IMG/VR virus record: IMGVR_UViG_3300025848_000001 | Location: 55,838 to 119,837 of that record | Reading direction: 5' to 3' (one strand) | From: a virus | Taxonomy: Duplodnaviria; Caudoviricetes | Length of the DNA: 64,000 nucleotides | In this document: piece by piece, positions 1 to 64,000 of the stretch | Position numbering within the stretch: position 1 is the first letter of the stretch | How the letters are laid out: the number at the start of each line of letters is the position of its first letter | Made by a program: the position numbers and the translations under genes | The notes under the pieces: model-generated | The model's input: only the letters and a program-made list of their open reading frames with translations | Databases searched by the model: none | What the model was told of the DNA's origin: nothing

Positions 1-72
1 ATCTCCAGTAGAACCAGCAGCAGGATCTTCTTCTAATGTTACTAAGTTTAATAATGATTTAAGCTTTGGCAT
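1..72 (-). CDS. 5' part of a probable virion protein (runs off the window)
   Basis: ATG at 72 with GGAG RBS, MPKLKSLLNLVTLEEDPAAGSTGD...; follows the tail-fibre-like gene. Confidence 0.5.
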   Translation of the reverse strand, partial: MPKLKSLLNLVTLEEDPAAGSTGD

Positions 73-83
73 TATTAAACTCC

Positions 84-1625
84 TTATCCGATAACGACTA
101 CTCTGTAAGCTCCAGCTGAAGGCGCCACCGCAAACTTAATAGTAATTGCAGATGTTGATGTATGTTCTACGTCTGCCTCTATTTGTGCAAATGGAGAACC
201 GACTTCATAAATTTGTACAGTAACATCTTTTGTTCCAAGATTATGAGTTACAGTATATGATGTTGCTGATGTGCTTAATGTAGCACTATACTTTCTTGTT
301 ATCTCATGATAATTTATACCATCATTAGTTAGTTGCCATTGATCAGCAGATTCACTCCATTTAATATCTACATCATTTTCTATTCCACGATGTACTTTAA
401 TGCCTGCATCTACTGAAGGAGAATTCTCCTCTGGCATATCACTATTTAAGTTAATATAATTATCAGAAATATTAACTTGTGTTGTATTTACAGCATTGAT
501 ATTACCAGTAACATTTAAGTCTCCACCAACATTTAAGTTATTAGCAATTGTTACATCATCTGGCAATCCAATTGTTACTGCAGCTGTTTCTGAGCCAGAC
601 CCAGATACTGTAATTTCATTAGCAGTTCCTTGAATTGTAGCAACATATGCGCCTGTAGTGTCATCGCCAAGGGCTACTGAATTAGGCTGTACGGTTGTAG
701 ATATTGTTACATTTTGGCTGCCATCAAATGATACAGAACCAGCAACGTCTCCAGATAGAGAAATTGTTCTTGCTGTTTCTAATTGTGATGCAGTATCTGC
801 ATTTCCAGTTAAATCTCCAGTAACATTTCCAGTAATTGTTCCAGCTACTGTTAAATTTTGATTTGCCTGTATATTTCCATCAAATGTTGCTGTGGAAGCT
901 ACATCTAATGTGGAATTTACATCTACTCCGCCTGCAACTGTTAAGAAGCTTCCGTTTGCAATAATTACATCTTCATTAAATGTAGTTTCACCATTTACTA
1001 CGGTTACTCCGCTTATATTTAAAGATGAATTTATGTCTACTGGATTATTAAATGTAGCATCTCCAGAAACAGTAAGTGATGTACCTAGTGTAACTGCTCC
1101 ATCTACATTTAATGTACTATCTAGATCTACTGAGCCAGCAACATTTAGGGAGTCGTTTACTGTAGTAAATCCTTGTACAGTTGTAAAACCAGAAACTTCT
1201 AGATTGCCACCAACAGTTATGTGACCAGATGTGTCTAATGTGGCTGCATTTACATCTGTAACATCTAAAGTGTTAGGAATCGAAAGGGTTACGTCTCCAT
1301 TGCCAGCTTTAGATACTGTTATCTGATTTGTTGTTCCTAGTATATCTGCTACATCATGTTTGTGATCTGCACGTGCAACATAGGGTGAAGTACCATGACT
1401 TACTGCTTCACCAAACTTTAATCTTGTTGTATAATTACCTACACCGAAATCACCAGATGCTGTTAACCATTCTGTTCCATTCCAGAAATAAAGTAAATTG
1501 TCATTTGAATCATAATAAATTTGACCAGTAACTGGGCTGCTTGGTGCAACTCCAAGATTCTGGATTCTGGCATTGAGTAATTCGTTTTTATTTAGGTCAA
1601 TGCTAACCAAAAATTTTCTTGCCAT
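84..1625 (-). CDS. tail fibre / virion structural protein with beta-helix-like repeats
   Basis: 513 aa, G/T/V/N-rich repeats (LNVxGxxxxxxxL), N-terminal GQIYYD...WNG motif, C-terminal VTHNLG domain typical of phage fibres. Confidence 0.65.
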
Positions 1626-1637
1626 TTTTCACTCCCT

Positions 1638-2075
1638 TTAAGACAGATGCGCTGTCCCTGAAAACGGCTGTGCCATTGTCAGTGTAATTATATTAAGACT
1701 ATTATAGACTATTCCTGTTTCTAATATGTCGCCACTACTAGACTTGACTGTAACATTAGGATGAAACCCTAAATTATGCTCTATTTCTATAGAATATATG
1801 CCATCAACTGGCCCAGTAACTTGGGCTAATTCCCAAGAATGGGTCAATGCTATCTGTTTATCTAATATAAAACTATTATTTATATTCCATGTATTATTGT
1901 TTGAGTCTTTTGGACCCCAAAATCTAGTCGTAAGTTTATCAAAATAAAAATCTCCAGGAACTCCTAGTAAATTTGATGGGTTTCCTTCTCCACTAATAAT
2001 TGTTCTTCCTGGTGCGCCAGAGGCTCTGACCACAACAAGTGGGTTATTTTCAGTTACTATTAGTTTTGTTCCCAT
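1638..2075 (-). CDS. virion structural protein
   Basis: GxPGDFY and IEHNLGFHP motifs; tail module context. Confidence 0.5.
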   Translation of the reverse strand: MGTKLIVTENNPLVVVRASGAPGRTIISGEGNPSNLLGVPGDFYFDKLTTRFWGPKDSNNNTWNINNSFILDKQIALTHSWELAQVTGPVDGIYSIEIEHNLGFHPNVTVKSSSGDILETGIVYNSLNIITLTMAQPFSGTAHLS

Positions 2076-2419
2076 TAAATTGTTACGGCTCTATTGAGAG
2101 TCATATACCCTTCTAAAAGTCTTGTTTTATTTACACTTGGATCTATAAGCACTAAATCGTATGCAGATTTTGGATAAAACATTTTATTTGTTCTATCTGC
2201 TGCAATAGATATTGATAATTTGCCTTCAGTTGGACTTATTGTAATTCCGTCTTCTTCTGTTAATGTAAAAGCTATTTTTTTCCCACCCTGTGTATCTCTT
2301 ACCTGCATTTTGGCGGTATGAAAATGAAGTTGTATTGGGCTCTCATCCTCGTCTAGATATTGAACCTCAAATGTAAAAGTTGAGTTTTGATCAACTTCAA
2401 AATTCTTTTGTGCAGCCAT
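2075..2419 (-). CDS. baseplate/tail adaptor-like beta-sandwich protein
   Basis: QxSTF...AKMQVR...YDLVL...RLLEG pattern common in phage tail modules. Confidence 0.55.
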   Translation of the reverse strand: MAAQKNFEVDQNSTFTFEVQYLDEDESPIQLHFHTAKMQVRDTQGGKKIAFTLTEEDGITISPTEGKLSISIAADRTNKMFYPKSAYDLVLIDPSVNKTRLLEGYMTLNRAVTI

Positions 2420-2490
2420 TAAATACCCCTAAAATAGGAAAACTCCTATGCTTTATTTTAGCATAAGAGTTGTCCTAACTTGATATTAAA

Positions 2491-2718
2491 TTATGCCTTC
2501 TTGGTAAATCCAAAACTTGGTTCGTTTGGATTAAGTGCCTTTAAAATAACAGGCAAACATGCTGCAATTCCACCCTTAATTAAATCTCCTGGGTCTGTGT
2601 TGCCAGTCATGTATAGAGCAATAGCGGCACCTAAAAAGTGACGACCATAGCTTGCTAACGCTGCTAAAATTTTTTCTTGCATTGTTACCTTTCCATCATT
2701 ATTAAGATCTTCTTTCAT
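2491..2718 (-). CDS. holin-like small membrane protein
   Basis: 75 aa, two hydrophobic segments, C-terminal LNPNEPSFG. Confidence 0.5.
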   Translation of the reverse strand: MKEDLNNDGKVTMQEKILAALASYGRHFLGAAIALYMTGNTDPGDLIKGGIAACLPVILKALNPNEPSFGFTKKA

Positions 2719-2783
2719 AAAGACCTCCTTATTCTGGGCCTTGTGCCCAGGAATTTAGGGTTTCCCCTAATTATATTATACTA

Positions 2784-4721
2784 CTAAGCTGAAATATCTA
2801 CAATCTCACAATTTCCATCGGAAGTACAAGCTAAAGTTTGAGTTCCACTTGTTCCATCTTCTGTTTCATAAAAAGATAAATCTTCCCAGCGAATAGATTT
2901 AGGCATTTTAGAAACAAGCTCTTCATAATCTTCTTTTGTTACTTCTTGATATGGAGCTTGTTTATATGAATGATCTGAATGTGGAAGGAATGAAATTCCA
3001 GACACTTCGTCAAAATGTTTGTATACCCAAGCACCAACTTCCATCCATTCATCTTCTTTTACAGATACAGTAATAGATGGTTTATGTTCACACCATGCAC
3101 GTTGATATACCAACCAAGTATTTAAATGTTCAATAGCTGTTAAATCATTTCTTAGAATTGCGCCTTCTGGTGCTTTCACTGGAAATGAGAATACGTATGT
3201 ATCGTTTGGTTTCATAAAATCATCTTCTACAGGAATTCCAACTTCTTTTAAAAATGTAGACAAAGGATCTTTCTTATCTCCACGAACTGTACGAATGTAA
3301 TATTGTGAATGCCAAGGGTGCATTCCTGAAGATACCCCTACAAGTTGTGAAACTGTTCCTGAAGGCTTAACGCATGTTATAGCAGCAGACTCATTAATTC
3401 CGATCCTTGTTGCTTCTTCTTTATTTGTATCACGAGCATATTCACGAAGTCCTTCTAGGGTTTCTTGAAGTTTACTTAAATTTTCTTTTCCAGAAAAAAA
3501 TTTGTTTCCAAATTGTCCAGTTAAAGATACTCCAAGTAGTCGCTCTTCCTCTGTATTGTCTTTCCAAATCTTACGAAGATATTTAAAATCTGTAAGTGTA
3601 GATTGCCATGTTCCTAGGATTGTAGCTAAGCGAACTTTTTCTGCTACTGTTTTAGGAGTATCATTTTCACGAATTACAACTTCGGACAGATTACAGAACT
3701 GATAAGGGCGAAGGATAATTTCTGAGCATGGGTTAGTTCCATAATGGATTTCTTCGCTTCTGCGTCCCCATCTTGCTGCTTGCTTTTGAGCAGCGGCAAC
3801 ATTGTATATGCCACGCTCACCAGATTTTGAGTCATATAAATTCTTCCATTCAGCAATAAACTGTTCCATTTCTGGTTTACGAGAATACGCTACTGAGTTA
3901 TTTGATAAAGCTCGTTGAGAATTGTTTTCCCACCAATTACCAGACTTTGCTGCTGCCATTTCAATATCATTAATATTAGAAAGAGAAATCATTGCAGATC
4001 GACGAACTCCACCAACAACTACAACTTCACCTATCTTACACATAATATCATGAGCTTCAATAGGCTTCAACTGACGACCTGCTGCACTTTTAAATTTTGC
4101 AATTGTAAAGTCAAAAAGGTTTATAAGAGGCTGTGGTCCAGATGAACGACCACCCATTGTTTTAAGACGTGCACCTGCTGGACGAAGTTTTGAAACATCA
4201 ATAGATGGAATCTGCCCAGCCCAAAGCATTGCAAGAAGTTCACGATATGCTTTAGCCCAACCAGTCTTTGAATCTTCTACTACAATGGCTGTAGAAGATT
4301 TTTCAAATAATTCTGGAACGGCGGGAAGCTTATTAACATATTTATATTCAACAGAGAAACCTACTCCTGTTCCACACATAAGTATATACATTGTTTCATC
4401 AAATGATCTTGGATTGTCAACTGGAACAAAAGAACAATTGTATCCTGCAACATGGTCTCTATCAAGAGCAGCGCCTGCAGTCATTACTGCTCTCATAGAT
4501 GGCATTACACTTCTGCTATAGACTGCCTCTTTTAGATCTTCAACAAGTTTTGAATCTGGAACATAATTAAATGTTTTTAAATGATCTAATATAAAAGCAA
4601 AGTATCTATCTACTGTTTCTCCCCAAGTCTCACGACGATTATCTTCCGATAGCCATCTAGCATATCTCGATAATGCAATAAAATTCTCATATGGGTTTTC
4701 AATAACTCTTGACATATACAC
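2784..4721 (-). CDS. nrdJ: class II (adenosylcobalamin-dependent) ribonucleotide reductase
   Basis: NCSF, GGVRRSAMISLS, TNPCSEI, CNLSE, TCVKPSGTVSQL motifs; C-terminal CxxxxxC. Confidence 0.93.
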   Translation of the reverse strand: MYMSRVIENPYENFIALSRYARWLSEDNRRETWGETVDRYFAFILDHLKTFNYVPDSKLVEDLKEAVYSRSVMPSMRAVMTAGAALDRDHVAGYNCSFVPVDNPRSFDETMYILMCGTGVGFSVEYKYVNKLPAVPELFEKSSTAIVVEDSKTGWAKAYRELLAMLWAGQIPSIDVSKLRPAGARLKTMGGRSSGPQPLINLFDFTIAKFKSAAGRQLKPIEAHDIMCKIGEVVVVGGVRRSAMISLSNINDIEMAAAKSGNWWENNSQRALSNNSVAYSRKPEMEQFIAEWKNLYDSKSGERGIYNVAAAQKQAARWGRRSEEIHYGTNPCSEIILRPYQFCNLSEVVIRENDTPKTVAEKVRLATILGTWQSTLTDFKYLRKIWKDNTEEERLLGVSLTGQFGNKFFSGKENLSKLQETLEGLREYARDTNKEEATRIGINESAAITCVKPSGTVSQLVGVSSGMHPWHSQYYIRTVRGDKKDPLSTFLKEVGIPVEDDFMKPNDTYVFSFPVKAPEGAILRNDLTAIEHLNTWLVYQRAWCEHKPSITVSVKEDEWMEVGAWVYKHFDEVSGISFLPHSDHSYKQAPYQEVTKEDYEELVSKMPKSIRWEDLSFYETEDGTSGTQTLACTSDGNCEIVDISA

Positions 4722-4924
4722 CTTTTCCGCCTTTTGGCTAATTATTTTTTATTAAGTAGTTAATTCTACCAAAAACATTTTTCTATGTGAAGACTTTTTA
4801 TATTTTTTATATTAAAAATAAATAGTTTTATTAGTTAACTATAAATAAAATATTTTAGTCAACTAACTTGACATGCATTATAAAACAATGTTATTATTAT
4901 AGTCCGTTATCTCTAATGGAGGAA

Positions 4925-5485
4925 ATGCCAATGGAGAATAAAGAAAAACTTAGTGATGTATTACATCATTATGTTGCAATAGCAGTTGGTTTAATGTTTT
5001 TATATTCTGGTTCGCCAGTTATTAATTCTACGCCAGCTGAGGCTTTGGTTGTAAAACCAGAGACAAAAAATGAAGCACAACTGAAAAGAGAAACGCTGGA
5101 AAAATTCAGCAATACTGTATACAAACCTTCAGAAATGCTTACAGACAAAGAATTGAAATCACTTCTTAGAAATGTAGGATTTGAAGGAAACGCCCTTAAA
5201 ATGGCGTGGGCTGTAGCTAAAGCGGAGTCTAATGGACGACCTATGGCTTATAACGGCAACAGGAATACTGGAGACAGTTCCTACGGAATTTTTCAGATCA
5301 ATATGCTGGGAGCTCTTGGCACAGATCGTAAAGAGAAATTCGAATTGAGATCAAATGTACTTTTATTTGATCCAGTCATAAACGCAGAGATAACGTATCA
5401 TATGACTCAAGGCGGAAAGAATTGGTCATCTTGGCCTAATTCTATTAATAAAGCAAAGAAATTGATAAATCAATTTCCAAAATAG
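4925..5485 (+). CDS. membrane-anchored lytic transglycosylase (SLT/lysozyme-like)
   Basis: N-terminal TM segment; AES...SYGIFQIN...NA...W..W catalytic pattern; ORF-track start 4868 probably over-extended. Confidence 0.8.
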   Translation: MPMENKEKLSDVLHHYVAIAVGLMFLYSGSPVINSTPAEALVVKPETKNEAQLKRETLEKFSNTVYKPSEMLTDKELKSLLRNVGFEGNALKMAWAVAKAESNGRPMAYNGNRNTGDSSYGIFQINMLGALGTDRKEKFELRSNVLLFDPVINAEITYHMTQGGKNWSSWPNSINKAKKLINQFPK

Positions 5486-5497
5486 TTAGGAGATAAA

Positions 5498-5707
5498 TTG
5501 AAGATACAGGTTGTATCCAAATATTTATCTTTAGCAGAAGAGGGCCTTGTTCAAAAAATGGAATGTCCATTAGATCAAGGCCTTCTTATGCCAAATCAGG
5601 ATAACGATGATAAAATATTTTTATATTGTCTTTCTTGTGAGTATAAAAAAATAATAGGCTTAGAAATGTACAATAAAATGAAAAGAGCTATGGATGCAAA
5701 GAGTTGA
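5498..5707 (+). CDS. small Zn-ribbon protein
   Basis: CPLD...CLSC. Confidence 0.55.
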   Translation: MKIQVVSKYLSLAEEGLVQKMECPLDQGLLMPNQDNDDKIFLYCLSCEYKKIIGLEMYNKMKRAMDAKS

Positions 5708-5874
5708 TTTAGATCAAGAACTTGTAAGAATGGTTGCACGTAGTATTCCATGTATACACATGAATACTGATTTTTTAGCTGCAAATGCAATATCTGTTTT
5801 TTTAAAATATTTAAAAAATTGTAAAGAAAATTCATTATCTCTTGATGATGCAATTAATAATATTAAGTTAAAAG

Positions 5875-6102
5875 ATGTCGAATAACGACGGGTTAGAACC
5901 AAAAAATTTAGAAGATAACATACCACTAGTTAGCTATATAATGCTTCATAGAATATATGATGTACTTACGCTAATAGCTAATTTATCTTCAAAAACAGAA
6001 GAAGATAGACTTCAAATATCAAAAATGGTAGAATATCATAAACAGGGCTACCTGCTAGGGCCTGCCCCATCTTATAATGAATCAGGAGATAATAATGGAT
6101 AA
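5875..6102 (+). CDS. hypothetical protein
   Basis: ORF in a tightly packed operon. Confidence 0.55.
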   Translation: MSNNDGLEPKNLEDNIPLVSYIMLHRIYDVLTLIANLSSKTEEDRLQISKMVEYHKQGYLLGPAPSYNESGDNNG

Positions 6103-6280
6103 AGAATCTATATTAAACCTTATGGTTGATAAATTTGTTGAGGGTAATAGATACCTCGGCGCTAGCTCTGGAATGACACCAGAGGAAATTGAATTAAAAT
6201 TATCAGAAGGTATGATGGCAATAAATTATTTATTATCAGAAGTGTATGACGAGCTTCTTGCAAAAGATTTGCTTAAATAG
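6077..6280 (+). CDS. hypothetical protein
   Basis: ORF with GGAG RBS before internal MDKES start. Confidence 0.5.
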   Translation: MNQEIIMDKESILNLMVDKFVEGNRYLGASSGMTPEEIELKLSEGMMAINYLLSEVYDELLAKDLLK

Positions 6281-6299
6281 TAAAATATATACTATCGCA

Positions 6300-6333
6300 A
6301 AACCCTGAAGAATCCGCCTTCTTCAGGGTTTTG
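6300..6333 (+). terminator. intrinsic terminator
   Basis: AACCCTGAAGAA-TCCGCC-TTCTTCAGGGTT followed by T tract. Confidence 0.65.
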
Positions 6334-6663
6334 TGCTGTTTGGTGGTATAATAAAAACATATGGAAACTAATAAAAAAGTAGAGAAAGTAGCTGAAATTA
6401 TAAGAATGACAGCTCCAGATTTTACTGTTGCAAAATCTTATTTTTTGGCTTTTAATATAGTAGAAGCACTTAGAGATTTTCCTGAACAAGATTTAAGGGA
6501 GATCCCGTAATGGTTGATGGCCCAAGAAGACATTTTTCTAAACTAATGCATTCTCCATATTTTCAAACACAGCATTATAAAGAAGAACATACAAGTCTTG
6601 AACGAAAAATAGAAAAACCTATTATATATGTATTAAATAAAATATTATTTTGGAAGGATAAAG

Positions 6664-7506
6664 ATGTTTTACGATAGACCTGACTGTACAATACTTTCTA
6701 AATCAGTAGATGAATATGGAACGCCTACTGGTGTATTTGTATTTAAAAAAATCATACCTGAAGATATGATAAATCATTTTGAATCTCAATTAAAAAAACA
6801 AGAAGAAGATGCAGTTGTTAACGTTTATAAAGACACTTTAATCGATTGGTATTCTGAAAAAACAACAGCTCCAGTTGATGGAATTATTAATTTATGGGAA
6901 ACAATTAGTGATATTATCTACCCAGAATATGTTATACACCCCTGCAGAAACTTTTTAAAAGTTAAACCTGGCGATAATGGAATGTTTACCCATTCAGATT
7001 CACCTGGTAAAAACTCTTGTCATTTACTATCTCAAGTAGATGTATTTAAAACATGTTGTATTATAGATTATGGCTTAGTAGCATACCTTGGTGATTTTGA
7101 AGGTGGTGAAGTGTTTTATCCAAATTTAAATCCTGATGGAACCAAAAAGGTTGATAATTTTGATGGGCCTTGTTTAGAATATAAACCAGAAAAGGGAGAT
7201 GTTATTATTCACGGAGCATTTACTGATTATGCACATGGAGTAAGAGAAGTAAAGTCTGGAATAAGATACGCATTTTCTAATTTCGTACTTAAGTATGAAG
7301 AAAATCCAGGAACTTTTTATAATTATAAAACACAAGAATATTATAATCAAATAGGAGACAAAACTTTAGATTTTGAATTAGACTGGATGACTCCACTAAA
7401 ACAAAATCCACAATTTACTCCAGAACTCATAAAGCAATATCAAGAATCAGGATTAAAAGGCCCAGATCTAGCAGAACACTTTTTTAAAGATATGGTAGAA
7501 AATTAA
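6664..7506 (+). CDS. 2OG-Fe(II) oxygenase (prolyl-4-hydroxylase-like)
   Basis: HSD, YL.DFEGGE, HGV..V.SG.RY. Confidence 0.85.
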   Translation: MFYDRPDCTILSKSVDEYGTPTGVFVFKKIIPEDMINHFESQLKKQEEDAVVNVYKDTLIDWYSEKTTAPVDGIINLWETISDIIYPEYVIHPCRNFLKVKPGDNGMFTHSDSPGKNSCHLLSQVDVFKTCCIIDYGLVAYLGDFEGGEVFYPNLNPDGTKKVDNFDGPCLEYKPEKGDVIIHGAFTDYAHGVREVKSGIRYAFSNFVLKYEENPGTFYNYKTQEYYNQIGDKTLDFELDWMTPLKQNPQFTPELIKQYQESGLKGPDLAEHFFKDMVEN

Positions 7507-7690
7507 TACTTATTTAGTGAAAAAGTGCGAAAAAGTGCGGCGGAAGTAGAAGAGAACATTTGTTTCACATGAAACATATTATCCTTTTCTCCTCCAATGA
7601 TCATTATCTTCATTAAGGGATGCCAATAAGGCAAATGCCATAAGAATAATGCCAGATATACATCCAATAAAGAAAGCTATCTCCATATAA

Positions 7691-7882
7691 TCACCATTTA
7701 CCAAGAGGACATGTGGCATTTTCTAATTTAGCCTTAGCAGGCATAATACAGCCACATTTCTTGCATTGTTGTGTTAATTGTATTAATTCAGGACATTTAT
7801 CACAAATATCCAGTCTATAGGTATATAGTTCTTCTTTTGATCTAGGTTGTTTTGGATTAAATAGGTCCCAGGGTTTTACCAT
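7691..7882 (-). CDS. small Cys-rich protein (DUF6171-like)
   Basis: RLDICDKC...CKKCGC...KAKL...CPLGKW. Confidence 0.65.
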   Translation of the reverse strand: MVKPWDLFNPKQPRSKEELYTYRLDICDKCPELIQLTQQCKKCGCIMPAKAKLENATCPLGKW

Positions 7883-7910
7883 TGATTCCCCCTTTTAAAT
7901 ATTAAGATAG

Positions 7911-7985
7911 TAGGCCTAATCGGATTTGAACCGATACTCGATTGTATATAAGACAATTGCTTTCACCAGATTAAGCTATAGGCCC
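7911..7985 (-). tRNA. tRNA-Ile(UAU)
   Basis: cloverleaf GGGCCTA/TAGGCCT; anticodon arm ATTGT-CTTATAT-ACAAT; GGTTCAAATCC T-arm. Confidence 0.88.
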
Positions 7986-8104
7986 AAAGAATATTTGGAT
8001 TGCTATGCCAGATATGATGGTTATTATGGCTATTGCTGTTATGGTGATAAGTAGTCTCATTTTAGATTTTTCCCGCCTTTTCTTGTATATATATAATATA
8101 TATT

Positions 8105-8235
8105 ATATAGTGATATCTGGGAATATTAGATTTTAGGAAAGCCCCCCTACCCCCCAAAAAGAAAAAATCTTTTAAGAGATAGAGAAGCTACATCTGGTGT
8201 ATATTGAGTTCCAGTGTAAGCCCCCACAAACCAAA
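8105..8235 (-). ncRNA. candidate structured non-coding RNA
   Basis: promoter TTGACT-N18-TATACT (8269-8240), then hairpin GGGGGCTTACACTGG...CCAGATGTAGCTTCT and G-run; no sizeable ORF. Confidence 0.3.
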
Positions 8236-8278
8236 CATAAGTATAACATTAAAAAAATTGAAGAGTCAATAGGTTTTA

Positions 8279-8893
8279 TTATTCTATTTTAGTCGACTTC
8301 AATATTTCTGTATACAATTTTTCAATTTCAGGATATAAAAAATTTTCTTTAACTAAGGTATCTATAAGTTTTCTATTATCTGATTTTTCTTTAGGACTTC
8401 TTGCTTCTAATCCAGAAATTGTTATACCTTCAAATATAAAATCATTCTCCATGCTATTTGGTAAATCTTTGTTAATATTTAAATTAAATTTAGATATTAT
8501 TTTTTCAAACACTAATTTTGGATTATCTACAACATCTTTAAATAAAACAAAATAAACTTTTTTATCTTTTATTTTATTTAAAAACATAAAATGATTATAA
8601 CAGTAATCGTCAATTAATTTTTTAACAGCATCTAAATTAGAGATATCTATTTTTTGTTCATCTGGTATGTATTTATATGCAATGGATCTATCATGTCTTT
8701 CTACAGCTGAAGCTATGCAATTATCTGGAGATCTAAGTATACAGATATGATCTTCATTTTCTAATATGTCATCAGCATTATGAGACTTTGTATAAACATT
8801 TACATATGCATTTTCATTTATAAAAGATTGTAAAAATGTATTTCCAGAACCAGCTGGAGAAGTCAAATATATTGTTTTTAAATTATTTGTCAT
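8279..8893 (-). CDS. sulfotransferase-like P-loop protein
   Basis: SPAGSGNTFL PAPS-loop-like, KSH, ILRSP...S motif. Confidence 0.55.
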   Translation of the reverse strand: MTNNLKTIYLTSPAGSGNTFLQSFINENAYVNVYTKSHNADDILENEDHICILRSPDNCIASAVERHDRSIAYKYIPDEQKIDISNLDAVKKLIDDYCYNHFMFLNKIKDKKVYFVLFKDVVDNPKLVFEKIISKFNLNINKDLPNSMENDFIFEGITISGLEARSPKEKSDNRKLIDTLVKENFLYPEIEKLYTEILKSTKIE

Positions 8894-9639
8894 AGTTTAT
8901 CAAAAATAAATTTATAATAACCCCAATGTTTATTATTATATCTTAAGTATGATTGAGATGAAACAAAAGTCATAAATTCTGAAATTGATTTTTCTGAAAT
9001 CCAATGGGCCATCGACTCTTGATCTTCTAAACAAGCCGCTTTAACGTTTTCAGTTATATCTTCGTAACTTAAAATGTTAAATTTTCCAATTGATTTTTTT
9101 ATTGCATCAAGTGATCTTAATCCATTATCTAGTGCTTTTTGACTAATTGCATAGTTATCCATTAAAACTAGTCGACCATTTTTTTTGAGTACTCTATAAG
9201 CGTTTTCAAAAAATAAATCTAAGTTATCATATGCATGACAAGATTCTATGCAGATAATTAAATCAAATGATTCATCAGGGTAATGTAAATTTTGAGCATC
9301 TCCTAAAATATAATTTAAATTATGATGATTACTGTTTTTAGTACAAAATATTATATTTTCTGGAGTTATATCACAAGCATAATAAGATGTAATAGGTTTA
9401 TTTTCTATTATCCACTTTGATCCGCCGCCACGGCCACATCCTATTTCTAAAATATTTTTTTCATATAAATCAATGTTTTCAAGAGCTTTATTATAAAGTG
9501 TTATTTGATGTTTAAATGGTAAATTTTCTACTTCAGGATCTGCAGGACAAAAACCATGATTCATAAATGATAATGGGTAGTTTCCCAAAATATCATTTAT
9601 TTCTTTATATATTTTTTGCTGCATAATTTTATTATACAC
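8890..9639 (-). CDS. class I SAM-dependent methyltransferase
   Basis: FMNHGF, ILEIGCGRGGG, GDAQNL...SFD...IESCHAY, RVLK. Confidence 0.9.
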   Translation of the reverse strand: MYNKIMQQKIYKEINDILGNYPLSFMNHGFCPADPEVENLPFKHQITLYNKALENIDLYEKNILEIGCGRGGGSKWIIENKPITSYYACDITPENIIFCTKNSNHHNLNYILGDAQNLHYPDESFDLIICIESCHAYDNLDLFFENAYRVLKKNGRLVLMDNYAISQKALDNGLRSLDAIKKSIGKFNILSYEDITENVKAACLEDQESMAHWISEKSISEFMTFVSSQSYLRYNNKHWGYYKFIFDKL

Positions 9640-9885
9640 CCCTTATATTCTAGTCGACTACTTTTTAGATTTTGAAAAATGTTAATATATTTTTATGATG
9701 TATGATACATATATTGTACAAAACGGACATTTTGGATAGTGCGCCCATAATTGTGACGTATCTCACATGAATTTTGTGTGATGTCAATCACAATGTCCGA
9801 ATTGTTCGCATTTTCAACTTGCAATTTGTCAGACCCCCATGATAGTATTTTATTATTAGATAGAAAAAAGAAAGGAAGTTTTATA

Positions 9886-10062
9886 ATGACTTCACTAACA
9901 TTAGAGCAAAAGATTATCAAGGCTGCTCACCTTATCGCTGACGGAAAGTTAGTATCTTTCCGAGGTGCTTCGTTTGATACATACATGAAAGTAGAACGCC
10001 TTGCTAATCGTATCAAGCAAGAGCGTGAGTTTCCTCAATGCCCATGCGGTGAGTGTGACTAA
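9886..10062 (+). CDS. small early-island protein (C-terminal CPCGEC)
   Basis: GAAAGGA RBS, MTSLTLEQK...; downstream of promoter 9827. Confidence 0.65.
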   Translation: MTSLTLEQKIIKAAHLIADGKLVSFRGASFDTYMKVERLANRIKQEREFPQCPCGECD

Positions 10063-10150
10063 CCTCACACAATAGACACAGCGTGTCGACTTGATAAAAT
10101 TGAATAAATCTGAAATAATACTAACTAACTAAATGAAAGAAGGTAGCAAA

Positions 10151-10348
10151 ATGAGTGCTAATCTATACAATATCGAAAGTCTACTAATAGGCAAGCCTTA
10201 TCGTAGCCGCTCCGTTGAGGGCGAAATCGTGGAGGCTGAAAAGCATCCTAAGTGTGTCTACTATGCGGATGCTGAGGCTTATCTAGTCCGTATCCGTAAG
10301 AGCATGGGCGGTTATACATACCGCACAGTAGCGGTGAGTGTGGCATAA
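10151..10348 (+). CDS. small early-island protein, paralog of 11212..11439
   Basis: RBS GAAGG; shared YRS...AY.VR.R...T.AVS pattern. Confidence 0.65.
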   Translation: MSANLYNIESLLIGKPYRSRSVEGEIVEAEKHPKCVYYADAEAYLVRIRKSMGGYTYRTVAVSVA

Positions 10349-10772
10349 GTCACACATACCTAACGGCGTGTCGTGTTGCGCTTGTCGGTGCGCTATGATA
10401 ATCTACCGATACAAGATAAAGAATAAAAGAAAAGGAATAGAAAATAATGGATAGATACTTACTAATAGAACTAGGCTCAGATGGAATTGCCTTTGAAACC
10501 GCTCAATTTGATTTCTACGCTTCATGGCTAGGAATTGGAATTGCTATCGTGTCAGTGGTAGCGTATAAGATTTATAAGAACAGAAAGTAAAGGAATAAAA
10601 ATAATGTACGCAATGTCATGGGAAAGAAATACTAGAGACTATAAGTATGAAAGTATCCAGCATGGATATGAGGTACTAGACTATCAAGATGAAGAACCAC
10701 TAGAAATATCACTAGAGGAAATGCTAGAATTAGAAAATGAAGAAATGGAAATGGAAGAATTGGGTGAGATTT

Positions 10773-10871
10773 ATGGCTAAGGATAAATGCTCTATGTGCT
10801 ATGGTAGAGGTGTGATGTATGTAGGCGATAGGTATGAATATACAATAGAGCCTTGTGAGTGTAAAGCATGA
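10773..10871 (+). CDS. 32-aa Zn-ribbon microprotein
   Basis: MAKDKCSMCYGRG...IEPCECKA; paralog of 11782..11937. Confidence 0.5.
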   Translation: MAKDKCSMCYGRGVMYVGDRYEYTIEPCECKA

Positions 10872-11032
10872 ATAGACTACTAACTAGCCTTGTGCAATTA
10901 GCCCTTGTTATACCCGCCCTATACATGGGGCGTATAGCGTGGGAAATGCTAAAAGAAGATGTGAGAGAACTCACAAAATAAATACGGCGTGTCGGCTTGA
11001 CAAAAAGCTGATCGCCCGCAACGATTGTGGAG

Positions 11033-11062
11033 TTATCCACAGGTTTACGGGAGTTATCCACA
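11033..11062 (+). promoter_or_regulatory. two perfect DnaA boxes (TTATCCACA)
   Basis: 11033-11041 and 11054-11062, 21 bp apart. Confidence 0.6.
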
Positions 11063-11211
11063 ACCCCTGGATTTTTGCGACACGCCGAAGATTTTGTGAT
11101 TTTTATCACACGAATTGAGCGTCTCAAAATATGGAATTACTCGCTAGTAAGTAGAAAAATGTCGGTGGGCTATGATACCCTTACAGGGTAACAAAATGAA
11201 AGGAAAACTAA

Positions 11212-11439
11212 ATGATAAAAAAATATTCTACTGAAAACATTCTTGAGGGAACTTATTATCGTTCCACTAATCGTTATCCTATGGACGGACTTATCAACTA
11301 CGCTTCTAAGCGTCATTATTGGGTAGGCGAGGACGCTACTGCCTATGTCGTAAGGGTTCGCCCTATCTATGACCCATCTAACCCTAAAACATGGGGTAAA
11401 GATTTTTGGGCTACTATTGCCGTAAGCCATGCCGACTAA
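11212..11439 (+). CDS. small early-island protein
   Basis: GAAAGGAA RBS; downstream of promoter 11160. Confidence 0.7.
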   Translation: MIKKYSTENILEGTYYRSTNRYPMDGLINYASKRHYWVGEDATAYVVRVRPIYDPSNPKTWGKDFWATIAVSHAD

Positions 11440-11486
11440 ATGTCGGTGGCTTCCGCTATAATCTAAATACTACGAAAGGAAAACTA

Positions 11487-11639
11487 ATGAAAATAAGTGT
11501 AAATGAAAATTATTACTCAACAGACGAAAGTTTTTTTTGCTGTGATGAACAGGTAATAAAAATGTATTGCGAACCTCATGGCGAGTTTATGGGTTGTTAT
11601 TTTTGCGAATTTGATTATACAGAAAAATGCGAATGCTAG
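11487..11639 (+). CDS. Cys-rich microprotein
   Basis: ACGAAAGGAA RBS; MKISVNEN...CC...C..H...C..C...CEC. Confidence 0.6.
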   Translation: MKISVNENYYSTDESFFCCDEQVIKMYCEPHGEFMGCYFCEFDYTEKCEC

Positions 11640-11781
11640 GAGATAAAAAAATGGATTTGATCGATTTTAGAAATTATGTAAAAGCTGAGCGTGAAGCAAC
11701 ACGCCAGCAAAACCTCACCGCAATTTTGTCGGTGGCTTCTGCTACAATTACAGAAAACAACGAACGAAAGGAAAACTAAAA

Positions 11782-11937
11782 ATGAAAGTAATTCACACTC
11801 TATCTTTTGACTGCGATACCTGCTATGGAAAAGGTTGGTTATTTTATGGCGGAGGCGAGGACTATAATGTTGAGCCTTGCGACTGTAACCCTAACTCTGA
11901 TTTTGACGGCTCTTTATTTGTAAAGGAAAATGACTAA
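11782..11937 (+). CDS. Zn-ribbon microprotein
   Basis: AACGAAAGGAA RBS; CDTCYGKG...VEPCDC. Confidence 0.6.
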   Translation: MKVIHTLSFDCDTCYGKGWLFYGGGEDYNVEPCDCNPNSDFDGSLFVKEND

Positions 11938-12082
11938 TGAAAAAAAATGTTCTAATCTCTTTTGTTACTGAGGCTGATACTGATTTGGAAGCGGTATTTG
12001 ACCTAAACAAAATTTTTCTAGCCTTGCCTGAAAGCGAACTAAAAAAGTTTGATGTATTTGATGTTTTGGAGGTTGTTGAATA

Positions 12083-12271
12083 ATGATGACACGAAAAGAC
12101 TATGTTGCTACCGCAGAAATTCTGCGGTATGTATCAGACAAAACTCACCCTGCTGTATTTTCAAAAATGGTTGTAGATTTTGCTGAGATGTTCGCAAGAG
12201 ATAATGAAAGATTTGATGCGAATAAATTTTATTCCGCAGCGAATTACAAAATACCAAGTTTTAGGAGTTGA
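12083..12271 (+). CDS. hypothetical phage protein (MTRKDY...F..DN.RFD..KF family)
   Basis: GGAGG RBS; pattern seen in small phage proteins. Confidence 0.65.
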   Translation: MMTRKDYVATAEILRYVSDKTHPAVFSKMVVDFAEMFARDNERFDANKFYSAANYKIPSFRS

Positions 12272-12603
12272 AATGAAATTACAAAATAAAGAAAGAATAA
12301 AAAAAGTTTTGGAAATTCGCCGCAGTAATGCGGCGACACCAATTCCATCTAAAAAAACTTATTCACGAAAACGAAAACATAAAAAAACCGCTGTTGGTAA
12401 AACTATGAATTGGGATTAGTTGAATTTTCAACTAATCGCCCGCAAGAACTGTGGGGGCGCCAAGCTTGTTACGTCAAGTCCAAAACACCCTTAAAATTTG
12501 TGATGTTTATCACAAAAATAATTTTTAGACACGCCGATAATAAAACTAATTTGTCAGTAGATTACGCTATAATTCTCGCATAACAACAAACGAAAGGTAA
12601 AAA

Positions 12604-12855
12604 ATGAAAGACATGACTAGATGGGCATTATTCCCATTCACCGTTGACGGAGTAGAATTCGTATCTAAGTTAGATATCGAAGGCTCAATGTATAATCAAG
12701 TAAAAAATCTGCCTGCTGGATTATTTACTGCTATGAACGAGGGTGCTATCCGTGAAATAATCGGTTCAGTATCTACTATGTCTAAATCTGAAATTCAGGC
12801 AGAATTAGACCGTGTAAATGAGGGTTATTCGCAGGCTTATTTAGCCCTAGCCTAA
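12604..12855 (+). CDS. hypothetical early-island protein
   Basis: CAAACGAAAGG leader, promoter 12552. Confidence 0.7.
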   Translation: MKDMTRWALFPFTVDGVEFVSKLDIEGSMYNQVKNLPAGLFTAMNEGAIREIIGSVSTMSKSEIQAELDRVNEGYSQAYLALA

Positions 12856-12911
12856 TAATGTCGGTGGGCTAGTGTATAATCTAGCCCACTAACAACAAAC
12901 GAAAGGGAATT

Positions 12912-13184
12912 ATGTTATCAACTGCTTCTGCTCTACTTGAGGCTACTCAAGAGGGAATAATTGGCGATGAACAAATGGAACTTGCTTCTTTTATTGTAAA
13001 TGCTCGCCATGAACTAGACCAAGAACAATTTGCTAAAGCGATGTTTATGTATGCTACTGCTATTGCTTCATGCGTAACTGATAAAGTTACTAAAGTATTA
13101 CTAACTGAAAGTCAATTTAGAGAACTAATTGAAACTATTGACGAAATGGAAACAATGTCTAATGAGGTGCTAAATGGGAAGTAA
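12912..13184 (+). CDS. hypothetical early-island protein
   Basis: CAAACGAAAGG leader, promoter 12859. Confidence 0.7.
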   Translation: MLSTASALLEATQEGIIGDEQMELASFIVNARHELDQEQFAKAMFMYATAIASCVTDKVTKVLLTESQFRELIETIDEMETMSNEVLNGK

Positions 13185-13446
13185 TCTTGCTTATGATTTA
13201 GCAAATGGCGAAATGGATTTATCTAGTGCTATTGCTATACACTTATCAGCTAATCATTATCCACCCGTCCCCAAATTTATGGTGGAGCCGTGTATCGAGG
13301 CTATTTTTGCCTATGATGAAGGCGAAATAGATCGTGAAATAGCCATGCCCGAAGGAGTATCCTATAAAGGTAGAGATACTGCTCCTGCGTGGGCTATTGT
13401 AGAACAGCACCACTTAGATGCGTGGATAACTAACTACGAGGAATAA
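13174..13446 (+). CDS. hypothetical protein (HL..NHYPP...HHL motif)
   Basis: GAGG RBS, overlaps upstream stop. Confidence 0.65.
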   Translation: MGSNLAYDLANGEMDLSSAIAIHLSANHYPPVPKFMVEPCIEAIFAYDEGEIDREIAMPEGVSYKGRDTAPAWAIVEQHHLDAWITNYEE

Positions 13447-13728
13447 TTGTCGGTGGGGTGGTGTATAATCACCCTGTCAAACTAACGAAAGGGAAAAAAT
13501 GCTAGAAATCGGACAAACCTACACAACTACCCAAAGCGGTATTGTTGGAATTATCAAGGCGATTGACAATCACCCAAGTGGAGTAAATCGTATTCTCCTT
13601 GATGTAAATGGCGCAGAACGCTGGACAAGCGCACCTGCTAAATAACAACTAAATAGGCAGGGCTCACCAAAATGTCGGTGGGCTCTGCTACAATTTTGCT
13701 CAACAAATAACGAAAGGAAAATAAACAA

Positions 13729-14154
13729 ATGGCAAGAAACGGAAAATCTATTAGTGTCAAGATTGCTACAACTAAAGTAATCAAAGCACTAGAAACTAAG
13801 TTAGCAGAATTAGAGGCTAACTACAAAAAGCAAGATGAAAACGAAGCAAAATACCAAAAGTCTATGGAAAAATGGCGTAAAGAAGTTGGTAAGTTTGCTA
13901 TTGCTAACATCTCAAAGGCAGAAAACTTCCGCACAAATTATCGCTCATGGAACAAAACTCTCAATGTAGATTTTGACCTGACCTGTAATGAAGCAGATTT
14001 CCCTGCTGAACCTGTGCGTGATTTTGAGGTAATTCATCAGCACACATACAACGAGATGAAAGAGGAAATCTCTAACGCTATCCGTATTCTCAAGATGACA
14101 GATGAGGAAGTTGTAAGCACCTCAACTTACAACGCTATCGCTCGTTATCTCTAA
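13729..14154 (+). CDS. hypothetical early-island protein (coiled coil)
   Basis: AACGAAAGGAA leader, promoter 13673. Confidence 0.75.
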   Translation: MARNGKSISVKIATTKVIKALETKLAELEANYKKQDENEAKYQKSMEKWRKEVGKFAIANISKAENFRTNYRSWNKTLNVDFDLTCNEADFPAEPVRDFEVIHQHTYNEMKEEISNAIRILKMTDEEVVSTSTYNAIARYL

Positions 14155-14227
14155 TAGCGTGGGGGCTAGACAAACTCTAGCCCCCTATGCTACAATTCGT
14201 ATCCCTACTAACAAAGGAAATAAATAA

Positions 14228-14461
14228 ATGCGATTGGCTGAAATATTCGAAGTAGAATACTCAGTAAGTCCTGGCGGTGTAGATTGCTGGGAAATGGAAG
14301 TAAGAACAGGTGTGGGACAACATCACAACTATTCTGAATACAAATCTGCTGGTGAGGCGTTGAATCACCTGCTATCGCTCTATCCTGATGAGCAATTAAA
14401 CATAACAATAACAAATCTAATAACTTACAATAAACTTATTGAAGAAGGTGTTTATGCGTAA
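14228..14461 (+). CDS. hypothetical protein
   Basis: AAAGGAA RBS. Confidence 0.6.
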   Translation: MRLAEIFEVEYSVSPGGVDCWEMEVRTGVGQHHNYSEYKSAGEALNHLLSLYPDEQLNITITNLITYNKLIEEGVYA

Positions 14462-14711
14462 TAGATTTAGAATTGAGATCTATGATGAAAATAAGTTAAA
14501 TGATTTAACTCTTTATTCTGAGCAAGGCGTAGATAAAGAATACTTAACTGAATTAGTATTTTCTAATTTATCTCAGTTTTCTGGTAGAGTAAAAGCATAT
14601 GTCTATGATGAATTAAAAAAGAAAAAGACAGTTGCTTTGTTAATACCTGAAGAAACTGTAATTAATCTTAAACCAAAACAATTGACTAGAATTGAGTTAG
14701 GTTTAATTTAA
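14454..14711 (+). CDS. hypothetical protein
   Basis: GAAGG RBS before MRNRFRIE. Confidence 0.55.
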   Translation: MRNRFRIEIYDENKLNDLTLYSEQGVDKEYLTELVFSNLSQFSGRVKAYVYDELKKKKTVALLIPEETVINLKPKQLTRIELGLI

Positions 14712-14716
14712 AATAA

Positions 14717-14771
14717 TTGGGGCGGGTTTGAACTGTGTAATCATCTAGATTCCCGCCCCATTCCAATTTTT
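14717..14771 (+). terminator. terminator hairpin
   Basis: TGGGGCGGG...CCCGCCCCA then T tract. Confidence 0.55.
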
Positions 14772-14945
14772 GCCCGCAAGAACTGTGGGGGCGCCGAGCT
14801 CTTTACGTCAAGTCAAAAACACCCCTTAAATTGTGAGATTAATCACAATGTCCGATTTGCCCTATCTTACATCTAATCTGTTGCCAAATGTCGGTGGCGT
14901 AGTGTATAATTCAGATTCAATCTAACAATGAAAGGAAATAAATTC

Positions 14946-15956
14946 ATGGCTCATAACCTTGAAACTAATGGCGACGAAGTCGCTTTCGCCCTACGTGGCA
15001 CACCTGCTTGGCATAATCTTGCCAATCGTATCTTCAATCAAGATGAAGATGTCTCAACTCAATTGATGTTAGACGAAGCAAAACTTTCTAATTGGAATGT
15101 TCGCTTGTCTCCAATTACTGATTTTATTCCAGAAAATTGGAATGACACATCAGATTCACAATTGGTAATTCGTACCAATCCATTCAATAATGGTACCGAT
15201 GTTCTTTCTACTGTCGGCTCACGATATAAAGTTGTTCAGAATGAAGAATTATTTTCATTCGCTGACAATATCCTAGATGGCGATTCTCGCTGTGCTTGGG
15301 AATCTGCTGGCTCTCTCAAGGGTGGTAAAGTTGTATTCGGCTCTCTTACTGTCCCTCGTGAAATGGTATTAGACCCACAAGGTGCTAACGATAAAACAAA
15401 ATTGTATCTTATCGTTTGGACATCTCACGATGGTTCTGTCGCTGTTCAAGCAGCAATCACACCTGTTCGTGTTGTATGCCAAAACACTTTGAATCTCGCA
15501 ATGCGTTCTGCTAAGCAATCTTTCAAGATTCGCCATACTCAGACTGCTGAAGGTAAGATTCAAATTGCTCGTGAAACTCTTGGTCTAACTCTTGGATACT
15601 TTGACGCATTCGAGAAAGAGGCTCAGGAATTGTTCAAATCAGAAATTACTGATAAGCAATTCTATGATTTGATTCGCACAATTTATCCTAAGCCTGCGGA
15701 AGATTCTTCCAAATTGGCTCAGACTAAGTGGGAAAATAAAGTTATTCTTCTTGATGACCTTTATTTCAATTCACCTACTAATGCTAACATCAAGGGTACA
15801 AAATGGGGTGCTTTCAATGCGCTTACTGAACGCCTTGATTATTTCCGTCCGACACGGAAAAATAATTCAGAATCTAAGTGGGCTTCCGCTTCAGGTTTTG
15901 ACCCGATTATTACTGCTGAGAAGAATAAAATTCTTCAAGTTGTAAAATCATTCTAA
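14946..15956 (+). CDS. DUF932/DUF945 phage/plasmid-like protein (TIGR03299-like)
   Basis: PAWH.L, Y.VVQNEE.F.F, ESAGSLKGG, SHDGS...TPVRVVCQNTL, IRHT, GTKWGAFNALTE. Confidence 0.85.
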   Translation: MAHNLETNGDEVAFALRGTPAWHNLANRIFNQDEDVSTQLMLDEAKLSNWNVRLSPITDFIPENWNDTSDSQLVIRTNPFNNGTDVLSTVGSRYKVVQNEELFSFADNILDGDSRCAWESAGSLKGGKVVFGSLTVPREMVLDPQGANDKTKLYLIVWTSHDGSVAVQAAITPVRVVCQNTLNLAMRSAKQSFKIRHTQTAEGKIQIARETLGLTLGYFDAFEKEAQELFKSEITDKQFYDLIRTIYPKPAEDSSKLAQTKWENKVILLDDLYFNSPTNANIKGTKWGAFNALTERLDYFRPTRKNNSESKWASASGFDPIITAEKNKILQVVKSF

Positions 15957-15961
15957 AGAAT

Positions 15962-15981
15962 GGGGCCCCGCAAGGGGCCCC
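15962..15981 (+). terminator. terminator hairpin
   Basis: GGGGCCCC-GCAA-GGGGCCCC (GNRA loop). Confidence 0.65.
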
Positions 15982-16137
15982 TCCTCTTCGATCTAATTTG
16001 ACAAAGCTGCAAAAATGCCCGCAGAAGGTAAAGGCGAAAAATGTGTTTTACGTCACATTTTAAAAATCCCCTAAAAAGCCTGGACTTTTGTCAGTCAGGT
16101 CCGCTATAATACTCCATATAACAACGAAAGGAATAAA

Positions 16138-16602
16138 ATGGAAAAAGTAACACAAGATGCATATGCTCCGCACCAATTGATAACTCTTAAGCAGATTACT
16201 GGCGAGGATGTTGAATTCGAGTTATATAAAGTAACTGAGTTAGAAACAGTTTTGCATGATGCAAAGAGTAGAATTAATCAATTAACTGGACGCTTAGAGG
16301 CACAGGAAAAGCAAATTGGTTTAATTTTAAATAAGATGACGTCAGATGAATGGTATTCATCCAGCGTTGAAAAGTTTGAGGTATTGTCAGACCTATGTGA
16401 TATTCTTGGGTTTGAACCAAAGCAAAGCATTCGTATTACTGCTACCGTTGAGGTTGAAGTTGACTACGATTGTCCACTTGATGAAATTGAAGACTTTGAT
16501 GCAGGAGATTTCTTACAAGATGTTTTAACAATTGATACATATCATGGTGATGCTATGGTTTATTCATACAACGTAGAATCAGCAGATTGGGCTACGCACT
16601 AA
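16138..16602 (+). CDS. hypothetical early-island protein
   Basis: AACGAAAGGAA leader, promoter 16089. Confidence 0.7.
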   Translation: MEKVTQDAYAPHQLITLKQITGEDVEFELYKVTELETVLHDAKSRINQLTGRLEAQEKQIGLILNKMTSDEWYSSSVEKFEVLSDLCDILGFEPKQSIRITATVEVEVDYDCPLDEIEDFDAGDFLQDVLTIDTYHGDAMVYSYNVESADWATH

Positions 16603-16969
16603 TGTATTATCAACTACAGGCACCCACTAGCGCAGCCTGCAAGGCTGCCTATTGGGAGGCAGAGTTTTCAGGACTTGACCCATATTGGCTTGAGTCTAAT
16701 GTATTTGAATTAGGAACAGGAAGCATTGAAAAAGTTTCTGCCTTGATTTCCAAATATAATCTTGATATACTAGTTGAATCAGATTATCAACCAACTGGTT
16801 ATACAAGGAGGTAGTATGGACTACAAAGACGGTTTTGAAGACGGAGTTAAGTTTACTCGTGAAGTAATCATTGCTAATATTCGTAAATGGGCTGAGGATT
16901 CTATTCTTGGCGAAGAAGGAGCAATTATGGACAGCGTTGCAGATAAAATCGAATTTGGGACATTAGACA

Positions 16970-17191
16970 ATGACCTCTGAGGATCTTACAATAGAATGGA
17001 TTAAATGCGATTCTTGTTCCGCCCGTGCAGCTTGGCTTGCACGTGGTACTAATGGTGAGCTTACATTTTGTGGACACCATTTAAATAAGAATAAGTCGGG
17101 CCTTGACAGTTGGGCCTATGAAATTATAGAATTGGGTAAAGAAGAACTACCTAAGAAACGAACTAGACGAAAGGCGGTAAAAAATGGGTGA
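16970..17191 (+). CDS. Zn-finger protein (CDSC...FCGHH)
   Basis: CxxC...CxHH pattern. Confidence 0.6.
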   Translation: MTSEDLTIEWIKCDSCSARAAWLARGTNGELTFCGHHLNKNKSGLDSWAYEIIELGKEELPKKRTRRKAVKNG

Positions 17192-17588
17192 CAGAGCAAA
17201 TTTTGTTTTTGTACAACCAAGCGGAGAGACCATTGTCCTATATGGACATTGGGCAGGACATAACATGTTGGAGCATTTAGGCGAGGCTGTAGCCAAGGCA
17301 CAGTCACGTTGGTCGGACCCTTCATATGCAACACGTATAGCAATTAGTCAAATGATTGGCGACGGTTGGGGCATGGAAACTGGATGGGGACTGCAAGTAA
17401 ATGAGATATCAGACAATGAACACAAGATTCCTGTGATTAATTGGCTGGAACAGACTATGTCTCTTCATGAGGAAGATTCACATTTCAACGAATCTAATAA
17501 GGTCCGTGGAATGAAGAATGAAGCGATATTCACAATTGATTTGCGAACGTTTGTAGAGAAATACACGGACGCAAAACTTTTGGTATAA
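17184..17588 (+). CDS. hypothetical protein (MGDR...LYGHW family)
   Basis: ORF in operon with AAGG RBS. Confidence 0.65.
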   Translation: MGDRANFVFVQPSGETIVLYGHWAGHNMLEHLGEAVAKAQSRWSDPSYATRIAISQMIGDGWGMETGWGLQVNEISDNEHKIPVINWLEQTMSLHEEDSHFNESNKVRGMKNEAIFTIDLRTFVEKYTDAKLLV

Positions 17589-17595
17589 TATTAAT

Positions 17596-17719
17596 AATGA
17601 GGTGCCGCTACTAGCGATTCCGCAAGTGGTTAACTAAAGCAGCATTTACTTAAATTCCTTTCGTTTGGCTAGCAGCCTCATATTAATAGGGCCCCTGGGA
17701 TCCAGGGGCCTTTCCTTTT
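17596..17719 (+). ncRNA. candidate trans-acting antisense sRNA against island leaders
   Basis: TGGTATAAT extended -10 at 17581; closing stem ATGAGG-TGC/GCA-G-CCTCAT; TTCCTTTCGTTTG at 17655-17667; terminator GGCCCCTGG-GAT-CCAGGGGCC-TTT. Confidence 0.5.
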
Positions 17720-17868
17720 GCCCGCAGTAACTGAGGGTAGCTAAAGCTTGTTACGTTGTCAAGTCAAAATCCCCTAAATTTTGATCAGCTGCGATGTGTC
17801 CCACATCATATAGACAAATGTCAGTGGGGGGATGTATAATAATGCTCCATAACGAGAAAGGAATATAT

Positions 17869-18615
17869 ATGCCAAACTGGGTATATAACGGTCTAACTAT
17901 TGAAGGTAATCCTTCAGAAATTAATGACCTTGTAGCACAATTAAATAAACCATTCAAAATGGTCCATGATTCATGGAACATGGAAAATGGACAAATGCAG
18001 AAGAAATTAACAACATATCCAAATCCTGTATTTGCATTCTATAACATCTATAACTATATTGAAGACGGTGTTACTGATTATGAATATCTTGCACAACCCG
18101 ACCATTCTTTACCAATTGAAGAATCAATGAAATTTGCAACAAATGATTGGTATAACTGGAATGTTCGTAATTGGGGAACAAAATGGGATGTTGCTGTATC
18201 TTCAGATGATAAATATCCTGATACATATACTGAGGGACCTACTTCTAATGGTGAGAATCTAGTTGTATATTATAACTTTAATACTGCTTGGTCTCCTCCG
18301 TTTCCTGCCATTGCTAAATTATCAGGCCAATACCCAACTCTTCTATTTACACTTAGTTATGAAGAAGAAACAGGTTGGGGTGGCGAATGTGAATTCCTTC
18401 GCAATGAAATGATATCTAATTCAGAGTATTCTAATAAATGTAGAGACTGTGATTCAGAAGATACATTAGATTATTGTGAGAATGATTGTGGAGAAATTTG
18501 CTCTGCTTGTAATTATTTAGGAGAGGCAGACCTTGAATGTGTCAAAGAATGTCAGACCCATAAGATATACTTGGATGAAAATCACGTACCTGAATACAGA
18601 ATGGAGCAAATATAG
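17869..18615 (+). CDS. YubB/DUF1281-like ferredoxin-fold protein with C-terminal Cys cluster
   Basis: MPNWVYN.L, WYNWNVRNWGTKWD, FNTAWSPP, YEE motifs. Confidence 0.8.
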   Translation: MPNWVYNGLTIEGNPSEINDLVAQLNKPFKMVHDSWNMENGQMQKKLTTYPNPVFAFYNIYNYIEDGVTDYEYLAQPDHSLPIEESMKFATNDWYNWNVRNWGTKWDVAVSSDDKYPDTYTEGPTSNGENLVVYYNFNTAWSPPFPAIAKLSGQYPTLLFTLSYEEETGWGGECEFLRNEMISNSEYSNKCRDCDSEDTLDYCENDCGEICSACNYLGEADLECVKECQTHKIYLDENHVPEYRMEQI

Positions 18616-19772
18616 TGGAAGCGTTTACAGATACTCTAGGAGAACATATCCTAGGAGCAATTCAAGTAGATATTGAAGAACATCTATTTGAACAATGGAA
18701 TCAATCTAATTTAGATGAAGGCACGGAATATGCTGAATTTAGATTTATTCAATTTGCACCTGATAGTGTAAAACAATCATACAATGAATTCTATGGATAT
18801 AAAGAAGGAGATGAATACTATGTTGGGATATAGTACAAAGGATGTATTTGATATGCAGAATGCTATTGAATTGGCTCTTCCTTATATTCCCGCCAATTCT
18901 TCAAATGATTTAGTTCGTGAAGGATTGTTATCTGCGTTTGATTTGTTAGAAGGACTAATTGTGGAAGGAAGAATGTGAATCAGTTAATTGAATATATAAA
19001 GCTTCATGTAATTAGTTTGGAACAAGACCAGGAAGATGTTTCTAATGAAATGGAAAAACTGGATATGAACTCTAAAGATTATATTGAATTAGACTTTGAA
19101 TATAATCATCTAGGAGGACAGATTCTTTCTGCCCGCCATATTTTGTCAGTGGCGGAGGATATACTAGGATGATGTACTCAATGGAACTGGAACCACGCCT
19201 GCAGAAGCAGGTTGACATGAACATCTCTGGAACAGATATTTTGCACGGGGAACTCAAAAACCTTATCTATGAGGCTGAAGCAGAACTGGCTCGTGCACAG
19301 GAAATAGAAGAAGAGAACGACTATGGCGACGCCATGGAATCTATGGAAAGAAAGTATTGGGAGGGCCAAGTGGACGGTCTCTCACATGTGTATGCATTAA
19401 CATATCAACTTGCATTCGCAATTAACGAAAGGACAAAAGCACGTGGCTGATATAGATCTAAATAAACTATATAACGATATGGTTGATATTAATGATAGGA
19501 TTACCAAACTTCCTGTATTCCCGTCCCTTGGCTGGGTATGGACCTTTGACATCCTTAGAGATATCTTTGACAACGCCGATACTGGCTATGACGAAGCAAT
19601 CACTGAAGGCGTCACATTACAACAAATCTTTAATAAGTTCTATGAAGACATCGACAAGTTGGACATGAATATGGACCAAGGTGGGGAGATGTTACAGGAG
19701 ACAATCAGAGACTGGATGAGAGACAACGACTTCCTCGTTGCCCTGGATGATGACGGGTGGCTAGATGACTAG
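18615..19772 (+). CDS. run of five short acidic hypothetical ORFs (18615-18833, ~18820-18978, 18975-19172, 19169-19450, ~19443-19772)
   Basis: overlapping start/stop codons, same strand. Confidence 0.55.
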
Positions 19773-20085
19773 AAAAGACTATAAAGTATTTGGGGACAAA
19801 TTGTCCAAATACTACGTAACAATCAATGCTGAGTCCCCTGAGATTGCTTGGGATGCGGCGGCAGGCATGGATACACATCAGTGGGAACAAATCCCAACTG
19901 ATTATATAATCGAACCATACGCAGTAGAAGAAATAGAATAGATCTAAGAGCTTTGTACGGAATCGGACATTTCGGACATGGCTCTGGGCTAACGGGCCCA
20001 AAAATTGCTTTACGTAGGCTATTTACAAATTCGTAAATTTCCTATATAATATACATAATAACTCATCATGAAAGGATGAAAACAA

Positions 20086-20235
20086 ATGACTACACCAACA
20101 ACTACACGTGAATATCTAAAGGCCCAGGGAATTACCGTGGGTAAGCGTGGCCGCTTCTCAGCTGCAGCAAAGAATGCAATCTCAGAAGCCTCTAAGAAGG
20201 GCGTTGTCTTCTCAGACAAGAAGAACGTCAAGTAA
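20086..20235 (+). CDS. lsr2: stand-alone Lsr2 DNA-binding domain (49 aa)
   Basis: MTTPTTTREYLKAQGITVGKRGRFSAAAKNA: RGR AT-hook in Lsr2 C-domain context; GAAAGGA RBS. Confidence 0.7.
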   Translation: MTTPTTTREYLKAQGITVGKRGRFSAAAKNAISEASKKGVVFSDKKNVK

Positions 20236-20322
20236 TAACAATCGTGGTCCCCTACAGCCTCCTACGGGGCTTGTGGGGGATTCACTTTTTTGATATAATG
20301 CTAACAAAGAAAGGCGGATATA

Positions 20323-20658
20323 ATGGCAAAATCAAATGAAACTAAAGTAGCAGAAAAGTTGGCGGAAGGTCTAAATGATGTCACATTCTCACCAGCAGTT
20401 CTAGCAAATATCCTAACTACATATTATCCAATATATACCCAAGACAGGCTAATGGAGTTAGTCAAACATATAATCAAATATAATAAAATGCGTATGGAAA
20501 ATGAATGGGACAAAGGCAATACATCCGAAGGATTATTGATGGCGGACCTGCTAGATGATGTCCTAACAGCCAAATATGGGGCGGAAGCATATGAATTCCA
20601 AAACATAGAATCTAGAACAAGAGATCCAAAATATGCAATGGATGAAGATAGCTTCTAA
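20323..20658 (+). CDS. hypothetical protein
   Basis: GAAAGG RBS, TGATATAAT upstream. Confidence 0.65.
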   Translation: MAKSNETKVAEKLAEGLNDVTFSPAVLANILTTYYPIYTQDRLMELVKHIIKYNKMRMENEWDKGNTSEGLLMADLLDDVLTAKYGAEAYEFQNIESRTRDPKYAMDEDSF

Positions 20659-20729
20659 TTAAATAAATATAAAGCCCAATTAGCACATATAGCTTTAATT
20701 AGTTATATGTGCTTTTTGTTGTGCAAAAT

Positions 20730-21070
20730 TATGGGCCAAATATCGTTTTTACGACAATTGATCAAAATCGTGGAAATTTTGTAGCAAATAGATCTAAATC
20801 TGTCAAGAATATAACAGAATTGTTATAAATATGACAAAATTGATCAAAATCATGTGGGCAAATTTGATCATTTACGGGCAAATTTTAAAAATCGTGGAAA
20901 TTTTATCCAAAATCTATTGACAAAATTTGATCAATATGCCATTATATTACGATACGATTTAAGATTAATTGCGTTCCATTACACTAATATCTTTTTGTTA
21001 TAAATATAATAGTAATTGCTAGATAATTAATAGTATGATTCTCCACTTTACTCCACAATTCTCCACTTTA
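20730..21070. repeat. AT-rich non-coding repeat region at the strand convergence
   Basis: TTGATCA x4, AAAATCGTGGAAATTTT x2, CTCCAC x3 at 10-bp period. Confidence 0.65.
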
Positions 21071-21117
21071 AAAGCCTTTAAAAGGCTATTAGAAAGGAGA
21101 TAAATTGGAGGGGGATA

Positions 21118-21789
21118 TCAGAGATAGGCCTTAAATTCTTGTGGCATTTGGGCAAAATCTTCAGATGTGCAAAGTCTCTTTGGATTATTTGAATCTTCGC
21201 CAATACATCCACAAGATCCATCTTTATCGCTATATAGGCTATCTCCTCTAATATTTTTATTAAAATATTCTCCAAATGAGTCTGCGTTTCTTATTTCTCT
21301 TAATTCAGATACAGATATAGGATATTGTGCTGGGTTTCCATTTTTGAATATTGTAGTTAACATAAATGTACCTAGTGCTATATTGAACCACCATAATACT
21401 TTACCTAGGCTACTATCTATTTCACCCTTAGCCTTTGGTATCCCGCCATTTTCCATCAAATATACCTTTTCTTCCTCATTAAAGGACAGATAGGCTTCAA
21501 CCATATCATCATCTACATCAGTAATGTCTACACCATAAAGTTCAGCTGTAGCTTCAACCTCATCCCAGTCTTCTGGATTAGGATAGTTCTTATAAAATTC
21601 TTCAGAATCTCTCAAGCTAGTTTTATAGTCATCCATTATTTTAGCAATCAATTCTTGATCGTCTCTGTCTGGATAAGATGTGACTATATATCTAGCGTCA
21701 TATCTGGATATACCGTATTTTCTAACTAATTCGTTTATTCTGTCTTCTGTTAGATCTTTTACTAGATCAGCCACCATAAACTTCTTCAT
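21118..21789 (-). CDS. protein with C-terminal KTSC-like domain
   Basis: F.NG..QY.......ADSFGEYFNKNIRG. Confidence 0.6.
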   Translation of the reverse strand: MKKFMVADLVKDLTEDRINELVRKYGISRYDARYIVTSYPDRDDQELIAKIMDDYKTSLRDSEEFYKNYPNPEDWDEVEATAELYGVDITDVDDDMVEAYLSFNEEEKVYLMENGGIPKAKGEIDSSLGKVLWWFNIALGTFMLTTIFKNGNPAQYPISVSELREIRNADSFGEYFNKNIRGDSLYSDKDGSCGCIGEDSNNPKRLCTSEDFAQMPQEFKAYL

Positions 21790-21796
21790 AGTCCTA

Positions 21797-22084
21797 TTAT
21801 ACCTTTTCCTTGCCTAGAATCTGCTTTATAAGCTCTATTGGCGTTATTGGATCTTCATCTGGTAGTGAACCATATTTATGTAGTAATTTAAGCAATATTC
21901 CAGCTAGAAATATATCATCTGAATATGCCATCCATGGGAATAATATATCAAATAGGTCTATTGGTACTAATATGTATCCTACACAAGCCGCCGCCACAAT
22001 TTTGACCCATATTGGAGATCTATCAAATTGATCTTTATAGGGTCTAATTATTTGGCGAATTGGGGTTCTATTTTTGCGTTTCAC
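21797..22084 (-). CDS. DUF1232/YkvA-like membrane protein
   Basis: Y.L.PIDL..........DD motif. Confidence 0.7.
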   Translation of the reverse strand: MKRKNRTPIRQIIRPYKDQFDRSPIWVKIVAAACVGYILVPIDLFDILFPWMAYSDDIFLAGILLKLLHKYGSLPDEDPITPIELIKQILGKEKV

Positions 22085-22238
22085 TTAATCCCATAAATTA
22101 TATGCGTATTCTGGCGAATTTAAGGATATCATCCTAGATTTGCCACATGGGCATGGTGGAGCTTTATGTATTTGATCTTCTGGCAATTCAGTCTCTATTG
22201 ATAATAATGTCTTACATTCCTTACATTTAAACATATAT

Positions 22239-22835
22239 TTAGTCATTATTATCCTCCAATAAAACTAAATTTTCTTTAATTAATGAAACTGATATATCGT
22301 CAGCTATTATAGATATGTCCTTCACATATAGGGATATTGATTCTTCTCTATGGGATTCTAGATTTTTCGTACTATTCCCGCCTATAAAAATCATACATGG
22401 ACTAATTTTATCATCAAATTCATAGGAAGTTATCAAATTGTTATCAATATAAAAAGATACTGATTTTTCATTTAATAATAAATCTAGGTTATGCCAATCT
22501 TTATCTTCTATTGGACACCCCTCCCATATTTTTAATTCAAACCCATTATTTCTAATGTAAGTTATTAAATTTTCATTTTGGTAGACTAAAGATGCAAATG
22601 AATGATATTCTGCACTGTGTTTAAAATCAACATCAATTATTGCAGCATTGTTTATAGGATTATCTGAATATTTAAATTTCATGTTAAATTTAAGTGTTTT
22701 ATCAAAATTTATCAAATCATATGAGCCCAAACATCCAAATTTTTTAAAACCAGATAAGCCTATCTCATCAGATAATATTTTTAAATTATTTATGTTTGCC
22801 CATTCTAACATTTTGTTATTTTCCTTTAAATCCAC
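22239..22835 (-). CDS. hypothetical protein (LamG/ConA-like)
   Basis: DKDWHNL...SFYIDN...IFIGG. Confidence 0.45.
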   Translation of the reverse strand: MDLKENNKMLEWANINNLKILSDEIGLSGFKKFGCLGSYDLINFDKTLKFNMKFKYSDNPINNAAIIDVDFKHSAEYHSFASLVYQNENLITYIRNNGFELKIWEGCPIEDKDWHNLDLLLNEKSVSFYIDNNLITSYEFDDKISPCMIFIGGNSTKNLESHREESISLYVKDISIIADDISVSLIKENLVLLEDNND

Positions 22836-23280
22836 CTATATTTGGATCCATTAAGCCTGGCTCTAATCCATTGGGATATTTACTATAGAATACTCCTTCG
22901 GCTTCCCGCCCCGCCTGTTCTACAACAAATCCATTTTCACGATCAAATAAAACATAATCTAGCTCTTGAACATCAAAGTATTGCTTGAATATTCTTAGTG
23001 CCTTATGTAGGTCAAGTGTTCCGCATGTATAGAGATCAAATTGAATTAAGCCTGGATCTATCTCATCCCAAATATGAAATGCAATATGGCTAGTTTCAAT
23101 CATAACTACTGCGGTTAGACCTTTATTGCCTTCTGCATCAACATATGATGCAAATGGTCCTTTAATAATTTTCATATCAATCTGGTTAACTAAGAATTTT
23201 AGAAATTCAATACCCTGTTCTTCGGTATTCATTGGGTTCTTTACTTTAGCGTTAACGAGTAAATGCTTATGATATATCAT
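22816..23280 (-). CDS. speD: S-adenosylmethionine decarboxylase proenzyme-like
   Basis: HLL, GLTAVVMIETSHIAFHIW, FDLYTCG. Confidence 0.8.
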   Translation of the reverse strand: MIYHKHLLVNAKVKNPMNTEEQGIEFLKFLVNQIDMKIIKGPFASYVDAEGNKGLTAVVMIETSHIAFHIWDEIDPGLIQFDLYTCGTLDLHKALRIFKQYFDVQELDYVLFDRENGFVVEQAGREAEGVFYSKYPNGLEPGLMDPNIGGFKGK

Positions 23281-23538
23281 TATGCTCCTCACATACAAAT
23301 ATTATTCGATACCCGTCCGAATTTATACCAACGGATGCCTTCTTACAAAAATTGCATACAGATGCTATTTTAACATTTCTATCCCTCAAATGCTGCAGAT
23401 ATGCAGCCTGAAATGGATCTTTCGGAAGAGGGTAATTGCTCACTATCCAATTTTACAATTTATGACAGGTACTGTCAATATACCCTTCTACTTTTCCGCT
23501 TCACTTTTTGAGCTCCAAAATAGTATAATATGTGTATT

Positions 23539-24111
23539 ATGAGTAATAAATTATTAGATTTAATTTCAGAAGCAAAAGATAGCAATAAAACCTATGCAGT
23601 TTTTAAAAATTGGAGAACCCCGCCAGATACAAAAATAATATCAGAATTACATGCAAATAATAAAGAAAGATATGCAAGAACTTCTATAATAAGTAAATAC
23701 AATGAAAAAGAAATTGATTCTTTTTTAAATGAATGCTTATCTGTATACGATATACCAGAATATGCTTTTTACATTATAAAAGGAATGTCTGGCCATGGAC
23801 ATAGTACACACAAAGATCCATACGATATAATTCACTGGCAGTGTAGTGGTTCTACTGAATGGAAAATTGGCAAAAAAGAAATAGGTAAATTATGGGAAGC
23901 TGGGCAAGCAAAAAATGAAAAAGATGGTTTTACAAAATGGAAAGTTAGTTGGCTAGAAGAACCAGATACTTTTATATTAGAGCCAGGTGACATAATGTGG
24001 TTTAGAGGAGACGCTGGCACTGATAGTGGCGCTTGGCATAGCACTCTTAATTTAGATGATAAATATTCAATAGTTTTCGATGCTGGCAAAGAAGAATTTC
24101 CAGAATATTAA
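23539..24111 (+). CDS. JmjC/cupin-like oxygenase
   Basis: HKD...WQCSG...W, LEPGDI, WH. Confidence 0.65.
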   Translation: MSNKLLDLISEAKDSNKTYAVFKNWRTPPDTKIISELHANNKERYARTSIISKYNEKEIDSFLNECLSVYDIPEYAFYIIKGMSGHGHSTHKDPYDIIHWQCSGSTEWKIGKKEIGKLWEAGQAKNEKDGFTKWKVSWLEEPDTFILEPGDIMWFRGDAGTDSGAWHSTLNLDDKYSIVFDAGKEEFPEY

Positions 24112-24115
24112 TCAT

Positions 24116-24712
24116 TTACACATAAGCAATATCTGTACATATTCTAGATCCGCTAGTTACTTCAGTTACAAGATGGATTGTATTTGAATCAAAAACTATT
24201 GCTTCTCCAGATAGTGGTTTTATTTTAATGTCATTTTTATTAACTTCAAATGTTTGATTTAAAAAATCAACACCAACACCACTTTCATTTTTAAAAATTA
24301 CCTCTCCGCCTTCATAATCGCTAGTGAAATATAAAAGTATTGTTATATTTGGAACCTTTTTGCCATCTTTTGAATCCCAAGAATCACTGTGAAACCCAAT
24401 GCTAGACCCTATGTTCCAGGTTTTAATCCAGTATACTTCTTCTCCGTCAAGACGATAATCGTTTAAATTTTTATTAAAATGATTTGTATATATTTTTAAA
24501 ATATTTTTTGTGATCGGATTTAAAATTTCAAAAATATTTTTTTCTGGATAATTTAAATCTTTAGTTACTTCTACGTAATCACCACATCTAAAATGCTTGA
24601 TTTCAAATTTTTCAGATTTTGACAGCAAAAGAACTTTTTCGATATCTTCTTTAGAAATACAATTATTTAAATAAAGACCTTTATCATATATAATGCTATT
24701 TAATTCAAACAT
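24116..24712 (-). CDS. 2OG-Fe(II) oxygenase
   Basis: HSD, YFTSDYEGGE, HLV.EV.SG.R. Confidence 0.85.
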   Translation of the reverse strand: MFELNSIIYDKGLYLNNCISKEDIEKVLLLSKSEKFEIKHFRCGDYVEVTKDLNYPEKNIFEILNPITKNILKIYTNHFNKNLNDYRLDGEEVYWIKTWNIGSSIGFHSDSWDSKDGKKVPNITILLYFTSDYEGGEVIFKNESGVGVDFLNQTFEVNKNDIKIKPLSGEAIVFDSNTIHLVTEVTSGSRICTDIAYV

Positions 24713-24890
24713 ATATATATTATAGCAAATTATTTATTATTCTTAATAATATCAACAGCAAGCAATTTAAATCCAAGTGCGTTTATTTGATGTGGAGCAT
24801 TTAAATCTATTTCATCTAATAACTTTAAAATGCGTTCTTGTTCTTGCTTTACTGCCTTCTTACAGCCTTGACATGGACATAACCAGGCCA

Positions 24891-25106
24891 TTACTTGATT
24901 CTTTTTACTTTAGCCCAAAGACGCTCATGAATATAATATCCTAAAGCTTCCCACGCAATGTATCCTAAAGCACCCAGAGTAGCATATTCATACTCTACAT
25001 CGCCAGTTATAGCATAAGTAACAATAGCAATAATTCCTGCTACTCCAATTAAATGAAATGTTTCCCAGCTTAATGTTTTTAATAATGTTCTTTTATTTGA
25101 TTCCAT
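24891..25106 (-). CDS. DUF2061-like membrane protein
   Basis: KTLSW...YYIHERLW. Confidence 0.7.
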   Translation of the reverse strand: MESNKRTLLKTLSWETFHLIGVAGIIAIVTYAITGDVEYEYATLGALGYIAWEALGYYIHERLWAKVKRIK

Positions 25107-25437
25107 TTTTAATTAGCCTAAAGGCATCTCCTGTTTCGTAATCTTCATAATCCCAATCGAGATTATATTTTTCCCAGTAAGGTACACCTTCTTCGTCATA
25201 ATCATTCCAGCCATCCCCGCTCATATCAAAACTAAACTCATAAAATGTACCAAATTTATAATATACAGGCCAAGTAATTTTCCAAATAAATGAATGCATC
25301 TTGTACTGCCACCCAAAATTTTCTAGTTCGTCTTCGTAGGATATCTTCATAATTGCCCATCCTGCAATTGAACCACACATATTTGCAAACCAAAGTAAGG
25401 GAAGAACTTTAGTTTTATTTACTTTTAAATTACTCAT
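25093..25437 (-). CDS. hypothetical protein
   Basis: ORF in operon. Confidence 0.5.
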   Translation of the reverse strand: MSNLKVNKTKVLPLLWFANMCGSIAGWAIMKISYEDELENFGWQYKMHSFIWKITWPVYYKFGTFYEFSFDMSGDGWNDYDEEGVPYWEKYNLDWDYEDYETGDAFRLIKNGIK

Positions 25438-25600
25438 GGTCTATCTCTTCTTCCCAGTCCATCTCCCAAGACTCCAAAGACTTAGCAAGATCGTCAAATG
25501 CTCTGTATGCGGTAAATGCTGCTGCAAATGCCGCCAATGCTATTATACTAATTTTTTTCATATACATATATTATACTTTATTTATATAACCTAGTCAATA

Positions 25601-26377
25601 TCAATCAAAATATTTTTTAGTCCAAAATTTTTCTTTATAATTTGTTGTATGTTCTATACTATCTTTATTTTCATACATTAATTTCATTTGTTTTCTATGC
25701 TCTAAGGATTGTTCTTCATCATAATAAATATTTTCATGCTCCCACTCTTCATTTTTAAACGGTATTATTTGCATATATGGGGTGCCAGCTTTTATAACGC
25801 CTTCAAAATCTTCCTGAATAAAAAATGGAGCAAGTCCACCATTTATATAGCTACTGCAATCAACAATTCCAGAAACAGTTAAAAATGGTAAATCAAATCT
25901 ATTAAGTGGGTGTGTAAATAACGCTATGTAGCCCTCTGGTAATTGTGGAAACCAATTTGTTGACCAAGTAAAGTGAACTGGGCTATATCCCTCTGGTGTT
26001 GGAAACCCATGTCCTTCACCCCTAATATTACAAAATGCAAAATTTTTAAGATTTACGTTGTTTGAAAACTTTTCATCTATTTTGATAGAATATGAATCTT
26101 TATTTTTTTTTATCTCTATATCGCATGGGGTAAATAGTAAATACCCTGAAGATATAGAATCAAAAACTGCTGGACAAGATTTAAAAGTTTTTTGTCTATC
26201 AAATTTTGTAGATCCATCTTTTGTTTTATAAAAATTTAAAGCTATGTTACCAAATTTATCTCTTATATATTTATCTGCAGACATAAACCAATTAGGGATA
26301 AACTTTTTTGCTGGAGCTGGATTAAATTCTTTGGCAGAATTATTTTGAAAAGTTTTAGAATGAAAAATTATTTTCAT
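25601..26377 (-). CDS. DUF6065-like / dUTPase-fold hypothetical protein
   Basis: FKSCPA, GYLLFTPCD, HPLNRFDLPF, GTPYMQIIPF. Confidence 0.6.
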   Translation of the reverse strand: MKIIFHSKTFQNNSAKEFNPAPAKKFIPNWFMSADKYIRDKFGNIALNFYKTKDGSTKFDRQKTFKSCPAVFDSISSGYLLFTPCDIEIKKNKDSYSIKIDEKFSNNVNLKNFAFCNIRGEGHGFPTPEGYSPVHFTWSTNWFPQLPEGYIALFTHPLNRFDLPFLTVSGIVDCSSYINGGLAPFFIQEDFEGVIKAGTPYMQIIPFKNEEWEHENIYYDEEQSLEHRKQMKLMYENKDSIEHTTNYKEKFWTKKYFD

Positions 26378-27039
26378 TTAATTAACCCAACTATTCCAAT
26401 ATTTAATAAAGATTTTTTTATAGGAAATTGTGGAACTTCTGGGGAAAGCCAATCATGAAGACACGTCACTATCGCATATTTTGTGCCAGATGTTACTGGG
26501 TGAGCTTTATGAGTATAAGCAAAATTAGAAGGAAAAAAAATCATGCTATTTGCTTCTGGTTTTAATTTCAAATTAAAATTTGTAAATTCTATTTCTCCTC
26601 CATCATAATCATCATTTAAATATATTACAACAGAAACAGATCTTGCTGTTTCTGTTGATCCATCAAAATGAGGTTTATATTCTTCATTATTACTATATTT
26701 TAAAACTGTATAAGGCTCATGATAAAGTTCAAATGGAATGTTATATCTATTTTTATACCAAGCAATTGCTTCCTCCACTTTGGTAAAAATTAAATTATGA
26801 ATTTTTTTTGCATTTTCGTTTCCAAATTTTGCATTTTTAGTTATAGCCATAGTGTAATTAGTTCTTACATTTTGGTCTGATCCATATCCAATTGTACCCG
26901 CTTTTTCCCAACTCCATGACTCTTGTTTTAAATTTAATTTATTTTCTTTTTCAAGAATATTTATAATTTCATGTGAATCAGAAAAAACATCTTTAAATAC
27001 TACTATGCAGCTACCTAGATCTTTATCGGGGTTTATCAT
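26374..27039 (-). CDS. 2OG-Fe(II) oxygenase
   Basis: HFD, YLNDDYDGGE, FPSNFAYTH, GTKY. Confidence 0.88.
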   Translation of the reverse strand: MINPDKDLGSCIVVFKDVFSDSHEIINILEKENKLNLKQESWSWEKAGTIGYGSDQNVRTNYTMAITKNAKFGNENAKKIHNLIFTKVEEAIAWYKNRYNIPFELYHEPYTVLKYSNNEEYKPHFDGSTETARSVSVVIYLNDDYDGGEIEFTNFNLKLKPEANSMIFFPSNFAYTHKAHPVTSGTKYAIVTCLHDWLSPEVPQFPIKKSLLNIGIVGLIK

Positions 27040-27040
27040 T

Positions 27041-27502
27041 TTAATTTAAAAGTGAGGGAACCCATTCATCAATTTGCTCTGGCGTAACATTTGGAGACAT
27101 TGATCTAAACTGATTTTTATCAACTAAAAACTTTGTAAAGTTCCACGGAACTGCATCAAAATCAGCTTTAGAAACTAAATATTTAAATAAAGGATGAGCA
27201 TTTTCTCCATTTACATCAATTTTTTCTGAAATAATAAAATCTACGCCATACCTAGTCTCGCAAAAATTTTTAATTTCTTCGTTAGATCCTGGCTCCTGAT
27301 TACCAAATTGATTACAAGGAAATCCTATCACTACTAGACCCTTGTCTGCATATTTTTTATGAAGTTCCTGTAGCCCCTTATACTGTTCAGTAAAACCGCA
27401 GTTACTGGCTACATTAACAATTAAAAGTAAATTGTCTTTAAATTTTGATAATTCTATTAAATTACCTTTATTATCCGTAAAGCTATAATCATATATTGAC
27501 AT
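27041..27502 (-). CDS. gpx: glutathione peroxidase family (Cys-type)
   Basis: NVASNCGFT, GFPCNQFGNQE, WNFTKFLV. Confidence 0.92.
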   Translation of the reverse strand: MSIYDYSFTDNKGNLIELSKFKDNLLLIVNVASNCGFTEQYKGLQELHKKYADKGLVVIGFPCNQFGNQEPGSNEEIKNFCETRYGVDFIISEKIDVNGENAHPLFKYLVSKADFDAVPWNFTKFLVDKNQFRSMSPNVTPEQIDEWVPSLLN

Positions 27503-27578
27503 TTTGATTCCTTATTATAAAAACAAATATAAAAAATATTTGCCTGTGCTATATAATACTATATTATATAGCCAATTG

Positions 27579-28118
27579 TCAAGGTTTAAAAACAAACTTT
27601 TGAATTACTATTCTTTCTCCAGATATATACTCCATGACTTCGTGCATTTCTTCTGATGGAAAAATTACAAGAGTCCCATCTTTAGGAGTAATTTTAAGAT
27701 TTAAATCTGGGAACACTAAGTCCCCGCCTTCACAATTATGTGCAAGATAAAATATTGCAGTAAGCATTGGCTGGGGATGATCTATTAATTCTAAAGAAAC
27801 ATCCTGAATGTGATCATTATGAAGTTCCATACCTCTACCAGGAACAGTCCAGCCTATTAAAATCCATTCCGAAAAATGATATTCTTTTTTATCTAAATTA
27901 AAATTTTTTATATACTCTTCTAGGTACGGGTTAAATAAATTATCTAAATCTAATGTTGATGGCATTGATTTATCCATTACCATTCTATAACCAGTGTGAT
28001 GCTCTACTAAATCATATTTTCTTTTTTCGTATTCTTGCAAAATATTAATTTTTAAATCTGTGATATTTTTTGCAGTATTATCCCACACCATTACCCTGTT
28101 TAAATTATTTTGTATCAA
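27579..28118 (-). CDS. 2OG-Fe(II) oxygenase
   Basis: HND, YL...EGGDL, HEV...SGER. Confidence 0.8.
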   Translation of the reverse strand: MIQNNLNRVMVWDNTAKNITDLKINILQEYEKRKYDLVEHHTGYRMVMDKSMPSTLDLDNLFNPYLEEYIKNFNLDKKEYHFSEWILIGWTVPGRGMELHNDHIQDVSLELIDHPQPMLTAIFYLAHNCEGGDLVFPDLNLKITPKDGTLVIFPSEEMHEVMEYISGERIVIQKFVFKP

Positions 28119-28782
28119 GATTTAAAACCTGCCTAGCTTTAAGTTCAAATAAATCAAAAAGCTTTTTACTATACTCTTGCTTTAAGCCGTCTACTGGATG
28201 TGGCGCCAGGTTGTGAGTCATGCTTGGGGTTAATTCCCTAACACCTAAACATTCTAAAATTTCTTTTTGAGTAATTAAAATTTCTATATTGTTACTATCA
28301 CATAGTTCATAAAGTTTATTTAAAAATTTCTTATTTTGTTCCAATCTTTCTTCATGTGTATAATATGGGCTAATGCCCTCATATTTTAAAATCATTTCTG
28401 TAAATTGAGGTAAAGGTTCTATAATGTATATTTTTGAATTTTTAAAATAAGATTTCAATTGATTAATATATTTTTCAACAACAAGCTCTGCATTATTATA
28501 TTTTGTTAAATGAGTTCTTATATCTACATATCCAAACCAAGAAAATACTATGGAATCGTCTTTTATTTCATTAAAACCAATTTGTCCATCGCCTTCAAAA
28601 TCTCTAATTTCTTTTCCAGAAGACATTTCGTTTTCATTTTTCATACTTTCAAAATCTATATCCCATATTTTTTTTGCTGCTTTGCCCCAAAATAAAATAT
28701 CTAACTGGCTTTCTTCCTTTACGTAATGTTCTTGAACTCTAGAAAGGTGACAATCCCCGATCATATAAATTTTATTTTGCAT
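28105..28782 (-). CDS. SGNH/GDSL-like hypothetical protein
   Basis: IGDCH, FGYVDIR. Confidence 0.5.
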   Translation of the reverse strand: MQNKIYMIGDCHLSRVQEHYVKEESQLDILFWGKAAKKIWDIDFESMKNENEMSSGKEIRDFEGDGQIGFNEIKDDSIVFSWFGYVDIRTHLTKYNNAELVVEKYINQLKSYFKNSKIYIIEPLPQFTEMILKYEGISPYYTHEERLEQNKKFLNKLYELCDSNNIEILITQKEILECLGVRELTPSMTHNLAPHPVDGLKQEYSKKLFDLFELKARQVLNLDTK

Positions 28783-29434
28783 TATCCCAAATCCTTTCTG
28801 ATTCAAAACCTTCAAATTCATATTCTTTTTCTTTTACTGACCATAAAATTATAGCATATTTTACACCGCTATTTATTTTTTTGCCTCCGTGCCACTGATC
28901 TGCTGGGAATACAATTGCATCAAAACTTTTAGGCTTAAAGACAAAACCATTATTTATATCTGAATATAAATAAAAGTTTGAATCATATGCTGAAGAAATA
29001 AATTCTTTTTTATTAAAATTATTAACAAATGTAACTTCTCCGCCAGAGTAATCTTCATTTAAATATATAACGCAACTCCAATTTAGAGATGCAAATGAAT
29101 TATGTATATCTTGATGCATTCTTAACTGTATACCTTCAGATAATTTTGTTATAGAAACTCCATAAAAATATAAATTTTCTTTTAAATTATATTCATCATT
29201 TAAAAACTTAATAAATTTTTTTGAATATTTATTAATAACGTTTTCTAAATCTTTAAATAAATTTGGAGCTTTTTCGTCTGGGAAAACTGCCCTTAATGCA
29301 ATTCCCTCATTAAAAGCAACACCAATTCTTTTTCTAAAAAGATTATCTTTATGTGAATTTTTATCTATCCAGTCAATTAAAAAAATAGCATCTTCTTCTT
29401 CTATAAAGTTGTTAATTATTTTTATTTTATCCAT
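28772..29434 (-). CDS. 2OG-Fe(II) oxygenase
   Basis: HQD, YLNEDYSGGE, WHG...SG.KY. Confidence 0.85.
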   Translation of the reverse strand: MDKIKIINNFIEEEDAIFLIDWIDKNSHKDNLFRKRIGVAFNEGIALRAVFPDEKAPNLFKDLENVINKYSKKFIKFLNDEYNLKENLYFYGVSITKLSEGIQLRMHQDIHNSFASLNWSCVIYLNEDYSGGEVTFVNNFNKKEFISSAYDSNFYLYSDINNGFVFKPKSFDAIVFPADQWHGGKKINSGVKYAIILWSVKEKEYEFEGFESERIWDNAK

Positions 29435-30653
29435 TTTTGTACCTTTTAGAATTTAAATATTTTTCTGGATCACTTTTAATTGGACTATCGACACCAAAAA
29501 TATCGTATTTTTTTTCTTTTGAAGCCCACATAGGCAACGCATATCTTATTCCATCAGTTACTGGAGTAATCATATGATAATAATTTGATGGAAATATTAC
29601 AGCAGAATATTTTTTAGGCTTATAAGTTAAATCAAAATCTTTAAATTTTAAATATCCACCAGTAAAATCATCATTTAGGTACACTACAGCACTTCTGTAA
29701 AGATGTTCAGCTCCAATGTGATTATCTGCATGGTAGGGCAAGCGTGTATCTTTTCCTAACATTGTCATCCAAAAAGCACTTGGGTACAATATATCATCTT
29801 TAAAAAAATTTTTAAAATTTAATATCATTTTTGAAGTGTATTTTTTTATTAACTCTATTTGCTCAGAATGATTTGATAATGGTACGGTTTCTGGTATATT
29901 AGCCTCGTGTCTAACTCTCTTAAACTCTACCTCTCCACGAGTTAATGGAAATTTTTCTTTATTAGAACTATTTTTAAATATGTAATTAATAAAATTTTCT
30001 GCATCTTCTTCTTCTATAAAATTTTCTATCATATAAATTTTAGAATTTTCAGGAAGATTATTATAAGTTTTGAATGAATATTCTGGGATAATATCAATTA
30101 ATAAATGAACCCTATCTTGTTTACTATTATTTAAAACAGAATGTGGTTTAAAATTGTTTATCTCCCAACATTCTCCCTGTTTCATATTAATTTTTTCATC
30201 GTTAACTATATAAAATACATTTTCATTTGTTATTATTGGTATATGATATCTTCTTACAGTTGATAAATATTCTCCGCCGTCAACGTGTGTTGCAACATCA
30301 CTTTCAGAATTAAGTTTTATTAATAAAATTCTAGCTGCTTTGCCAACATTAAAATCTTCTAAATCTTTAACTATATCATCTATCATTTTTAATAAAAACA
30401 TATCCTTGACAACAGGGGAAGGGCTAGAACCAAATTTCCAGTCTAAAGGGTGATCTTGTATAACATATGTATTTGTATATAAATGAGGATTACGCCTATC
30501 GTCGTACTTAACATTTTGCCTAGATGTATCTATTTCCCATTCTTTTGTAAAAAGAACAACATGATCATGTATATTTTTTACTTCGTATTTTTTAAACATT
30601 TTAAAATTAAATGCTTCTAATTCTTTTTTAGGAACAATATCTCTTCTCATCAC
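29427..30653 (-). CDS. fusion of Asp/Asn beta-hydroxylase-like and P4H-like 2OG-Fe(II) domains
   Basis: N-domain HVD...RRYHIPI...EINN..PHSV.N..DRVHL; C-domain HAD, YLNDDFTGG, HMI...GIRY. Confidence 0.82.
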   Translation of the reverse strand: MMRRDIVPKKELEAFNFKMFKKYEVKNIHDHVVLFTKEWEIDTSRQNVKYDDRRNPHLYTNTYVIQDHPLDWKFGSSPSPVVKDMFLLKMIDDIVKDLEDFNVGKAARILLIKLNSESDVATHVDGGEYLSTVRRYHIPIITNENVFYIVNDEKINMKQGECWEINNFKPHSVLNNSKQDRVHLLIDIIPEYSFKTYNNLPENSKIYMIENFIEEEDAENFINYIFKNSSNKEKFPLTRGEVEFKRVRHEANIPETVPLSNHSEQIELIKKYTSKMILNFKNFFKDDILYPSAFWMTMLGKDTRLPYHADNHIGAEHLYRSAVVYLNDDFTGGYLKFKDFDLTYKPKKYSAVIFPSNYYHMITPVTDGIRYALPMWASKEKKYDIFGVDSPIKSDPEKYLNSKRYKNG

Positions 30654-31453
30654 TGGCCTTCTTTATTTTTAATATAATTATAAATTTCAATATCTATTTT
30701 ATTTAAATCATTAAATTTATTAATCTCTTCAACATTTAAAGATTTAATTAAATCAAAATGAGATGATATTTGGTTATCAAAATTATATGTTGTAACATTA
30801 ACTTTATCATTAAAATTAAATTTAATTTCTTTATTATGATTTTCTAAAAACCATTTTTTTATATTATCGCAAAATAAATTTATGTTATCAAGGGTATTTA
30901 CTATTTTAAAACTATCTATTTGTTCTTTAGCATTTTCAATTGAAGTATTGCTGTTGTCCACAAACCAATCAAACCCTTGTCCATCAAAATATTTTTTCAT
31001 TAATTTAGGTCCGCTATTTTCAAAAAATTTTTTTAAATCCCAAGAATCTTTATCAGCTGGATTACATATAAATCTTGATTGATAATTATTATGTATTAAA
31101 AAATTTTTATCTTGGAAAAGGTAATAAACAAACTTTTCTTTTACGTCTTTAATACTTTTATATTCTTCTCTTTCTTTTAAATATAACGGGTATATAAAAG
31201 TAAAATAGCTTGACCTTGCCTCTATTGGATTTCTTAATATTGTTGCTACATCTAAATCTTCTACTTCATTCAACACAAAAGTTCCAGCGTGAGCAGATAT
31301 ATATATTTTATTTTTTAAAAAATTTTTATTATTTGGATAATGTGTACTTATGTAAGATAAAGAATCATCATCTAAACTTTTTTTTATATTAGCAGAAATA
31401 AATTTACCAGCAGTTTTTGGTATATGTAAAAAATATAAAGTTTTATTTTTCAT
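30650..31453 (-). CDS. sulfotransferase family 2-like protein
   Basis: FLHIPKTAG, LRNPIEA.SSY, N.IDIEIY. Confidence 0.75.
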   Translation of the reverse strand: MKNKTLYFLHIPKTAGKFISANIKKSLDDDSLSYISTHYPNNKNFLKNKIYISAHAGTFVLNEVEDLDVATILRNPIEARSSYFTFIYPLYLKEREEYKSIKDVKEKFVYYLFQDKNFLIHNNYQSRFICNPADKDSWDLKKFFENSGPKLMKKYFDGQGFDWFVDNSNTSIENAKEQIDSFKIVNTLDNINLFCDNIKKWFLENHNKEIKFNFNDKVNVTTYNFDNQISSHFDLIKSLNVEEINKFNDLNKIDIEIYNYIKNKEGQ

Positions 31454-32069
31454 AAACTTCTCTACCTTTAATTTTTTTCCATTGTCCTATTTTGCCAATA
31501 AAAACTTTTTTTCTTAAAATTTCTGCAAAAGTTTGATGCGGTTCTGAAGCTCCAATATACTCTTGCCCAGTTTCCATATCTATTATCTTCCATTTAGAAG
31601 GGGCTTTAGTATGTATGATTAGGTCTATTGGGTGATCAAAATCTTCTACCTCTGAACCATCAAGGAGTTTTCTAAATTTAATTTTAAAATCCTAAATCTT
31701 CTACTTTATCTACTTGACTATCAATAGAATTTATTACATCTATGTCTAAATCTGTTGAACTACTTTTTGTTTGACACATCTTTCTTAGGATGATTAGGCT
31801 TATAATCATCTAGAACAGCTTTTACTGTTCCGTCTTTTCTAAGCCTAACTATCTTGCCATCTTTAATTTGAGTAGCATTAAAAGGAAAACTTGCTCTACG
31901 TTGTCCAGAAGACATTATACTTTTTTTCTTCCAACTCTTTTAGGTTGTAAAACAGTTTCTCTTCGTATGCCGTGTTTATTTCTATCTATTTTTATAGCAG
32001 GTTTAAACTTGCCCTGATTAGGGTGTTTTTTTGTAGCACTTCCTGATGTTACTGTATTTTGTTCTGACA

Positions 32070-32168
32070 TTATCTGCCTTTAACAGAATCAGAAGTTACA
32101 ACATTGCGATCAGCGGCAGATTCATATTGAGTTTCTTCTACCCCTTCGCATCCACATTCTTTACACAT
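32070..32168 (-). CDS. 32-aa peptide starting MCKECGC
   Basis: translated by hand; TAATG overlap with upstream ORF. Confidence 0.5.
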   Translation of the reverse strand: MCKECGCEGVEETQYESAADRNVVTSDSVKGR

Positions 32169-32359
32169 TAATCTGGGTCCTCTATACCTTCTCGCATTTC
32201 GTGAACTGGATCTTCTTCAATAAATTCTTCTCTTTGTCCACGTGTTGCAGTCATGTCAAGAGTCAATCCTGCATTGCCTTGACTTGTCATATCTATTAAA
32301 GATACTGGAGTTACGCCTACTGGGCTACCAACATTATTGCAACCGCATTCGACGCACAT
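32168..32359 (-). CDS. 63-aa peptide starting MCVECGC
   Basis: ORF track; coupled to neighbours. Confidence 0.55.
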   Translation of the reverse strand: MCVECGCNNVGSPVGVTPVSLIDMTSQGNAGLTLDMTATRGQREEFIEEDPVHEMREGIEDPD

Positions 32360-32361
32360 TA

Positions 32362-32535
32362 TTACTTACCGCCTTGTCCTACACCAGAACTGTCCTGTGT
32401 AGATTTATCTTCTGCTGCTGGCCAAGAAAGACCTGCACCAAATGATCCACCAGACGCTGGGGACTGTGACGCTGCAGGCCACGGAGTGGTTCCTGCTGGC
32501 TTAGTATTATTAAAGCCGTCTAAATTTTCTGACAT
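32362..32535 (-). CDS. 57-aa G/S/A/P-rich peptide with two WPAA motifs
   Basis: AGGAG RBS; translated by hand. Confidence 0.55.
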   Translation of the reverse strand: MSENLDGFNNTKPAGTTPWPAASQSPASGGSFGAGLSWPAAEDKSTQDSSGVGQGGK

Positions 32536-32727
32536 TATATTTCTCCTATAGGTTGTATTTAAGCGGGTCTAGAAGTCCGCTCATCTTTATATTATATCAT
32601 TTTTTGTATATCGTGTTATAGCAGTCTCTACAGACTTGAATAATCTTTGTTTCTGTAGAAGTCATATTTGTAGCTTTTTGACCGCAGCCAGGAATATCGC
32701 ATATTTCTAAAATATCCACTAGACCCC

Positions 32728-33513
32728 CTATCTTTCAGACATCTTTTTAACAAATTCATGAACACGCTCAACCTCTGGGTCAAAAGGCATCCCAGTAATC
32801 ATTAAATCTGTTACGCCCATCTTTTTTAACTCTTCAATTTTTTTAATTAAAGTTTCTTCAGAATAGTAATAACACCATTTTGATCTTCCGTCTTTATAAA
32901 GATTATTTTTTATATTTTCAGCCTCTTCATCAGTATCTCGTATACAAATTTGTAAACTGACACATTTTTTATCAAATTTTGAAAAGAAATTAATATTTTC
33001 TAAAAAATAATCTACCATAACCATGCAGATGCCATTAAATTTTTCACAATAGCTAAAAGTTTTTTCAGATGTTCCGCTCATAAACATTTCAGGTAAATTA
33101 TTTTTTATAATATCTATGTTAGTAAATTTTTCTAACCATTTCCCAGTATACTTTACTCTGTCTTGAGAAGATAATAAATAAGATGAATCTACTAAATCCT
33201 CTATGCTGGTTTCATCTTTATGAATATCACCAGATACTATATTGAAAATTAATTTATTATTTGATATTTCATTAAATCCATTTATTATCATGGCAAGATA
33301 TTCTGGGCTTATGGCGTAAGTTCTCATTGCAACAGTATATTTTAAATTTATTTCAGGGTCTATTGCATGAGCCAATTTAATTAACATATCATTTTTTTTA
33401 GAATGATATGTTAGCATACAAGAATAATAACCATAATCATTTAATTCTTTAAAAACTTTTTTTAAAGAATTTGGATCATTGTTTTCATGCCTTATCATCC
33501 AATGATATTTCAT
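32728..33513 (-). CDS. luciferase-like (LLM class) flavin-dependent oxidoreductase
   Basis: AMRTYAISPEY, FNIVSG, SGTS, ICIRDTDEEA. Confidence 0.7.
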   Translation of the reverse strand: MKYHWMIRHENNDPNSLKKVFKELNDYGYYSCMLTYHSKKNDMLIKLAHAIDPEINLKYTVAMRTYAISPEYLAMIINGFNEISNNKLIFNIVSGDIHKDETSIEDLVDSSYLLSSQDRVKYTGKWLEKFTNIDIIKNNLPEMFMSGTSEKTFSYCEKFNGICMVMVDYFLENINFFSKFDKKCVSLQICIRDTDEEAENIKNNLYKDGRSKWCYYYSEETLIKKIEELKKMGVTDLMITGMPFDPEVERVHEFVKKMSER

Positions 33514-33520
33514 TAGCTTA

Positions 33521-34147
33521 CTATAAAATACCTTGAGGAGACGGATATTTTCTAAATAAATATCCGTTTGTAATATATCTCATACCACTTTTAACAAGTA
33601 AAACTTCATGCTCTGTTCCATCTGGGAATATAATTACAGAGCCAGCTTCGGGCTTAATGCTTACATTATCGTCTTTAAATTTTAATTCTCCACCATCATA
33701 ATCTTCATTTAAATAAAATAATGCTGTATATCCCCCACCATTTAAAGATAAAATGCCGTCGGAGTGAGAGCTCATTGTAGAACCTGGCAAATATCTTCTT
33801 ATATTTAAAACACAATTAGAGTAATCCCATCTTGAGGCTACTGGATTTATATCAAGATTTTCCATTGATATTTGTTCATTATTATGAATTAAATAATGTT
33901 TAATACAATCAATAAATACATTTAATATTTTTTCATATAAATCAACATTTGGCTTAAGACAAAAAACTTCACCTATTACTGAACTTTCTGCTTTAGTGCC
34001 ATCTGGATTATATTCATTTGTATAATTATGCCAGTAAAAGTCAACAGATGAATTAGACAAATCCTCTATTTCTTTTAAAAAAATTTCTGTATTTATTTTT
34101 TTATTTTTATAATACCAAATTTTTTCTGTTAACTTAACAACTTCCAT
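33521..34147 (-). CDS. 2OG-Fe(II) oxygenase
   Basis: HSD, YLNEDYDGGE, HEV..V.SG.RY. Confidence 0.88.
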   Translation of the reverse strand: MEVVKLTEKIWYYKNKKINTEIFLKEIEDLSNSSVDFYWHNYTNEYNPDGTKAESSVIGEVFCLKPNVDLYEKILNVFIDCIKHYLIHNNEQISMENLDINPVASRWDYSNCVLNIRRYLPGSTMSSHSDGILSLNGGGYTALFYLNEDYDGGELKFKDDNVSIKPEAGSVIIFPDGTEHEVLLVKSGMRYITNGYLFRKYPSPQGIL

Positions 34148-34150
34148 AAT

Positions 34151-34423
34151 TTATAGTGCTTGTTGAGGCTTTCCTGATCCGCCAGACTTCTTGGCTGGTG
34201 CCTTCTTGGCTGGTGCCTTCTTGGCTGGTGCCTTCTTAGCTGGTGCCTTCTTGGCTGGTGCCTTCTTGGCTGGTGCCTTCTTAGCTGGTGCCTTCTTGGC
34301 TGGTGCCTTCTTATTTTCTTCCATATTTGTTTCCCCTAATCTTTTTGTTAAAATTTTTTCAATTTCCTTTTGGTATTCTGTAGCCAAAGGGAACCCGAAC
34401 CACTTTTTTAATTTATTTAACAT
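34151..34423 (-). CDS. histone H1-like basic protein with 8 KKAPA repeats
   Basis: 15-bp tandem repeat 34187-34312. Confidence 0.75.
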
Positions 34424-34634
34424 GCTTTTTCTTTCTCTTCTAACTTTCTAATAATAAACCCAAGAACTTCTCTTGGTCTCCACTCAGGTGGAAATTCTAA
34501 ATTTTCTAATTCATTTATCAATTCACTTAATACTTTTTGTTTTATTATGTGAAAATGATCCCATTCCATATTATTTAATTCTATCATATTTAAAGTAATG
34601 GGGCGATATCTCTACCGCCCCATTAATAATTAGA

Positions 34635-35795
34635 TTACTTTACTAAAGCAACCTTGGCTTTTGGATTAGCCTTGTTCCACTTTGCAGCGAGAGCATTGAA
34701 TGCCTTCTTCATTGCTGCAAGTGCAGCATCATTATCTGCCTTAACCTTTGCAAGTTCTGCAGCATGTGCAGCAGTAGCATCTGCAAGAGCTTTGTCAGCA
34801 GCGACCTTAGCAGTTACTGCTTCAGCCTTAAGCTTAGCAACTTCTGCATTAACTGTTACGAGATCAGCAGCAGCCTTTAAAGCAGCAGCATCAGCAACAG
34901 CCTTTGCGGTTGCAGCAGCAGTTGCAGCAGCAGTCTTATCTGCTTCACGAGCAGCCTTTTCTGCAGCAAGTGCATCCTGTGCAGACTTTAGTTCTGCAGC
35001 GAGATCACGAATTGCAATTTCTACAAATGGATTAACACTTGGAGCGGTTAGTCCAGTTACGGTGCTTGCACCATCAGTAGAGGTTGTAAGTGTAACTGCT
35101 ATCAAAGACTTGGTAAATCCTGTTGCTGGTAGTGTTACCTTAAATGTTGCTGTTCCGAAATCAGCAAGTGTTGCTCCTGTTGTGGCAGTAGCAGAATCAA
35201 GCGTTCCGCTTGAAGCCCAAACGCTTGCAGTAAGTCCCTTTCCAGAAACCTTATTGCCAAATACGTCTGTTGCCGTTACAACGATGTCCTGCTTAGTTCC
35301 AGCAGCACCTGTTGCAGGGGCGGAAACAGAAAGAGTATTAATCTTTCCTGCTGTGCCCTGTACATAATATGTTAATGTTGTTCCTTGGTTAGTAATTACT
35401 ACTGAACCAATTGCTGTCGTTTTAGTATATACATAAAACGTTGCGGTTGTTCCTGTGCCTGTAGCAATTGTCAAAGATGAAGATCCTGACGATGCTGATA
35501 CTGGGGCAGCAGATGTATGTAATGCAGAAACAATTGTTGCATTTGTTGCTACGACAGAAACTGATGTTCCTGTATCAACTGTTGCGACAAACTTTAGTGC
35601 ATCTGTTGCATCCACTGTGTTATCAGCAGGTACTGGCAATGAAGCTGGTGTAGCAATAGCGGATGCTGTTGTATTAGCAGTTCCGTTAAGGTCTACAGCG
35701 ACTGTCATTACAGCAGCACTTGCAGGTGTTGCTACGATTGTTGCGGTAGTCATGGCTGCAACCATGGCTAGAGCGATTTTCTTAAATGATTTCAT
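34635..35795 (-). CDS. secreted Ala/Thr-rich surface (S-layer-like) protein
   Basis: signal peptide MKSFKKIALAMVAAM...ASA, beta-rich core, Ala-rich coiled-coil tail. Confidence 0.6.
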   Translation of the reverse strand: MKSFKKIALAMVAAMTTATIVATPASAAVMTVAVDLNGTANTTASAIATPASLPVPADNTVDATDALKFVATVDTGTSVSVVATNATIVSALHTSAAPVSASSGSSSLTIATGTGTTATFYVYTKTTAIGSVVITNQGTTLTYYVQGTAGKINTLSVSAPATGAAGTKQDIVVTATDVFGNKVSGKGLTASVWASSGTLDSATATTGATLADFGTATFKVTLPATGFTKSLIAVTLTTSTDGASTVTGLTAPSVNPFVEIAIRDLAAELKSAQDALAAEKAAREADKTAAATAAATAKAVADAAALKAAADLVTVNAEVAKLKAEAVTAKVAADKALADATAAHAAELAKVKADNDAALAAMKKAFNALAAKWNKANPKAKVALVK

Positions 35796-36006
35796 TTAAT
35801 TTATTTCTCCTTATATACTCTGATTCTATATTGTGAATCAGAATTCTATTCTAATTCCCATATTCTTACATGAAAAGAACATGGATCTTCGCCATCTTCC
35901 CATTGCTGGGACTCTTCTTCAGTTATCGGCGGACCTTCATGGGTATTGCAAAATACATCTGATATCCAACCATTATCATAACCAAACTTAATCCATTCAT
36001 CAAATT

Positions 36007-36309
36007 CTAAATCCATTCTTTTACTTCTTCCATCATTATGTGTTTAGGTTTTGCTCCAACAATTCGCTTAACTGGCTTTCCATCTTTAAACAGAATAGTT
36101 GTAGGAATACTAGTAACTTCATACTCCATGGGCTTAATAGGTTCATTATCAACATTAATTTTCCCCAACCATATTCCAGTTTCTTGAGAAACTTCTTCTA
36201 TAATAGGAGAAAACATTTTGCATGGCCTGCACCATTCCGCCCAAAAATCTATCATAATTAATTTATGAGAGTTAATCATAGTGTCAAAATTTTCGTCAGT
36301 AACTATCAT
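36007..36309 (-). CDS. trxA: thioredoxin
   Basis: DFWAEWCRPC, SIPT, GAKPK. Confidence 0.92.
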   Translation of the reverse strand: MIVTDENFDTMINSHKLIMIDFWAEWCRPCKMFSPIIEEVSQETGIWLGKINVDNEPIKPMEYEVTSIPTTILFKDGKPVKRIVGAKPKHIMMEEVKEWI

Positions 36310-36776
36310 TATGCCTCCACATGAGTAGGCCAATAATAACTACATGACACGCAGCAAGTATATCCTAGTTCCCTAAAATCCGCAAACTCAGAATAGAAGT
36401 AGTAGCTATCTGGATCTTTTTCATACAATCTACCTCTGTGTGAGTAATGAACACGCTCATCTCCGAGCCACCAAGGTGAGTCTGACTCTACACCCCAAAA
36501 GTTATCTTGATATATTTGATCAAATTGAACACGAGTACTATTTTTATAACCACGCATTAGTATTTCTTTAATAATTGATTCGTTATACTGAAAAAGCCAA
36601 TCTTCATGGCCAGCCCACATTTTTATGGCGGGGTGGTTTTTCCATGCGCCTGAAGTATATAGTCCAGCCAACGATTTTAGCACCTGTAGATTTTCTACGC
36701 TTTGTTTAATTAAACGCTTACGATCAAGATGCTTTGCAGTTTTGTCAAAATCACGATGTGGTAAAAAAGTTTGCAT
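36309..36776 (-). CDS. MSMEG_6728 / pyrimidine-dimer glycosylase-like protein
   Basis: MQTFLP...LDRKRL.KQ.VE, HPA..MW, SH...L..KDP..Y, Y.WP. Confidence 0.82.
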   Translation of the reverse strand: MQTFLPHRDFDKTAKHLDRKRLIKQSVENLQVLKSLAGLYTSGAWKNHPAIKMWAGHEDWLFQYNESIIKEILMRGYKNSTRVQFDQIYQDNFWGVESDSPWWLGDERVHYSHRGRLYEKDPDSYYFYSEFADFRELGYTCCVSCSYYWPTHVEA

Positions 36777-36831
36777 ATCCGTATATTCTACTAAATAAGC
36801 AGGGGGTTGGTCAACCCCCTGCTGTTATTAA

Positions 36832-37779
36832 TTAGCTATTAATTGCTTTTTCTGAATTAATTAATTGTCCTATTTGATTAGGCAGCATTCCTTTAATTGG
36901 AGTAGATGTAGACTTAATCAAATCAAGAATTTGCTGTGCAGTTAAATTAGGCTTAGCAGTAGATATTTGTAGCCATTTTGCTGCTGCAATTTGTGTGGAT
37001 ACAGATGTTCCATATGCGTATCCAGTTTGACCTCCTGGGAAAATAACTGGACTTGATATTGAAGCAAACATATCAATTAAATTAGGATCATAATTACTTG
37101 TTCTGGATATAAATGAACCTGAAGAACCCAAATCATCTGCACCTCCAACAGCAATTGCAAGAGGAGAACATGCGGGCCAATCAATTCTTTGAGAGTCTCT
37201 GTTGTTTCCAGCAGCAAAGAATACTGGGATATTTGCATCCCAAAAAGATTTAAGAATATTATCTACTGGAGTTGCTGGGCAATATGCAGAACCGCTACGT
37301 AAATTATGATGTCCTTGTGACATAGAAACAGCTTTAATATTATACTTTTCTTTATTGTTAAAAATCCATGTCAAAGCATTTGGCACAGTATTTGTTCCAG
37401 TAGTTTGACGACTACCTGTTGATGTGTTTCCAATAATTCTAACAAATAAAATATTCATGTTTGGATTATTAGCGATTGCAATTGAAACCATCTGCGTTCC
37501 GTGGCTGAAGTTAGAAGTGCTTAATATAGACTGAAATAAATAAGTTGACCCTGAACCTTCCATAAATTTTGTATTATTTGGACAAGAAGGCCAATCTAAA
37601 ATACAAACTTCGTGAATAAGCTTTTGTTTAATTGATGGTACAGTAAAGTCAACAGCAGTATCAATTACTGCTAATGTTGGGACTTGAGTACTGTTTTTTA
37701 ATCCTGCCTTATTTGCATGAGCAGGTAGCGATGTTATAAGTAGTAGTGTGGCTACTAGAGCCGTTATTAGTTTTTTCAT
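36832..37779 (-). CDS. secreted S8 (subtilisin-like) peptidase
   Basis: signal peptide; AVIDT, HGT, AAGN, GTS catalytic motifs. Confidence 0.82.
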   Translation of the reverse strand: MKKLITALVATLLLITSLPAHANKAGLKNSTQVPTLAVIDTAVDFTVPSIKQKLIHEVCILDWPSCPNNTKFMEGSGSTYLFQSILSTSNFSHGTQMVSIAIANNPNMNILFVRIIGNTSTGSRQTTGTNTVPNALTWIFNNKEKYNIKAVSMSQGHHNLRSGSAYCPATPVDNILKSFWDANIPVFFAAGNNRDSQRIDWPACSPLAIAVGGADDLGSSGSFISRTSNYDPNLIDMFASISSPVIFPGGQTGYAYGTSVSTQIAAAKWLQISTAKPNLTAQQILDLIKSTSTPIKGMLPNQIGQLINSEKAINS

Positions 37780-37993
37780 GTATGTATTTTACTAAAATAC
37801 TACTGGATTGTCAATAGTTATTACTGTTGTGGGGGCAAACGTCTTGGATACCATTTACCAGAATCCATACGTACATTTTCTTGCGGAGCATTCTGAGCAT
37901 TAATAATGCTATTAATAATTTCATGTACCAAATCTAATTCAATTCTAAGCTTATAAATCTCTAGTTCTAATATATTAATTCTTTGCGACTTTC

Positions 37994-38218
37994 TCATTCC
38001 GATCCATCTCTATCTATTGGCGTTGGAGCCGTTGCTAATGTACCACAATTGGCACATTCCATGTCTAAAAAATAACTTGCAATTTCAAAATTATAAAAAA
38101 TTACTTTTAAATTAAAAATATCACAACCACAAGGACAAACATGAGTGGGAACTCCACGAACATCCATAGCCTGACTATAGTCTGGTTTTAGATTATTTAC
38201 ATCCTGTGGCTCTTCCAT
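37994..38218 (-). CDS. Zn-ribbon protein
   Basis: CPCGC...CANC. Confidence 0.55.
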   Translation of the reverse strand: MEEPQDVNNLKPDYSQAMDVRGVPTHVCPCGCDIFNLKVIFYNFEIASYFLDMECANCGTLATAPTPIDRDGSE

Positions 38219-38232
38219 TAAATAATTATATC

Positions 38233-38799
38233 CTATACTTCTATAATTGTAAAGGGACCTCTTACGCTCATTATAAACTTTGCAGATGACTCTAATGCCA
38301 TCCTAACACGTTTACGTGGAGTTTTTATAGTACCTGTTGAAAATAGAGATCCCAATGCCACTTGCTGTCCACTTCCCTCTGCTAAGTATTCTACATCTAC
38401 TTCTGAAACATGATAGTCTACGTCCATTGTAAAAATTCTACCAGTATTTTGAACAGCAATTATTATAATCCCACCCTCATCACCATCTTCTGTTCCTTGA
38501 CCAAACCTTCCGTAACCATGTTCTTGATATGCTTCTTTGATTGATTCAACAAACTTAGTTCTCATAAATTTATCTAAGTTTTTAAAACCTGCAGTAGGTT
38601 TATAAACTGGAGGAGTCCAATTGTATTGAAGAATTTGACCCATTCTAAAACTGTCAACAAAGCCTATGCCAAATTGACCAACTTTAAAAACTTTTGGATC
38701 TGTTGTTTGTAAAATTAAACCAGACTTTTCATCAGATGCGGCTGAGTCACCACCAAGAAACACTTTATTACCAACTGAGAGGGCTACTATACAGGTCAT
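38233..38799 (-). CDS. HslV/proteasome-beta-like Ntn hydrolase
   Basis: N-terminal M-T, GGDS, KVF, GSG...ALGSL. Confidence 0.75.
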   Translation of the reverse strand: MTCIVALSVGNKVFLGGDSAASDEKSGLILQTTDPKVFKVGQFGIGFVDSFRMGQILQYNWTPPVYKPTAGFKNLDKFMRTKFVESIKEAYQEHGYGRFGQGTEDGDEGGIIIIAVQNTGRIFTMDVDYHVSEVDVEYLAEGSGQQVALGSLFSTGTIKTPRKRVRMALESSAKFIMSVRGPFTIIEV

Positions 38800-38812
38800 A
38801 TACCCTATTGTA

Positions 38813-39136
38813 CTATTTATAAAATTCGGAGTCTATATCCTCATGCATTTCAATATGGCTAAGCTGAGTCAAAGCATTTTCTAATTCAGCTTTAAGCCCA
38901 ATTAATTCCTGAATGGCATTATAATATTTATCTTTCCACTCAGTTAATTCCTTTTCTAATTTATATAGGTCTATTTTAAGGTCTTTTATTTCTAATTTAA
39001 GGTGGTCTTTTTCTCGCTCTTCCCGCCTGACCTTTTCTTTTTTAGAGTCCCTGATCCCAGCTATTATGGCCGTACCCATACCGCTTAAAATTGCTGCAAG
39101 AAGAGACAATACAACTGTCACATAATTAATATCCAT
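38813..39136 (-). CDS. membrane-anchored coiled-coil protein
   Basis: N-terminal TM, heptad tail. Confidence 0.55.
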   Translation of the reverse strand: MDINYVTVVLSLLAAILSGMGTAIIAGIRDSKKEKVRREEREKDHLKLEIKDLKIDLYKLEKELTEWKDKYYNAIQELIGLKAELENALTQLSHIEMHEDIDSEFYK

Positions 39137-39166
39137 TATAGTACTAATTATACAGTAAAATTAGAT

Positions 39167-39403
39167 TTAAACTAATAATTCTGAAGCAGTTATTTCTTGA
39201 CCGATATATCTTTTCTTCTGAATTACTTCTTTTACAAATTCATGACCACTTGATCTGCCTGCTAGTATTACTACCCAGCGTGGCTCATATTTAGAATCAA
39301 TACAGGTTTGGCACATAAATAAATTAATAGGCATTAAAGTAGATTGCCTTACAGATAATTTATTCTTAGTCTTATTGCATGAATAGCAAAGTATTTTTTC
39401 CAT
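39167..39403 (-). CDS. Zn-finger hypothetical protein
   Basis: CYSC...CQTC. Confidence 0.55.
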   Translation of the reverse strand: MEKILCYSCNKTKNKLSVRQSTLMPINLFMCQTCIDSKYEPRWVVILAGRSSGHEFVKEVIQKKRYIGQEITASELLV

Positions 39404-39544
39404 TATTCCTCTTCTATGAAGGTGAGATCTTCATTTTCAATATCTTCATATTGAATTTTACCATCTTTAAAATATCTAACTTTTGACATAAATAATCCTA
39501 TAGAGACAGCTTCTCCATAAAGATTTTCAGAATGTATTAACACT

Positions 39545-39862
39545 CTAACCGATTCCCTTTGCACTTGGTACCCCTTCAAGTTCGCATCTTACCCCGTAGG
39601 ACTCTATCATCTTTTTTACTCTCATAACATAATCTATAACTTGTTCTTTTTTACTTCCTGTAAACTGTATAAAGTTATCTTCATATAATCTTAAAGCTAG
39701 AAATTCTGGATATTTAACAACATCCATTTCTAAAAGAAGTGGCTTATTCATTTCCCTAAGCCTTTTTCTCATCTCTTCGTTGTAAAACACTGGCTTGTTA
39801 GGTTCACCAGTCCATAAATTAATACCATGTTTAAAATGGTGTTTATCGTTATTAAATACCAT
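39545..39862 (-). CDS. hypothetical protein
   Basis: ORF coupled to whiB. Confidence 0.55.
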   Translation of the reverse strand: MVFNNDKHHFKHGINLWTGEPNKPVFYNEEMRKRLREMNKPLLLEMDVVKYPEFLALRLYEDNFIQFTGSKKEQVIDYVMRVKKMIESYGVRCELEGVPSAKGIG

Positions 39863-40163
39863 TTTTTTTATTAACTTGTTTCCAAATATCTTTTGTTTTA
39901 TGAGTATTTCTCATTTTATCCACTCCGCCAGCATTTAAATAAATGCCTCCCCAAACACCATACTCATTGTTTTCTACACCAGCTTGGTAGCACATAGCCA
40001 TTACTGGACATGATAGACAACACTGATCTATATTAGTTGCTATTTTTGGATCAAGCTCGTACTTATCAAAAAATAAATTTGTATCCATTCCCTGGCATGC
40101 TGCTAAATGCCACCAATTAAGGTTATCTTCGTCCGTATTTAAATCATTTAAAATATTTGACAT
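39852..40163 (-). CDS. whiB: WhiB-family transcription factor
   Basis: W..LAAC...LFF, C..CPV...C, YGVWGG. Confidence 0.9.
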   Translation of the reverse strand: MSNILNDLNTDEDNLNWWHLAACQGMDTNLFFDKYELDPKIATNIDQCCLSCPVMAMCYQAGVENNEYGVWGGIYLNAGGVDKMRNTHKTKDIWKQVNKKNGI

Positions 40164-40377
40164 ATTTTAGCGGAAATACCCAAGTTCCTTTTAAGCTGAT
40201 AGGAATTTTATTTGCTATCCCCCAGCTATCATTTCTAAATACACCATTTGTATTTGAATACCCGCCTGTATTTTTTTTCCATATAATAAATGTATAGTTC
40301 TCCCAATAGGCTTCTATATCTTTATTAGATATTTTTTTTCTAAGTATTTCTACTCCGTGCTCGTTTAAATGTAACAT
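40144..40377 (-). CDS. hypothetical protein
   Basis: ORF downstream of TTGACA...TATAAT promoter (40440-40411). Confidence 0.55.
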   Translation of the reverse strand: MLHLNEHGVEILRKKISNKDIEAYWENYTFIIWKKNTGGYSNTNGVFRNDSWGIANKIPISLKGTWVFPLKYVKYFK

Positions 40378-40583
40378 TAGTCCAATTTGTACTTTTTGAA
40401 CCTATATAATATTATACAGGACTAAAAATAGGTTTGTCAACTATTTTTCTTTAATTTTTACTATCTTTACTGATTTTATTTCATCATCAATGCCAAATAT
40501 ATCTGAAACATATTCTTTAGCATCATCTTCGCTAAATGCTTCAACTTCTGCATTTATTTCTATTTTGATGCTATATTTATTCA

Positions 40584-41123
40584 TTATGCTTTAAATTTAG
40601 GACGACCAAATCCTACTATTGAGATTGGTACCTTTTTGCTATTCTTTTTAAATGCACGAAGTTGCCTACAAGCTTCTCCACCATTTCTTTGGCTTCCCTT
40701 TTTGCTGCTTGAAGTATTACCTTCAATGCACCATACAGTTCCATCCTCGTTGTCTTCAATAACAATTCCGACATGAGAGATCCGATCAACGCCATCTGCG
40801 GGAAAATCAAAATAAGCAATATCTCCTGGCTCAGGATCAGCAAGATCGCCATCAATCCAAGCGCCCGCCTTCTTAAATGCTGCTGCACCACCTGGAGTAT
40901 AAACTGTATTTGGAACTTTAACGCCTGCTTCGTTTGCACACCACATTACAAAACTACCACACCAAGGTTGAAAATTTGCCTTGGTGTACGCTCCATATTT
41001 TGTTTCGTTGTCTTTTGGTCCCTCGATATATCCTACCTGAGATTTAGCAACTTGGATTAAACGAGCAGCACTTCCCTTTGGTGCTTTTGCTGTTTCTGCT
41101 GGTACAATAAATTCATCTGCCAT
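40584..41123 (-). CDS. CHAP-domain peptidoglycan hydrolase (endolysin candidate)
   Basis: PWCGSFV, PGDI, SHVGIV, IEGNT, GFGRP. Confidence 0.85.
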   Translation of the reverse strand: MADEFIVPAETAKAPKGSAARLIQVAKSQVGYIEGPKDNETKYGAYTKANFQPWCGSFVMWCANEAGVKVPNTVYTPGGAAAFKKAGAWIDGDLADPEPGDIAYFDFPADGVDRISHVGIVIEDNEDGTVWCIEGNTSSSKKGSQRNGGEACRQLRAFKKNSKKVPISIVGFGRPKFKA

Positions 41124-41125
41124 AA

Positions 41126-41389
41126 TTAATTTTTACCTCTTCCGAAAATTCCTTTTTTAATTTTAGGAACACAATTGGGAACCTTTTTCCCATTTTTATT
41201 TTTCCAACCAACCATTTCATAACCTTCCCAACAAGGATTAGCTTTTGAAACTTCACTTGCGTATAAAGCTCTTAATTGTGCTTTAGCTTTGGTTTCACTT
41301 TCGTGACAGCCAACTAGCTCATTTGTTCCTTCTTTTACAACAGCATATCCTTTACATCCTGCTGCACCTTGTTTAATATTCCATGGCAT
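41126..41389 (-). CDS. small phage protein (PCW.GY...KVPNCVP motif)
   Basis: motif typical of phage proteins. Confidence 0.6.
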   Translation of the reverse strand: MPWNIKQGAAGCKGYAVVKEGTNELVGCHESETKAKAQLRALYASEVSKANPCWEGYEMVGWKNKNGKKVPNCVPKIKKGIFGRGKN

Positions 41390-41391
41390 AA

Positions 41392-41835
41392 TTAATCTTT
41401 ATCCCAATCTAAATCTATTGGTTGCTCTGCTGGCATTTGACCGTCTGGTTTTGCTTCAAGACGAGCTCTTACTGCATCTAATTCAGCATCTAACTTATCT
41501 TCTGCCATTTTAATTTCAGATTCAAGCTTTTTATCTGCTTGTGTGTTTTTAGCGTCCATTTCTTTATTATCAAGCTGTGCTTTCATAATATCTTTAGCAC
41601 CAGATTGTCCAATTAATAAACCAGCTAATGTTCCTGTAATAAATGTTGCAACAGATCCAAGTACATTGAAAAACATTTTATCATTTTCTGATTGTGCACC
41701 AATTGGTTGCGTAACAAATAGAAGACCATAAAGAATGCCTAATGATGTACATAATAAAATTGTTCCAAGTGTTATTCCAAGAATAAATTTTAATCTAGCA
41801 TCTAAATCTTGTGGGGTTAATCTTTCTTTAGCCAT
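41392..41835 (-). CDS. two-TM membrane protein
   Basis: two hydrophobic helices plus coiled tail. Confidence 0.6.
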   Translation of the reverse strand: MAKERLTPQDLDARLKFILGITLGTILLCTSLGILYGLLFVTQPIGAQSENDKMFFNVLGSVATFITGTLAGLLIGQSGAKDIMKAQLDNKEMDAKNTQADKKLESEIKMAEDKLDAELDAVRARLEAKPDGQMPAEQPIDLDWDKD

Positions 41836-42049
41836 TTTTTACCTTTGATTTCTGATATTCATCCCAAACTGTCTTTCCTACTAAATCTCTTGAGCATGTC
41901 CCGCTAGTTTCGCAAATAGGTGGGTTGCATTCTGGATTTTCCCAATTTGCAGAATCCTGACATTCATAACGATATCTCCCATCATAATTACATGATGTAA
42001 GTGTTATAGCCAGCATTGTGCTGACCAAGGAAGCAGCTATTTTTTTCAT
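41828..42049 (-). CDS. small lipoprotein
   Basis: lipobox LTSC, four further Cys. Confidence 0.65.
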   Translation of the reverse strand: MKKIAASLVSTMLAITLTSCNYDGRYRYECQDSANWENPECNPPICETSGTCSRDLVGKTVWDEYQKSKVKNG

Positions 42050-42067
42050 ATAGCTATTATAGCATTT

Positions 42068-42262
42068 CTATTCTTCTTTTCTTAATGGTATTGTGGCTAA
42101 CCAAATAACTGTAGCAATTAATGTTGCTATCCCTACTACCTGCTGGGCTGTGCCAGTAAGGGTAAGCCAGGCAATAAAAAAGCCAAGAAGGGTGAATATT
42201 TGGGCTATGCTCTCCTTAATAACTTCCCAGGCATAATTAAATATAGCCTTTACTATTTTCAT
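42068..42262 (-). CDS. two-TM small membrane protein
   Basis: hydrophobic helices. Confidence 0.55.
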   Translation of the reverse strand: MKIVKAIFNYAWEVIKESIAQIFTLLGFFIAWLTLTGTAQQVVGIATLIATVIWLATIPLRKEE

Positions 42263-44400
42263 TATATCCTCCTAGTCATGGCTGCTGCCACGATATTACT
42301 TGCAATAATTACAGGAATTACTACTTCCTGCGCTTTTTCTCTTTGATCATCTGTCATATCCTTACCCCATTCTGAAGGGTTTAAGACTTTACTTAAATCT
42401 ATATCTAATACTGCTCCAATTGGATCCGCCAAAAATGCTTCTGTTTGAACCTCAGTTGTGGCATCTGCTAATGTATATGGCATTGCTGCATTTTCAGCAG
42501 CAGCCTGTCTATCTTTAAATTCTACAAATGCTGTTGCTAATTCTGGATTAGATTTCATTGCTTCAGCAATTACTGCAACTTCTGAAGATTTAATTCCTAA
42601 ATCTTGTGCAACTTCTGCCTTTGCTTCTTGTGTTAATGCAACAAGAGTTTGGCTAACTGCAGCAATTTGTTCTTTAGATAATATAACTAATTTATTATCT
42701 TTACTTGTTAAATTAGCTATAACTCCAGATAAATCTTCTGTGGTTCCCGTTCCTTTTTCAGGAATTAATTCTTTTAAATCTTTATCTATTATGATACCAT
42801 TATCTTGTGATTCTTCAGAAGGTTCAATTGGAGTTGGCTCTGGTTCAGGAGTTGGCTCTGGATTTATATCCGTTGGCTGAGGTGAAGGCTCTGGTGAAGG
42901 CTCAGGAGTGGGCTCAGGATCAACAGTTGGTTCTGGCTTCGGTTCATTTGTGGTTTCAGGCGTTGGCTCAGGAGTGGGATCGGTTGGTTTTGTTTGCTCA
43001 GGAGATGGTTCAGGACTAGGTTTTGGTGAAACTTCTGGACTTGGTTCTGGTGAAGGTTCTGGACTAGGCTCTGGATCTGGACTTGCAACAGGGGTTGGTT
43101 GATTTGCTGCAGCTGCAGCAGCCTGCGCTAAAGCGGTAGCAATTTCCCTAGCCATTTGTTCTTCATAATATTTCCAAGCATCATCAATTGCATCATTTAA
43201 ATCAATAATTGCTTGATCATATGCACTATTAGCATTATTTTTAGCAGTTAAAGCATTTGCTGTATTTGTTACAGCAGTATTATATGCTGTGGTTTTTGTT
43301 GTTAATGTTTGATTGTATGTAGTTAATTTAGAATTTTCTGTATTGTATGTAGCAAGCTTAGTATTATATGTTGTTAATTTAGTATTATAATCTGTTTGTG
43401 CTGCTGCTTGAGCAGTCACAGCTGCATTGTATGCATCAACTTGTGCTTGTGTAGGTGCATTACCAGAAGAAAATGTATTTAAATTACAACTAAATCCTAC
43501 TCCCCATCCACCAGTATAATCGCATCCTGCTCCAGTCCATCCTCCAGGAATTGCCCATCCAAGGTGATAAGATCCTGGACCTCCTCCGTTATACCACCAA
43601 ATTTCTACATTTAATGTTTTATTTTGACTAACATCATATATTGGAGAATATGCACTCCACCTTGCTCCCTGTTCTACCCAATTATCAATTGCAAGTTGAT
43701 TATTTACATACATTCTAAACCCGTCATCAGTATAGCCTGCAAACTTTGTTTCGGTCCAATGTGATGGTACAGTTATTGTTCCAGTAAATTTAACAACAAA
43801 ATTTTCATATCTATTTCCACAAACTGGAAGATTCATAGAGTTTGAATTCCATACGCCAGTACATAAAATTTGATCTGGAACCATTTGATTACTTAACCAT
43901 AAAAATGAATATTGTCTTACTCCAGTATAAACTGTATATTGTAAACCTTGACCTCCAGCATTTTGTACTGCTGATTGAGCATTTTGAAGATTCGTATTAG
44001 CAGTAGATAAATTTATTGCTGATATATCTAAAGCATCTTTAGCAGAATTATTTTGAGATAATGCTGTATTAACTGTTACTGTTTGCCCATCTACTGCTGA
44101 TTGAGCTAAATTTTTCTCTGATAATGCTGTTGCTTCTGCTGCTACCGCTACATCGTATGCATCATATGCATCATCTCTAGCCTCTTTTGCGGCTACTGCG
44201 TCATCATATTTTTGTTCTGCAGTATCTATTAATGATATAAATTCATCTTTGTAATTTAAATCAGATACACTTTCATTTAATTCTTGTATATCTTGAGCGG
44301 CTAAACTTAATGGATCATCACTATAAGCAGGGGTAATAAATAGCCAACCAAAGCCTAAAATGGCGGCTAAGGATAATCTCCATAATTTAGTCCTAGTCAA
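42262..44400 (-). CDS. secreted PA14-domain protein with coiled coils and Pro-Glu-Pro-Ser/Thr stalk
   Basis: signal peptide; F.GTI...TDDGFRMYVN...IWWYNGGG PA14 motif; (PEPS/PEPT)n. Confidence 0.75.
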   Translation of the reverse strand: MTRTKLWRLSLAAILGFGWLFITPAYSDDPLSLAAQDIQELNESVSDLNYKDEFISLIDTAEQKYDDAVAAKEARDDAYDAYDVAVAAEATALSEKNLAQSAVDGQTVTVNTALSQNNSAKDALDISAINLSTANTNLQNAQSAVQNAGGQGLQYTVYTGVRQYSFLWLSNQMVPDQILCTGVWNSNSMNLPVCGNRYENFVVKFTGTITVPSHWTETKFAGYTDDGFRMYVNNQLAIDNWVEQGARWSAYSPIYDVSQNKTLNVEIWWYNGGGPGSYHLGWAIPGGWTGAGCDYTGGWGVGFSCNLNTFSSGNAPTQAQVDAYNAAVTAQAAAQTDYNTKLTTYNTKLATYNTENSKLTTYNQTLTTKTTAYNTAVTNTANALTAKNNANSAYDQAIIDLNDAIDDAWKYYEEQMAREIATALAQAAAAAANQPTPVASPDPEPSPEPSPEPSPEVSPKPSPEPSPEQTKPTDPTPEPTPETTNEPKPEPTVDPEPTPEPSPEPSPQPTDINPEPTPEPEPTPIEPSEESQDNGIIIDKDLKELIPEKGTGTTEDLSGVIANLTSKDNKLVILSKEQIAAVSQTLVALTQEAKAEVAQDLGIKSSEVAVIAEAMKSNPELATAFVEFKDRQAAAENAAMPYTLADATTEVQTEAFLADPIGAVLDIDLSKVLNPSEWGKDMTDDQREKAQEVVIPVIIASNIVAAAMTRRI

Positions 44401-44450
44401 CTGATAACTCCCTGTTATAACTTTTATAACAAGTTAATTATATCATTGAA

Positions 44451-44633
44451 CTATTTACGATTATCTGTACTGTAAAATCCTGGGCCTTTTAGATTAATAC
44501 CAAATGTTCCAAAAACTTTATTCATTCTGTTGCCACATTTTTCACAAATCTCTAATGAATCTGCTTGTTCAAATGTTTTTGTTACTTCTATATTGAAATC
44601 ACATTCAATACATGCGTACTCATATCTTGGCAT
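44451..44633 (-). CDS. FmdB-family Zn-ribbon protein
   Basis: MPRYEYAC..C...C..CG...KG.GFYSTD. Confidence 0.85.
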   Translation of the reverse strand: MPRYEYACIECDFNIEVTKTFEQADSLEICEKCGNRMNKVFGTFGINLKGPGFYSTDNRK

Positions 44634-44705
44634 TTTTCTCCTAATTTTAATGAGCAGTTTGTCGTCATGCTCAGGACGGAGTTAAGTATCGATACCTAAC
44701 TCAAT

Positions 44706-45122
44706 TTATTTGATTTTGATGGTTTTTGGCTTCTTCTCTTCGGGAATGTTACGTTCCACAAAGATGTCAAGAATACCGTCTGCCATTTCAGCACGATCCA
44801 CCTCCATATACTCTCCAAGAGCAAAGGTGCGTGTGAACTTTCTGGTTGCGATACCCTTGTGAAGAATCTGATTTTCTGATTCTTCGGTTTTCTCACCCTT
44901 AACAATTAAACTTCCATTGTCTACAGAAACACTTACTTCATCTTTGCTGAAACCAGCAACGGCAAGTGATAACTGATAGGTATCCTCGTCAATCTTTACC
45001 AAATTATATGGCGGATAAGATTGATGATTAGCCTCACGATAGACATTAGAAAGACGGGTTAGATTATCAAACCCGATAAAAAAAGGATCTCTAAAAAGAT
45101 CCATGGCAAATTGAGTTACCAT
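44706..45122 (-). CDS. small heat-shock protein (Hsp20/IbpA-like)
   Basis: YPPYNL, LAVAGF, HKGIA.RKF.R.F.L, DGIL.I, PK.IKI. Confidence 0.92.
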   Translation of the reverse strand: MVTQFAMDLFRDPFFIGFDNLTRLSNVYREANHQSYPPYNLVKIDEDTYQLSLAVAGFSKDEVSVSVDNGSLIVKGEKTEESENQILHKGIATRKFTRTFALGEYMEVDRAEMADGILDIFVERNIPEEKKPKTIKIK

Positions 45123-45202
45123 TATTCCTCCTTTAAGCGAATAAGTTATATAGGCCCCATTTGGCGGCCTATATATATTATAGCAAAATTTTTAAAAAAC
45201 GT

Positions 45203-45790
45203 CTAACTAGGATTTACAATATCTATCGAGAATTCACCGTCATCTTTTATAAAAAAATCTATTAATACTGTTGCTCTTGGCTCTGTAACAACAACTTGAT
45301 GTATTGTTCCTGGTGACATATAAAATATGTCTCCAGCTGATATGTGGTAAGATTCATATTTTAAATCAGATTCATTATATTTAGAATCTAAATCAAAATC
45401 TTCATATATTCTATACTCTATATTCCCTATGCATTGCATTGATATTACGTGTTGTGGATCTTTGTGTATATTATAAGATTCTTCATTACCGACAAAATTT
45501 AATACCATTTTTGCAGAAACTGATTGTTTTGCAACTCTATTATTTAATAATACAGAATTATATATTTCCTTTAATTCTTCTAAATTAATTCCGTCTTGTG
45601 TTCCTACATGCCAGCAATGAAGACCTAATTTTTGTAACATGTATATGTTAGTTGTTTTATTTTTATTTAAAACAACAGCACCATCATCTGGCCTTAAATT
45701 TAATGGATTATTATAATGAAAATTTAAATTATCTAAAAAACTTTGCCAGTTTGGAGTTTTTTTTAAAAAATTTTTTTGATGTATTATCAT
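45203..45790 (-). CDS. JmjC/cupin-like oxygenase
   Basis: HKD...QCIG, GDIFY..PG..HQV. Confidence 0.65.
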   Translation of the reverse strand: MIIHQKNFLKKTPNWQSFLDNLNFHYNNPLNLRPDDGAVVLNKNKTTNIYMLQKLGLHCWHVGTQDGINLEELKEIYNSVLLNNRVAKQSVSAKMVLNFVGNEESYNIHKDPQHVISMQCIGNIEYRIYEDFDLDSKYNESDLKYESYHISAGDIFYMSPGTIHQVVVTEPRATVLIDFFIKDDGEFSIDIVNPS

Positions 45791-45819
45791 TTATGTCCTT
45801 TCATAAATTATACCATTTG

Positions 45820-45892
45820 TGCCTCTAGTTGGACTCGAACCAACACTGAAACGATTTTAAGTCGTTTGCCTCTGCCATTGGGCTATAGAGGC
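45820..45892 (-). tRNA. tRNA-Leu(UAA), short variable arm
   Basis: AACGA-CTTAAAA-TCGTT anticodon arm; GCCTCTA/TAGAGGC acceptor. Confidence 0.88.
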
Positions 45893-45893
45893 G

Positions 45894-45966
45894 TGTCCCC
45901 AGTAGGTATCGATCCTACGACCCACAGATTAAAAGTCTGTTGCTCTACCAACTGAGCTATAGGGAC
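45894..45966 (-). tRNA. tRNA-Lys(UUU)
   Basis: ACAGA-CTTTTAA-TCTGT; T-loop ATCGATA (non-canonical). Confidence 0.85.
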
Positions 45967-45971
45967 CTGCG

Positions 45972-46044
45972 AGCCCCCCAACAGAATCGAACTGTCAACC
46001 TACGCATTACAAGTGCGTTGCTCTACCTATTGAGCTAAGGAGGC
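45972..46044 (-). tRNA. tRNA-Thr(UGU)
   Basis: ACGCA-CTTGTAA-TGCGT. Confidence 0.9.
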
Positions 46045-46048
46045 TTAG

Positions 46049-46122
46049 CGATCCATAACGGACTTGAACCGTCGACCTCTACCGTGACAGGGTAGCGCTC
46101 TAACCAACTGAGCTAATGGACC
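46049..46122 (-). tRNA. tRNA-Asp(GUC)
   Basis: CTACC-CTGTCAC-GGTAG. Confidence 0.9.
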
Positions 46123-46128
46123 ACTTGA

Positions 46129-46641
46129 CTAAGAATTTAAAATTTTAGCCAATGCATTTACTGTAGCAGCAATTCTTCCAATATCCCTTAATTGCTCTAC
46201 TGTAAATCCTTCTTGTTTTAATGTCTCATAATGTGCTTTTACACAAAAATGACATTTGCCAATAATTGAAGATGCTAATGAGTATGCTTCAAAATTAGCT
46301 TTAGTTGTTCCTCCATGTGATGTTATAGCATTCATTCTTAATTGTGCTGGAAGACCTTTTAGATTTGTATCATCAGCCATCTCAATATATGGATACCATA
46401 CATTATTTTGTGCCATGATAGCACCAGCTGTCATGGCAGCATTTTTTTCTACTTCATTTGTAGAGCTTGCAGCAATAAAAGCAATTAGTTTTCCATTACC
46501 AGTTGAAAAAGAAGCTGCTAAAGCTAGATGTGTGGCCAATTCAGGATCAACTGTACTACGATTAATTACAGCATCAAGATTTAGTTTTATATCTTTTGCA
46601 TAATCTGGTAAAGACTCTTTAAGTTGCTCAACCCAAGACAT
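46129..46641 (-). CDS. ahpD: alkyl hydroperoxide reductase AhpD
   Basis: LPDYAKDIKLNL, MAQNNVWY, LRMN, S...KCHFCVKAH. Confidence 0.9.
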   Translation of the reverse strand: MSWVEQLKESLPDYAKDIKLNLDAVINRSTVDPELATHLALAASFSTGNGKLIAFIAASSTNEVEKNAAMTAGAIMAQNNVWYPYIEMADDTNLKGLPAQLRMNAITSHGGTTKANFEAYSLASSIIGKCHFCVKAHYETLKQEGFTVEQLRDIGRIAATVNALAKILNS

Positions 46642-47177
46642 TATAGAGTTTCTCCTCCAAGAGGTCTATTGCATGCACAAAGTTCTCCTGTTTGAAGAGC
46701 ATCTAGTACACGTAACGCTTCATCTGCATTTCTACCAACATCTAAATTATTACATGTTACATGTTGAATTACATTATCTGGATCAATAATAAATGTTGCA
46801 CGATAAGTAACTCCAGACTGGTGATGAACTCCTAAATCACTTGCTAACTGATGTGCGGTATCAGCAAAAGACCAAGAATTTGTTTTCTTGAGATCATCAT
46901 GTGCGTTACGCCATGCTATCTTACAAAATTCATTATCAACAGATCCAGTCATAAGAACTGCATCACGATCATTAAAATCATTTACTAATGCATCATATGC
47001 GACAATTTCAGTTGGGCATACAAAAGTAAAATCTTTTGGATAAAATGCAATTACTTTCCATTTTCCTGGAAAAGAATCTTGCGTAATTACTTCAAATGAG
47101 GAATCGTCATATGACAAAGCCCCAGGCTTAACTCCAGTAACAGCAAAGTTACCTAGTTTATCTCCTACTGTTTTCAT
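46641..47177 (-). CDS. ahpC: peroxiredoxin AhpC (actinobacterial type)
   Basis: FYPKDFTFVCPTE, VGRN.DE.LRVLDALQ, LCAC. Confidence 0.93.
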   Translation of the reverse strand: MKTVGDKLGNFAVTGVKPGALSYDDSSFEVITQDSFPGKWKVIAFYPKDFTFVCPTEIVAYDALVNDFNDRDAVLMTGSVDNEFCKIAWRNAHDDLKKTNSWSFADTAHQLASDLGVHHQSGVTYRATFIIDPDNVIQHVTCNNLDVGRNADEALRVLDALQTGELCACNRPLGGETL

Positions 47178-47208
47178 TTTTCTCCTTATATAAGTGGGAT
47201 CATTCCCG

Positions 47209-47281
47209 CTGGACCACCAGGGCTCGAACCTGGGACATCAGAGTTAACAGCTCTGCGCTCTGCCGACTGAGCTATGGTCCA
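47209..47281 (-). tRNA. tRNA-Asn(GUU)
   Basis: CAGAG-CTGTTAA-CTCTG. Confidence 0.9.
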
Positions 47282-47284
47282 ATG

Positions 47285-47357
47285 CGCCCTTAGAAGGAAT
47301 TGAACCTCCGACGCAGACCTTAGAAGAGTCTCGCTCTATCCACTGAGCTACAAGGGC
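47285..47357 (-). tRNA. tRNA-Arg(UCU)
   Basis: AGACT-CTTCTAA-GGTCT. Confidence 0.88.
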
Positions 47358-47384
47358 ATTTGAATATCTTATAATATCAAAAAA

Positions 47385-48311
47385 TTATAGTTTTGACAAT
47401 CTTTTTATAATAATATTGTAAAAATCTTCTGCTGCATGAATATGCCAATGAAATCCGTTGTGTGCCCCTCTTCCATTATTTTTTATTCTATCTGCAGCTA
47501 TATTAAATAATAATTCATTACTTAAATCTAAGTGGCAATTAATTTCTTTTTGATTATTAGGAAGAACAAGATCTCCTTTCCTAAACCAAGAATTTGCTTC
47601 TATCCAACAATAATTTTTGTGATAACCAGGGTACTTGTCTTCAATTTTTTTATACATATGTGACTGGTACCCTTGAAACCATGTGCTCCAAAAAAAATTA
47701 ATATTATTTGTTTCACAATATTGTTCTAGGGCATTCAACATTAATCTATCATAAAAGAAAGCAATTTTATTTGAAATAACTTCTTGTGGAGTATAAGGAA
47801 TTTTAGAATATTTTGACAACTCATATTCATAAAGATCTGCCGTTAAAATATAATTCTCTTTTACGCCAGGGGAATTAAACATTTTTGCCTGGTTTGCATT
47901 TCTTTCTGGATTTTGCATTTCATTTTCTAAATAGGGATAACAAAATCTATGCATTGGGAATAATGCAACTACTGTTTTGGGATGACCATATTTTTTAAAA
48001 TAAAAAAAACATTTAGCAATTTGTCCAGCCATAGAATCTCCGCCCACTGCAAGAGAAGAAAAACTAGAATTTAATTTTTTTGAAAGCATATCAACATATC
48101 TAAGTCCTTCGGGTAATCCATCTCCCCTTGTATAGGAATCCCCTAAAAATAAAATATCAGCTTGGTTTTCAAAAGGTTGACTCCTATACCCTAAATTATT
48201 TTTTATATACTCAATAGGTATTATATCTTCATTTAATGTTCCATATCCAGCAAGCTGTATGTCCTGTATTAAATAATTTTCCCAACCATCAAAATCTTGT
48301 TCTTCTGACAT
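47385..48311 (-). CDS. SGNH-like protein (paralog 1)
   Basis: N.LGYRS, FLGDSYT.G.G, FP..R, WSTW, H.G.H.H. Confidence 0.6.
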   Translation of the reverse strand: MSEEQDFDGWENYLIQDIQLAGYGTLNEDIIPIEYIKNNLGYRSQPFENQADILFLGDSYTRGDGLPEGLRYVDMLSKKLNSSFSSLAVGGDSMAGQIAKCFFYFKKYGHPKTVVALFPMHRFCYPYLENEMQNPERNANQAKMFNSPGVKENYILTADLYEYELSKYSKIPYTPQEVISNKIAFFYDRLMLNALEQYCETNNINFFWSTWFQGYQSHMYKKIEDKYPGYHKNYCWIEANSWFRKGDLVLPNNQKEINCHLDLSNELLFNIAADRIKNNGRGAHNGFHWHIHAAEDFYNIIIKRLSKL

Positions 48312-48333
48312 CTACATCTTTCTATTATAAAAA

Positions 48334-49758
48334 TTATCTTATAATTTTTGTATTATAAGTTTTTTCCCATTCTAAAATATCTAACTGATCATTCAATAAA
48401 GGCTGGCCTTTAATATTTAAGCTTGTATTTAATAATATAGGCACACCAGTAATACTATACCAGTTTTCTAAAACTTTGTAAAGATCTGGGTGTTGACTTT
48501 TGTTTACTGTTTGAACTCTTGAAGTCCCATCTTTGTGAACAACAGAAGGTATTTTTTCTGGCTGTAAACATTTAACTGCATATTGCATGTATGGACTTGT
48601 AAAATTCATATCAAACCATTTACTTGCATGTTCTTCCATTACTACTGGAGCAAAAGGCCTAAATGATTCTCGTTTTTTAATTAAATTAACTTTATCTTTA
48701 ATATTAGGATCACGTGGGTCTGCAAGAATACTTCTATTTCCTAACGCCCTTGGTCCATATTCTGCTCTACCAGATGCTACAGCAACAATCTTATCTCTTA
48801 TCAATGAAGTAATAATTTCTGTTACTGGATAGTTACTGCCTAGATCGTAGCCAAGATAAGGGTTACTCCAATTTATATGTTTACCATATAAAGCTGCAGC
48901 TGCACCAAGAGATGAACCTGCGTCTCCTGGATTTGGCATAATCCAAACATCATTAAATATATTCCAAAGTTTAGTATTTGCAGAACAATTTAATGCACAC
49001 CCTCCCATAAAAACTAAATTATATTTTCCAGTTTTTGCCTGTGCATATCTCATAAACTCTATTAGTCTTAATTCATATACTTTTTGAACAGCAGCAGCAA
49101 TATCAAACTGCTCTTGTTCTCCTATGTGTTCATTCCAATCATTTATACCTTGATGAAAATTATATTTTTGTTCTTTTATGGATGGAAAATATGCATTTAT
49201 TTTATTAAAATATCTATTTGGGTCTCCGTATGCTGCCATTCCCATCATAATATACTCTTCTTGATTAGGCATAAGGCCTAATAAAGAAGTAAAGGCGGAG
49301 TAAAATAATCCAAAACTAAATGGGTAATTAAACTTTTTTATTAACTTAATTTTTTCATTTTCACCAACCCAAATTGTTGATGTATTATATTCACCTATGG
49401 CATCTAATACTACTATTACAGCATCATTAAATTTACTTGTGTAGTATCCAGCGCAGGCATGAGAATAATGATGACTAAAATATTTAACTGGAAGATCCAT
49501 TGGAATATTCGGTTTCCAGTCAGCAGCACCACCCTTTAAAAATATACGTGATCTTTTAAGCTGTGGGTGTTCATAATATGCTATGTGCGTTGGGACACCA
49601 TAATTAAGCATATCTGTATATATTTCTTTACTGTTATACCAATCATTTTTTTTCTTACTATATCTTTCAGCATGTCCAGCAAATAAAATTTCTCCATCTC
49701 TTATTAAAGAGATGGATGCGTCATGAGAGGTTTCATTAATCCCCAATATTGTTTTCAT
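48334..49758 (-). CDS. carbamoyltransferase (NodU/CmcH/TobZ family)
   Basis: HDAS, HHYSHA, DAIGE, MGMAAYG, GGCALNC, EYGPRALGNRS, FRPFAP, NTSLN. Confidence 0.92.
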   Translation of the reverse strand: MKTILGINETSHDASISLIRDGEILFAGHAERYSKKKNDWYNSKEIYTDMLNYGVPTHIAYYEHPQLKRSRIFLKGGAADWKPNIPMDLPVKYFSHHYSHACAGYYTSKFNDAVIVVLDAIGEYNTSTIWVGENEKIKLIKKFNYPFSFGLFYSAFTSLLGLMPNQEEYIMMGMAAYGDPNRYFNKINAYFPSIKEQKYNFHQGINDWNEHIGEQEQFDIAAAVQKVYELRLIEFMRYAQAKTGKYNLVFMGGCALNCSANTKLWNIFNDVWIMPNPGDAGSSLGAAAALYGKHINWSNPYLGYDLGSNYPVTEIITSLIRDKIVAVASGRAEYGPRALGNRSILADPRDPNIKDKVNLIKKRESFRPFAPVVMEEHASKWFDMNFTSPYMQYAVKCLQPEKIPSVVHKDGTSRVQTVNKSQHPDLYKVLENWYSITGVPILLNTSLNIKGQPLLNDQLDILEWEKTYNTKIIR

Positions 49759-50713
49759 TTTTCTCCAATTCATTTAAAAAATTTTCACATACATGAACAT
49801 GTTTATGAATGCCCCAATGAGCAAAAAATTTTAAACTTTCTCTATCATCAGCTACATCAAAATCTTTTCCAAATTTATTTCTTAAATCTTCATGACAATT
49901 TATTGTTTCGCACATATTAAATAAACTTTCTTTACTATAATTAATTTTACAATTATCATCAATGAAATCTTTACACAGAACATCTTCCCAATTTTTTGAA
50001 ACATGCCATTGGTTAAAATTCATATTAATATAATTTTTAAATCTTATATTATTTATATTTTTATTAAGCCATTTTTCTTCTTCAGTACTCCAAGTCGACC
50101 ACAATAATTTTATATTATTAGTTTTACAATAAATTTCTAACATTTTAATAAATTGAATACTAATACTAAAAGTAGTTTCAACTGGAAAAATTTCTTGTAC
50201 ATCTAATGGGGCTTTAAAATAATTATTGTCAAAATCAAATTTTCCAACGTATGGATTTAAATCAATTATTGCTTCAACAATTTCATAATCATTTTTTTCT
50301 ATACCCTGTTGTTTGTATTTCATTTTATTTTTTAAATATTGAATTTGCATTCTACTAAAATTTGGAAAAAGCGCTAATACAATTTTAGGATTTCCAACCC
50401 TTTCAACGTAAGAAAAAAATGTACTTACCGACCACATTACAGACTGCCCTGGCCCACTAATATTTGCACAACTAATTTTTAATTTTTCTGAAACTAAATA
50501 TGGCCAATTAGTGCCCCTTGGAACCCCTTGTCCATATGTTAAAGAACATCCAAGAGTTATCAAATCGACATTTTTAATTTCATTTTTATCCAGCCAAAAT
50601 CCTGTTATATCTTTTACATTATCTCCTTTTGCAAAAAGGCTTCTTCCAATTTCATTTATTGGATATCTTGAATGCCTCCACAAATCATTATTATACGTTT
50701 CTTCATTTTTCAT
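49736..50713 (-). CDS. SGNH-like protein (paralog 2)
   Basis: LGCSLTYGQG..W, FP..R, WSTW, HWGIHKH. Confidence 0.6.
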   Translation of the reverse strand: MKNEETYNNDLWRHSRYPINEIGRSLFAKGDNVKDITGFWLDKNEIKNVDLITLGCSLTYGQGVPRGTNWPYLVSEKLKISCANISGPGQSVMWSVSTFFSYVERVGNPKIVLALFPNFSRMQIQYLKNKMKYKQQGIEKNDYEIVEAIIDLNPYVGKFDFDNNYFKAPLDVQEIFPVETTFSISIQFIKMLEIYCKTNNIKLLWSTWSTEEEKWLNKNINNIRFKNYINMNFNQWHVSKNWEDVLCKDFIDDNCKINYSKESLFNMCETINCHEDLRNKFGKDFDVADDRESLKFFAHWGIHKHVHVCENFLNELEKNENNIGD

Positions 50714-51552
50714 ATTTTTTCTATAAAACTTTCTGCAACATGATCATGCCAATGAACGCCCATATGTATGCCATCCGAGCCTATATAATAAATATCTTCT
50801 CCCAATAATTTACTTTCGTGGTCTACGTAGCATAAATCTTCTGAATGCTTATGCTGATTAAAAACTTTATACTCTTTTGTTTTTGTATAATGAAACACTG
50901 GAGCGTGTTTTTCATATAAAAAATATTTTCTTTCAAGTTTATTACTTATACGTAAAAACTTTTTAGTTATATTTAAAGCATTATAATCCCAAGTAGACCA
51001 ATAAAAGTTTATATTTAATAATTTACAAATTGTTTGAATAGTATAAATTGATGAAAAAAATTGTTGTATTCCGTTTTCTGGAGCAATAGTGCTATGTGGG
51101 TTCGCTGGTAGCTTTAAATATTTTTCTTCTGGGCCATTTTTAATTAAATAAGAAGTTTTAGTTCTTGCCTCTATATCATTATAAAAATTTTTATAATAAA
51201 ATCTATCAACTACATGCTGGTATCTAAGAGGATCTGGAAAAGATGCAAAAACATATTTTGGAATACCAATGTTATCTATATATTCTAAAAAAATATCCAA
51301 ACAATCTTTTACCGAGTTCCCAGGGAATGCTAAATTAGACACTGAAAGTCCAGTTTTTTCTTCAATAGTTTTTGGCCAAATGAATTCTTTTGGTATTGCA
51401 ACCCCATATGTATTTGAACATCCTAAAGTAATTATTTTTGATAGTGGCTCAGACATTTTTCTTTGAAAAAAATTATCATCATTTTCATGTCTGTTTTTAT
51501 AATTAGTTTCTGATATATAATATAAAGAATTATTATCATCAAATACATTCAT
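50710..51552 (-). CDS. SGNH-like protein (paralog 3)
   Basis: LGCSNTYG..W, FP..R, WSTW, HMGVHWH. Confidence 0.6.
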   Translation of the reverse strand: MNVFDDNNSLYYISETNYKNRHENDDNFFQRKMSEPLSKIITLGCSNTYGVAIPKEFIWPKTIEEKTGLSVSNLAFPGNSVKDCLDIFLEYIDNIGIPKYVFASFPDPLRYQHVVDRFYYKNFYNDIEARTKTSYLIKNGPEEKYLKLPANPHSTIAPENGIQQFFSSIYTIQTICKLLNINFYWSTWDYNALNITKKFLRISNKLERKYFLYEKHAPVFHYTKTKEYKVFNQHKHSEDLCYVDHESKLLGEDIYYIGSDGIHMGVHWHDHVAESFIEKI

Positions 51553-51634
51553 GATTAATATATAAACCCATCTCTCTTTTTTTTCTTTTTAAAAATTTTT
51601 ATAAATTTATAAAAGTAATATAGTACTTTAATTT

Positions 51635-51940
51635 TCATTCTATTTCCTCCAGTGGAATTATTCCTTTTTCAACTGCAATATCATAGCCTTCTTTTGTGAA
51701 ATGCATTGTTGCCTGTAGATTTTCATCGTATTCCACATTCATTAAACCTTCTTCAAATAACTGTGTGAGGTTGCTATCCACGTATTCCATATGTGCTTCC
51801 CATAATTCTGGCGCTAATTTTTTTGTAACTGTTTCATTTAACTCAAATACAGGTTCTCCCTGTTCATTATATCCAGCTAGCCTAATTGCTCCAATATCAA
51901 TATAATACTGCATTTGTCTTAATGCTTCTTCGTCATCCAT
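51635..51940 (-). CDS. hypothetical acidic protein
   Basis: AGGAG RBS. Confidence 0.6.
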   Translation of the reverse strand: MDDEEALRQMQYYIDIGAIRLAGYNEQGEPVFELNETVTKKLAPELWEAHMEYVDSNLTQLFEEGLMNVEYDENLQATMHFTKEGYDIAVEKGIIPLEEIE

Positions 51941-51951
51941 GTTTTCTCCTT

Positions 51952-52028
51952 TGGTGCACCAGGTAGGACTTGAACCTACGACTACCCGATTATGAGTCGG
52001 GGGCTCTAACCAACTAAGCTACTGGTGC
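51952..52028 (-). tRNA. tRNA with CAU anticodon (elongator Met or lysidine-Ile2), encoded CCA
   Basis: CCCGA-CTCATAA-TCGGG; ends ACCA. Confidence 0.85.
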
Positions 52029-52037
52029 CTAGTTGAA

Positions 52038-52286
52038 TTATATATTTTCTAATTCTTTTTTGTCAATAGATTGTTCAACTATTTGCTGAACATATTCAGA
52101 AAAATGTTTTCTTATATTTCCTGGTGGTCTTTTACCAGTTTCATTCCATATTCTTTTATATTCAAATATATTATCAAATGTGGTTGGGCACACTTTTATA
52201 CCATTAAATTCTTTTAATCTAACTGGAAGAGGTACATGTTTTCCACAACATTTACACTCTTTAGCTTTATCTTGATATATACTCAT
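52038..52286 (-). CDS. hypothetical Cys-containing protein
   Basis: CKCCG...CP. Confidence 0.55.
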   Translation of the reverse strand: MSIYQDKAKECKCCGKHVPLPVRLKEFNGIKVCPTTFDNIFEYKRIWNETGKRPPGNIRKHFSEYVQQIVEQSIDKKELENI

Positions 52287-54073
52287 AATATTTCCATTCC
52301 ATCTAGTGCTTCCGCCAACTTTCTTGGTAATGGAGCACGAATAATATTTCTATTGTCTTCAAATACAGGTTCATTTATTCTATCTCTTGACTTTAATGAA
52401 GAATAGGTATGTATTTCAACATTACCAAAATCTGGCCTAGTCAAACTAATTGCATTAAATATAGCCCCACATACAGCATCTGCTAAATCTTTTGATCCTT
52501 TTCTTGGGTGATCAACTTTATCTTTTATAATTCTTAATTCAAGCAATTCATCAATTAATAATTTAATGTGTGGACCACTTAATCTTTCTTCTAAAACAAC
52601 CATTGCCATATCGTCATAATGTTTTTTAGCCACAGATAGAGTTTCTGTATTTATTCCATATTGCCTTAATTGTTGCATCATGTCATGAGAATTCCATCTA
52701 TCAAATGTACATATTCTAATTTTAAAACCACGAGATCTTAAAGCAAGAATATAATCTCTAACTTCTGTAAAATCTACAGATTTATCTGATGTTGGTGTCC
52801 AATATCTTACTGCGTCTACCTCAACTATCGGGGCAGGTTGAGAATAATTATCTGTAACTTTTACATTAACCCATTTGTTAATGTGTGCCATTGCAACAGC
52901 ACAATGGTCATGCTTTTGAGCTAAGTCTACGTGTATAAAATAATCTTTATCTTCTTGGGGCAAAAACCATTCTTCAAATCTACCAAAATTATCTACTGCT
53001 AAAGAAAGACTACTGAATGCTTTTTCTACTTTTTCTCTTGATTTAAAAAAAGCATCTATCGCTTCTGGAGGCATACATGCAAATCTACCAAGGGCATCTA
53101 CTGGATCTCTATAAAATGGTACTTTAAAATCATCAATACTTCTAGTTGGGTTTACTTCCCACGTAGGTCTTTTCAATGCATATATTTTAGGGAGCTTATA
53201 AGAAATTATATGATCTTCATCCCAAGAAACTTCAAACTGATTTCCTGGAGTATTTTCAGGTAAATCTGGATCTATATTAAATATATGAGTTCTAACTATA
53301 GTTTCTTTTTCTGCAACAACTTCAGAATACCTTTGTTGAATATAATCATTTTTAAATCTTGGGAATGAAAGTAAAATAACTTTACCATAATCTGGAAAAC
53401 GAGAATCTACTGATCCACGATACATTTCATAAATAGCACTAGCTGTTTTAGCTTGATCATGACCACTTGTACTTTCAAGAGCAAAACCAGAAATCTCATC
53501 CAAAACTGCGACCAAGACGTTATAGCCCTCAAAAGCTTCTCTTTCTGAATGGCCTGAATATACTGTTACATTTTTATTAAATTTAATTTCAGAAGCTTTT
53601 GCTTCATATTTTCCAATAAACCAAGGGCTTCTTTCAATTCTAGTTTTAAACCCTTTAAAGAAAACATTATTAGCTTGTTGTGCGTTAATAGCAATATTAA
53701 TGATGTCTATGGTGTCGCCAGGGGGTTTTCCATAGTAGGTTGCTGGATCTTTAAGAGACAATAGTAAATAAACTATATAGGCTACTGATATTGTTGAGCA
53801 ATAGTCTTTCCCGCTACCCTTACCTAATTGTGCTATTACCTCGTTACAAGTTTGCCTATATCTATTTTTTCCCTCTGTATCCCCAAAAAGTTTAATTAAG
53901 GTAGACTCTTTATAGATTTGGCTACTCTTCTCAATGAGTGTATACTGGTACTCCGAAAGCGGAGGTAGGCCGAGATAGTCTGGGCTTGTAACAAATGTTC
54001 GTAAATCGACTGGTCTTTCATCAAACTCTTCTCCGTCTAATATATCTATTAAATCATTAAAATTTAATTCCAT
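52283..54073 (-). CDS. terL: terminase large subunit
   Basis: GKGSGKD Walker A, VLDE Walker B, HVDLA nuclease, TFDRW, DH...SKDLADA. Confidence 0.88.
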   Translation of the reverse strand: MELNFNDLIDILDGEEFDERPVDLRTFVTSPDYLGLPPLSEYQYTLIEKSSQIYKESTLIKLFGDTEGKNRYRQTCNEVIAQLGKGSGKDYCSTISVAYIVYLLLSLKDPATYYGKPPGDTIDIINIAINAQQANNVFFKGFKTRIERSPWFIGKYEAKASEIKFNKNVTVYSGHSEREAFEGYNVLVAVLDEISGFALESTSGHDQAKTASAIYEMYRGSVDSRFPDYGKVILLSFPRFKNDYIQQRYSEVVAEKETIVRTHIFNIDPDLPENTPGNQFEVSWDEDHIISYKLPKIYALKRPTWEVNPTRSIDDFKVPFYRDPVDALGRFACMPPEAIDAFFKSREKVEKAFSSLSLAVDNFGRFEEWFLPQEDKDYFIHVDLAQKHDHCAVAMAHINKWVNVKVTDNYSQPAPIVEVDAVRYWTPTSDKSVDFTEVRDYILALRSRGFKIRICTFDRWNSHDMMQQLRQYGINTETLSVAKKHYDDMAMVVLEERLSGPHIKLLIDELLELRIIKDKVDHPRKGSKDLADAVCGAIFNAISLTRPDFGNVEIHTYSSLKSRDRINEPVFEDNRNIIRAPLPRKLAEALDGMEIL

Positions 54074-54079
54074 TTTTTA

Positions 54080-54805
54080 TTACCTTGGAATTTCTTTCCA
54101 TATTCCGTTTTCAAAAATAAAACATTGACCATTTGAAGGCTTAAACCATGTTTCTTTATTAAGAACATTTTTAGGCTCTATTTCTGAAACATAATTTGCT
54201 TTGCCAACCCCAGGATATGGGACATAACCACTTTTTATTTTAACAAAATTATAAATATTATTTGAGTATGAATATCTAACATCGCTTAATACTTTTTTAA
54301 CACCATGAGTACAAATTTCTTTTGCTGAATGTATAACAAAATCTCCAATGCTTGGCTTATAAATAATATTTTGATTAACATATTCTAATTCTCCGCCTTC
54401 AAAATTATTAAGATAAATGACCATTCCATAATGCGTATTTTCTCTTAAATCATATGGCTCCCCATCAACATATTCTAAGGCCTGTTTCTCCAAAGAATCG
54501 TATTCAACATTATCTGCATGTGGAGACATAAAAGAATTTTTTATCATTTTTAATGCACGTGAGCCATGTTGTATATTAAAACCATTTTCTAAATTTATGG
54601 ACTCTATAATTTTTTCATAAATTGGTTCAAAGTTGACAGTCCCAGGTTTTGAAAAATATCTACCCGATTCTCCTATTAGATCCCAATTACTGTCTTCTAT
54701 TTTTTCAATTGAATTTACTAAATCTTCACAAAATTCTTTACTTAAAAAATTTTTATAAACATATATTTCCTCACCAATTTTTTCAAAAATATTTTTATTG
54801 AACAT
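54080..54805 (-). CDS. 2OG-Fe(II) oxygenase
   Basis: HAD, YLNNFEGGE, HGV..V...RY. Confidence 0.85.
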   Translation of the reverse strand: MFNKNIFEKIGEEIYVYKNFLSKEFCEDLVNSIEKIEDSNWDLIGESGRYFSKPGTVNFEPIYEKIIESINLENGFNIQHGSRALKMIKNSFMSPHADNVEYDSLEKQALEYVDGEPYDLRENTHYGMVIYLNNFEGGELEYVNQNIIYKPSIGDFVIHSAKEICTHGVKKVLSDVRYSYSNNIYNFVKIKSGYVPYPGVGKANYVSEIEPKNVLNKETWFKPSNGQCFIFENGIWKEIPR

Positions 54806-55340
54806 TTGTTATTACCTCATTATCTTCTATGTTAATTGGTTCTATAATGCCAGTTATTTGTGAAAGTCTTTTTGCTACCTCTAATTTACATTTTGGACAA
54901 GTAGCTGTAACTTCTTTTAAAATTTTAACAAGAATATCTTGTTTTCTTTCTGTATCAGCAATTTGTGTTGCTAGTTCAGCATTATCTAATAGACCTACCT
55001 CTTGTAGCATACCAATTCTTTTACCTTCAATGTCTGCAATTAATTTTAAAGAAGTTGCTTTTACATTTAATTGACCTGATTGATCTGCATCCTCTACCGT
55101 TTTCCAAGCCTCTTTTATAAGCATTGCATAGTGCTGGTCTGCGCCAGATATAGCTTCCTTTGCCCTCTCACGGGCTCCAGAATCGCTTCTAACGACTTCT
55201 TTCCATTCGTCTATATAGCCTATAACCTCTGACCTTTTAAACCCTGTTAAGGTGGCGATTTGGGTAGGGTTATTACCCTTTAATAATTCTTCTACAACCC
55301 TATTCATACGATCAAAATGATCAGCTAATTCAATTTCCAT
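54795..55340 (-). CDS. HTH protein, probable terminase small subunit
   Basis: N-terminal HTH (NPTQIATLTG), helical core, position upstream of terL. Confidence 0.55.
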   Translation of the reverse strand: MEIELADHFDRMNRVVEELLKGNNPTQIATLTGFKRSEVIGYIDEWKEVVRSDSGARERAKEAISGADQHYAMLIKEAWKTVEDADQSGQLNVKATSLKLIADIEGKRIGMLQEVGLLDNAELATQIADTERKQDILVKILKEVTATCPKCKLEVAKRLSQITGIIEPINIEDNEVITNVQ

Positions 55341-55369
55341 ATAAATTTATTATACCATATCTTAGTTGA

Positions 55370-55699
55370 CTAGGATTGAGATTTAGCTATTTTTAACAAT
55401 ACTAAATATCCAATTAAATCATCAATATCATTATCTCCTGGATAATCAGTACCTTTCATTAATCTATTTAATTTATCATCAATTCTGACATGGAGTTGCT
55501 CTCTTGGTCCCGCCTTTGAAAATATACGCACAGGATCTAGGGCTGAATTGCCGTAGGCAATATTCTTTTTTACCAGCATGTGTGCAATTTCATGACAAGT
55601 TTCTAATATTTCTTTACCTGCTTCAGTTCCAACTGTTAATAAATATAAATCATCACATTGAAATTGACCTGAATCTGGAAATACTGGCTGAAGACTCAT
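55370..55699 (-). CDS. DUF1599-like nucleotide-modification-associated protein
   Basis: KN.AYG.S, RIDDKLNRL, DLIGY. Confidence 0.7.
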   Translation of the reverse strand: MSLQPVFPDSGQFQCDDLYLLTVGTEAGKEILETCHEIAHMLVKKNIAYGNSALDPVRIFSKAGPREQLHVRIDDKLNRLMKGTDYPGDNDIDDLIGYLVLLKIAKSQS

Positions 55700-55836
55700 T
55701 TAACTAACCCGTTCTCTTTTAATGCTCTATATATGGTCATAACAGTTACGCCACATTCTTTTGCTATATCCTCCATAGTTTTCTTTTGAACTATGTACCT
55801 ACGATATAGCCAATCTTTACTTTTATATAACTTCAT
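55696..55836 (-). CDS. 46-aa HTH protein
   Basis: MKLYKSKDWL...MEDIAKECGVTVMTIYRAL (hand-translated). Confidence 0.65.
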   Translation of the reverse strand: MKLYKSKDWLYRRYIVQKKTMEDIAKECGVTVMTIYRALKENGLVK

Positions 55837-56036
55837 TTTCTGCCCCACTGTATCTTGTCCCAAATGCGTTCATGCCAATAATAAACACCTACTTTTAATA
55901 CAGTTTCCCAAAAAGCAATAGCAGTTGCCAATATAGCTTCACCTGTAATTATATATACTACAATAAAAGACGTTAAGGTTCCAAAAACCCTGTAGCTCCA
56001 TGCTTTAGCAAAAGACCTACTTTTCGTTACTCTCAT
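55833..56036 (-). CDS. DUF2061 membrane protein
   Basis: RSFAKAWSYR, YYWHERIW. Confidence 0.8.
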   Translation of the reverse strand: MRVTKSRSFAKAWSYRVFGTLTSFIVVYIITGEAILATAIAFWETVLKVGVYYWHERIWDKIQWGRK

Positions 56037-56086
56037 CTTGTATTTCTCCTAAATATAGTCTTGCTTCTGCATCTGCAATTTTATTT

Positions 56087-56848
56087 TCAAATACCCAATT
56101 CTTTACGCTTTTGAGTAGCACTAATATTTTCAATTTCTTCTCCTAACTTGACCTGTTCAATCTTATATCCAACATCTCTACCATAAACAATATTGGTAAT
56201 ATTAGGTAATCTTAATACCATTGCTCCGTCCATAAATTCATCTTTTGCAATATATTCTTTTACCTGATCAAATGTGAGAGGATCTTTTGGACTTGTATTA
56301 TATGTATTTCTAACACCTAAAAGTACTTGATCTGTTCTCTTTCCAGCCTCGATATACAAAGCATGATGACCTTCATGCCATGGCTGATATCTACCAAGCA
56401 TTAATGTTGTGGGTTCTGACCAGTCATGCAATTTAAAAATCTTACATATATCTTTTGCTCTTGCGCCTACATCATCTACAAAATCAATATATGAAATATT
56501 AAAATCTTCTGGGTCTTGCCACAATTTATTTGTATCTTCAAATCTTCCTTCTGGGATAGTATTCATCCAAATCAAAACATCTGGTTTACCAAAAGCTGAT
56601 CTTGTTGCATTTGTTGGACATACAAAGTCAACAATCACTGGCGCAACATTTTGTTTAGCAATTAGCCTTGCCATTTCTCCCATACGACGTGCCTGTTCAA
56701 TTCTATCATCAGGGCTAAATCCTAAATCTGAATTAACAGTTGATCTAACCTCATCTGCATTTAAATGGATTGCATTAATTCTTTCCTTTAAAGCTTTTGC
56801 TAGCTCTGTCTTCCCAGAACCAGGAAGTCCTATAATCTGTATAATCAT
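56087..56848 (-). CDS. cysC: adenylylsulfate-kinase-like domain fused to HxGH nucleotidyltransferase
   Basis: GLPGSGKT, NAD.VR, DLGFS.DDR..Q, DFVCP; C-domain GRYQPWHEGH, YGRDVGY, ISAT. Confidence 0.8.
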   Translation of the reverse strand: MIIQIIGLPGSGKTELAKALKERINAIHLNADEVRSTVNSDLGFSPDDRIEQARRMGEMARLIAKQNVAPVIVDFVCPTNATRSAFGKPDVLIWMNTIPEGRFEDTNKLWQDPEDFNISYIDFVDDVGARAKDICKIFKLHDWSEPTTLMLGRYQPWHEGHHALYIEAGKRTDQVLLGVRNTYNTSPKDPLTFDQVKEYIAKDEFMDGAMVLRLPNITNIVYGRDVGYKIEQVKLGEEIENISATQKRKELGI

Positions 56849-57411
56849 CTTTTAGTCAACACTTCATTAGCATAATAAGCAATTCCGAATGAATCTGCTA
56901 CGTCAAAATCTTCTAAACTTAAATTATATTTTTTGTTAAAATAATCCACTGTTCTCTTTTTTCTAATTTCTCGCATTTTATTCTTATACCAAGAATCTGC
57001 GTATCCAGGATTTTCTGATTTTAATTTTTCTTTTTCAAATTTCGTTGGGTTCTTATTTCCGATATGAGCCTGCCAAGAACTAGGGGATACAGTAATAACG
57101 GAAGAGCCAGTAGACATAAGTTCAGCAATAACAACACCGTAGACATAAGATAATTTTATCACAGCATCAGCAGATTTGACAAGTATTGCTCCCTCAATTG
57201 CAATATAATCTGATTTTAATTCATCTATCATTGCAAAGGTTTTGCATTTAGCATCATATATTTTTTCATATATGTCGTTTCCCGTCAAATTAATTTTACC
57301 CCATTTAACTGGTTTATTATTTTCAAGCAGGCAAAATGCAATAGAATTTGTAGATGCATCTATTCCCAATACCCTATTTGCTTTAGTTTTAATCAGGCTG
57401 GCTAATGTCAT
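56845..57411 (-). CDS. ruvC: RuvC-like Holliday junction resolvase
   Basis: LGIDAS, IAIE, DVADS.GIA. Confidence 0.78.
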   Translation of the reverse strand: MTLASLIKTKANRVLGIDASTNSIAFCLLENNKPVKWGKINLTGNDIYEKIYDAKCKTFAMIDELKSDYIAIEGAILVKSADAVIKLSYVYGVVIAELMSTGSSVITVSPSSWQAHIGNKNPTKFEKEKLKSENPGYADSWYKNKMREIRKKRTVDYFNKKYNLSLEDFDVADSFGIAYYANEVLTKR

Positions 57412-57676
57412 TTAACATCCTCCTGATCTTATTCCTATGCTTTGAAATATTATTTTTTTCACATTTAGAACAAACTAAAGACTGATTATATCTACTTAAA
57501 TTAGATTTACAGTATTTACACTCTCTTTTTGCTCCAGATCTGATTGCTTTTTTTTCATAATACTTTTCCATAATTTTTTTATTTGTTGCAATTCTGCAAC
57601 ATTCATCATTATGATATTTTTGATTATGAGTTTTTGGCTCAAACTCTATAGCACAATCTTTATTACCGCATATCAT
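57389..57676 (-). CDS. Cys-rich Zn-binding protein
   Basis: multiple CxxC/CxxxxC. Confidence 0.55.
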   Translation of the reverse strand: MICGNKDCAIEFEPKTHNQKYHNDECCRIATNKKIMEKYYEKKAIRSGAKRECKYCKSNLSRYNQSLVCSKCEKNNISKHRNKIRRMLNDISQPD

Positions 57677-58449
57677 ATTTTAATTGGCTCATACGGAACT
57701 ATTTCTATTAGTCCCTCTTCCATAGACCAGCATTCTTTTTTAACTGGGCAATTCTTGCATTGTGAAGCAGATTTTTTATATGGACGTAATGGCAAATCTC
57801 CATCATTAAAATTATCATATACAGAACATAGCCATTCAAATAATTCTGTAATTATCTTTGTATTTCTTTCATTCATTTGAACAGGAATAATTAATACCTG
57901 TTGCGTATTTTTATTTTCATATAAGAAAAATCCTTCTTTAACATTACGCAATTTCATATATGTTAATATTTGTAGCAAATGGTTAGGAGCTGGACTCATC
58001 TTACCTTGATAAGTATCCCAACTTTCTTGCTTTGCCGTTTTAATTTCTCCAATAACCTCTTCATTATTCCAATCAAGAATCACATCTATAAAACCACGTA
58101 TTGGTGGATATTCATTAATAATTTCATATTCTTCATGCTTCATGACGCCCATCTTTGTAATCATTTTTTGTATTCTTTCATGAGCCTGTGTACCCTGTGA
58201 CATATTTGCAATTGCAATAGAATCATTTTCATCTATAAACATTGCTCCAGAAAACGCTAAATACCAATACCTAGGGCAATTACCATGTCCATAACCTAAA
58301 GAGCTTGGACTAAAACTAGTTTTTGTTGTTTTTTGATTTGGCTTTTTTGTTGATAGATATGCCTCATTTAACATTTTAGAAAATGAAGATGGATCAAAAT
58401 TACCTGTAGTTTTTTTAAATTTTAAATTGTTTACTATTTCTCTAGCCAT
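57673..58449 (-). CDS. Cas4-like PD-(D/E)XK exonuclease
   Basis: CPR, GT..H, GFID, EIKT, QxxxY, C..C.....C Fe-S pattern. Confidence 0.82.
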   Translation of the reverse strand: MAREIVNNLKFKKTTGNFDPSSFSKMLNEAYLSTKKPNQKTTKTSFSPSSLGYGHGNCPRYWYLAFSGAMFIDENDSIAIANMSQGTQAHERIQKMITKMGVMKHEEYEIINEYPPIRGFIDVILDWNNEEVIGEIKTAKQESWDTYQGKMSPAPNHLLQILTYMKLRNVKEGFFLYENKNTQQVLIIPVQMNERNTKIITELFEWLCSVYDNFNDGDLPLRPYKKSASQCKNCPVKKECWSMEEGLIEIVPYEPIKI

Positions 58450-58777
58450 TATATCTTACGACATACTTGAGTGCATCCACAAGTTTATCTATTGACTCCT
58501 TTGCTGAATAATATATATTTTTTTTATTGTTATTTGCAGTGCCCGCTTTATCTTTTGCAATTGTAGAATACACCGCAGCCATCATAGAGAATTTTGTAGA
58601 CATTGCCTGCAACTCAATAATTAACTGCGGTGCTTTGGCAGCGGGAACATCTGGATTCATTAAAAGCTTAACAACAATTGATAAAGCTTTATCTAACTGT
58701 TCGTCTTTCATATACTCATGAAGATCATTAAATTCAGTTATTTTATTAATTAATTCCAAGGTGTTCACGTCTGACAT
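58442..58777 (-). CDS. hypothetical helical protein
   Basis: ORF in replication operon. Confidence 0.6.
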   Translation of the reverse strand: MSDVNTLELINKITEFNDLHEYMKDEQLDKALSIVVKLLMNPDVPAAKAPQLIIELQAMSTKFSMMAAVYSTIAKDKAGTANNNKKNIYYSAKESIDKLVDALKYVVRYNG

Positions 58778-58778
58778 A

Positions 58779-58940
58779 TTAACCTACAATAACCTTTGTA
58801 ACTAGTGCATACCCAATCCATAAACCAACAATGCCCATTAAGCCAGCAAATACTGGCGGTGCTGGTATAGGTAATTTAAATGCACTAAAAATTCCACCGA
58901 CTACTGCTCCTACTATAGTAGTTAAAAATATTTCTTTCAT
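58779..58940 (-). CDS. XapX/DUF1427-like small membrane protein
   Basis: G...G.IF...KLPIPAPP..AG..GI.G...G (hand-translated). Confidence 0.7.
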   Translation of the reverse strand: MKEIFLTTIVGAVVGGIFSAFKLPIPAPPVFAGLMGIVGLWIGYALVTKVIVG

Positions 58941-59335
58941 TAAAATGGAACCTCTACTTCATCAAAAGATCTATCTGAGGAACGATCTTTTTGTAAAGTA
59001 TAAGAAGTTACAGCTACGCAGTGTCCTTCCATTTGCTTATACACTTTTATCTCATGTTCACTTCTATTATTACCAGACTTGTCTACCCAAGTTGATTCAT
59101 ATATTGTTCCAGTAAGTGTTATCTCTTGACCCTTTTTTATAGTGTATCTTGCCTGATCGGCAAATTTACCCCAAAGCTTTACGGTCCACCAGGAAGTGGC
59201 AGAGTCTTCATACTTTCCTGTTTCTTCATTTTTTACTCTATCATGTGTTACCACACGCAGTCTAAGACCAGTATCTCCAATTGGAGATGGATCTTGACCA
59301 AGCCTACCTACTAATGTAATAGTTGGATTTGGCAT
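58940..59335 (-). CDS. ssb: single-stranded DNA-binding protein
   Basis: ITLVGRL..DP, W..V.LWG..A, acidic tail EVPF. Confidence 0.85.
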   Translation of the reverse strand: MPNPTITLVGRLGQDPSPIGDTGLRLRVVTHDRVKNEETGKYEDSATSWWTVKLWGKFADQARYTIKKGQEITLTGTIYESTWVDKSGNNRSEHEIKVYKQMEGHCVAVTSYTLQKDRSSDRSFDEVEVPF

Positions 59336-59386
59336 TACGTTCTCCTTTTTAAATAAAAAACAATAAATGTTTTATTGTTTTTAAAA

Positions 59387-60082
59387 TTAATTTTCTTTAA
59401 CATTTAAAATTATTGGATCTGCCTCATGAGATCCAATTTTGTTACCGAATTCATCCATTCCCTTTTTATATAATCTTAATCTTTTGCCAGTTTCTCTTAC
59501 TGATGCATGCAATGCATCAACATATTCTTTTCTGTCATTAGTTTTTGGGTATGGAAAATCTTCATTTAAAATTGTTATTGTTGAATTATTAAATTCTCCT
59601 ATTGATATCGGAAGGATACATCCAATATTTGTTCCTGCTGGTATTAAAATTTCTTTATTTGCAAACTCTGGTTTTATTCTCCATACAATAGATAGCTCTC
59701 CTGTAAAAAATGATGTAGCTAAAATTGTACTCAAGACCATTGCTTCTTCTAATGGTTCATTTGGTACTGGCATTGTTAATAAACTAATATTTTGATCTGA
59801 TTTAAATACTAAATTAGTAACAAAGCTTACCGTACCTTCGCTTCTTCCTGCATCTGACCATATATGATCTTTTCCTAAAATACCAACTGCTGCAGATTCT
59901 CTATCACCATTCCATTTAAAAGATATATCTTCATCATAATAAACACCATATCCAAAAACATTTGCTTGGGCTATTGGGAAACAACTGTAAGTACTAGAAT
60001 GCATCCATTCTCTTTGAAATTTTAATTGTCTTAATTTAGCACCCTTACCGTTTGTTCCTCTATAGGCAACTACATTATACAT
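59387..60082 (-). CDS. DUF6065-like protein
   Basis: REWM...Y.CFP...AN..GY, P.PN, IPAGT. Confidence 0.6.
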   Translation of the reverse strand: MYNVVAYRGTNGKGAKLRQLKFQREWMHSSTYSCFPIAQANVFGYGVYYDEDISFKWNGDRESAAVGILGKDHIWSDAGRSEGTVSFVTNLVFKSDQNISLLTMPVPNEPLEEAMVLSTILATSFFTGELSIVWRIKPEFANKEILIPAGTNIGCILPISIGEFNNSTITILNEDFPYPKTNDRKEYVDALHASVRETGKRLRLYKKGMDEFGNKIGSHEADPIILNVKEN

Positions 60083-60380
60083 TTTTCTCCTCCCTGAACT
60101 TTACTAAATCTTCTAGCACAGACCATTCTACAACTGCAAGTCTTGTTTTATCTTTTTCTCCAATAATAATTTTTAATAATGGATGCATATCCCTATCAAC
60201 TTTAAATGTATCTGTACATATTTTTGCCCAAACAGATTTATTTAAATTAAAAGAAGATTTTGATTCTTTATAATCAACAACAAAATTATACCATTTTGCA
60301 TCACCCTTTTGGTATTTTCCTCTTCCAGAATTTTTTTGAGCTTTTGCATTATCTCTTTTAATTTCAGATCTTTCAGTCAT
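60075..60380 (-). CDS. PD-(D/E)XK resolvase-like nuclease
   Basis: E, NSG, KGD, DYKE. Confidence 0.6.
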   Translation of the reverse strand: MTERSEIKRDNAKAQKNSGRGKYQKGDAKWYNFVVDYKESKSSFNLNKSVWAKICTDTFKVDRDMHPLLKIIIGEKDKTRLAVVEWSVLEDLVKFREEKNV

Positions 60381-61257
60381 TATCTCTCCCATCAACATAT
60401 GTTTCTTTATAAATTTTACCATTTTTATAAGGCATTACAATATTAGGATCATAGCTATAATCTGGATTATCAGTATCATACAATTTTTCTTCAGCAATTT
60501 TTATTTTTTTTTCTATTTCATTGTTATAAATTTCTGTTACTTTTTCAATTCCATATTTTTCTTTAAGTAAATTCCATTCAGAATCTCCTTCATATTCCCA
60601 CTTATGAAACATTCTAAAGAGATATTTATTGCCACTAGTAACTGGAAGTACTCCATGATAGTATGGATAAAATGACGGGAATACTATAATGTCTCCAGCT
60701 TCTGGTCTATATGTAAGTATTTCATTTGTTTGATCATTTAAAAAAGATATCTCTCCGCCAATGTAATCATCATTCATATATGCAGTTACAGTTAATACAA
60801 ATTTAAGATCACCAGAGGACATCTTCCATAGGTTTTGATCTACATGATAAAATAAAGCCATATCTCTTTCTGTTGTAATATCATATTTTAATATGTCTGC
60901 CTTGACACGAGTCCACGGTGGCGAACTTAAATCAAAATGATTTACAAAGCTTGGCCAATTTATTTTATCTTTATAAAATGATACATAGTCTTGTCCTACA
61001 TTTTTATAATTATTAAATAATTCATTTATAATTTCATATTGATCTGTTTTTTCTTCTATTTTTATGTCATAAAAATTATCAACAGTTTTTGCTATTTTAC
61101 CAAAAACTCCCCAATCCTGCCATTTAGTAATATATGTATCCTGGCTTATATTTTCACTTTGTTTTATTATATTAAATGTATTATTAATATCTTTAAACAT
61201 ATTTTTATAAACCAACACCCCTGGAAAAATTTCTTTTTTATTTAAATCTTTTATCAT
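60373..61257 (-). CDS. 2OG-Fe(II) oxygenase
   Basis: HVD, YMNDDYIGGE, FPS..PYYHGV..V.SG.KY. Confidence 0.85.
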   Translation of the reverse strand: MIKDLNKKEIFPGVLVYKNMFKDINNTFNIIKQSENISQDTYITKWQDWGVFGKIAKTVDNFYDIKIEEKTDQYEIINELFNNYKNVGQDYVSFYKDKINWPSFVNHFDLSSPPWTRVKADILKYDITTERDMALFYHVDQNLWKMSSGDLKFVLTVTAYMNDDYIGGEISFLNDQTNEILTYRPEAGDIIVFPSFYPYYHGVLPVTSGNKYLFRMFHKWEYEGDSEWNLLKEKYGIEKVTEIYNNEIEKKIKIAEEKLYDTDNPDYSYDPNIVMPYKNGKIYKETYVDGRDND

Positions 61258-62048
61258 GAAACTATAATTTCCTCAGCATTAACACTTATTTGCTGTAAAT
61301 CTTTATCAACATATTTTTTAATTTCTTGTAATACATCAACTTCTTCTGAGCTGGTTCCGACATATTCATATTTAAAAAATGATCTCATAAAATATCTATC
61401 TGCGCCTTCAAAAAATTTAACAGCGTGATAAAATGGAGAATGTGAAGGCATTATAACCAAATCACCCTCGCCTGGCTTATAAACATAGCTCTTATTAGAA
61501 ATTGAATCATATGCACATATTTCTCCACCGCTATAATTGCTGTTTAAATATATATTAATTGTAGCAACCAATTTTTTTGTAGAATAATCTTTTTCATGAT
61601 ACCAATCATCTACGTGATATGGCATCATAACTTGACCTATTTTTAAATTTCTATTCTTTAATTTATCATCTGACCATTTAAAAAAATCTAAATCATAATA
61701 AGTTGGTTCATGCAACATTTTGTTCCAATCATTTATAAATTTAGGCCAAATTGAATTACGTAAATTAAACTCATCAAAGTAATCTTTTCTAATAAAATCT
61801 AAAATATCTAAAAATTCTTGAATTATATTTTTTTGTTTTATTATTTCTTCTGAGTCAGAATTTAATATAGAATTATTCCACTCAAAAACTTCTTTGCGAG
61901 AACCTTGCTCAAACCAGTCATACCACTCGCCAATAATACAATTTTTAGAATTGAGCATATCTATCATTTCTTTATTATATTTAAAAATATTTTTATAAAT
62001 AACTATTTGAGGAGCAACTACAATTTTTTCAAAAGTATAATTTTTCAT
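61254..62048 (-). CDS. 2OG-Fe(II) oxygenase
   Basis: HVD, YLN.NYSGGE, PFYHAV...DRY. Confidence 0.82.
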   Translation of the reverse strand: MKNYTFEKIVVAPQIVIYKNIFKYNKEMIDMLNSKNCIIGEWYDWFEQGSRKEVFEWNNSILNSDSEEIIKQKNIIQEFLDILDFIRKDYFDEFNLRNSIWPKFINDWNKMLHEPTYYDLDFFKWSDDKLKNRNLKIGQVMMPYHVDDWYHEKDYSTKKLVATINIYLNSNYSGGEICAYDSISNKSYVYKPGEGDLVIMPSHSPFYHAVKFFEGADRYFMRSFFKYEYVGTSSEEVDVLQEIKKYVDKDLQQISVNAEEIIVS

Positions 62049-62242
62049 TGATTTACCTTTAAATTATTTTTATGCCCAGAGCTACATGTCCATGTCATAA
62101 TAAAATTCTCTTTATCCCAAAAATATTCAGAAGCATCTAGGTCGCATTTAAAACAAGGTTTAGAGCCAATAACTTTTTCTAAATGCTCTATGTCGCCTTC
62201 TGTTGGCTTTGGTCCAATGAATTCATTAATATTTGGCATCAA
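62045..62242 (-). CDS. small Zn-ribbon protein
   Basis: CFKC...C..GH. Confidence 0.55.
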   Translation of the reverse strand: MMPNINEFIGPKPTEGDIEHLEKVIGSKPCFKCDLDASEYFWDKENFIMTWTCSSGHKNNLKVNQ

Positions 62243-63230
62243 TCTCTTCCTTTAATTTGTTAACTACATCTGGATTATCTTTAAGATACTGGACGGCCTT
62301 TGCTCTACCTTGTAATCTTTCTCCATTTACGGTATACCATGCCCCGCCTTTTTCTACTATTCCACACATTTCTGCAACATCTAAAGTTTCTCCTACGCCA
62401 TCTACCCCTAATGTTTCTCCTTGGAAATAGAAGTCATACTGTCCAGATAAATTTGGGGGCCCAAGTTTGTTGTAATCAATAATCCAATTAACTGGTCTTC
62501 CGACTCTTTGTTCAATAATTTTATCGCCAACTTTAACGCCAGATTTGATAGCATTAGCCTCAGCCTCGGAAGACCAAAGCTTAATGACTGTGGAGGAAAA
62601 GAATTTGACTGCCATTCCTCCCGTAGGTATGTGGCTGGCATGCATAGACCCAAATTGATTTCTTTGCTGGGAAATGAGAACAAGTAATGTATTTTTGTTT
62701 GCATAATTTAACATCTTGACCGCATGGGTCATATCCTTTGCTTCTGCGCCTATTTGTTTTGTATCCTCAAGTTTTTTGAGTTCATCTGAATCTTTTTCAA
62801 AATATATTGCAGGAAGAAGAGCAGATATAGAATCAACTACAATTATATCTACTTCGGCTTCCATAAGTTGTGTTGCAACATCAACCATGTCATTAACTGT
62901 TTTTGCAGAAGAATATACAAGTTTTTCCGAGTCTACTCCAAGTTTTGATGCCCATAATGGATCATATGAATGCTCAGCATCTATCCAAGCGCAAACCTTT
63001 CCTTCTTTTTGTGCTTCTGCAATCATCTGTAAACAAAATGACGATTTACCTGCCGACTTATTTCCCCAAACTAAAACTTGTCTGCCAAAGCCAAGACCAC
63101 CTTTTAATGCAAGGTTTAGCCCAATGCTTGGAGTCTTCTGCTTTTCAACCTTAACATCAATTGCAGATTGAACTCTGTTTCTAGTTTTTGTATCTAGTTT
63201 TGCTAATATATCGTCTATTTGTAGTGTCAT
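62226..63230 (-). CDS. recA: RecA/UvsX-like recombinase
   Basis: GNKSAGKS, IDAEH, VVDSI, TGG....F, KGGAWY...QG. Confidence 0.92.
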   Translation of the reverse strand: MTLQIDDILAKLDTKTRNRVQSAIDVKVEKQKTPSIGLNLALKGGLGFGRQVLVWGNKSAGKSSFCLQMIAEAQKEGKVCAWIDAEHSYDPLWASKLGVDSEKLVYSSAKTVNDMVDVATQLMEAEVDIIVVDSISALLPAIYFEKDSDELKKLEDTKQIGAEAKDMTHAVKMLNYANKNTLLVLISQQRNQFGSMHASHIPTGGMAVKFFSSTVIKLWSSEAEANAIKSGVKVGDKIIEQRVGRPVNWIIDYNKLGPPNLSGQYDFYFQGETLGVDGVGETLDVAEMCGIVEKGGAWYTVNGERLQGRAKAVQYLKDNPDVVNKLKEEIDAKY

Positions 63231-63258
63231 TATTTTCTTTCTTTAGTATAGTATATCA

Positions 63259-63603
63259 TTAAAAACGATTTCCGTGAAGAGGTGGCCTAACTTTATTTTT
63301 ATCCATTTTATTTTGCAAAACCTCGTCAAGGCTATGAATAACAAATTCTTCATTACGCATAGCAGCATATAAATCTAATAATCTAATAATTGTATCTGCA
63401 ATTTCTTCTACAACTTTTTCAGACCCCTGATCTTTACGGATAGCTTCCAAAACTTCAGTAACTTCCGAATGTACAAGAGCAAGTTTATTGCCAATTTTGT
63501 CATAAGAGTATTCTCCATCCCAAAATCCTTTATCTTTTGCTGTTTCATGCAAAAGTGCAGAAAGTGCATCTAATCCGTAATCAGTCGGTAGGGAGTTCAT
63601 ATT
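63259..63603 (-). CDS. MazG-like NTP pyrophosphohydrolase
   Basis: HSEVTEVLEA, EEIAD..IR, K..KN..R. Confidence 0.8.
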   Translation of the reverse strand, partial: NMNSLPTDYGLDALSALLHETAKDKGFWDGEYSYDKIGNKLALVHSEVTEVLEAIRKDQGSEKVVEEIADTIIRLLDLYAAMRNEEFVIHSLDEVLQNKMDKNKVRPPLHGNRF

Positions 63604-63805
63604 CTCCTTGACCATCTTCTTCACGCAACTTGAATTCAAATGATAAATTTTCATCATTATAAGATACTGAAAGCTGCTTATCTTGATTATTAGCTTCCAT
63701 AAATAACTGGGTTGGAATTTCAATAGAACCTAATTTAGTTAAAACTGCTACTAATATTCTTGAAGCATTCATAGCCTGGAATATTTCTTCTGGTGTTTGT
63801 GTCAT
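63581..63805 (-). CDS. hypothetical protein
   Basis: AGGAG RBS. Confidence 0.55.
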   Translation of the reverse strand: MTQTPEEIFQAMNASRILVAVLTKLGSIEIPTQLFMEANNQDKQLSVSYNDENLSFEFKLREEDGQGEYELPTD

Positions 63806-64000
63806 TTTATCTCCTTAATCATTAAAGTGCCATCATCTAATTCTTTAGTAATTGGTTTGCATGTCATGCCATCCCTCATTTTAGCTAAGGCTACTGGATA
63901 CATACTTGCAAAAACAATGGCTCTTTTTAGATTTTTATATTTATCAGACATTACTATGTGAGCCATAGTCTGTCCTTTTTTCGTTTTATACGGAGTAAAG
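63802..64000 (-). CDS. dnaE: C-terminal OB-fold end of probable DNA polymerase III alpha subunit (partial)
   Basis: TKKGQTMA.I..SD......IVF..Y pattern. Confidence 0.6.
   Translation of the reverse strand, partial: FTPYKTKKGQTMAHIVMSDKYKNLKRAIVFASMYPVALAKMRDGMTCKPITKELDDGTLMIKEIK

Follow-up and report, generated by a model that had tools for sequence, protein, structure and literature searches.

Which factor reads a promoter-like motif that is repeated within a single gene block of a freshwater phage? The sequence-only reading of this locus had described 16 plus-strand copies of the motif, none of them outside the block, and had assigned them to the DNA-damage promoters that actinobacteria control through the activator PafBC. 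These claims were followed up in the window (the whole stretch of 64,000 nt that was analysed), the complete phage genome, related viral contigs and candidate host genomes.

Sixteen sites on one strand

A search of the 64-kb window for TGTCRGW-N9-TAnnnT returned 16 plus-strand and no minus-strand matches, as listed in Table 1; shuffled sequence gave a mean of 0.39 matches and a maximum of 3. The complete 119,837-bp genome contained the same 16 forward matches, with no reverse and no control matches, which bears out both the number of copies and their confinement to the block. Loosening the motif at single positions added only 1-2 sites at most outside the island. All 16 sites carry the TGTCRG element with its invariant GTC triplet, as the search pattern defines. 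By spacing between the element and TAnnnT, 16 sites in the window had a gap of 10 nt, one had a gap of 9 nt and none had a gap of 11 nt.

Table 1. Features of the phage genome discussed in the text
Feature	Position	Strand	Context
Island	9827..19165	+	about 30 small plus-strand ORFs; all 16 TGTCRG-N10-TAnnnT sites
Site 1	9827..9848	+	before ORF 9886-10062; -35-like hexamer, 18-nt spacer; two CRP-like boxes upstream
Site 2	10383..10404	+	before ORF 10447-10590
Site 3	10550..10571	+	before ORF 10604-10780; within 3' end of previous ORF
Site 4	11160..11181	+	before ORF 11212-11439; DnaA boxes (11033, 11054) and CRP-like box (11095) upstream
Site 5	11441..11462	+	before ORF 11487-11639; no -35-like hexamer
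Site 6	11727..11748	+	before ORF 11782-11937; no -35-like hexamer
Site 7	12552..12573	+	before ORF 12604-12855; follows repeated upstream element of about 120 nt with CRP-like box (12499)
Site 8	12859..12880	+	before ORF 12912-13184; -10 bracketed by 8-bp inverted repeat
Site 9	13448..13469	+	before ORF 13499-13645
Site 10	13673..13694	+	before ORF 13729-14154
Site 11	14889..14910	+	before DUF932 gene 14946-15956; promoter kept in most relatives
Site 12	16089..16110	+	before ORF 16138-16602
Site 13	16385..16406	+	within ORF 16138-16602; no RBS/ATG downstream; doubtful
Site 14	17819..17840	+	before ORF 17869-18615 (DUF1281_C domain)
Site 15	18550..18571	+	within 3' end of ORF 17869-18615; doubtful
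Site 16	19144..19165	+	-10 ends 4 nt before ATG 19169; doubtful
WhiB-like gene	39852..40163	-	marker of actinobacterial host
Large terminase	52283..54073	-	Stanwilliamsviridae-like (Streptomyces phages)

A GAAAGGA-type RBS and an ATG were found 25-43 nt downstream of 13 of the 16 sites. The description of the sites as lying upstream of an RBS and a small ORF thus holds for these 13 and fails for sites 13, 15 and 16, which are doubtful as gene promoters. The sequence logo of the 16 sites showed no -35 consensus signal, and most sites lack the TTGACA-like hexamer 16-18 nt before the -10 that defines a canonical sigmaA promoter. With a threshold of at least four matching positions out of the six in TTGACA and a 17-18 nt spacer, five sites had a -35-like hexamer and 11 did not. 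An extended -10, with G at -14, is present in 11 sites, and at most sites it is near consensus. Elsewhere in the phage genome, 54 promoter-like sites of the form TGnTAnAAT lie on the minus strand, all without TGTC. Since TGTCRG is absent from these other extended -10 promoters, the element appears to mark a separate temporal class.

The phage, its island and its relatives

The phage has a G+C content of 32%, and the window encodes eight tRNAs. Its WhiB is a marker for an actinobacterial host (PMC10914622), and its TerL is 57-65% identical to those of Stanwilliamsviridae, with 61-65% for Streptomyces phages of that family; these two genes identify it as an actinophage. This phage and that family have in common the terminase, a DUF932/DUF945 gene within a terminal-repeat block, a genome size of about 120-130 kb, tRNAs and WhiB, so that by gene content the phage can be described as Stanwilliamsviridae-like. 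Due to its low G+C content and freshwater origin, it is not a mycobacteriophage, and M. smegmatis is a stand-in host at best.

The island has a G+C content of 37-40%, compared to 26-36% in its flanks. Pfam searches with 20 island ORFs and 10 flanking ORFs found no transcription factor, and megablast of the island against cultured phages gave no match. Assembled contigs from four metatranscriptome runs, each from a separate study, covered parts of the island, but such contigs cannot show start, strand or level, and DNA carry-over could account for them. The genes of the island would be of an early or anti-defence type.

A counterpart was found in Karimac, the single cultured relative whose block was read. 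Both phages have a DUF932/DUF945 homologue within about 10 kb of small one-strand ORFs, each block ORF has its own promoter, the genomes are of similar size, and both carry many tRNAs. The DUF945 gene is present in both Karimac repeats. On this gene content, the island corresponds to the block of genes in the long terminal repeats of Stanwilliamsviridae. Unlike the island, the Karimac block uses ordinary -35/-10 promoters, in which a TTGACA-like -35 and a -10 of the TAGACT type are combined with an upstream box rich in G+C. In the four cultured relatives that were checked, each genome has only 0-2 matches to TGTCRG-N10-TAnnnT. Together with the Karimac promoters, these low counts indicate that the motif design is neither ancestral nor obligatory.

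The motif is kept across 54 related viral contigs, with 556 matches on the forward strand, 9 on the reverse strand and 9 to the control, and with 417 distinct 42-mers. The gap was 10 nt at 556 sites, 9 nt at 13 and 11 nt at three. A gap fixed in this way fits co-recognition of the element and the -10 by one complex. Among the IMG/VR matches listed, nearly all loci with at least four same-strand sites also encode homologues of ORFs from this phage. A single short locus among those listed is the exception, and other loci of the same contig do carry homologues. Lake and river metagenomes commonly contain this clade.

One explanation for repeats of this kind is that they have no role in transcription and act, for example, in replication, packaging or recombination. 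The island does also contain DnaA boxes and further repeats. However, the sites stand at a constant distance from a consensus -10, occur on one strand only and are followed after 25-43 nt by an RBS and ATG. Furthermore, the orthologous Karimac gene has an ordinary promoter in the same position. We therefore regard this explanation as very improbable.

Resemblance to PafBC promoters

According to their description, PafBC promoters have no -35 element. The consensus from PafBC ChIP is tGTCgg(N10)tA(N3)T, with the element at -26 (PMC8635444), and the geometry of the phage motif (TGTCRG, 10 nt, TAnnnT) is equal to it. The assignment to the actinobacterial damage-promoter consensus was, therefore, correct at the level of the motif. 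The phage sites share the same 22-nt layout with the element at about -23 to -28. As to the -35, 11 of the 16 are without a hexamer of this kind and five have one. They differ in that known PafBC (RecA-NDp) promoters serve host repair genes, whereas these sites are viral, number 16 in 9.4 kb and have putative PafBC binding. Some phage sites additionally have a hexamer resembling a -35 and an extended -10 of greater strength. A parallel is offered by the Caulobacter DriD promoters, where an ssDNA-activated host WYL activator drives a non-SOS damage regulon, although the protein, binding site and phylum are different.

PafBC in candidate hosts

Of 401 sampled Actinomycetes genomes, 395 contained WYL proteins, and 25 of the 29 sampled genomes of 1.5 Mb or less had exactly two. 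The candidate hosts were 'Ca. Planktophila', with genomes named through RecA, and Aquiluna, represented by one MAG. Both encode PafBC orthologues, and their PafB aligns to PafB of M. smegmatis (a chain of 7P5X), with the two arginines that read DNA, R46 and R50, kept. It had been proposed to check the host for pafBC and for the motif before recA, and both were found in these candidates. In Planktophila, recA is preceded by a perfect motif in its extended form, TGTCRGTGG, followed by a LexA-box-like palindrome; further sites lie before carD and before a LysM gene that has LexA-like boxes on either side. In Aquiluna, the motif in front of recA itself has one mismatch, and sites were seen before RmuC, an RNase_T-family exonuclease and an HTH gene upstream of recA. 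Motif counts over whole host genomes did not exceed the reversed-pattern control. In host genomes, only sequence bias and gene context are informative, and site counts are not.

Attempts to link the phage to a host gave one weak lead. When the phage WhiB was searched against genome contigs, the only match was a phage-like contig of 40% G+C binned in a 52% G+C Aquiluna MAG, and this related contig is the sole lead to a host. Against 301 Actinomycetota genomes, WhiB matches were only 35-42% identical and thus uninformative on host. Three small WYL-less genomes were dropped as hosts, one of which is Humimicrobiaceae-like by RecA, with 38% G+C around recA. Bacteria of these candidate groups rank among the most numerous in fresh water.

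Which factor reads the sites

We consider it somewhat more probable than not that the sites are promoters of an early-type phage block read via the host's PafBC. Each promoter would consist of a TAnnnT -10, usually extended by TGn, and a TGTCRG element exactly 10 nt upstream, a layout that the housekeeping RNAP would read only with PafBC placed between DNA and sigma region 4 ('sigma adaptation'). Since no such factor was found in the phage, it would borrow the host's PafBC, which is constitutively present and switched on by ssDNA. We infer that PafBC binds the phage sites and that phage-made ssDNA is the trigger. Several points stand against reading by PafBC. The -35-like hexamers at five of the 16 sites and the near-consensus extended -10 at most of them make PafBC-independent firing possible. 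The scarcity of the motif in the four cultured relatives and the ordinary promoters of Karimac count against it as well. Also, an ssDNA-activated factor poses a start-up problem for the first genes of a lytic phage.

The first of these points leads to another possible explanation, namely that the sites are self-sufficient extended -10 promoters for sigmaA, in part with -35 and -10, and that TGTCRG serves another purpose, for example as an operator that shuts off early transcription or as a decoy that sequesters PafBC. Many of the sites have a -10 region resembling TGnTATAAT. In relatives, a -35-like hexamer with a spacer of 17-18 nt accompanies 40% of the sites, compared to 9-14% at control offsets, which places TGTCRG inside the spacer. 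A decoy or operator would also suit the 16 sites of the phage, compared to 2-6 TGTCRGTG-type sites per 1.3-Mb Planktophila genome. Nevertheless, an asymmetric element of 6-8 nt at an invariant distance from the -10 and on one strand is unlike the operator of a dimeric repressor, and a -35-like hexamer is absent from those window sites that are best conserved. The element is not used by the other promoters of the phage, so there is no general spacer preference. This explanation appears rather unlikely.

A phage-made or virion-delivered factor, MotA/AsiA-like or a PafB mimic, could also read TGTCRG, in which case the island would be a delayed-early or middle class under the phage's own control. 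T4 middle promoters combine a MotA box at -30 with a -10 and depend on sigma appropriation by MotA/AsiA. As in T4, a phage gene class here would have its -35 replaced by an element of the kind bound by a factor that remodels sigma region 4. Unlike T4, which encodes its own factors, no phage factor was found here, the element is the host's own, and its sequence and spacing differ from those of the MotA box. Confinement of the element to one gene block would suit a temporal class, and the factor could be made early on from five 'module-head' promoters that have -35-like hexamers and might be the first to fire. Such a factor might go unrecognised, since a known family could be assigned to only a minority of the phage ORFs and to none of the small ones in the island. 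On the other hand, six-frame searches of the whole phage genome detected no WYL domain, extending to the full genome what had been noted for the window, and no Sigma70_r2. The lone result of these regulator searches was one weak HTH of 57 aa. A T7-type RNAP gave no match in the six frames either, in a search whose positive controls also gave no match. A phage factor would further need to converge on the exact sequence and spacing of the activator of the host's own phylum, while the likely hosts already make PafBC and use the motif. We thus see a phage factor as unlikely.

A broader version of reading by host PafBC is more speculative, and we hold it to be improbable in full. The host's ssDNA alarm would serve as both ignition switch for the phage and trap for PafBC, with an upstream promoter element that is swappable across the family. 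DNA ends or nicks from entry or host nucleases would activate PafBC, and the terminal early block would fire. The 16 strong sites on each phage genome copy would then draw PafBC away from the host's repair and anti-phage regulon. The upstream element might be exchanged according to which factor of a given host is most suitable, with a -35 in Streptomyces phages, the PafBC element in the present phage, and DnaA boxes in a sister clade of higher G+C content.

The literature search found no account of a PafBC-type phage regulon, in agreement with the earlier remark that no description of one is known. If reading by PafBC is true, a host DNA-damage activator would for the first time be the basis of a phage regulon, in place of plain sigma promoters or a phage-made factor. 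The start of infection would be tied to the ssDNA signal with which hosts sense damage and attack, and the more than 400 promoter variants in the relatives would form a natural collection on which sigma adaptation could be studied. The idea is directly testable with published PafBC in vitro systems.

Lastly, a hairpin around the -10 was weakly enriched (28 sites compared to 16.8 +/- 4.1), mostly from one orthologous promoter.

A motif confined to one island

The virus record is complete at 119,837 bp, of which the window covers bases 55,838-119,837. The phage has an overall G+C of about 32%, while the island is a series of about 30 small plus-strand ORFs with a G+C of 37-40%, and the genes flanking it are nearly all on the opposite strand. 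When 20 island and 10 flanking ORFs were examined with Pfam, the matches in the island ORFs were DUF932 (a 342-aa protein), DUF1281_C, and DUF7455.

A pattern scan of the window for TGTCRGW-N9-TAnnnT gave 16 matches from 9827 to 19165, all on the plus strand, compared to a mean of 0.39 and a maximum of 3 in shuffled sequence. The whole genome held the same 16 forward matches, with none on the other strand and none for the reversed control. Relaxing single positions of the upstream element added at most one or two sites beyond the island. The sequence-only reading, which described 16 plus-strand copies and none outside 9.8-19.2 kb, was therefore confirmed in its observation of an island-restricted, promoter-like motif. 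It had also placed most sites before a ribosome-binding site and a small ORF. This applies to 13 of the 16, which end 25-43 nt upstream of a GAAAGGA-type ribosome-binding site and ATG; three sites (named here by start coordinate) are doubtful since 16385 and 18550 lie within ORFs and 19144 adjoins the next start codon.

The PafBC ChIP consensus is tGTCgg(N10)tA(N3)T. Its upstream part, called the "-26 element," spans -23 to -28, and the PafB helix-turn-helix recognizes it via R46 and R50 (PMC8635444). The phage sites have this layout letter for letter, the actinobacterial PafBC/RecA-NDp type to which the sequence-only reading had assigned them. At -35-less promoters, PafBC lies between the DNA and sigma region 4, and its action requires ssDNA (PMC8635444; PMC11804915).

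The logo of the 16 window sites shows six fixed letters followed by a preferred TGG, with an A-rich stretch immediately upstream and no -35 consensus. The sites closest to consensus (11441, 11727, 12859, 13448, and 13673) have no -35-like hexamer. Actinobacterial PafBC promoters lack a -35, whereas a -35-like hexamer (at least four TTGACA positions, 17-18 nt from the -10) is present at five window sites (9827, 11160, 14889, 16089, and 17819) and at 40% of the sites of related viruses, compared to 9-14% at control offsets. At this distance, TGTCRG falls within an ordinary -35/-10 spacer. Also, an extended -10 (G two bases 5' of the -10) is found at 11 of the 16 sites and is strong at most sites, so initiation could occur without an activator. 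Both features would fit self-sufficient promoters in which the TGTCRG element serves another role, an explanation we consider quite unlikely.

Conservation in related viruses

The 342-aa DUF932 protein was used to find 54 related viral contigs (52-94% identity). TGTCRG-N10-TAnnnT occurred in them at 556 forward sites, representing 417 distinct 42-mers, compared to 9 reverse sites and 9 for the reversed control. The gap was 10 nt at 556 sites, 9 nt at 13, and 11 nt at 3. In the promoter ahead of the DUF932 gene, both elements are kept across relatives while the spacer and flanks drift. The rigid gap and the kept elements indicate that selection acts on a bipartite signal, recognized as a whole.

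The viral collection was also scanned with one strict version of the motif. Among the matches listed, nearly every locus with at least four same-strand sites carries genes for proteins homologous to those of this phage; a single short locus does not, but it comes from a contig whose remaining loci do. Single matches among those listed look like chance.

The phage encodes a WhiB-family protein scoring above the Pfam cut-off, and WhiB is a marker for calling freshwater actinophages (PMC10914622). The DNA is present in metagenomes from fresh water and rivers. The phage's large terminase shares 57-65% identity with those of Streptomyces Stanwilliamsviridae phages and 43% with that of Rhodococcus phage Grayson. 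In the Streptomyces phage Karimac, a DUF945 homologue lies within a small one-strand gene block at both genome ends, a long terminal repeat of roughly 12 kb, and the island is thus the counterpart of this block. From this position and their gene style, we infer that the island genes are "early." Four cultured relatives (Karimac, Gilson, Faust, and Grayson) have 0-2 PafBC-type matches per genome. Karimac's block, the only one of these read, has a TTGACA-like -35 and a TAGACT-type -10, in contrast to TGTCRG-N10-TAnnnT in the island.

Candidate readers of the sites

No WYL domain or sigma region 2 was found in a six-frame Pfam search of the whole phage genome, in agreement with the earlier claim that the window holds no PafBC/WYL gene. 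The same search, run without a positive control for this family, found no T7-type polymerase, and Pfam found no transcription factor in the 20 island and 10 flanking ORFs. The only DNA-binding-like match in the phage was a sub-threshold helix-turn-helix in a 57-aa frame (Sigma70_r4, 18 bits; HTH_11, 14 bits). These searches argue against a phage-encoded factor reading the sites in place of host PafBC, an explanation we regard as unlikely.

Of 301 Actinomycetota genomes sampled, 257 had WYL proteins, as did 395 of 401 from Actinomycetes; these tallies take in 11 and 10 genomes, respectively, flagged as unpublished, none being a named candidate-host genome. Exactly two WYL matches were found in 25 of the 29 genomes of at most 1.5 Mb in the Actinomycetes sample. 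Five complete 1.3-Mb genomes of this sample belong to "Ca. Planktophila" species or a Nanopelagicaceae bacterium, as named from exact RecA sequences. All five have a perfect site ahead of recA in the form TGTCAGTGGC, matching the phage consensus, with a LexA-box-like palindrome directly 3' of it. Further sites in these genomes, at similar positions across species, precede carD and a LysM gene with LexA-like boxes on its flanks; the latter arrangement resembles that of Rv2719c, which adjoins lexA in M. tuberculosis. In Planktophila, the upstream member of the tandem WYL pair keeps both arginines and gives a full-length alignment (E 1.6e-47) with M. smegmatis PafB as present in the PafBC-RNA polymerase structure. 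Tandem WYL genes, again with the two arginines kept, are also present in an Aquiluna MAG. Its sites lie ahead of RmuC, an RNase_T-family exonuclease, and the gene immediately upstream of recA, and recA itself has a one-mismatch site. Thus, pafBC and the motif at recA, which the sequence-only reading had proposed looking for in the host, have counterparts in both groups.

Judging from these genes and sites, the candidate host groups make the reader and use the motif. On balance, we favor host PafBC as the reader of the TGTCRG sites, and the sequence-level case for PafBC-type promoters in an actinophage without its own PafBC is strong. The literature searched on phage promoters with PafBC, RecA-NDp, sigma adaptation, or Stanwilliamsviridae contained only host-side work; as far as that literature goes, such a phage promoter design is undescribed, as had been supposed.

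Other promoters and elements

Outside the island, 54 minus-strand TGnTAnAAT extended -10 elements were found, many ahead of genes and none with an upstream TGTC or a -35. These elements probably serve as promoters for the rest of the genes. Since all 54 lack TGTC, the TGTCRG element marks one gene class rather than being a feature of the phage's promoters in general.

The five window sites with -35-like hexamers, the "module-head" promoters, are those downstream of long elements with CRP-like and DnaA boxes. Most CRP/GlxR-type palindromes are 65-95 nt upstream of the predicted starts of these promoters; with at most one mismatch, 11 palindromes were observed compared to 2.3 expected. In relatives with a higher G+C (43-48%; the L040 and L042 islands) and few PafBC-type sites, 9-11 same-orientation DnaA boxes precede island genes. 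This replacement suggests that the upstream promoter element has been swapped between clades. Several gene modules are headed by copies of a multipart element, about 70-120 nt long, that lies just 5' of the PafBC-type promoter; two of the copies are 85% identical. Inverted repeats bracketing the -10 are weakly enriched across relatives.

Window coordinates of additional features
Feature	Position	Details
CRP/GlxR-type palindromes (TGTGA-N6-TCACA)	9752-16057	Seven perfect, two near-perfect; all within the island
Consensus DnaA boxes	11033-11062	Two at a distance of 21 nt, both preceding site 11160
Multipart element copies	12427-12498, 14761-14832, 17720-17774, 11008-11030, 16047-16075	
Repeat of about 48 nt	10046-10093, 10331-10378, 10952-10999	Short hairpin and CGGCGTGTCG box
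CGGCGTGTCG box, reverse orientation	near 11078 and 12528	Near sites 11160 and 12552
Inverted repeats, 5-8 bp	12866-12887, 13455-13474	Around the -10 hexamer of two promoters
57-aa frame	55717-55818 (-)	
Metabolic and modification genes	22816-30653	S-adenosylmethionine decarboxylase-like, JmjC-like, several 2OG-Fe(II) oxygenases
Carbamoyltransferase gene	48334-49773	
Complementary segment	17643-17667	83-85% complementary to the leader and ribosome-binding region that several island genes have in common

Follow-up and report, generated by a model that had tools for sequence, protein, structure and literature searches.

The small RNA unit considered here is located in a phage genome that is complete in IMG/VR, 119.8 kb long and provided with direct terminal repeats. 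The window, that is the whole stretch of 64,000 nucleotides analysed, corresponds to bases 55838-119837 of this genome. Its GC content was ~33 %, with a richer block (37-40 %) between 10 and 20 kb. This block, hereafter called the early island, carries its genes on the plus strand, the majority of the genome being oriented oppositely, and its products include DUF932, DUF7455 and Api92-like proteins. Every promoter-proximal island gene was preceded by a TGTC(A/G)GTGG-N8-TAnAAT promoter and then by a short A/C-rich leader ending in AACGAAAGG(A). Both the array of promoters and a repeated element of several parts were visible in this same genome. A search of the phage for tyrosine integrases found none (serine integrases lay outside that search).

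Gene 17184-17588 directly precedes the RNA. Its nearest named relatives were found in actinobacterial phages, namely lake phage DSL-LC01 and large Streptomyces and Gordonia phages, and tblastn of its product against the INPHARED phage collection retrieved only distant Streptomyces, Gordonia and Nocardia phages together with DSL-LC01; blastn of the region against the same collection gave no match. The clade to which the phage belongs is one of uncultured, low-GC, actinobacterial freshwater phages of ~110-120 kb. The structure model of the upstream protein was confident (pLDDT 91.7) and displayed no recognisable fold (Foldseek E > 0.5, VIA-align Z <= 3.6); on these values the protein was dropped as a candidate partner of the RNA. 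The next gene downstream has its own promoter at 17811-17840. The features of the locus are listed below.

16081-17719, plus strand: early operon with its promoter at 16081-16110, first gene start at 16138 and later genes, the last of which ends at 17588; the RNA forms its 3' end
17581-17719, plus strand: small RNA unit, in which an extended -10 box is followed by a three-helix RNA and then by an intrinsic terminator
17581-17589, plus strand: extended -10 box TGGTATAAT, read from the sequence, a putative promoter
~17596-17598, plus strand: predicted transcript start, placed by its spacing to the -10 box
17597-17681, plus strand: three-helix element
17597-17603, plus strand: 5' strand of helix P1, ATGAGGT, pairing with 17675-17681; double-sided changes in four of seven pairs across the family
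17604-17630, plus strand: P2 hairpin, GCCGCU (17604-17609) with AGUGGU (17625-17630), an inner GCG/CGC stem and a variable loop
17631-17638, plus strand: junction J2/3, UAACUAAA, family consensus UAA-N-UAA-N, conserved and unpaired in the consensus structure
17639-17673, plus strand: P3 hairpin, GCAGC (17639-17643) with GCUAGC (17668-17673, one bulged A)
17643-17667, plus strand: 25-nt string CATTTACTTAAATTCCTTTCGTTTG, containing the reverse complement of the leader
17658-17665, plus strand: invariant loop motif CUUUCGUU, exact complement of leader AACGAAAG and proposed seed
17675-17681, plus strand: 3' strand of P1, GCCUCAU, placed by family alignment and covariation
17688-17719, plus strand: intrinsic terminator called by the scan, hairpin at 17688-17712 and T-run to 17719

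The extended -10 box, the closing stem, the terminator and the anti-leader string had already been noticed in a sequence-only reading of this stretch, and each was recovered where that reading had placed it. The limits of the closing stem required correction: ATGAGGT and GCCTCAT do pair, and the additional bases assigned to them belong to other helices. According to covariation, the GC of its ATGAGGTGC is part of P2, and the GCA of its GCAGCCTCAT consists of the last two bases of P3 and a one-base junction. P2 was paired in 99 % of cells across the family, with many G-U pairs, and its second pair is C-G in the window where the majority displays G-C, a compensatory change. P3, which closes a 24-nt loop in the window (17644-17667), was likewise paired in 99 % of cells and showed double-sided changes in three of its five pairs. 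The terminator is an 11-pair G-C-rich stem with a 3-nt loop and the tail UUUCCUUUU. In the window P1 begins 7 nt past the -10 box, a gap filled by a small hairpin in most relatives.

A first set of 32 related phage loci was gathered through a search with the upstream protein, and in all 32 the element directly followed the upstream gene. Its 26 distinct copies were aligned; the alignment folded as P1, P2 and P3 with compensatory changes, and a covariance model, R1, was built from it. Applied to loci selected by pattern, R1 gave a clean split between matches of at least 60 bits and none. The second set, picked by the neighbouring protein alone, consisted of 80 loci plus the window and contained 57 distinct RNA sequences. 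Each of these 81 loci displayed exactly one R1 match (48-98 bits), which directly followed the gene and always lay on the same strand, identity of the neighbouring protein falling to 64 % across the set. Conservation in relatives, the absence of which the sequence-only reading had named as a refutation, was thus established.

Among the 57 distinct sequences, 97.4 % of the pair cells held standard pairs, and 178 double-sided changes were counted versus 51 +/- 6.5 in shuffles (none of 500 shuffles reached 178). Sliding the partners by one to three columns, as a control, left pairing at only 22-49 %. An earlier set of 49 distinct sequences gave similar values (~96 % paired, 164 double-sided changes versus ~53 in shuffles); there, ~121 of 830 cells (~15 %) were G-U or U-G pairs and, since such pairs become A-C mismatches on the opposite strand, the RNA strand is the plus strand. 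By this comparative evidence, the element is a structured plus-strand RNA family with a P1/P2/P3 three-way junction.

The family appeared to be large, an RNA-specific 25-base pattern giving at least 120 matches in IMG/VR. Scanning of prokaryote genomes by pattern revealed no R1 member among the first 100 of at least 120 matches listed, and R1 detected the RNA in none of the INPHARED relatives of the upstream protein that were tested. At gathering scores, Rfam 15 returned only eight tRNAs above threshold in the whole window and nothing at the RNA locus; at E <= 10, positions 17500-17900 yielded only three sub-threshold chance matches of 15-18 bits. ARAGORN identified no tRNA or tmRNA at the RNA locus and no tmRNA in the window.

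The RNA gene measures ~124 nt in the window and ~95-125 nt in the family, in keeping with the discrete plus-strand transcript of ~120 nt that the sequence-only reading had predicted. Its candidate promoter TGGTATAAT, which overlaps the TAA stop (17586-17588) of the upstream gene, is of sigma-70 type and, as that reading had also maintained, unlike the island promoters: neither a usable -35 nor a TGTCRGTG box is present there in the window. The scan tool, which demands a -35, made no promoter call at this position. A promoter element was present in 45 of the 57 distinct relatives (TGnTAnAAT at the same place in 41, TTGACA-18 nt-TATAAT in three and a -10 only in one), and 12 had no recognisable one. 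A terminator followed the RNA in 47 of the 57 by a strict rule; about six more displayed long-loop hairpins and four had none. Terminator sequences varied freely among relatives while the RNA core stayed fixed. In its sequence organisation the RNA is thus an independent transcription unit, with a putative promoter and a terminator of its own. No plus-strand terminator was found between the promoter at 16081-16110 and position 17688, so that the early operon also has the RNA as its 3' end. A riboswitch or attenuator was rejected for this element: it lies after a gene, the next gene has its own promoter, and the terminators differ freely (judged by eye).

The sequences to which the loop is complementary are distributed over the early island as follows.

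11471-19434, plus strand: leaders (A)ACGAAAGG(A), proposed targets, located upstream of promoter-proximal island genes at 5-12 nt from the start codon
11471, 11763, 12589, 12898, 13484, 13709, 16123 and 19424, plus strand: starts of the leader motif
11195, 14927, 17154 and 17851, plus strand: weaker leader copies

Allowing up to one mismatch, AACGAAAGGAA occurred 12 times in the window versus 1.5 expected, a number reached by none of 100 shuffles, and the leader copies reported by the sequence-only reading are accordingly real. Eleven of them are on the plus strand between 9.9 and 19.4 kb, and the sole minus-strand copy is the RNA locus. The motif keeps a constant spacing to the start codon and not to the promoter, which indicates that it acts at the ribosome-binding site. 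In the full 119.8-kb genome, AACGAAAG was encountered eight times, in seven island leaders and at the RNA locus. Counting was extended to the 19 nt preceding ATG-ORFs in 74 distinct loci (654 kb), where the two commonest 8-mers were ACGAAAGG (360 counts) and AACGAAAG (358). The latter was found 376 times in sense and 74 times in antisense orientation; all 74 antisense copies were within the RNA, one per locus. Its complement CUUUCGUU was shared by all 57 distinct RNAs, the loci having been selected through the neighbouring protein and independently of the motif. The invariant stretch of the loop is therefore an exact complement of the dominant early leader and its sole antisense copy in every phage examined.

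Predicted duplexes pointed to the same leaders. A sliding scan of the whole genome on both strands placed island leaders at ranks 1, 3, 7 and 9 (trivial self-match excluded). When 187 crude gene starts were scanned, the nine best all belonged to island genes (-13.6 to -19.0 kcal/mol), the leader of gene 16138 being the third-best predicted target at -16.0 kcal/mol, and duplex energies of island and other gene starts differed on these crude calls with p = 1.4e-5 (Mann-Whitney). That island leaders should rank top in such a comparison had been anticipated. Co-folding of the RNA with six leaders gave gains of 6.8-17.3 kcal/mol net of unfolding. Ribosome-binding sites of the GAAAGG type were found in 11 of 31 island genes versus 2 of 156 others, and GGAG/GAGG sites in 5 of 31 versus 61 of 156; the island and the rest thus differ in their class of ribosome-binding site, and the RNA could discriminate between the two.

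The part of the leader upstream of the ordinary Shine-Dalgarno sequence had been given particular weight in the sequence-only reading, in which a (CA)AAC extension was held to exceed ribosomal pairing and to fit the RNA. It does extend beyond 16S pairing: the 16S rRNA of the one Arthrobacter genome checked ends in ...CACCTCCTTT, as returned by the Rfam model, and the AAC of the leader therefore cannot pair with it. The supposed tuning to the RNA was weakened by DSL-LC01, a GC-richer relative in which the ACGAAAGGA leader occurs 22 times. Its 129-kb genome displayed 22 sense copies of ACGAAAGG in the early block, and neither an R1 match nor an inverted leader copy was detected in it. The leader type is therefore independent of the RNA, which would at most have evolved to exploit a pre-existing leader. 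Both the loop core and the leader core are invariant among relatives and display no intermolecular compensatory change, nor was any convincing co-change of loop and leader seen in the flanks of the 8-nt core across the four groups of loops described below. Judged from sequence, the complementarity of the invariant loop to the early leaders is specific and statistically striking. Host rRNA was discarded as a target, since neither the 16S nor the 23S rRNA of one Arthrobacter representative contains AACGAAAG.

The P3 loop is 18-25 nt long and variable in sequence, including the flanks of CUUUCGUU, and could be divided into four groups (A-D). In the window RNA, CUUUCGUU had a mean unpaired probability of 0.61 per base, and opening all eight bases would cost 1.1 kcal/mol. 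In groups B-D its first bases are predicted to be taken up by an apical stem, the loop being then reduced to UUCGUU or UCGUU. Predicted opening costs were 0.5-1.7 kcal/mol for most of groups A and C (~1 in C) and 2-4 kcal/mol in B and D. Pairing of J2/3 with the loop as a pseudoknot (UAAGUAA with UUACUUA) fitted most of group A, failed in the window and in groups B and C, was uncompensated and was rejected. Mimicry of the 16S 3' end was likewise set aside: AGGTGCGGCT is common to most members and to the 16S 3' region, probably by chance, given that the window has other bases there and that the segment covaries with its P2 partner.

The explanation towards which we lean, with modest confidence and from sequence comparisons, is that of a base-pairing RNA masking the ribosome-binding sites of early genes. 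Others were weighed against it. The window itself suggests that a gene start became inverted and persists as a relic, or that a palindrome without function formed by chance, as on its minus strand the 25-nt string reads as the leader followed by ATG-CTG-CTT-TAG (M-L-L-stop), a peptide frame that had been noticed before. The ATG is not conserved among relatives, which also eliminated a minus-strand micro-ORF as a candidate. The helices covary and contain many G-U pairs specific to the plus strand, and the element was present in all 81 loci, in which identity of the neighbouring protein goes down to 64 %. The relic, which the sequence-only reading had named as the finding that would overturn its proposal, is refuted by the helix covariation, and we regard this class of explanation as having practically no chance of being correct. 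Descent from a tmRNA or tRNA in degraded or miniature form is hardly more credible. It is suggested by the position of the element, since this slot holds a tmRNA gene in Streptomyces phages: gp197 of phage Elmer, a homologue of the upstream protein with 32 % identity, has an annotated tmRNA directly 3' to it. Besides the negative results of ARAGORN and Rfam (E <= 10), the sequence, when read, showed neither a CCA end nor a T-loop nor a conserved tag frame; R1 had no match across the Elmer genome record, the Elmer tmRNA sequence is dissimilar by eye, and ~95 nt is short compared with the ~280 nt of a tmRNA.

More weight, if still a minor share, is due to two explanations that retain a function for the RNA. 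It might act mainly in cis, as the 3' UTR of the 16.1-17.7 kb operon, with the loop folding back on the ribosome-binding site of gene 16138 in the manner of icaR; this would be feedback at operon level instead of control of a gene set, and it is compatible with the main reading and could coexist with it. The uninterrupted path from 16081-16110 to the hairpin at 17688-17712, the high rank of the 16138 leader among predicted partners, the 12 of 57 relatives that lack a separate promoter and a published precedent for pairing of a 3' UTR with a Shine-Dalgarno sequence (PMC3868564) all agree with it. As a mainly cis mechanism we nevertheless consider it unlikely, given that 45 of 57 members keep a promoter element right before the RNA, some of them as a full TTGACA-18-TATAAT, that many carry the 5' hairpin between -10 box and P1 expected of a separate transcript, and that at least six other leaders pair equally well or better. 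Alternatively, the loop may bind a protein, the ribosome or a host RNA, and complementarity to the leader would be a side effect, for instance if the RNA descended from an inverted copy of the leader. The apical UUCGUU/UCGUU loops of groups B-D, set on group-specific stems, do have the look of a recognition hairpin; the junction nucleotides are strongly conserved without pairing, the loop flanks do not covary with the leaders, and DSL-LC01 has the leader without the RNA. Against this stand the exact complementarity of the invariant 8-mer to one of the two commonest leader 8-mers, for which the odds of a chance match are of the order of 1 in 10,000 by our own rough estimate (not computed), and the lack of a candidate partner: AACGAAAG is missing from the 16S and 23S rRNA of the actinobacterial genome consulted, no protein partner emerged, and the neighbouring protein has no recognisable fold. 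We hold such a binding role to be improbable, somewhat less so than exclusive action in cis.

For a base-pairing RNA that masks early-gene ribosome-binding sites, the following sequence of events may be proposed. Host RNA polymerase would transcribe the RNA from its extended -10 or consensus sigma-70 promoter; the RNA would additionally be carried at the 3' end of early-operon transcripts begun at ~16.1 kb, and would stop at its own terminator. The three-way junction displays CUUUCGUU in the P3 loop, from where this motif could pair with the short 5' leaders of early-island mRNAs at AACGAAAG(G). This stretch comprises the 5' half of the Shine-Dalgarno sequence and three bases upstream of it, and its pairing would hide the ribosome-binding site, so that, with accumulation of the RNA, translation of the whole class of early genes would fall jointly. 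Elsewhere in the genome the genes are mostly preceded by GGAG-type sites and would be spared. With the RNA placed at the end of the early operon, early transcription would supply a brake on itself. Since the leaders are A/C-rich and unstructured, the effect is more probably repressive than activating. An early RNA made from a promoter of constitutive type does not by itself account for timing. The interpretation offered by the sequence-only reading is on the whole partly supported, and a regulatory role of the RNA is plausible from the comparative evidence.

Switching from early to late expression in phages relies mostly on transcription factors and on a few proteins acting on mRNA. In phage T4, for instance, early translation is shut off by proteins, the repressor RegA and the endonuclease RegB, which cuts at GGAG. 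These resemble the present case in that early mRNAs are singled out via their ribosome-binding sites, and differ in being proteins and not RNA. An RNA recognising a shared leader would provide compact translational control over a whole set of early genes. Among Gram-positive bacteria and actinobacteria, small RNAs with loop seeds such as 6C/B11 and RsaE act independently of Hfq, their C/U-rich hairpin loops pairing with purine-rich ribosome-binding regions of several mRNAs; in contrast to the present RNA, which matches no Rfam family, they are host-encoded and have C-rich loops. Whatever its mechanism, the element constitutes a new structured RNA family, not in Rfam and present in well over 100 environmental phage contigs. 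In actinobacteria, the pair of leader and RNA could also find use as an orthogonal translational switch.

By analogy, the functionally closest known case would be the c4 antisense RNA of phages P1 and P7, which base-pairs through its loops with the phage's own mRNA around a ribosome-binding site (PMC12197685). Both RNAs are phage-encoded, structured and ~77-125 nt long (Rfam C4, RF01695), and as c4 blocks translation of the phage's own mRNA, so the present RNA is predicted to do. No homology in sequence or structure links them, and no Rfam match was obtained. Moreover, c4 serves temperate immunity in enterobacterial hosts through a single operon (icd/ant), whereas the RNA described here belongs to an actinobacterial phage in which no tyrosine integrase was found and has seven or more predicted targets, located on separate early transcripts with one common leader. 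The 3' UTR of the icaR mRNA of Staphylococcus aureus offers another parallel: a pyrimidine-rich motif pairs with the Shine-Dalgarno region, preventing initiation and generating a substrate for RNase III (PMC3868564). Similarly, the present RNA ends an operon and matches the leader of its first gene. However, the action of icaR is confined to one mRNA, within a molecule or from copy to copy, while here there is mostly a separate promoter, many potential targets and a conserved three-way junction.

The leaders have their own counterpart in the start-associated sequences (SAS) of Cluster K mycobacteriophages, of which one inverted copy per genome is not located at a gene start (PMC3203893). Like SAS, the leader motif is short and asymmetric, contains the Shine-Dalgarno sequence, exceeds the complementarity to 16S rRNA and lies in a single orientation a few bases before the starts of many non-structural genes. 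In these respects the leaders fit the SAS type, by an analogy of presumed function and not by sequence homology, the motifs being GGGATAGGAGCCC in SAS and AACGAAAGGAA here, in different groups of phages. Whether SAS are bound by an RNA or by a protein was left open by their authors, and the paper names no partner RNA (PMC3203893), whereas here the inverted copy resides within the loop of a covarying RNA. The family thus supplies a candidate partner for start-associated leader motifs of actinobacteriophages. A tentative extension, to which we give less than even credence, would be an RNA timer: early genes are marked by a private leader, one RNA silences the class, and the inverted SAS of Cluster K is the same device. 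An observation standing since 2011 would then be explained, and the idea would be testable in culturable Mycobacterium smegmatis phages. The inverted-SAS hairpin of Cluster K is considered here as a lead and not as a result. Phage Hammy keeps the same SAS and has a loop that matches it only partly. A brief look at phage Anaya placed the inverted SAS copy in the loop of a GCGCG/CGCGC stem, within an unannotated gap of 385 nt that is conserved in 182 Cluster K records.

The RNA and the gene directly before it, for a protein of phrog_31860, were constant companions within the clade of the window phage. Three features of the window were noted:

17184-17588, + strand: gene for the 134-aa phrog_31860 protein, adjoining the RNA
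17720-17840, with further copies at 11014, 12438, 14772 and 16017: conserved multipart element, behind the terminator of every module
17811-17840: island promoter ahead of the Api92-like gene, which also fits TAGACA-18-TATAAT

The phrog_31860 protein was strongly conserved and its structure was modelled with confidence (pLDDT 91.7), while comparison of the model with solved folds gave no match (Foldseek E > 0.5; VIA-align Z <= 3.6). A homologue displaying 32% identity to it is encoded by Streptomyces phage Elmer (PQ362660.1, L155:3001-3697), where an annotated phage tmRNA gene lies directly 3' of the homologue. Two distant phage groups therefore have an RNA gene in the slot behind this gene family, and the Elmer tmRNA and the window RNA are not similar in sequence.

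The multipart element consisted, in order, of GCCCGCA, TGAGGGTA and TTACG..GTCAA, and was followed behind the module terminators by a palindrome that reads GATGTG-TCC-CACATC in the window and, in relatives, GTGTGA-ATCACAC, and then by a TGTCAGTGG-N8-TATAAT promoter. The minus strand of the TTACG..GTCAA part reads TTGACA-18-TACCCT, a possible divergent promoter. The TAGACA-18-TATAAT arrangement at 17811-17840 agreed with the sigma-70 consensus at 11 of 12 positions and enclosed the TGTCAGTGG box within its spacer, which suggests that the 'PafBC-type' island promoters may contain an additional -35-like element.

Actinomycetia phage DSL-LC01 (OQ999401.1, loci L276-L282, record 24-43 kb) is a relative that carries the leader without the RNA. 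Its leader ACGAAAGG occurred 22 times on the + strand ahead of early genes, the majority of copies being in the form GACGAAAGGAC. Neither an inverted ACGAAAGG nor even an inverted 7-mer CGAAAGG was found in this phage, and the search with the RNA covariance model gave no match.

Among Cluster K mycobacteriophages, the sole inverted start-associated sequence of Mycobacterium phage Anaya lies in the loop of a GCGCG/CGCGC stem, located in the following feature:

L459:34683-35067 (record 59682-60066): unannotated gap of 385 nt

This gap displayed 70-90% identity across 182 Cluster K records. Hammy retained 15 GGGATAGGAG sites, and its loop, CCCTCCTTCCCC, matches GGGATAGGAG only partially.

Two likenesses were encountered inside the RNA itself. 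The 10-mer AGGTGCGGCT is present both in most family members and in the segment of Arthrobacter 16S rRNA (L454) directly preceding the anti-SD tail. This is probably due to chance, since the bases concerned covary with helix P2 and differ in the window (counterpart at 17597-17612). Within group A, one of the four P3-loop sequence groups, most members (L003, L008, L019, L024 and others) displayed UUACUUA in the 5' part of the P3 loop, complementary to UAAGUAA in the junction. In these members the two stretches could pair as an alternative helix or as a pseudoknot; the complementarity is absent from the window (UAACUAAA) and from groups B and C.
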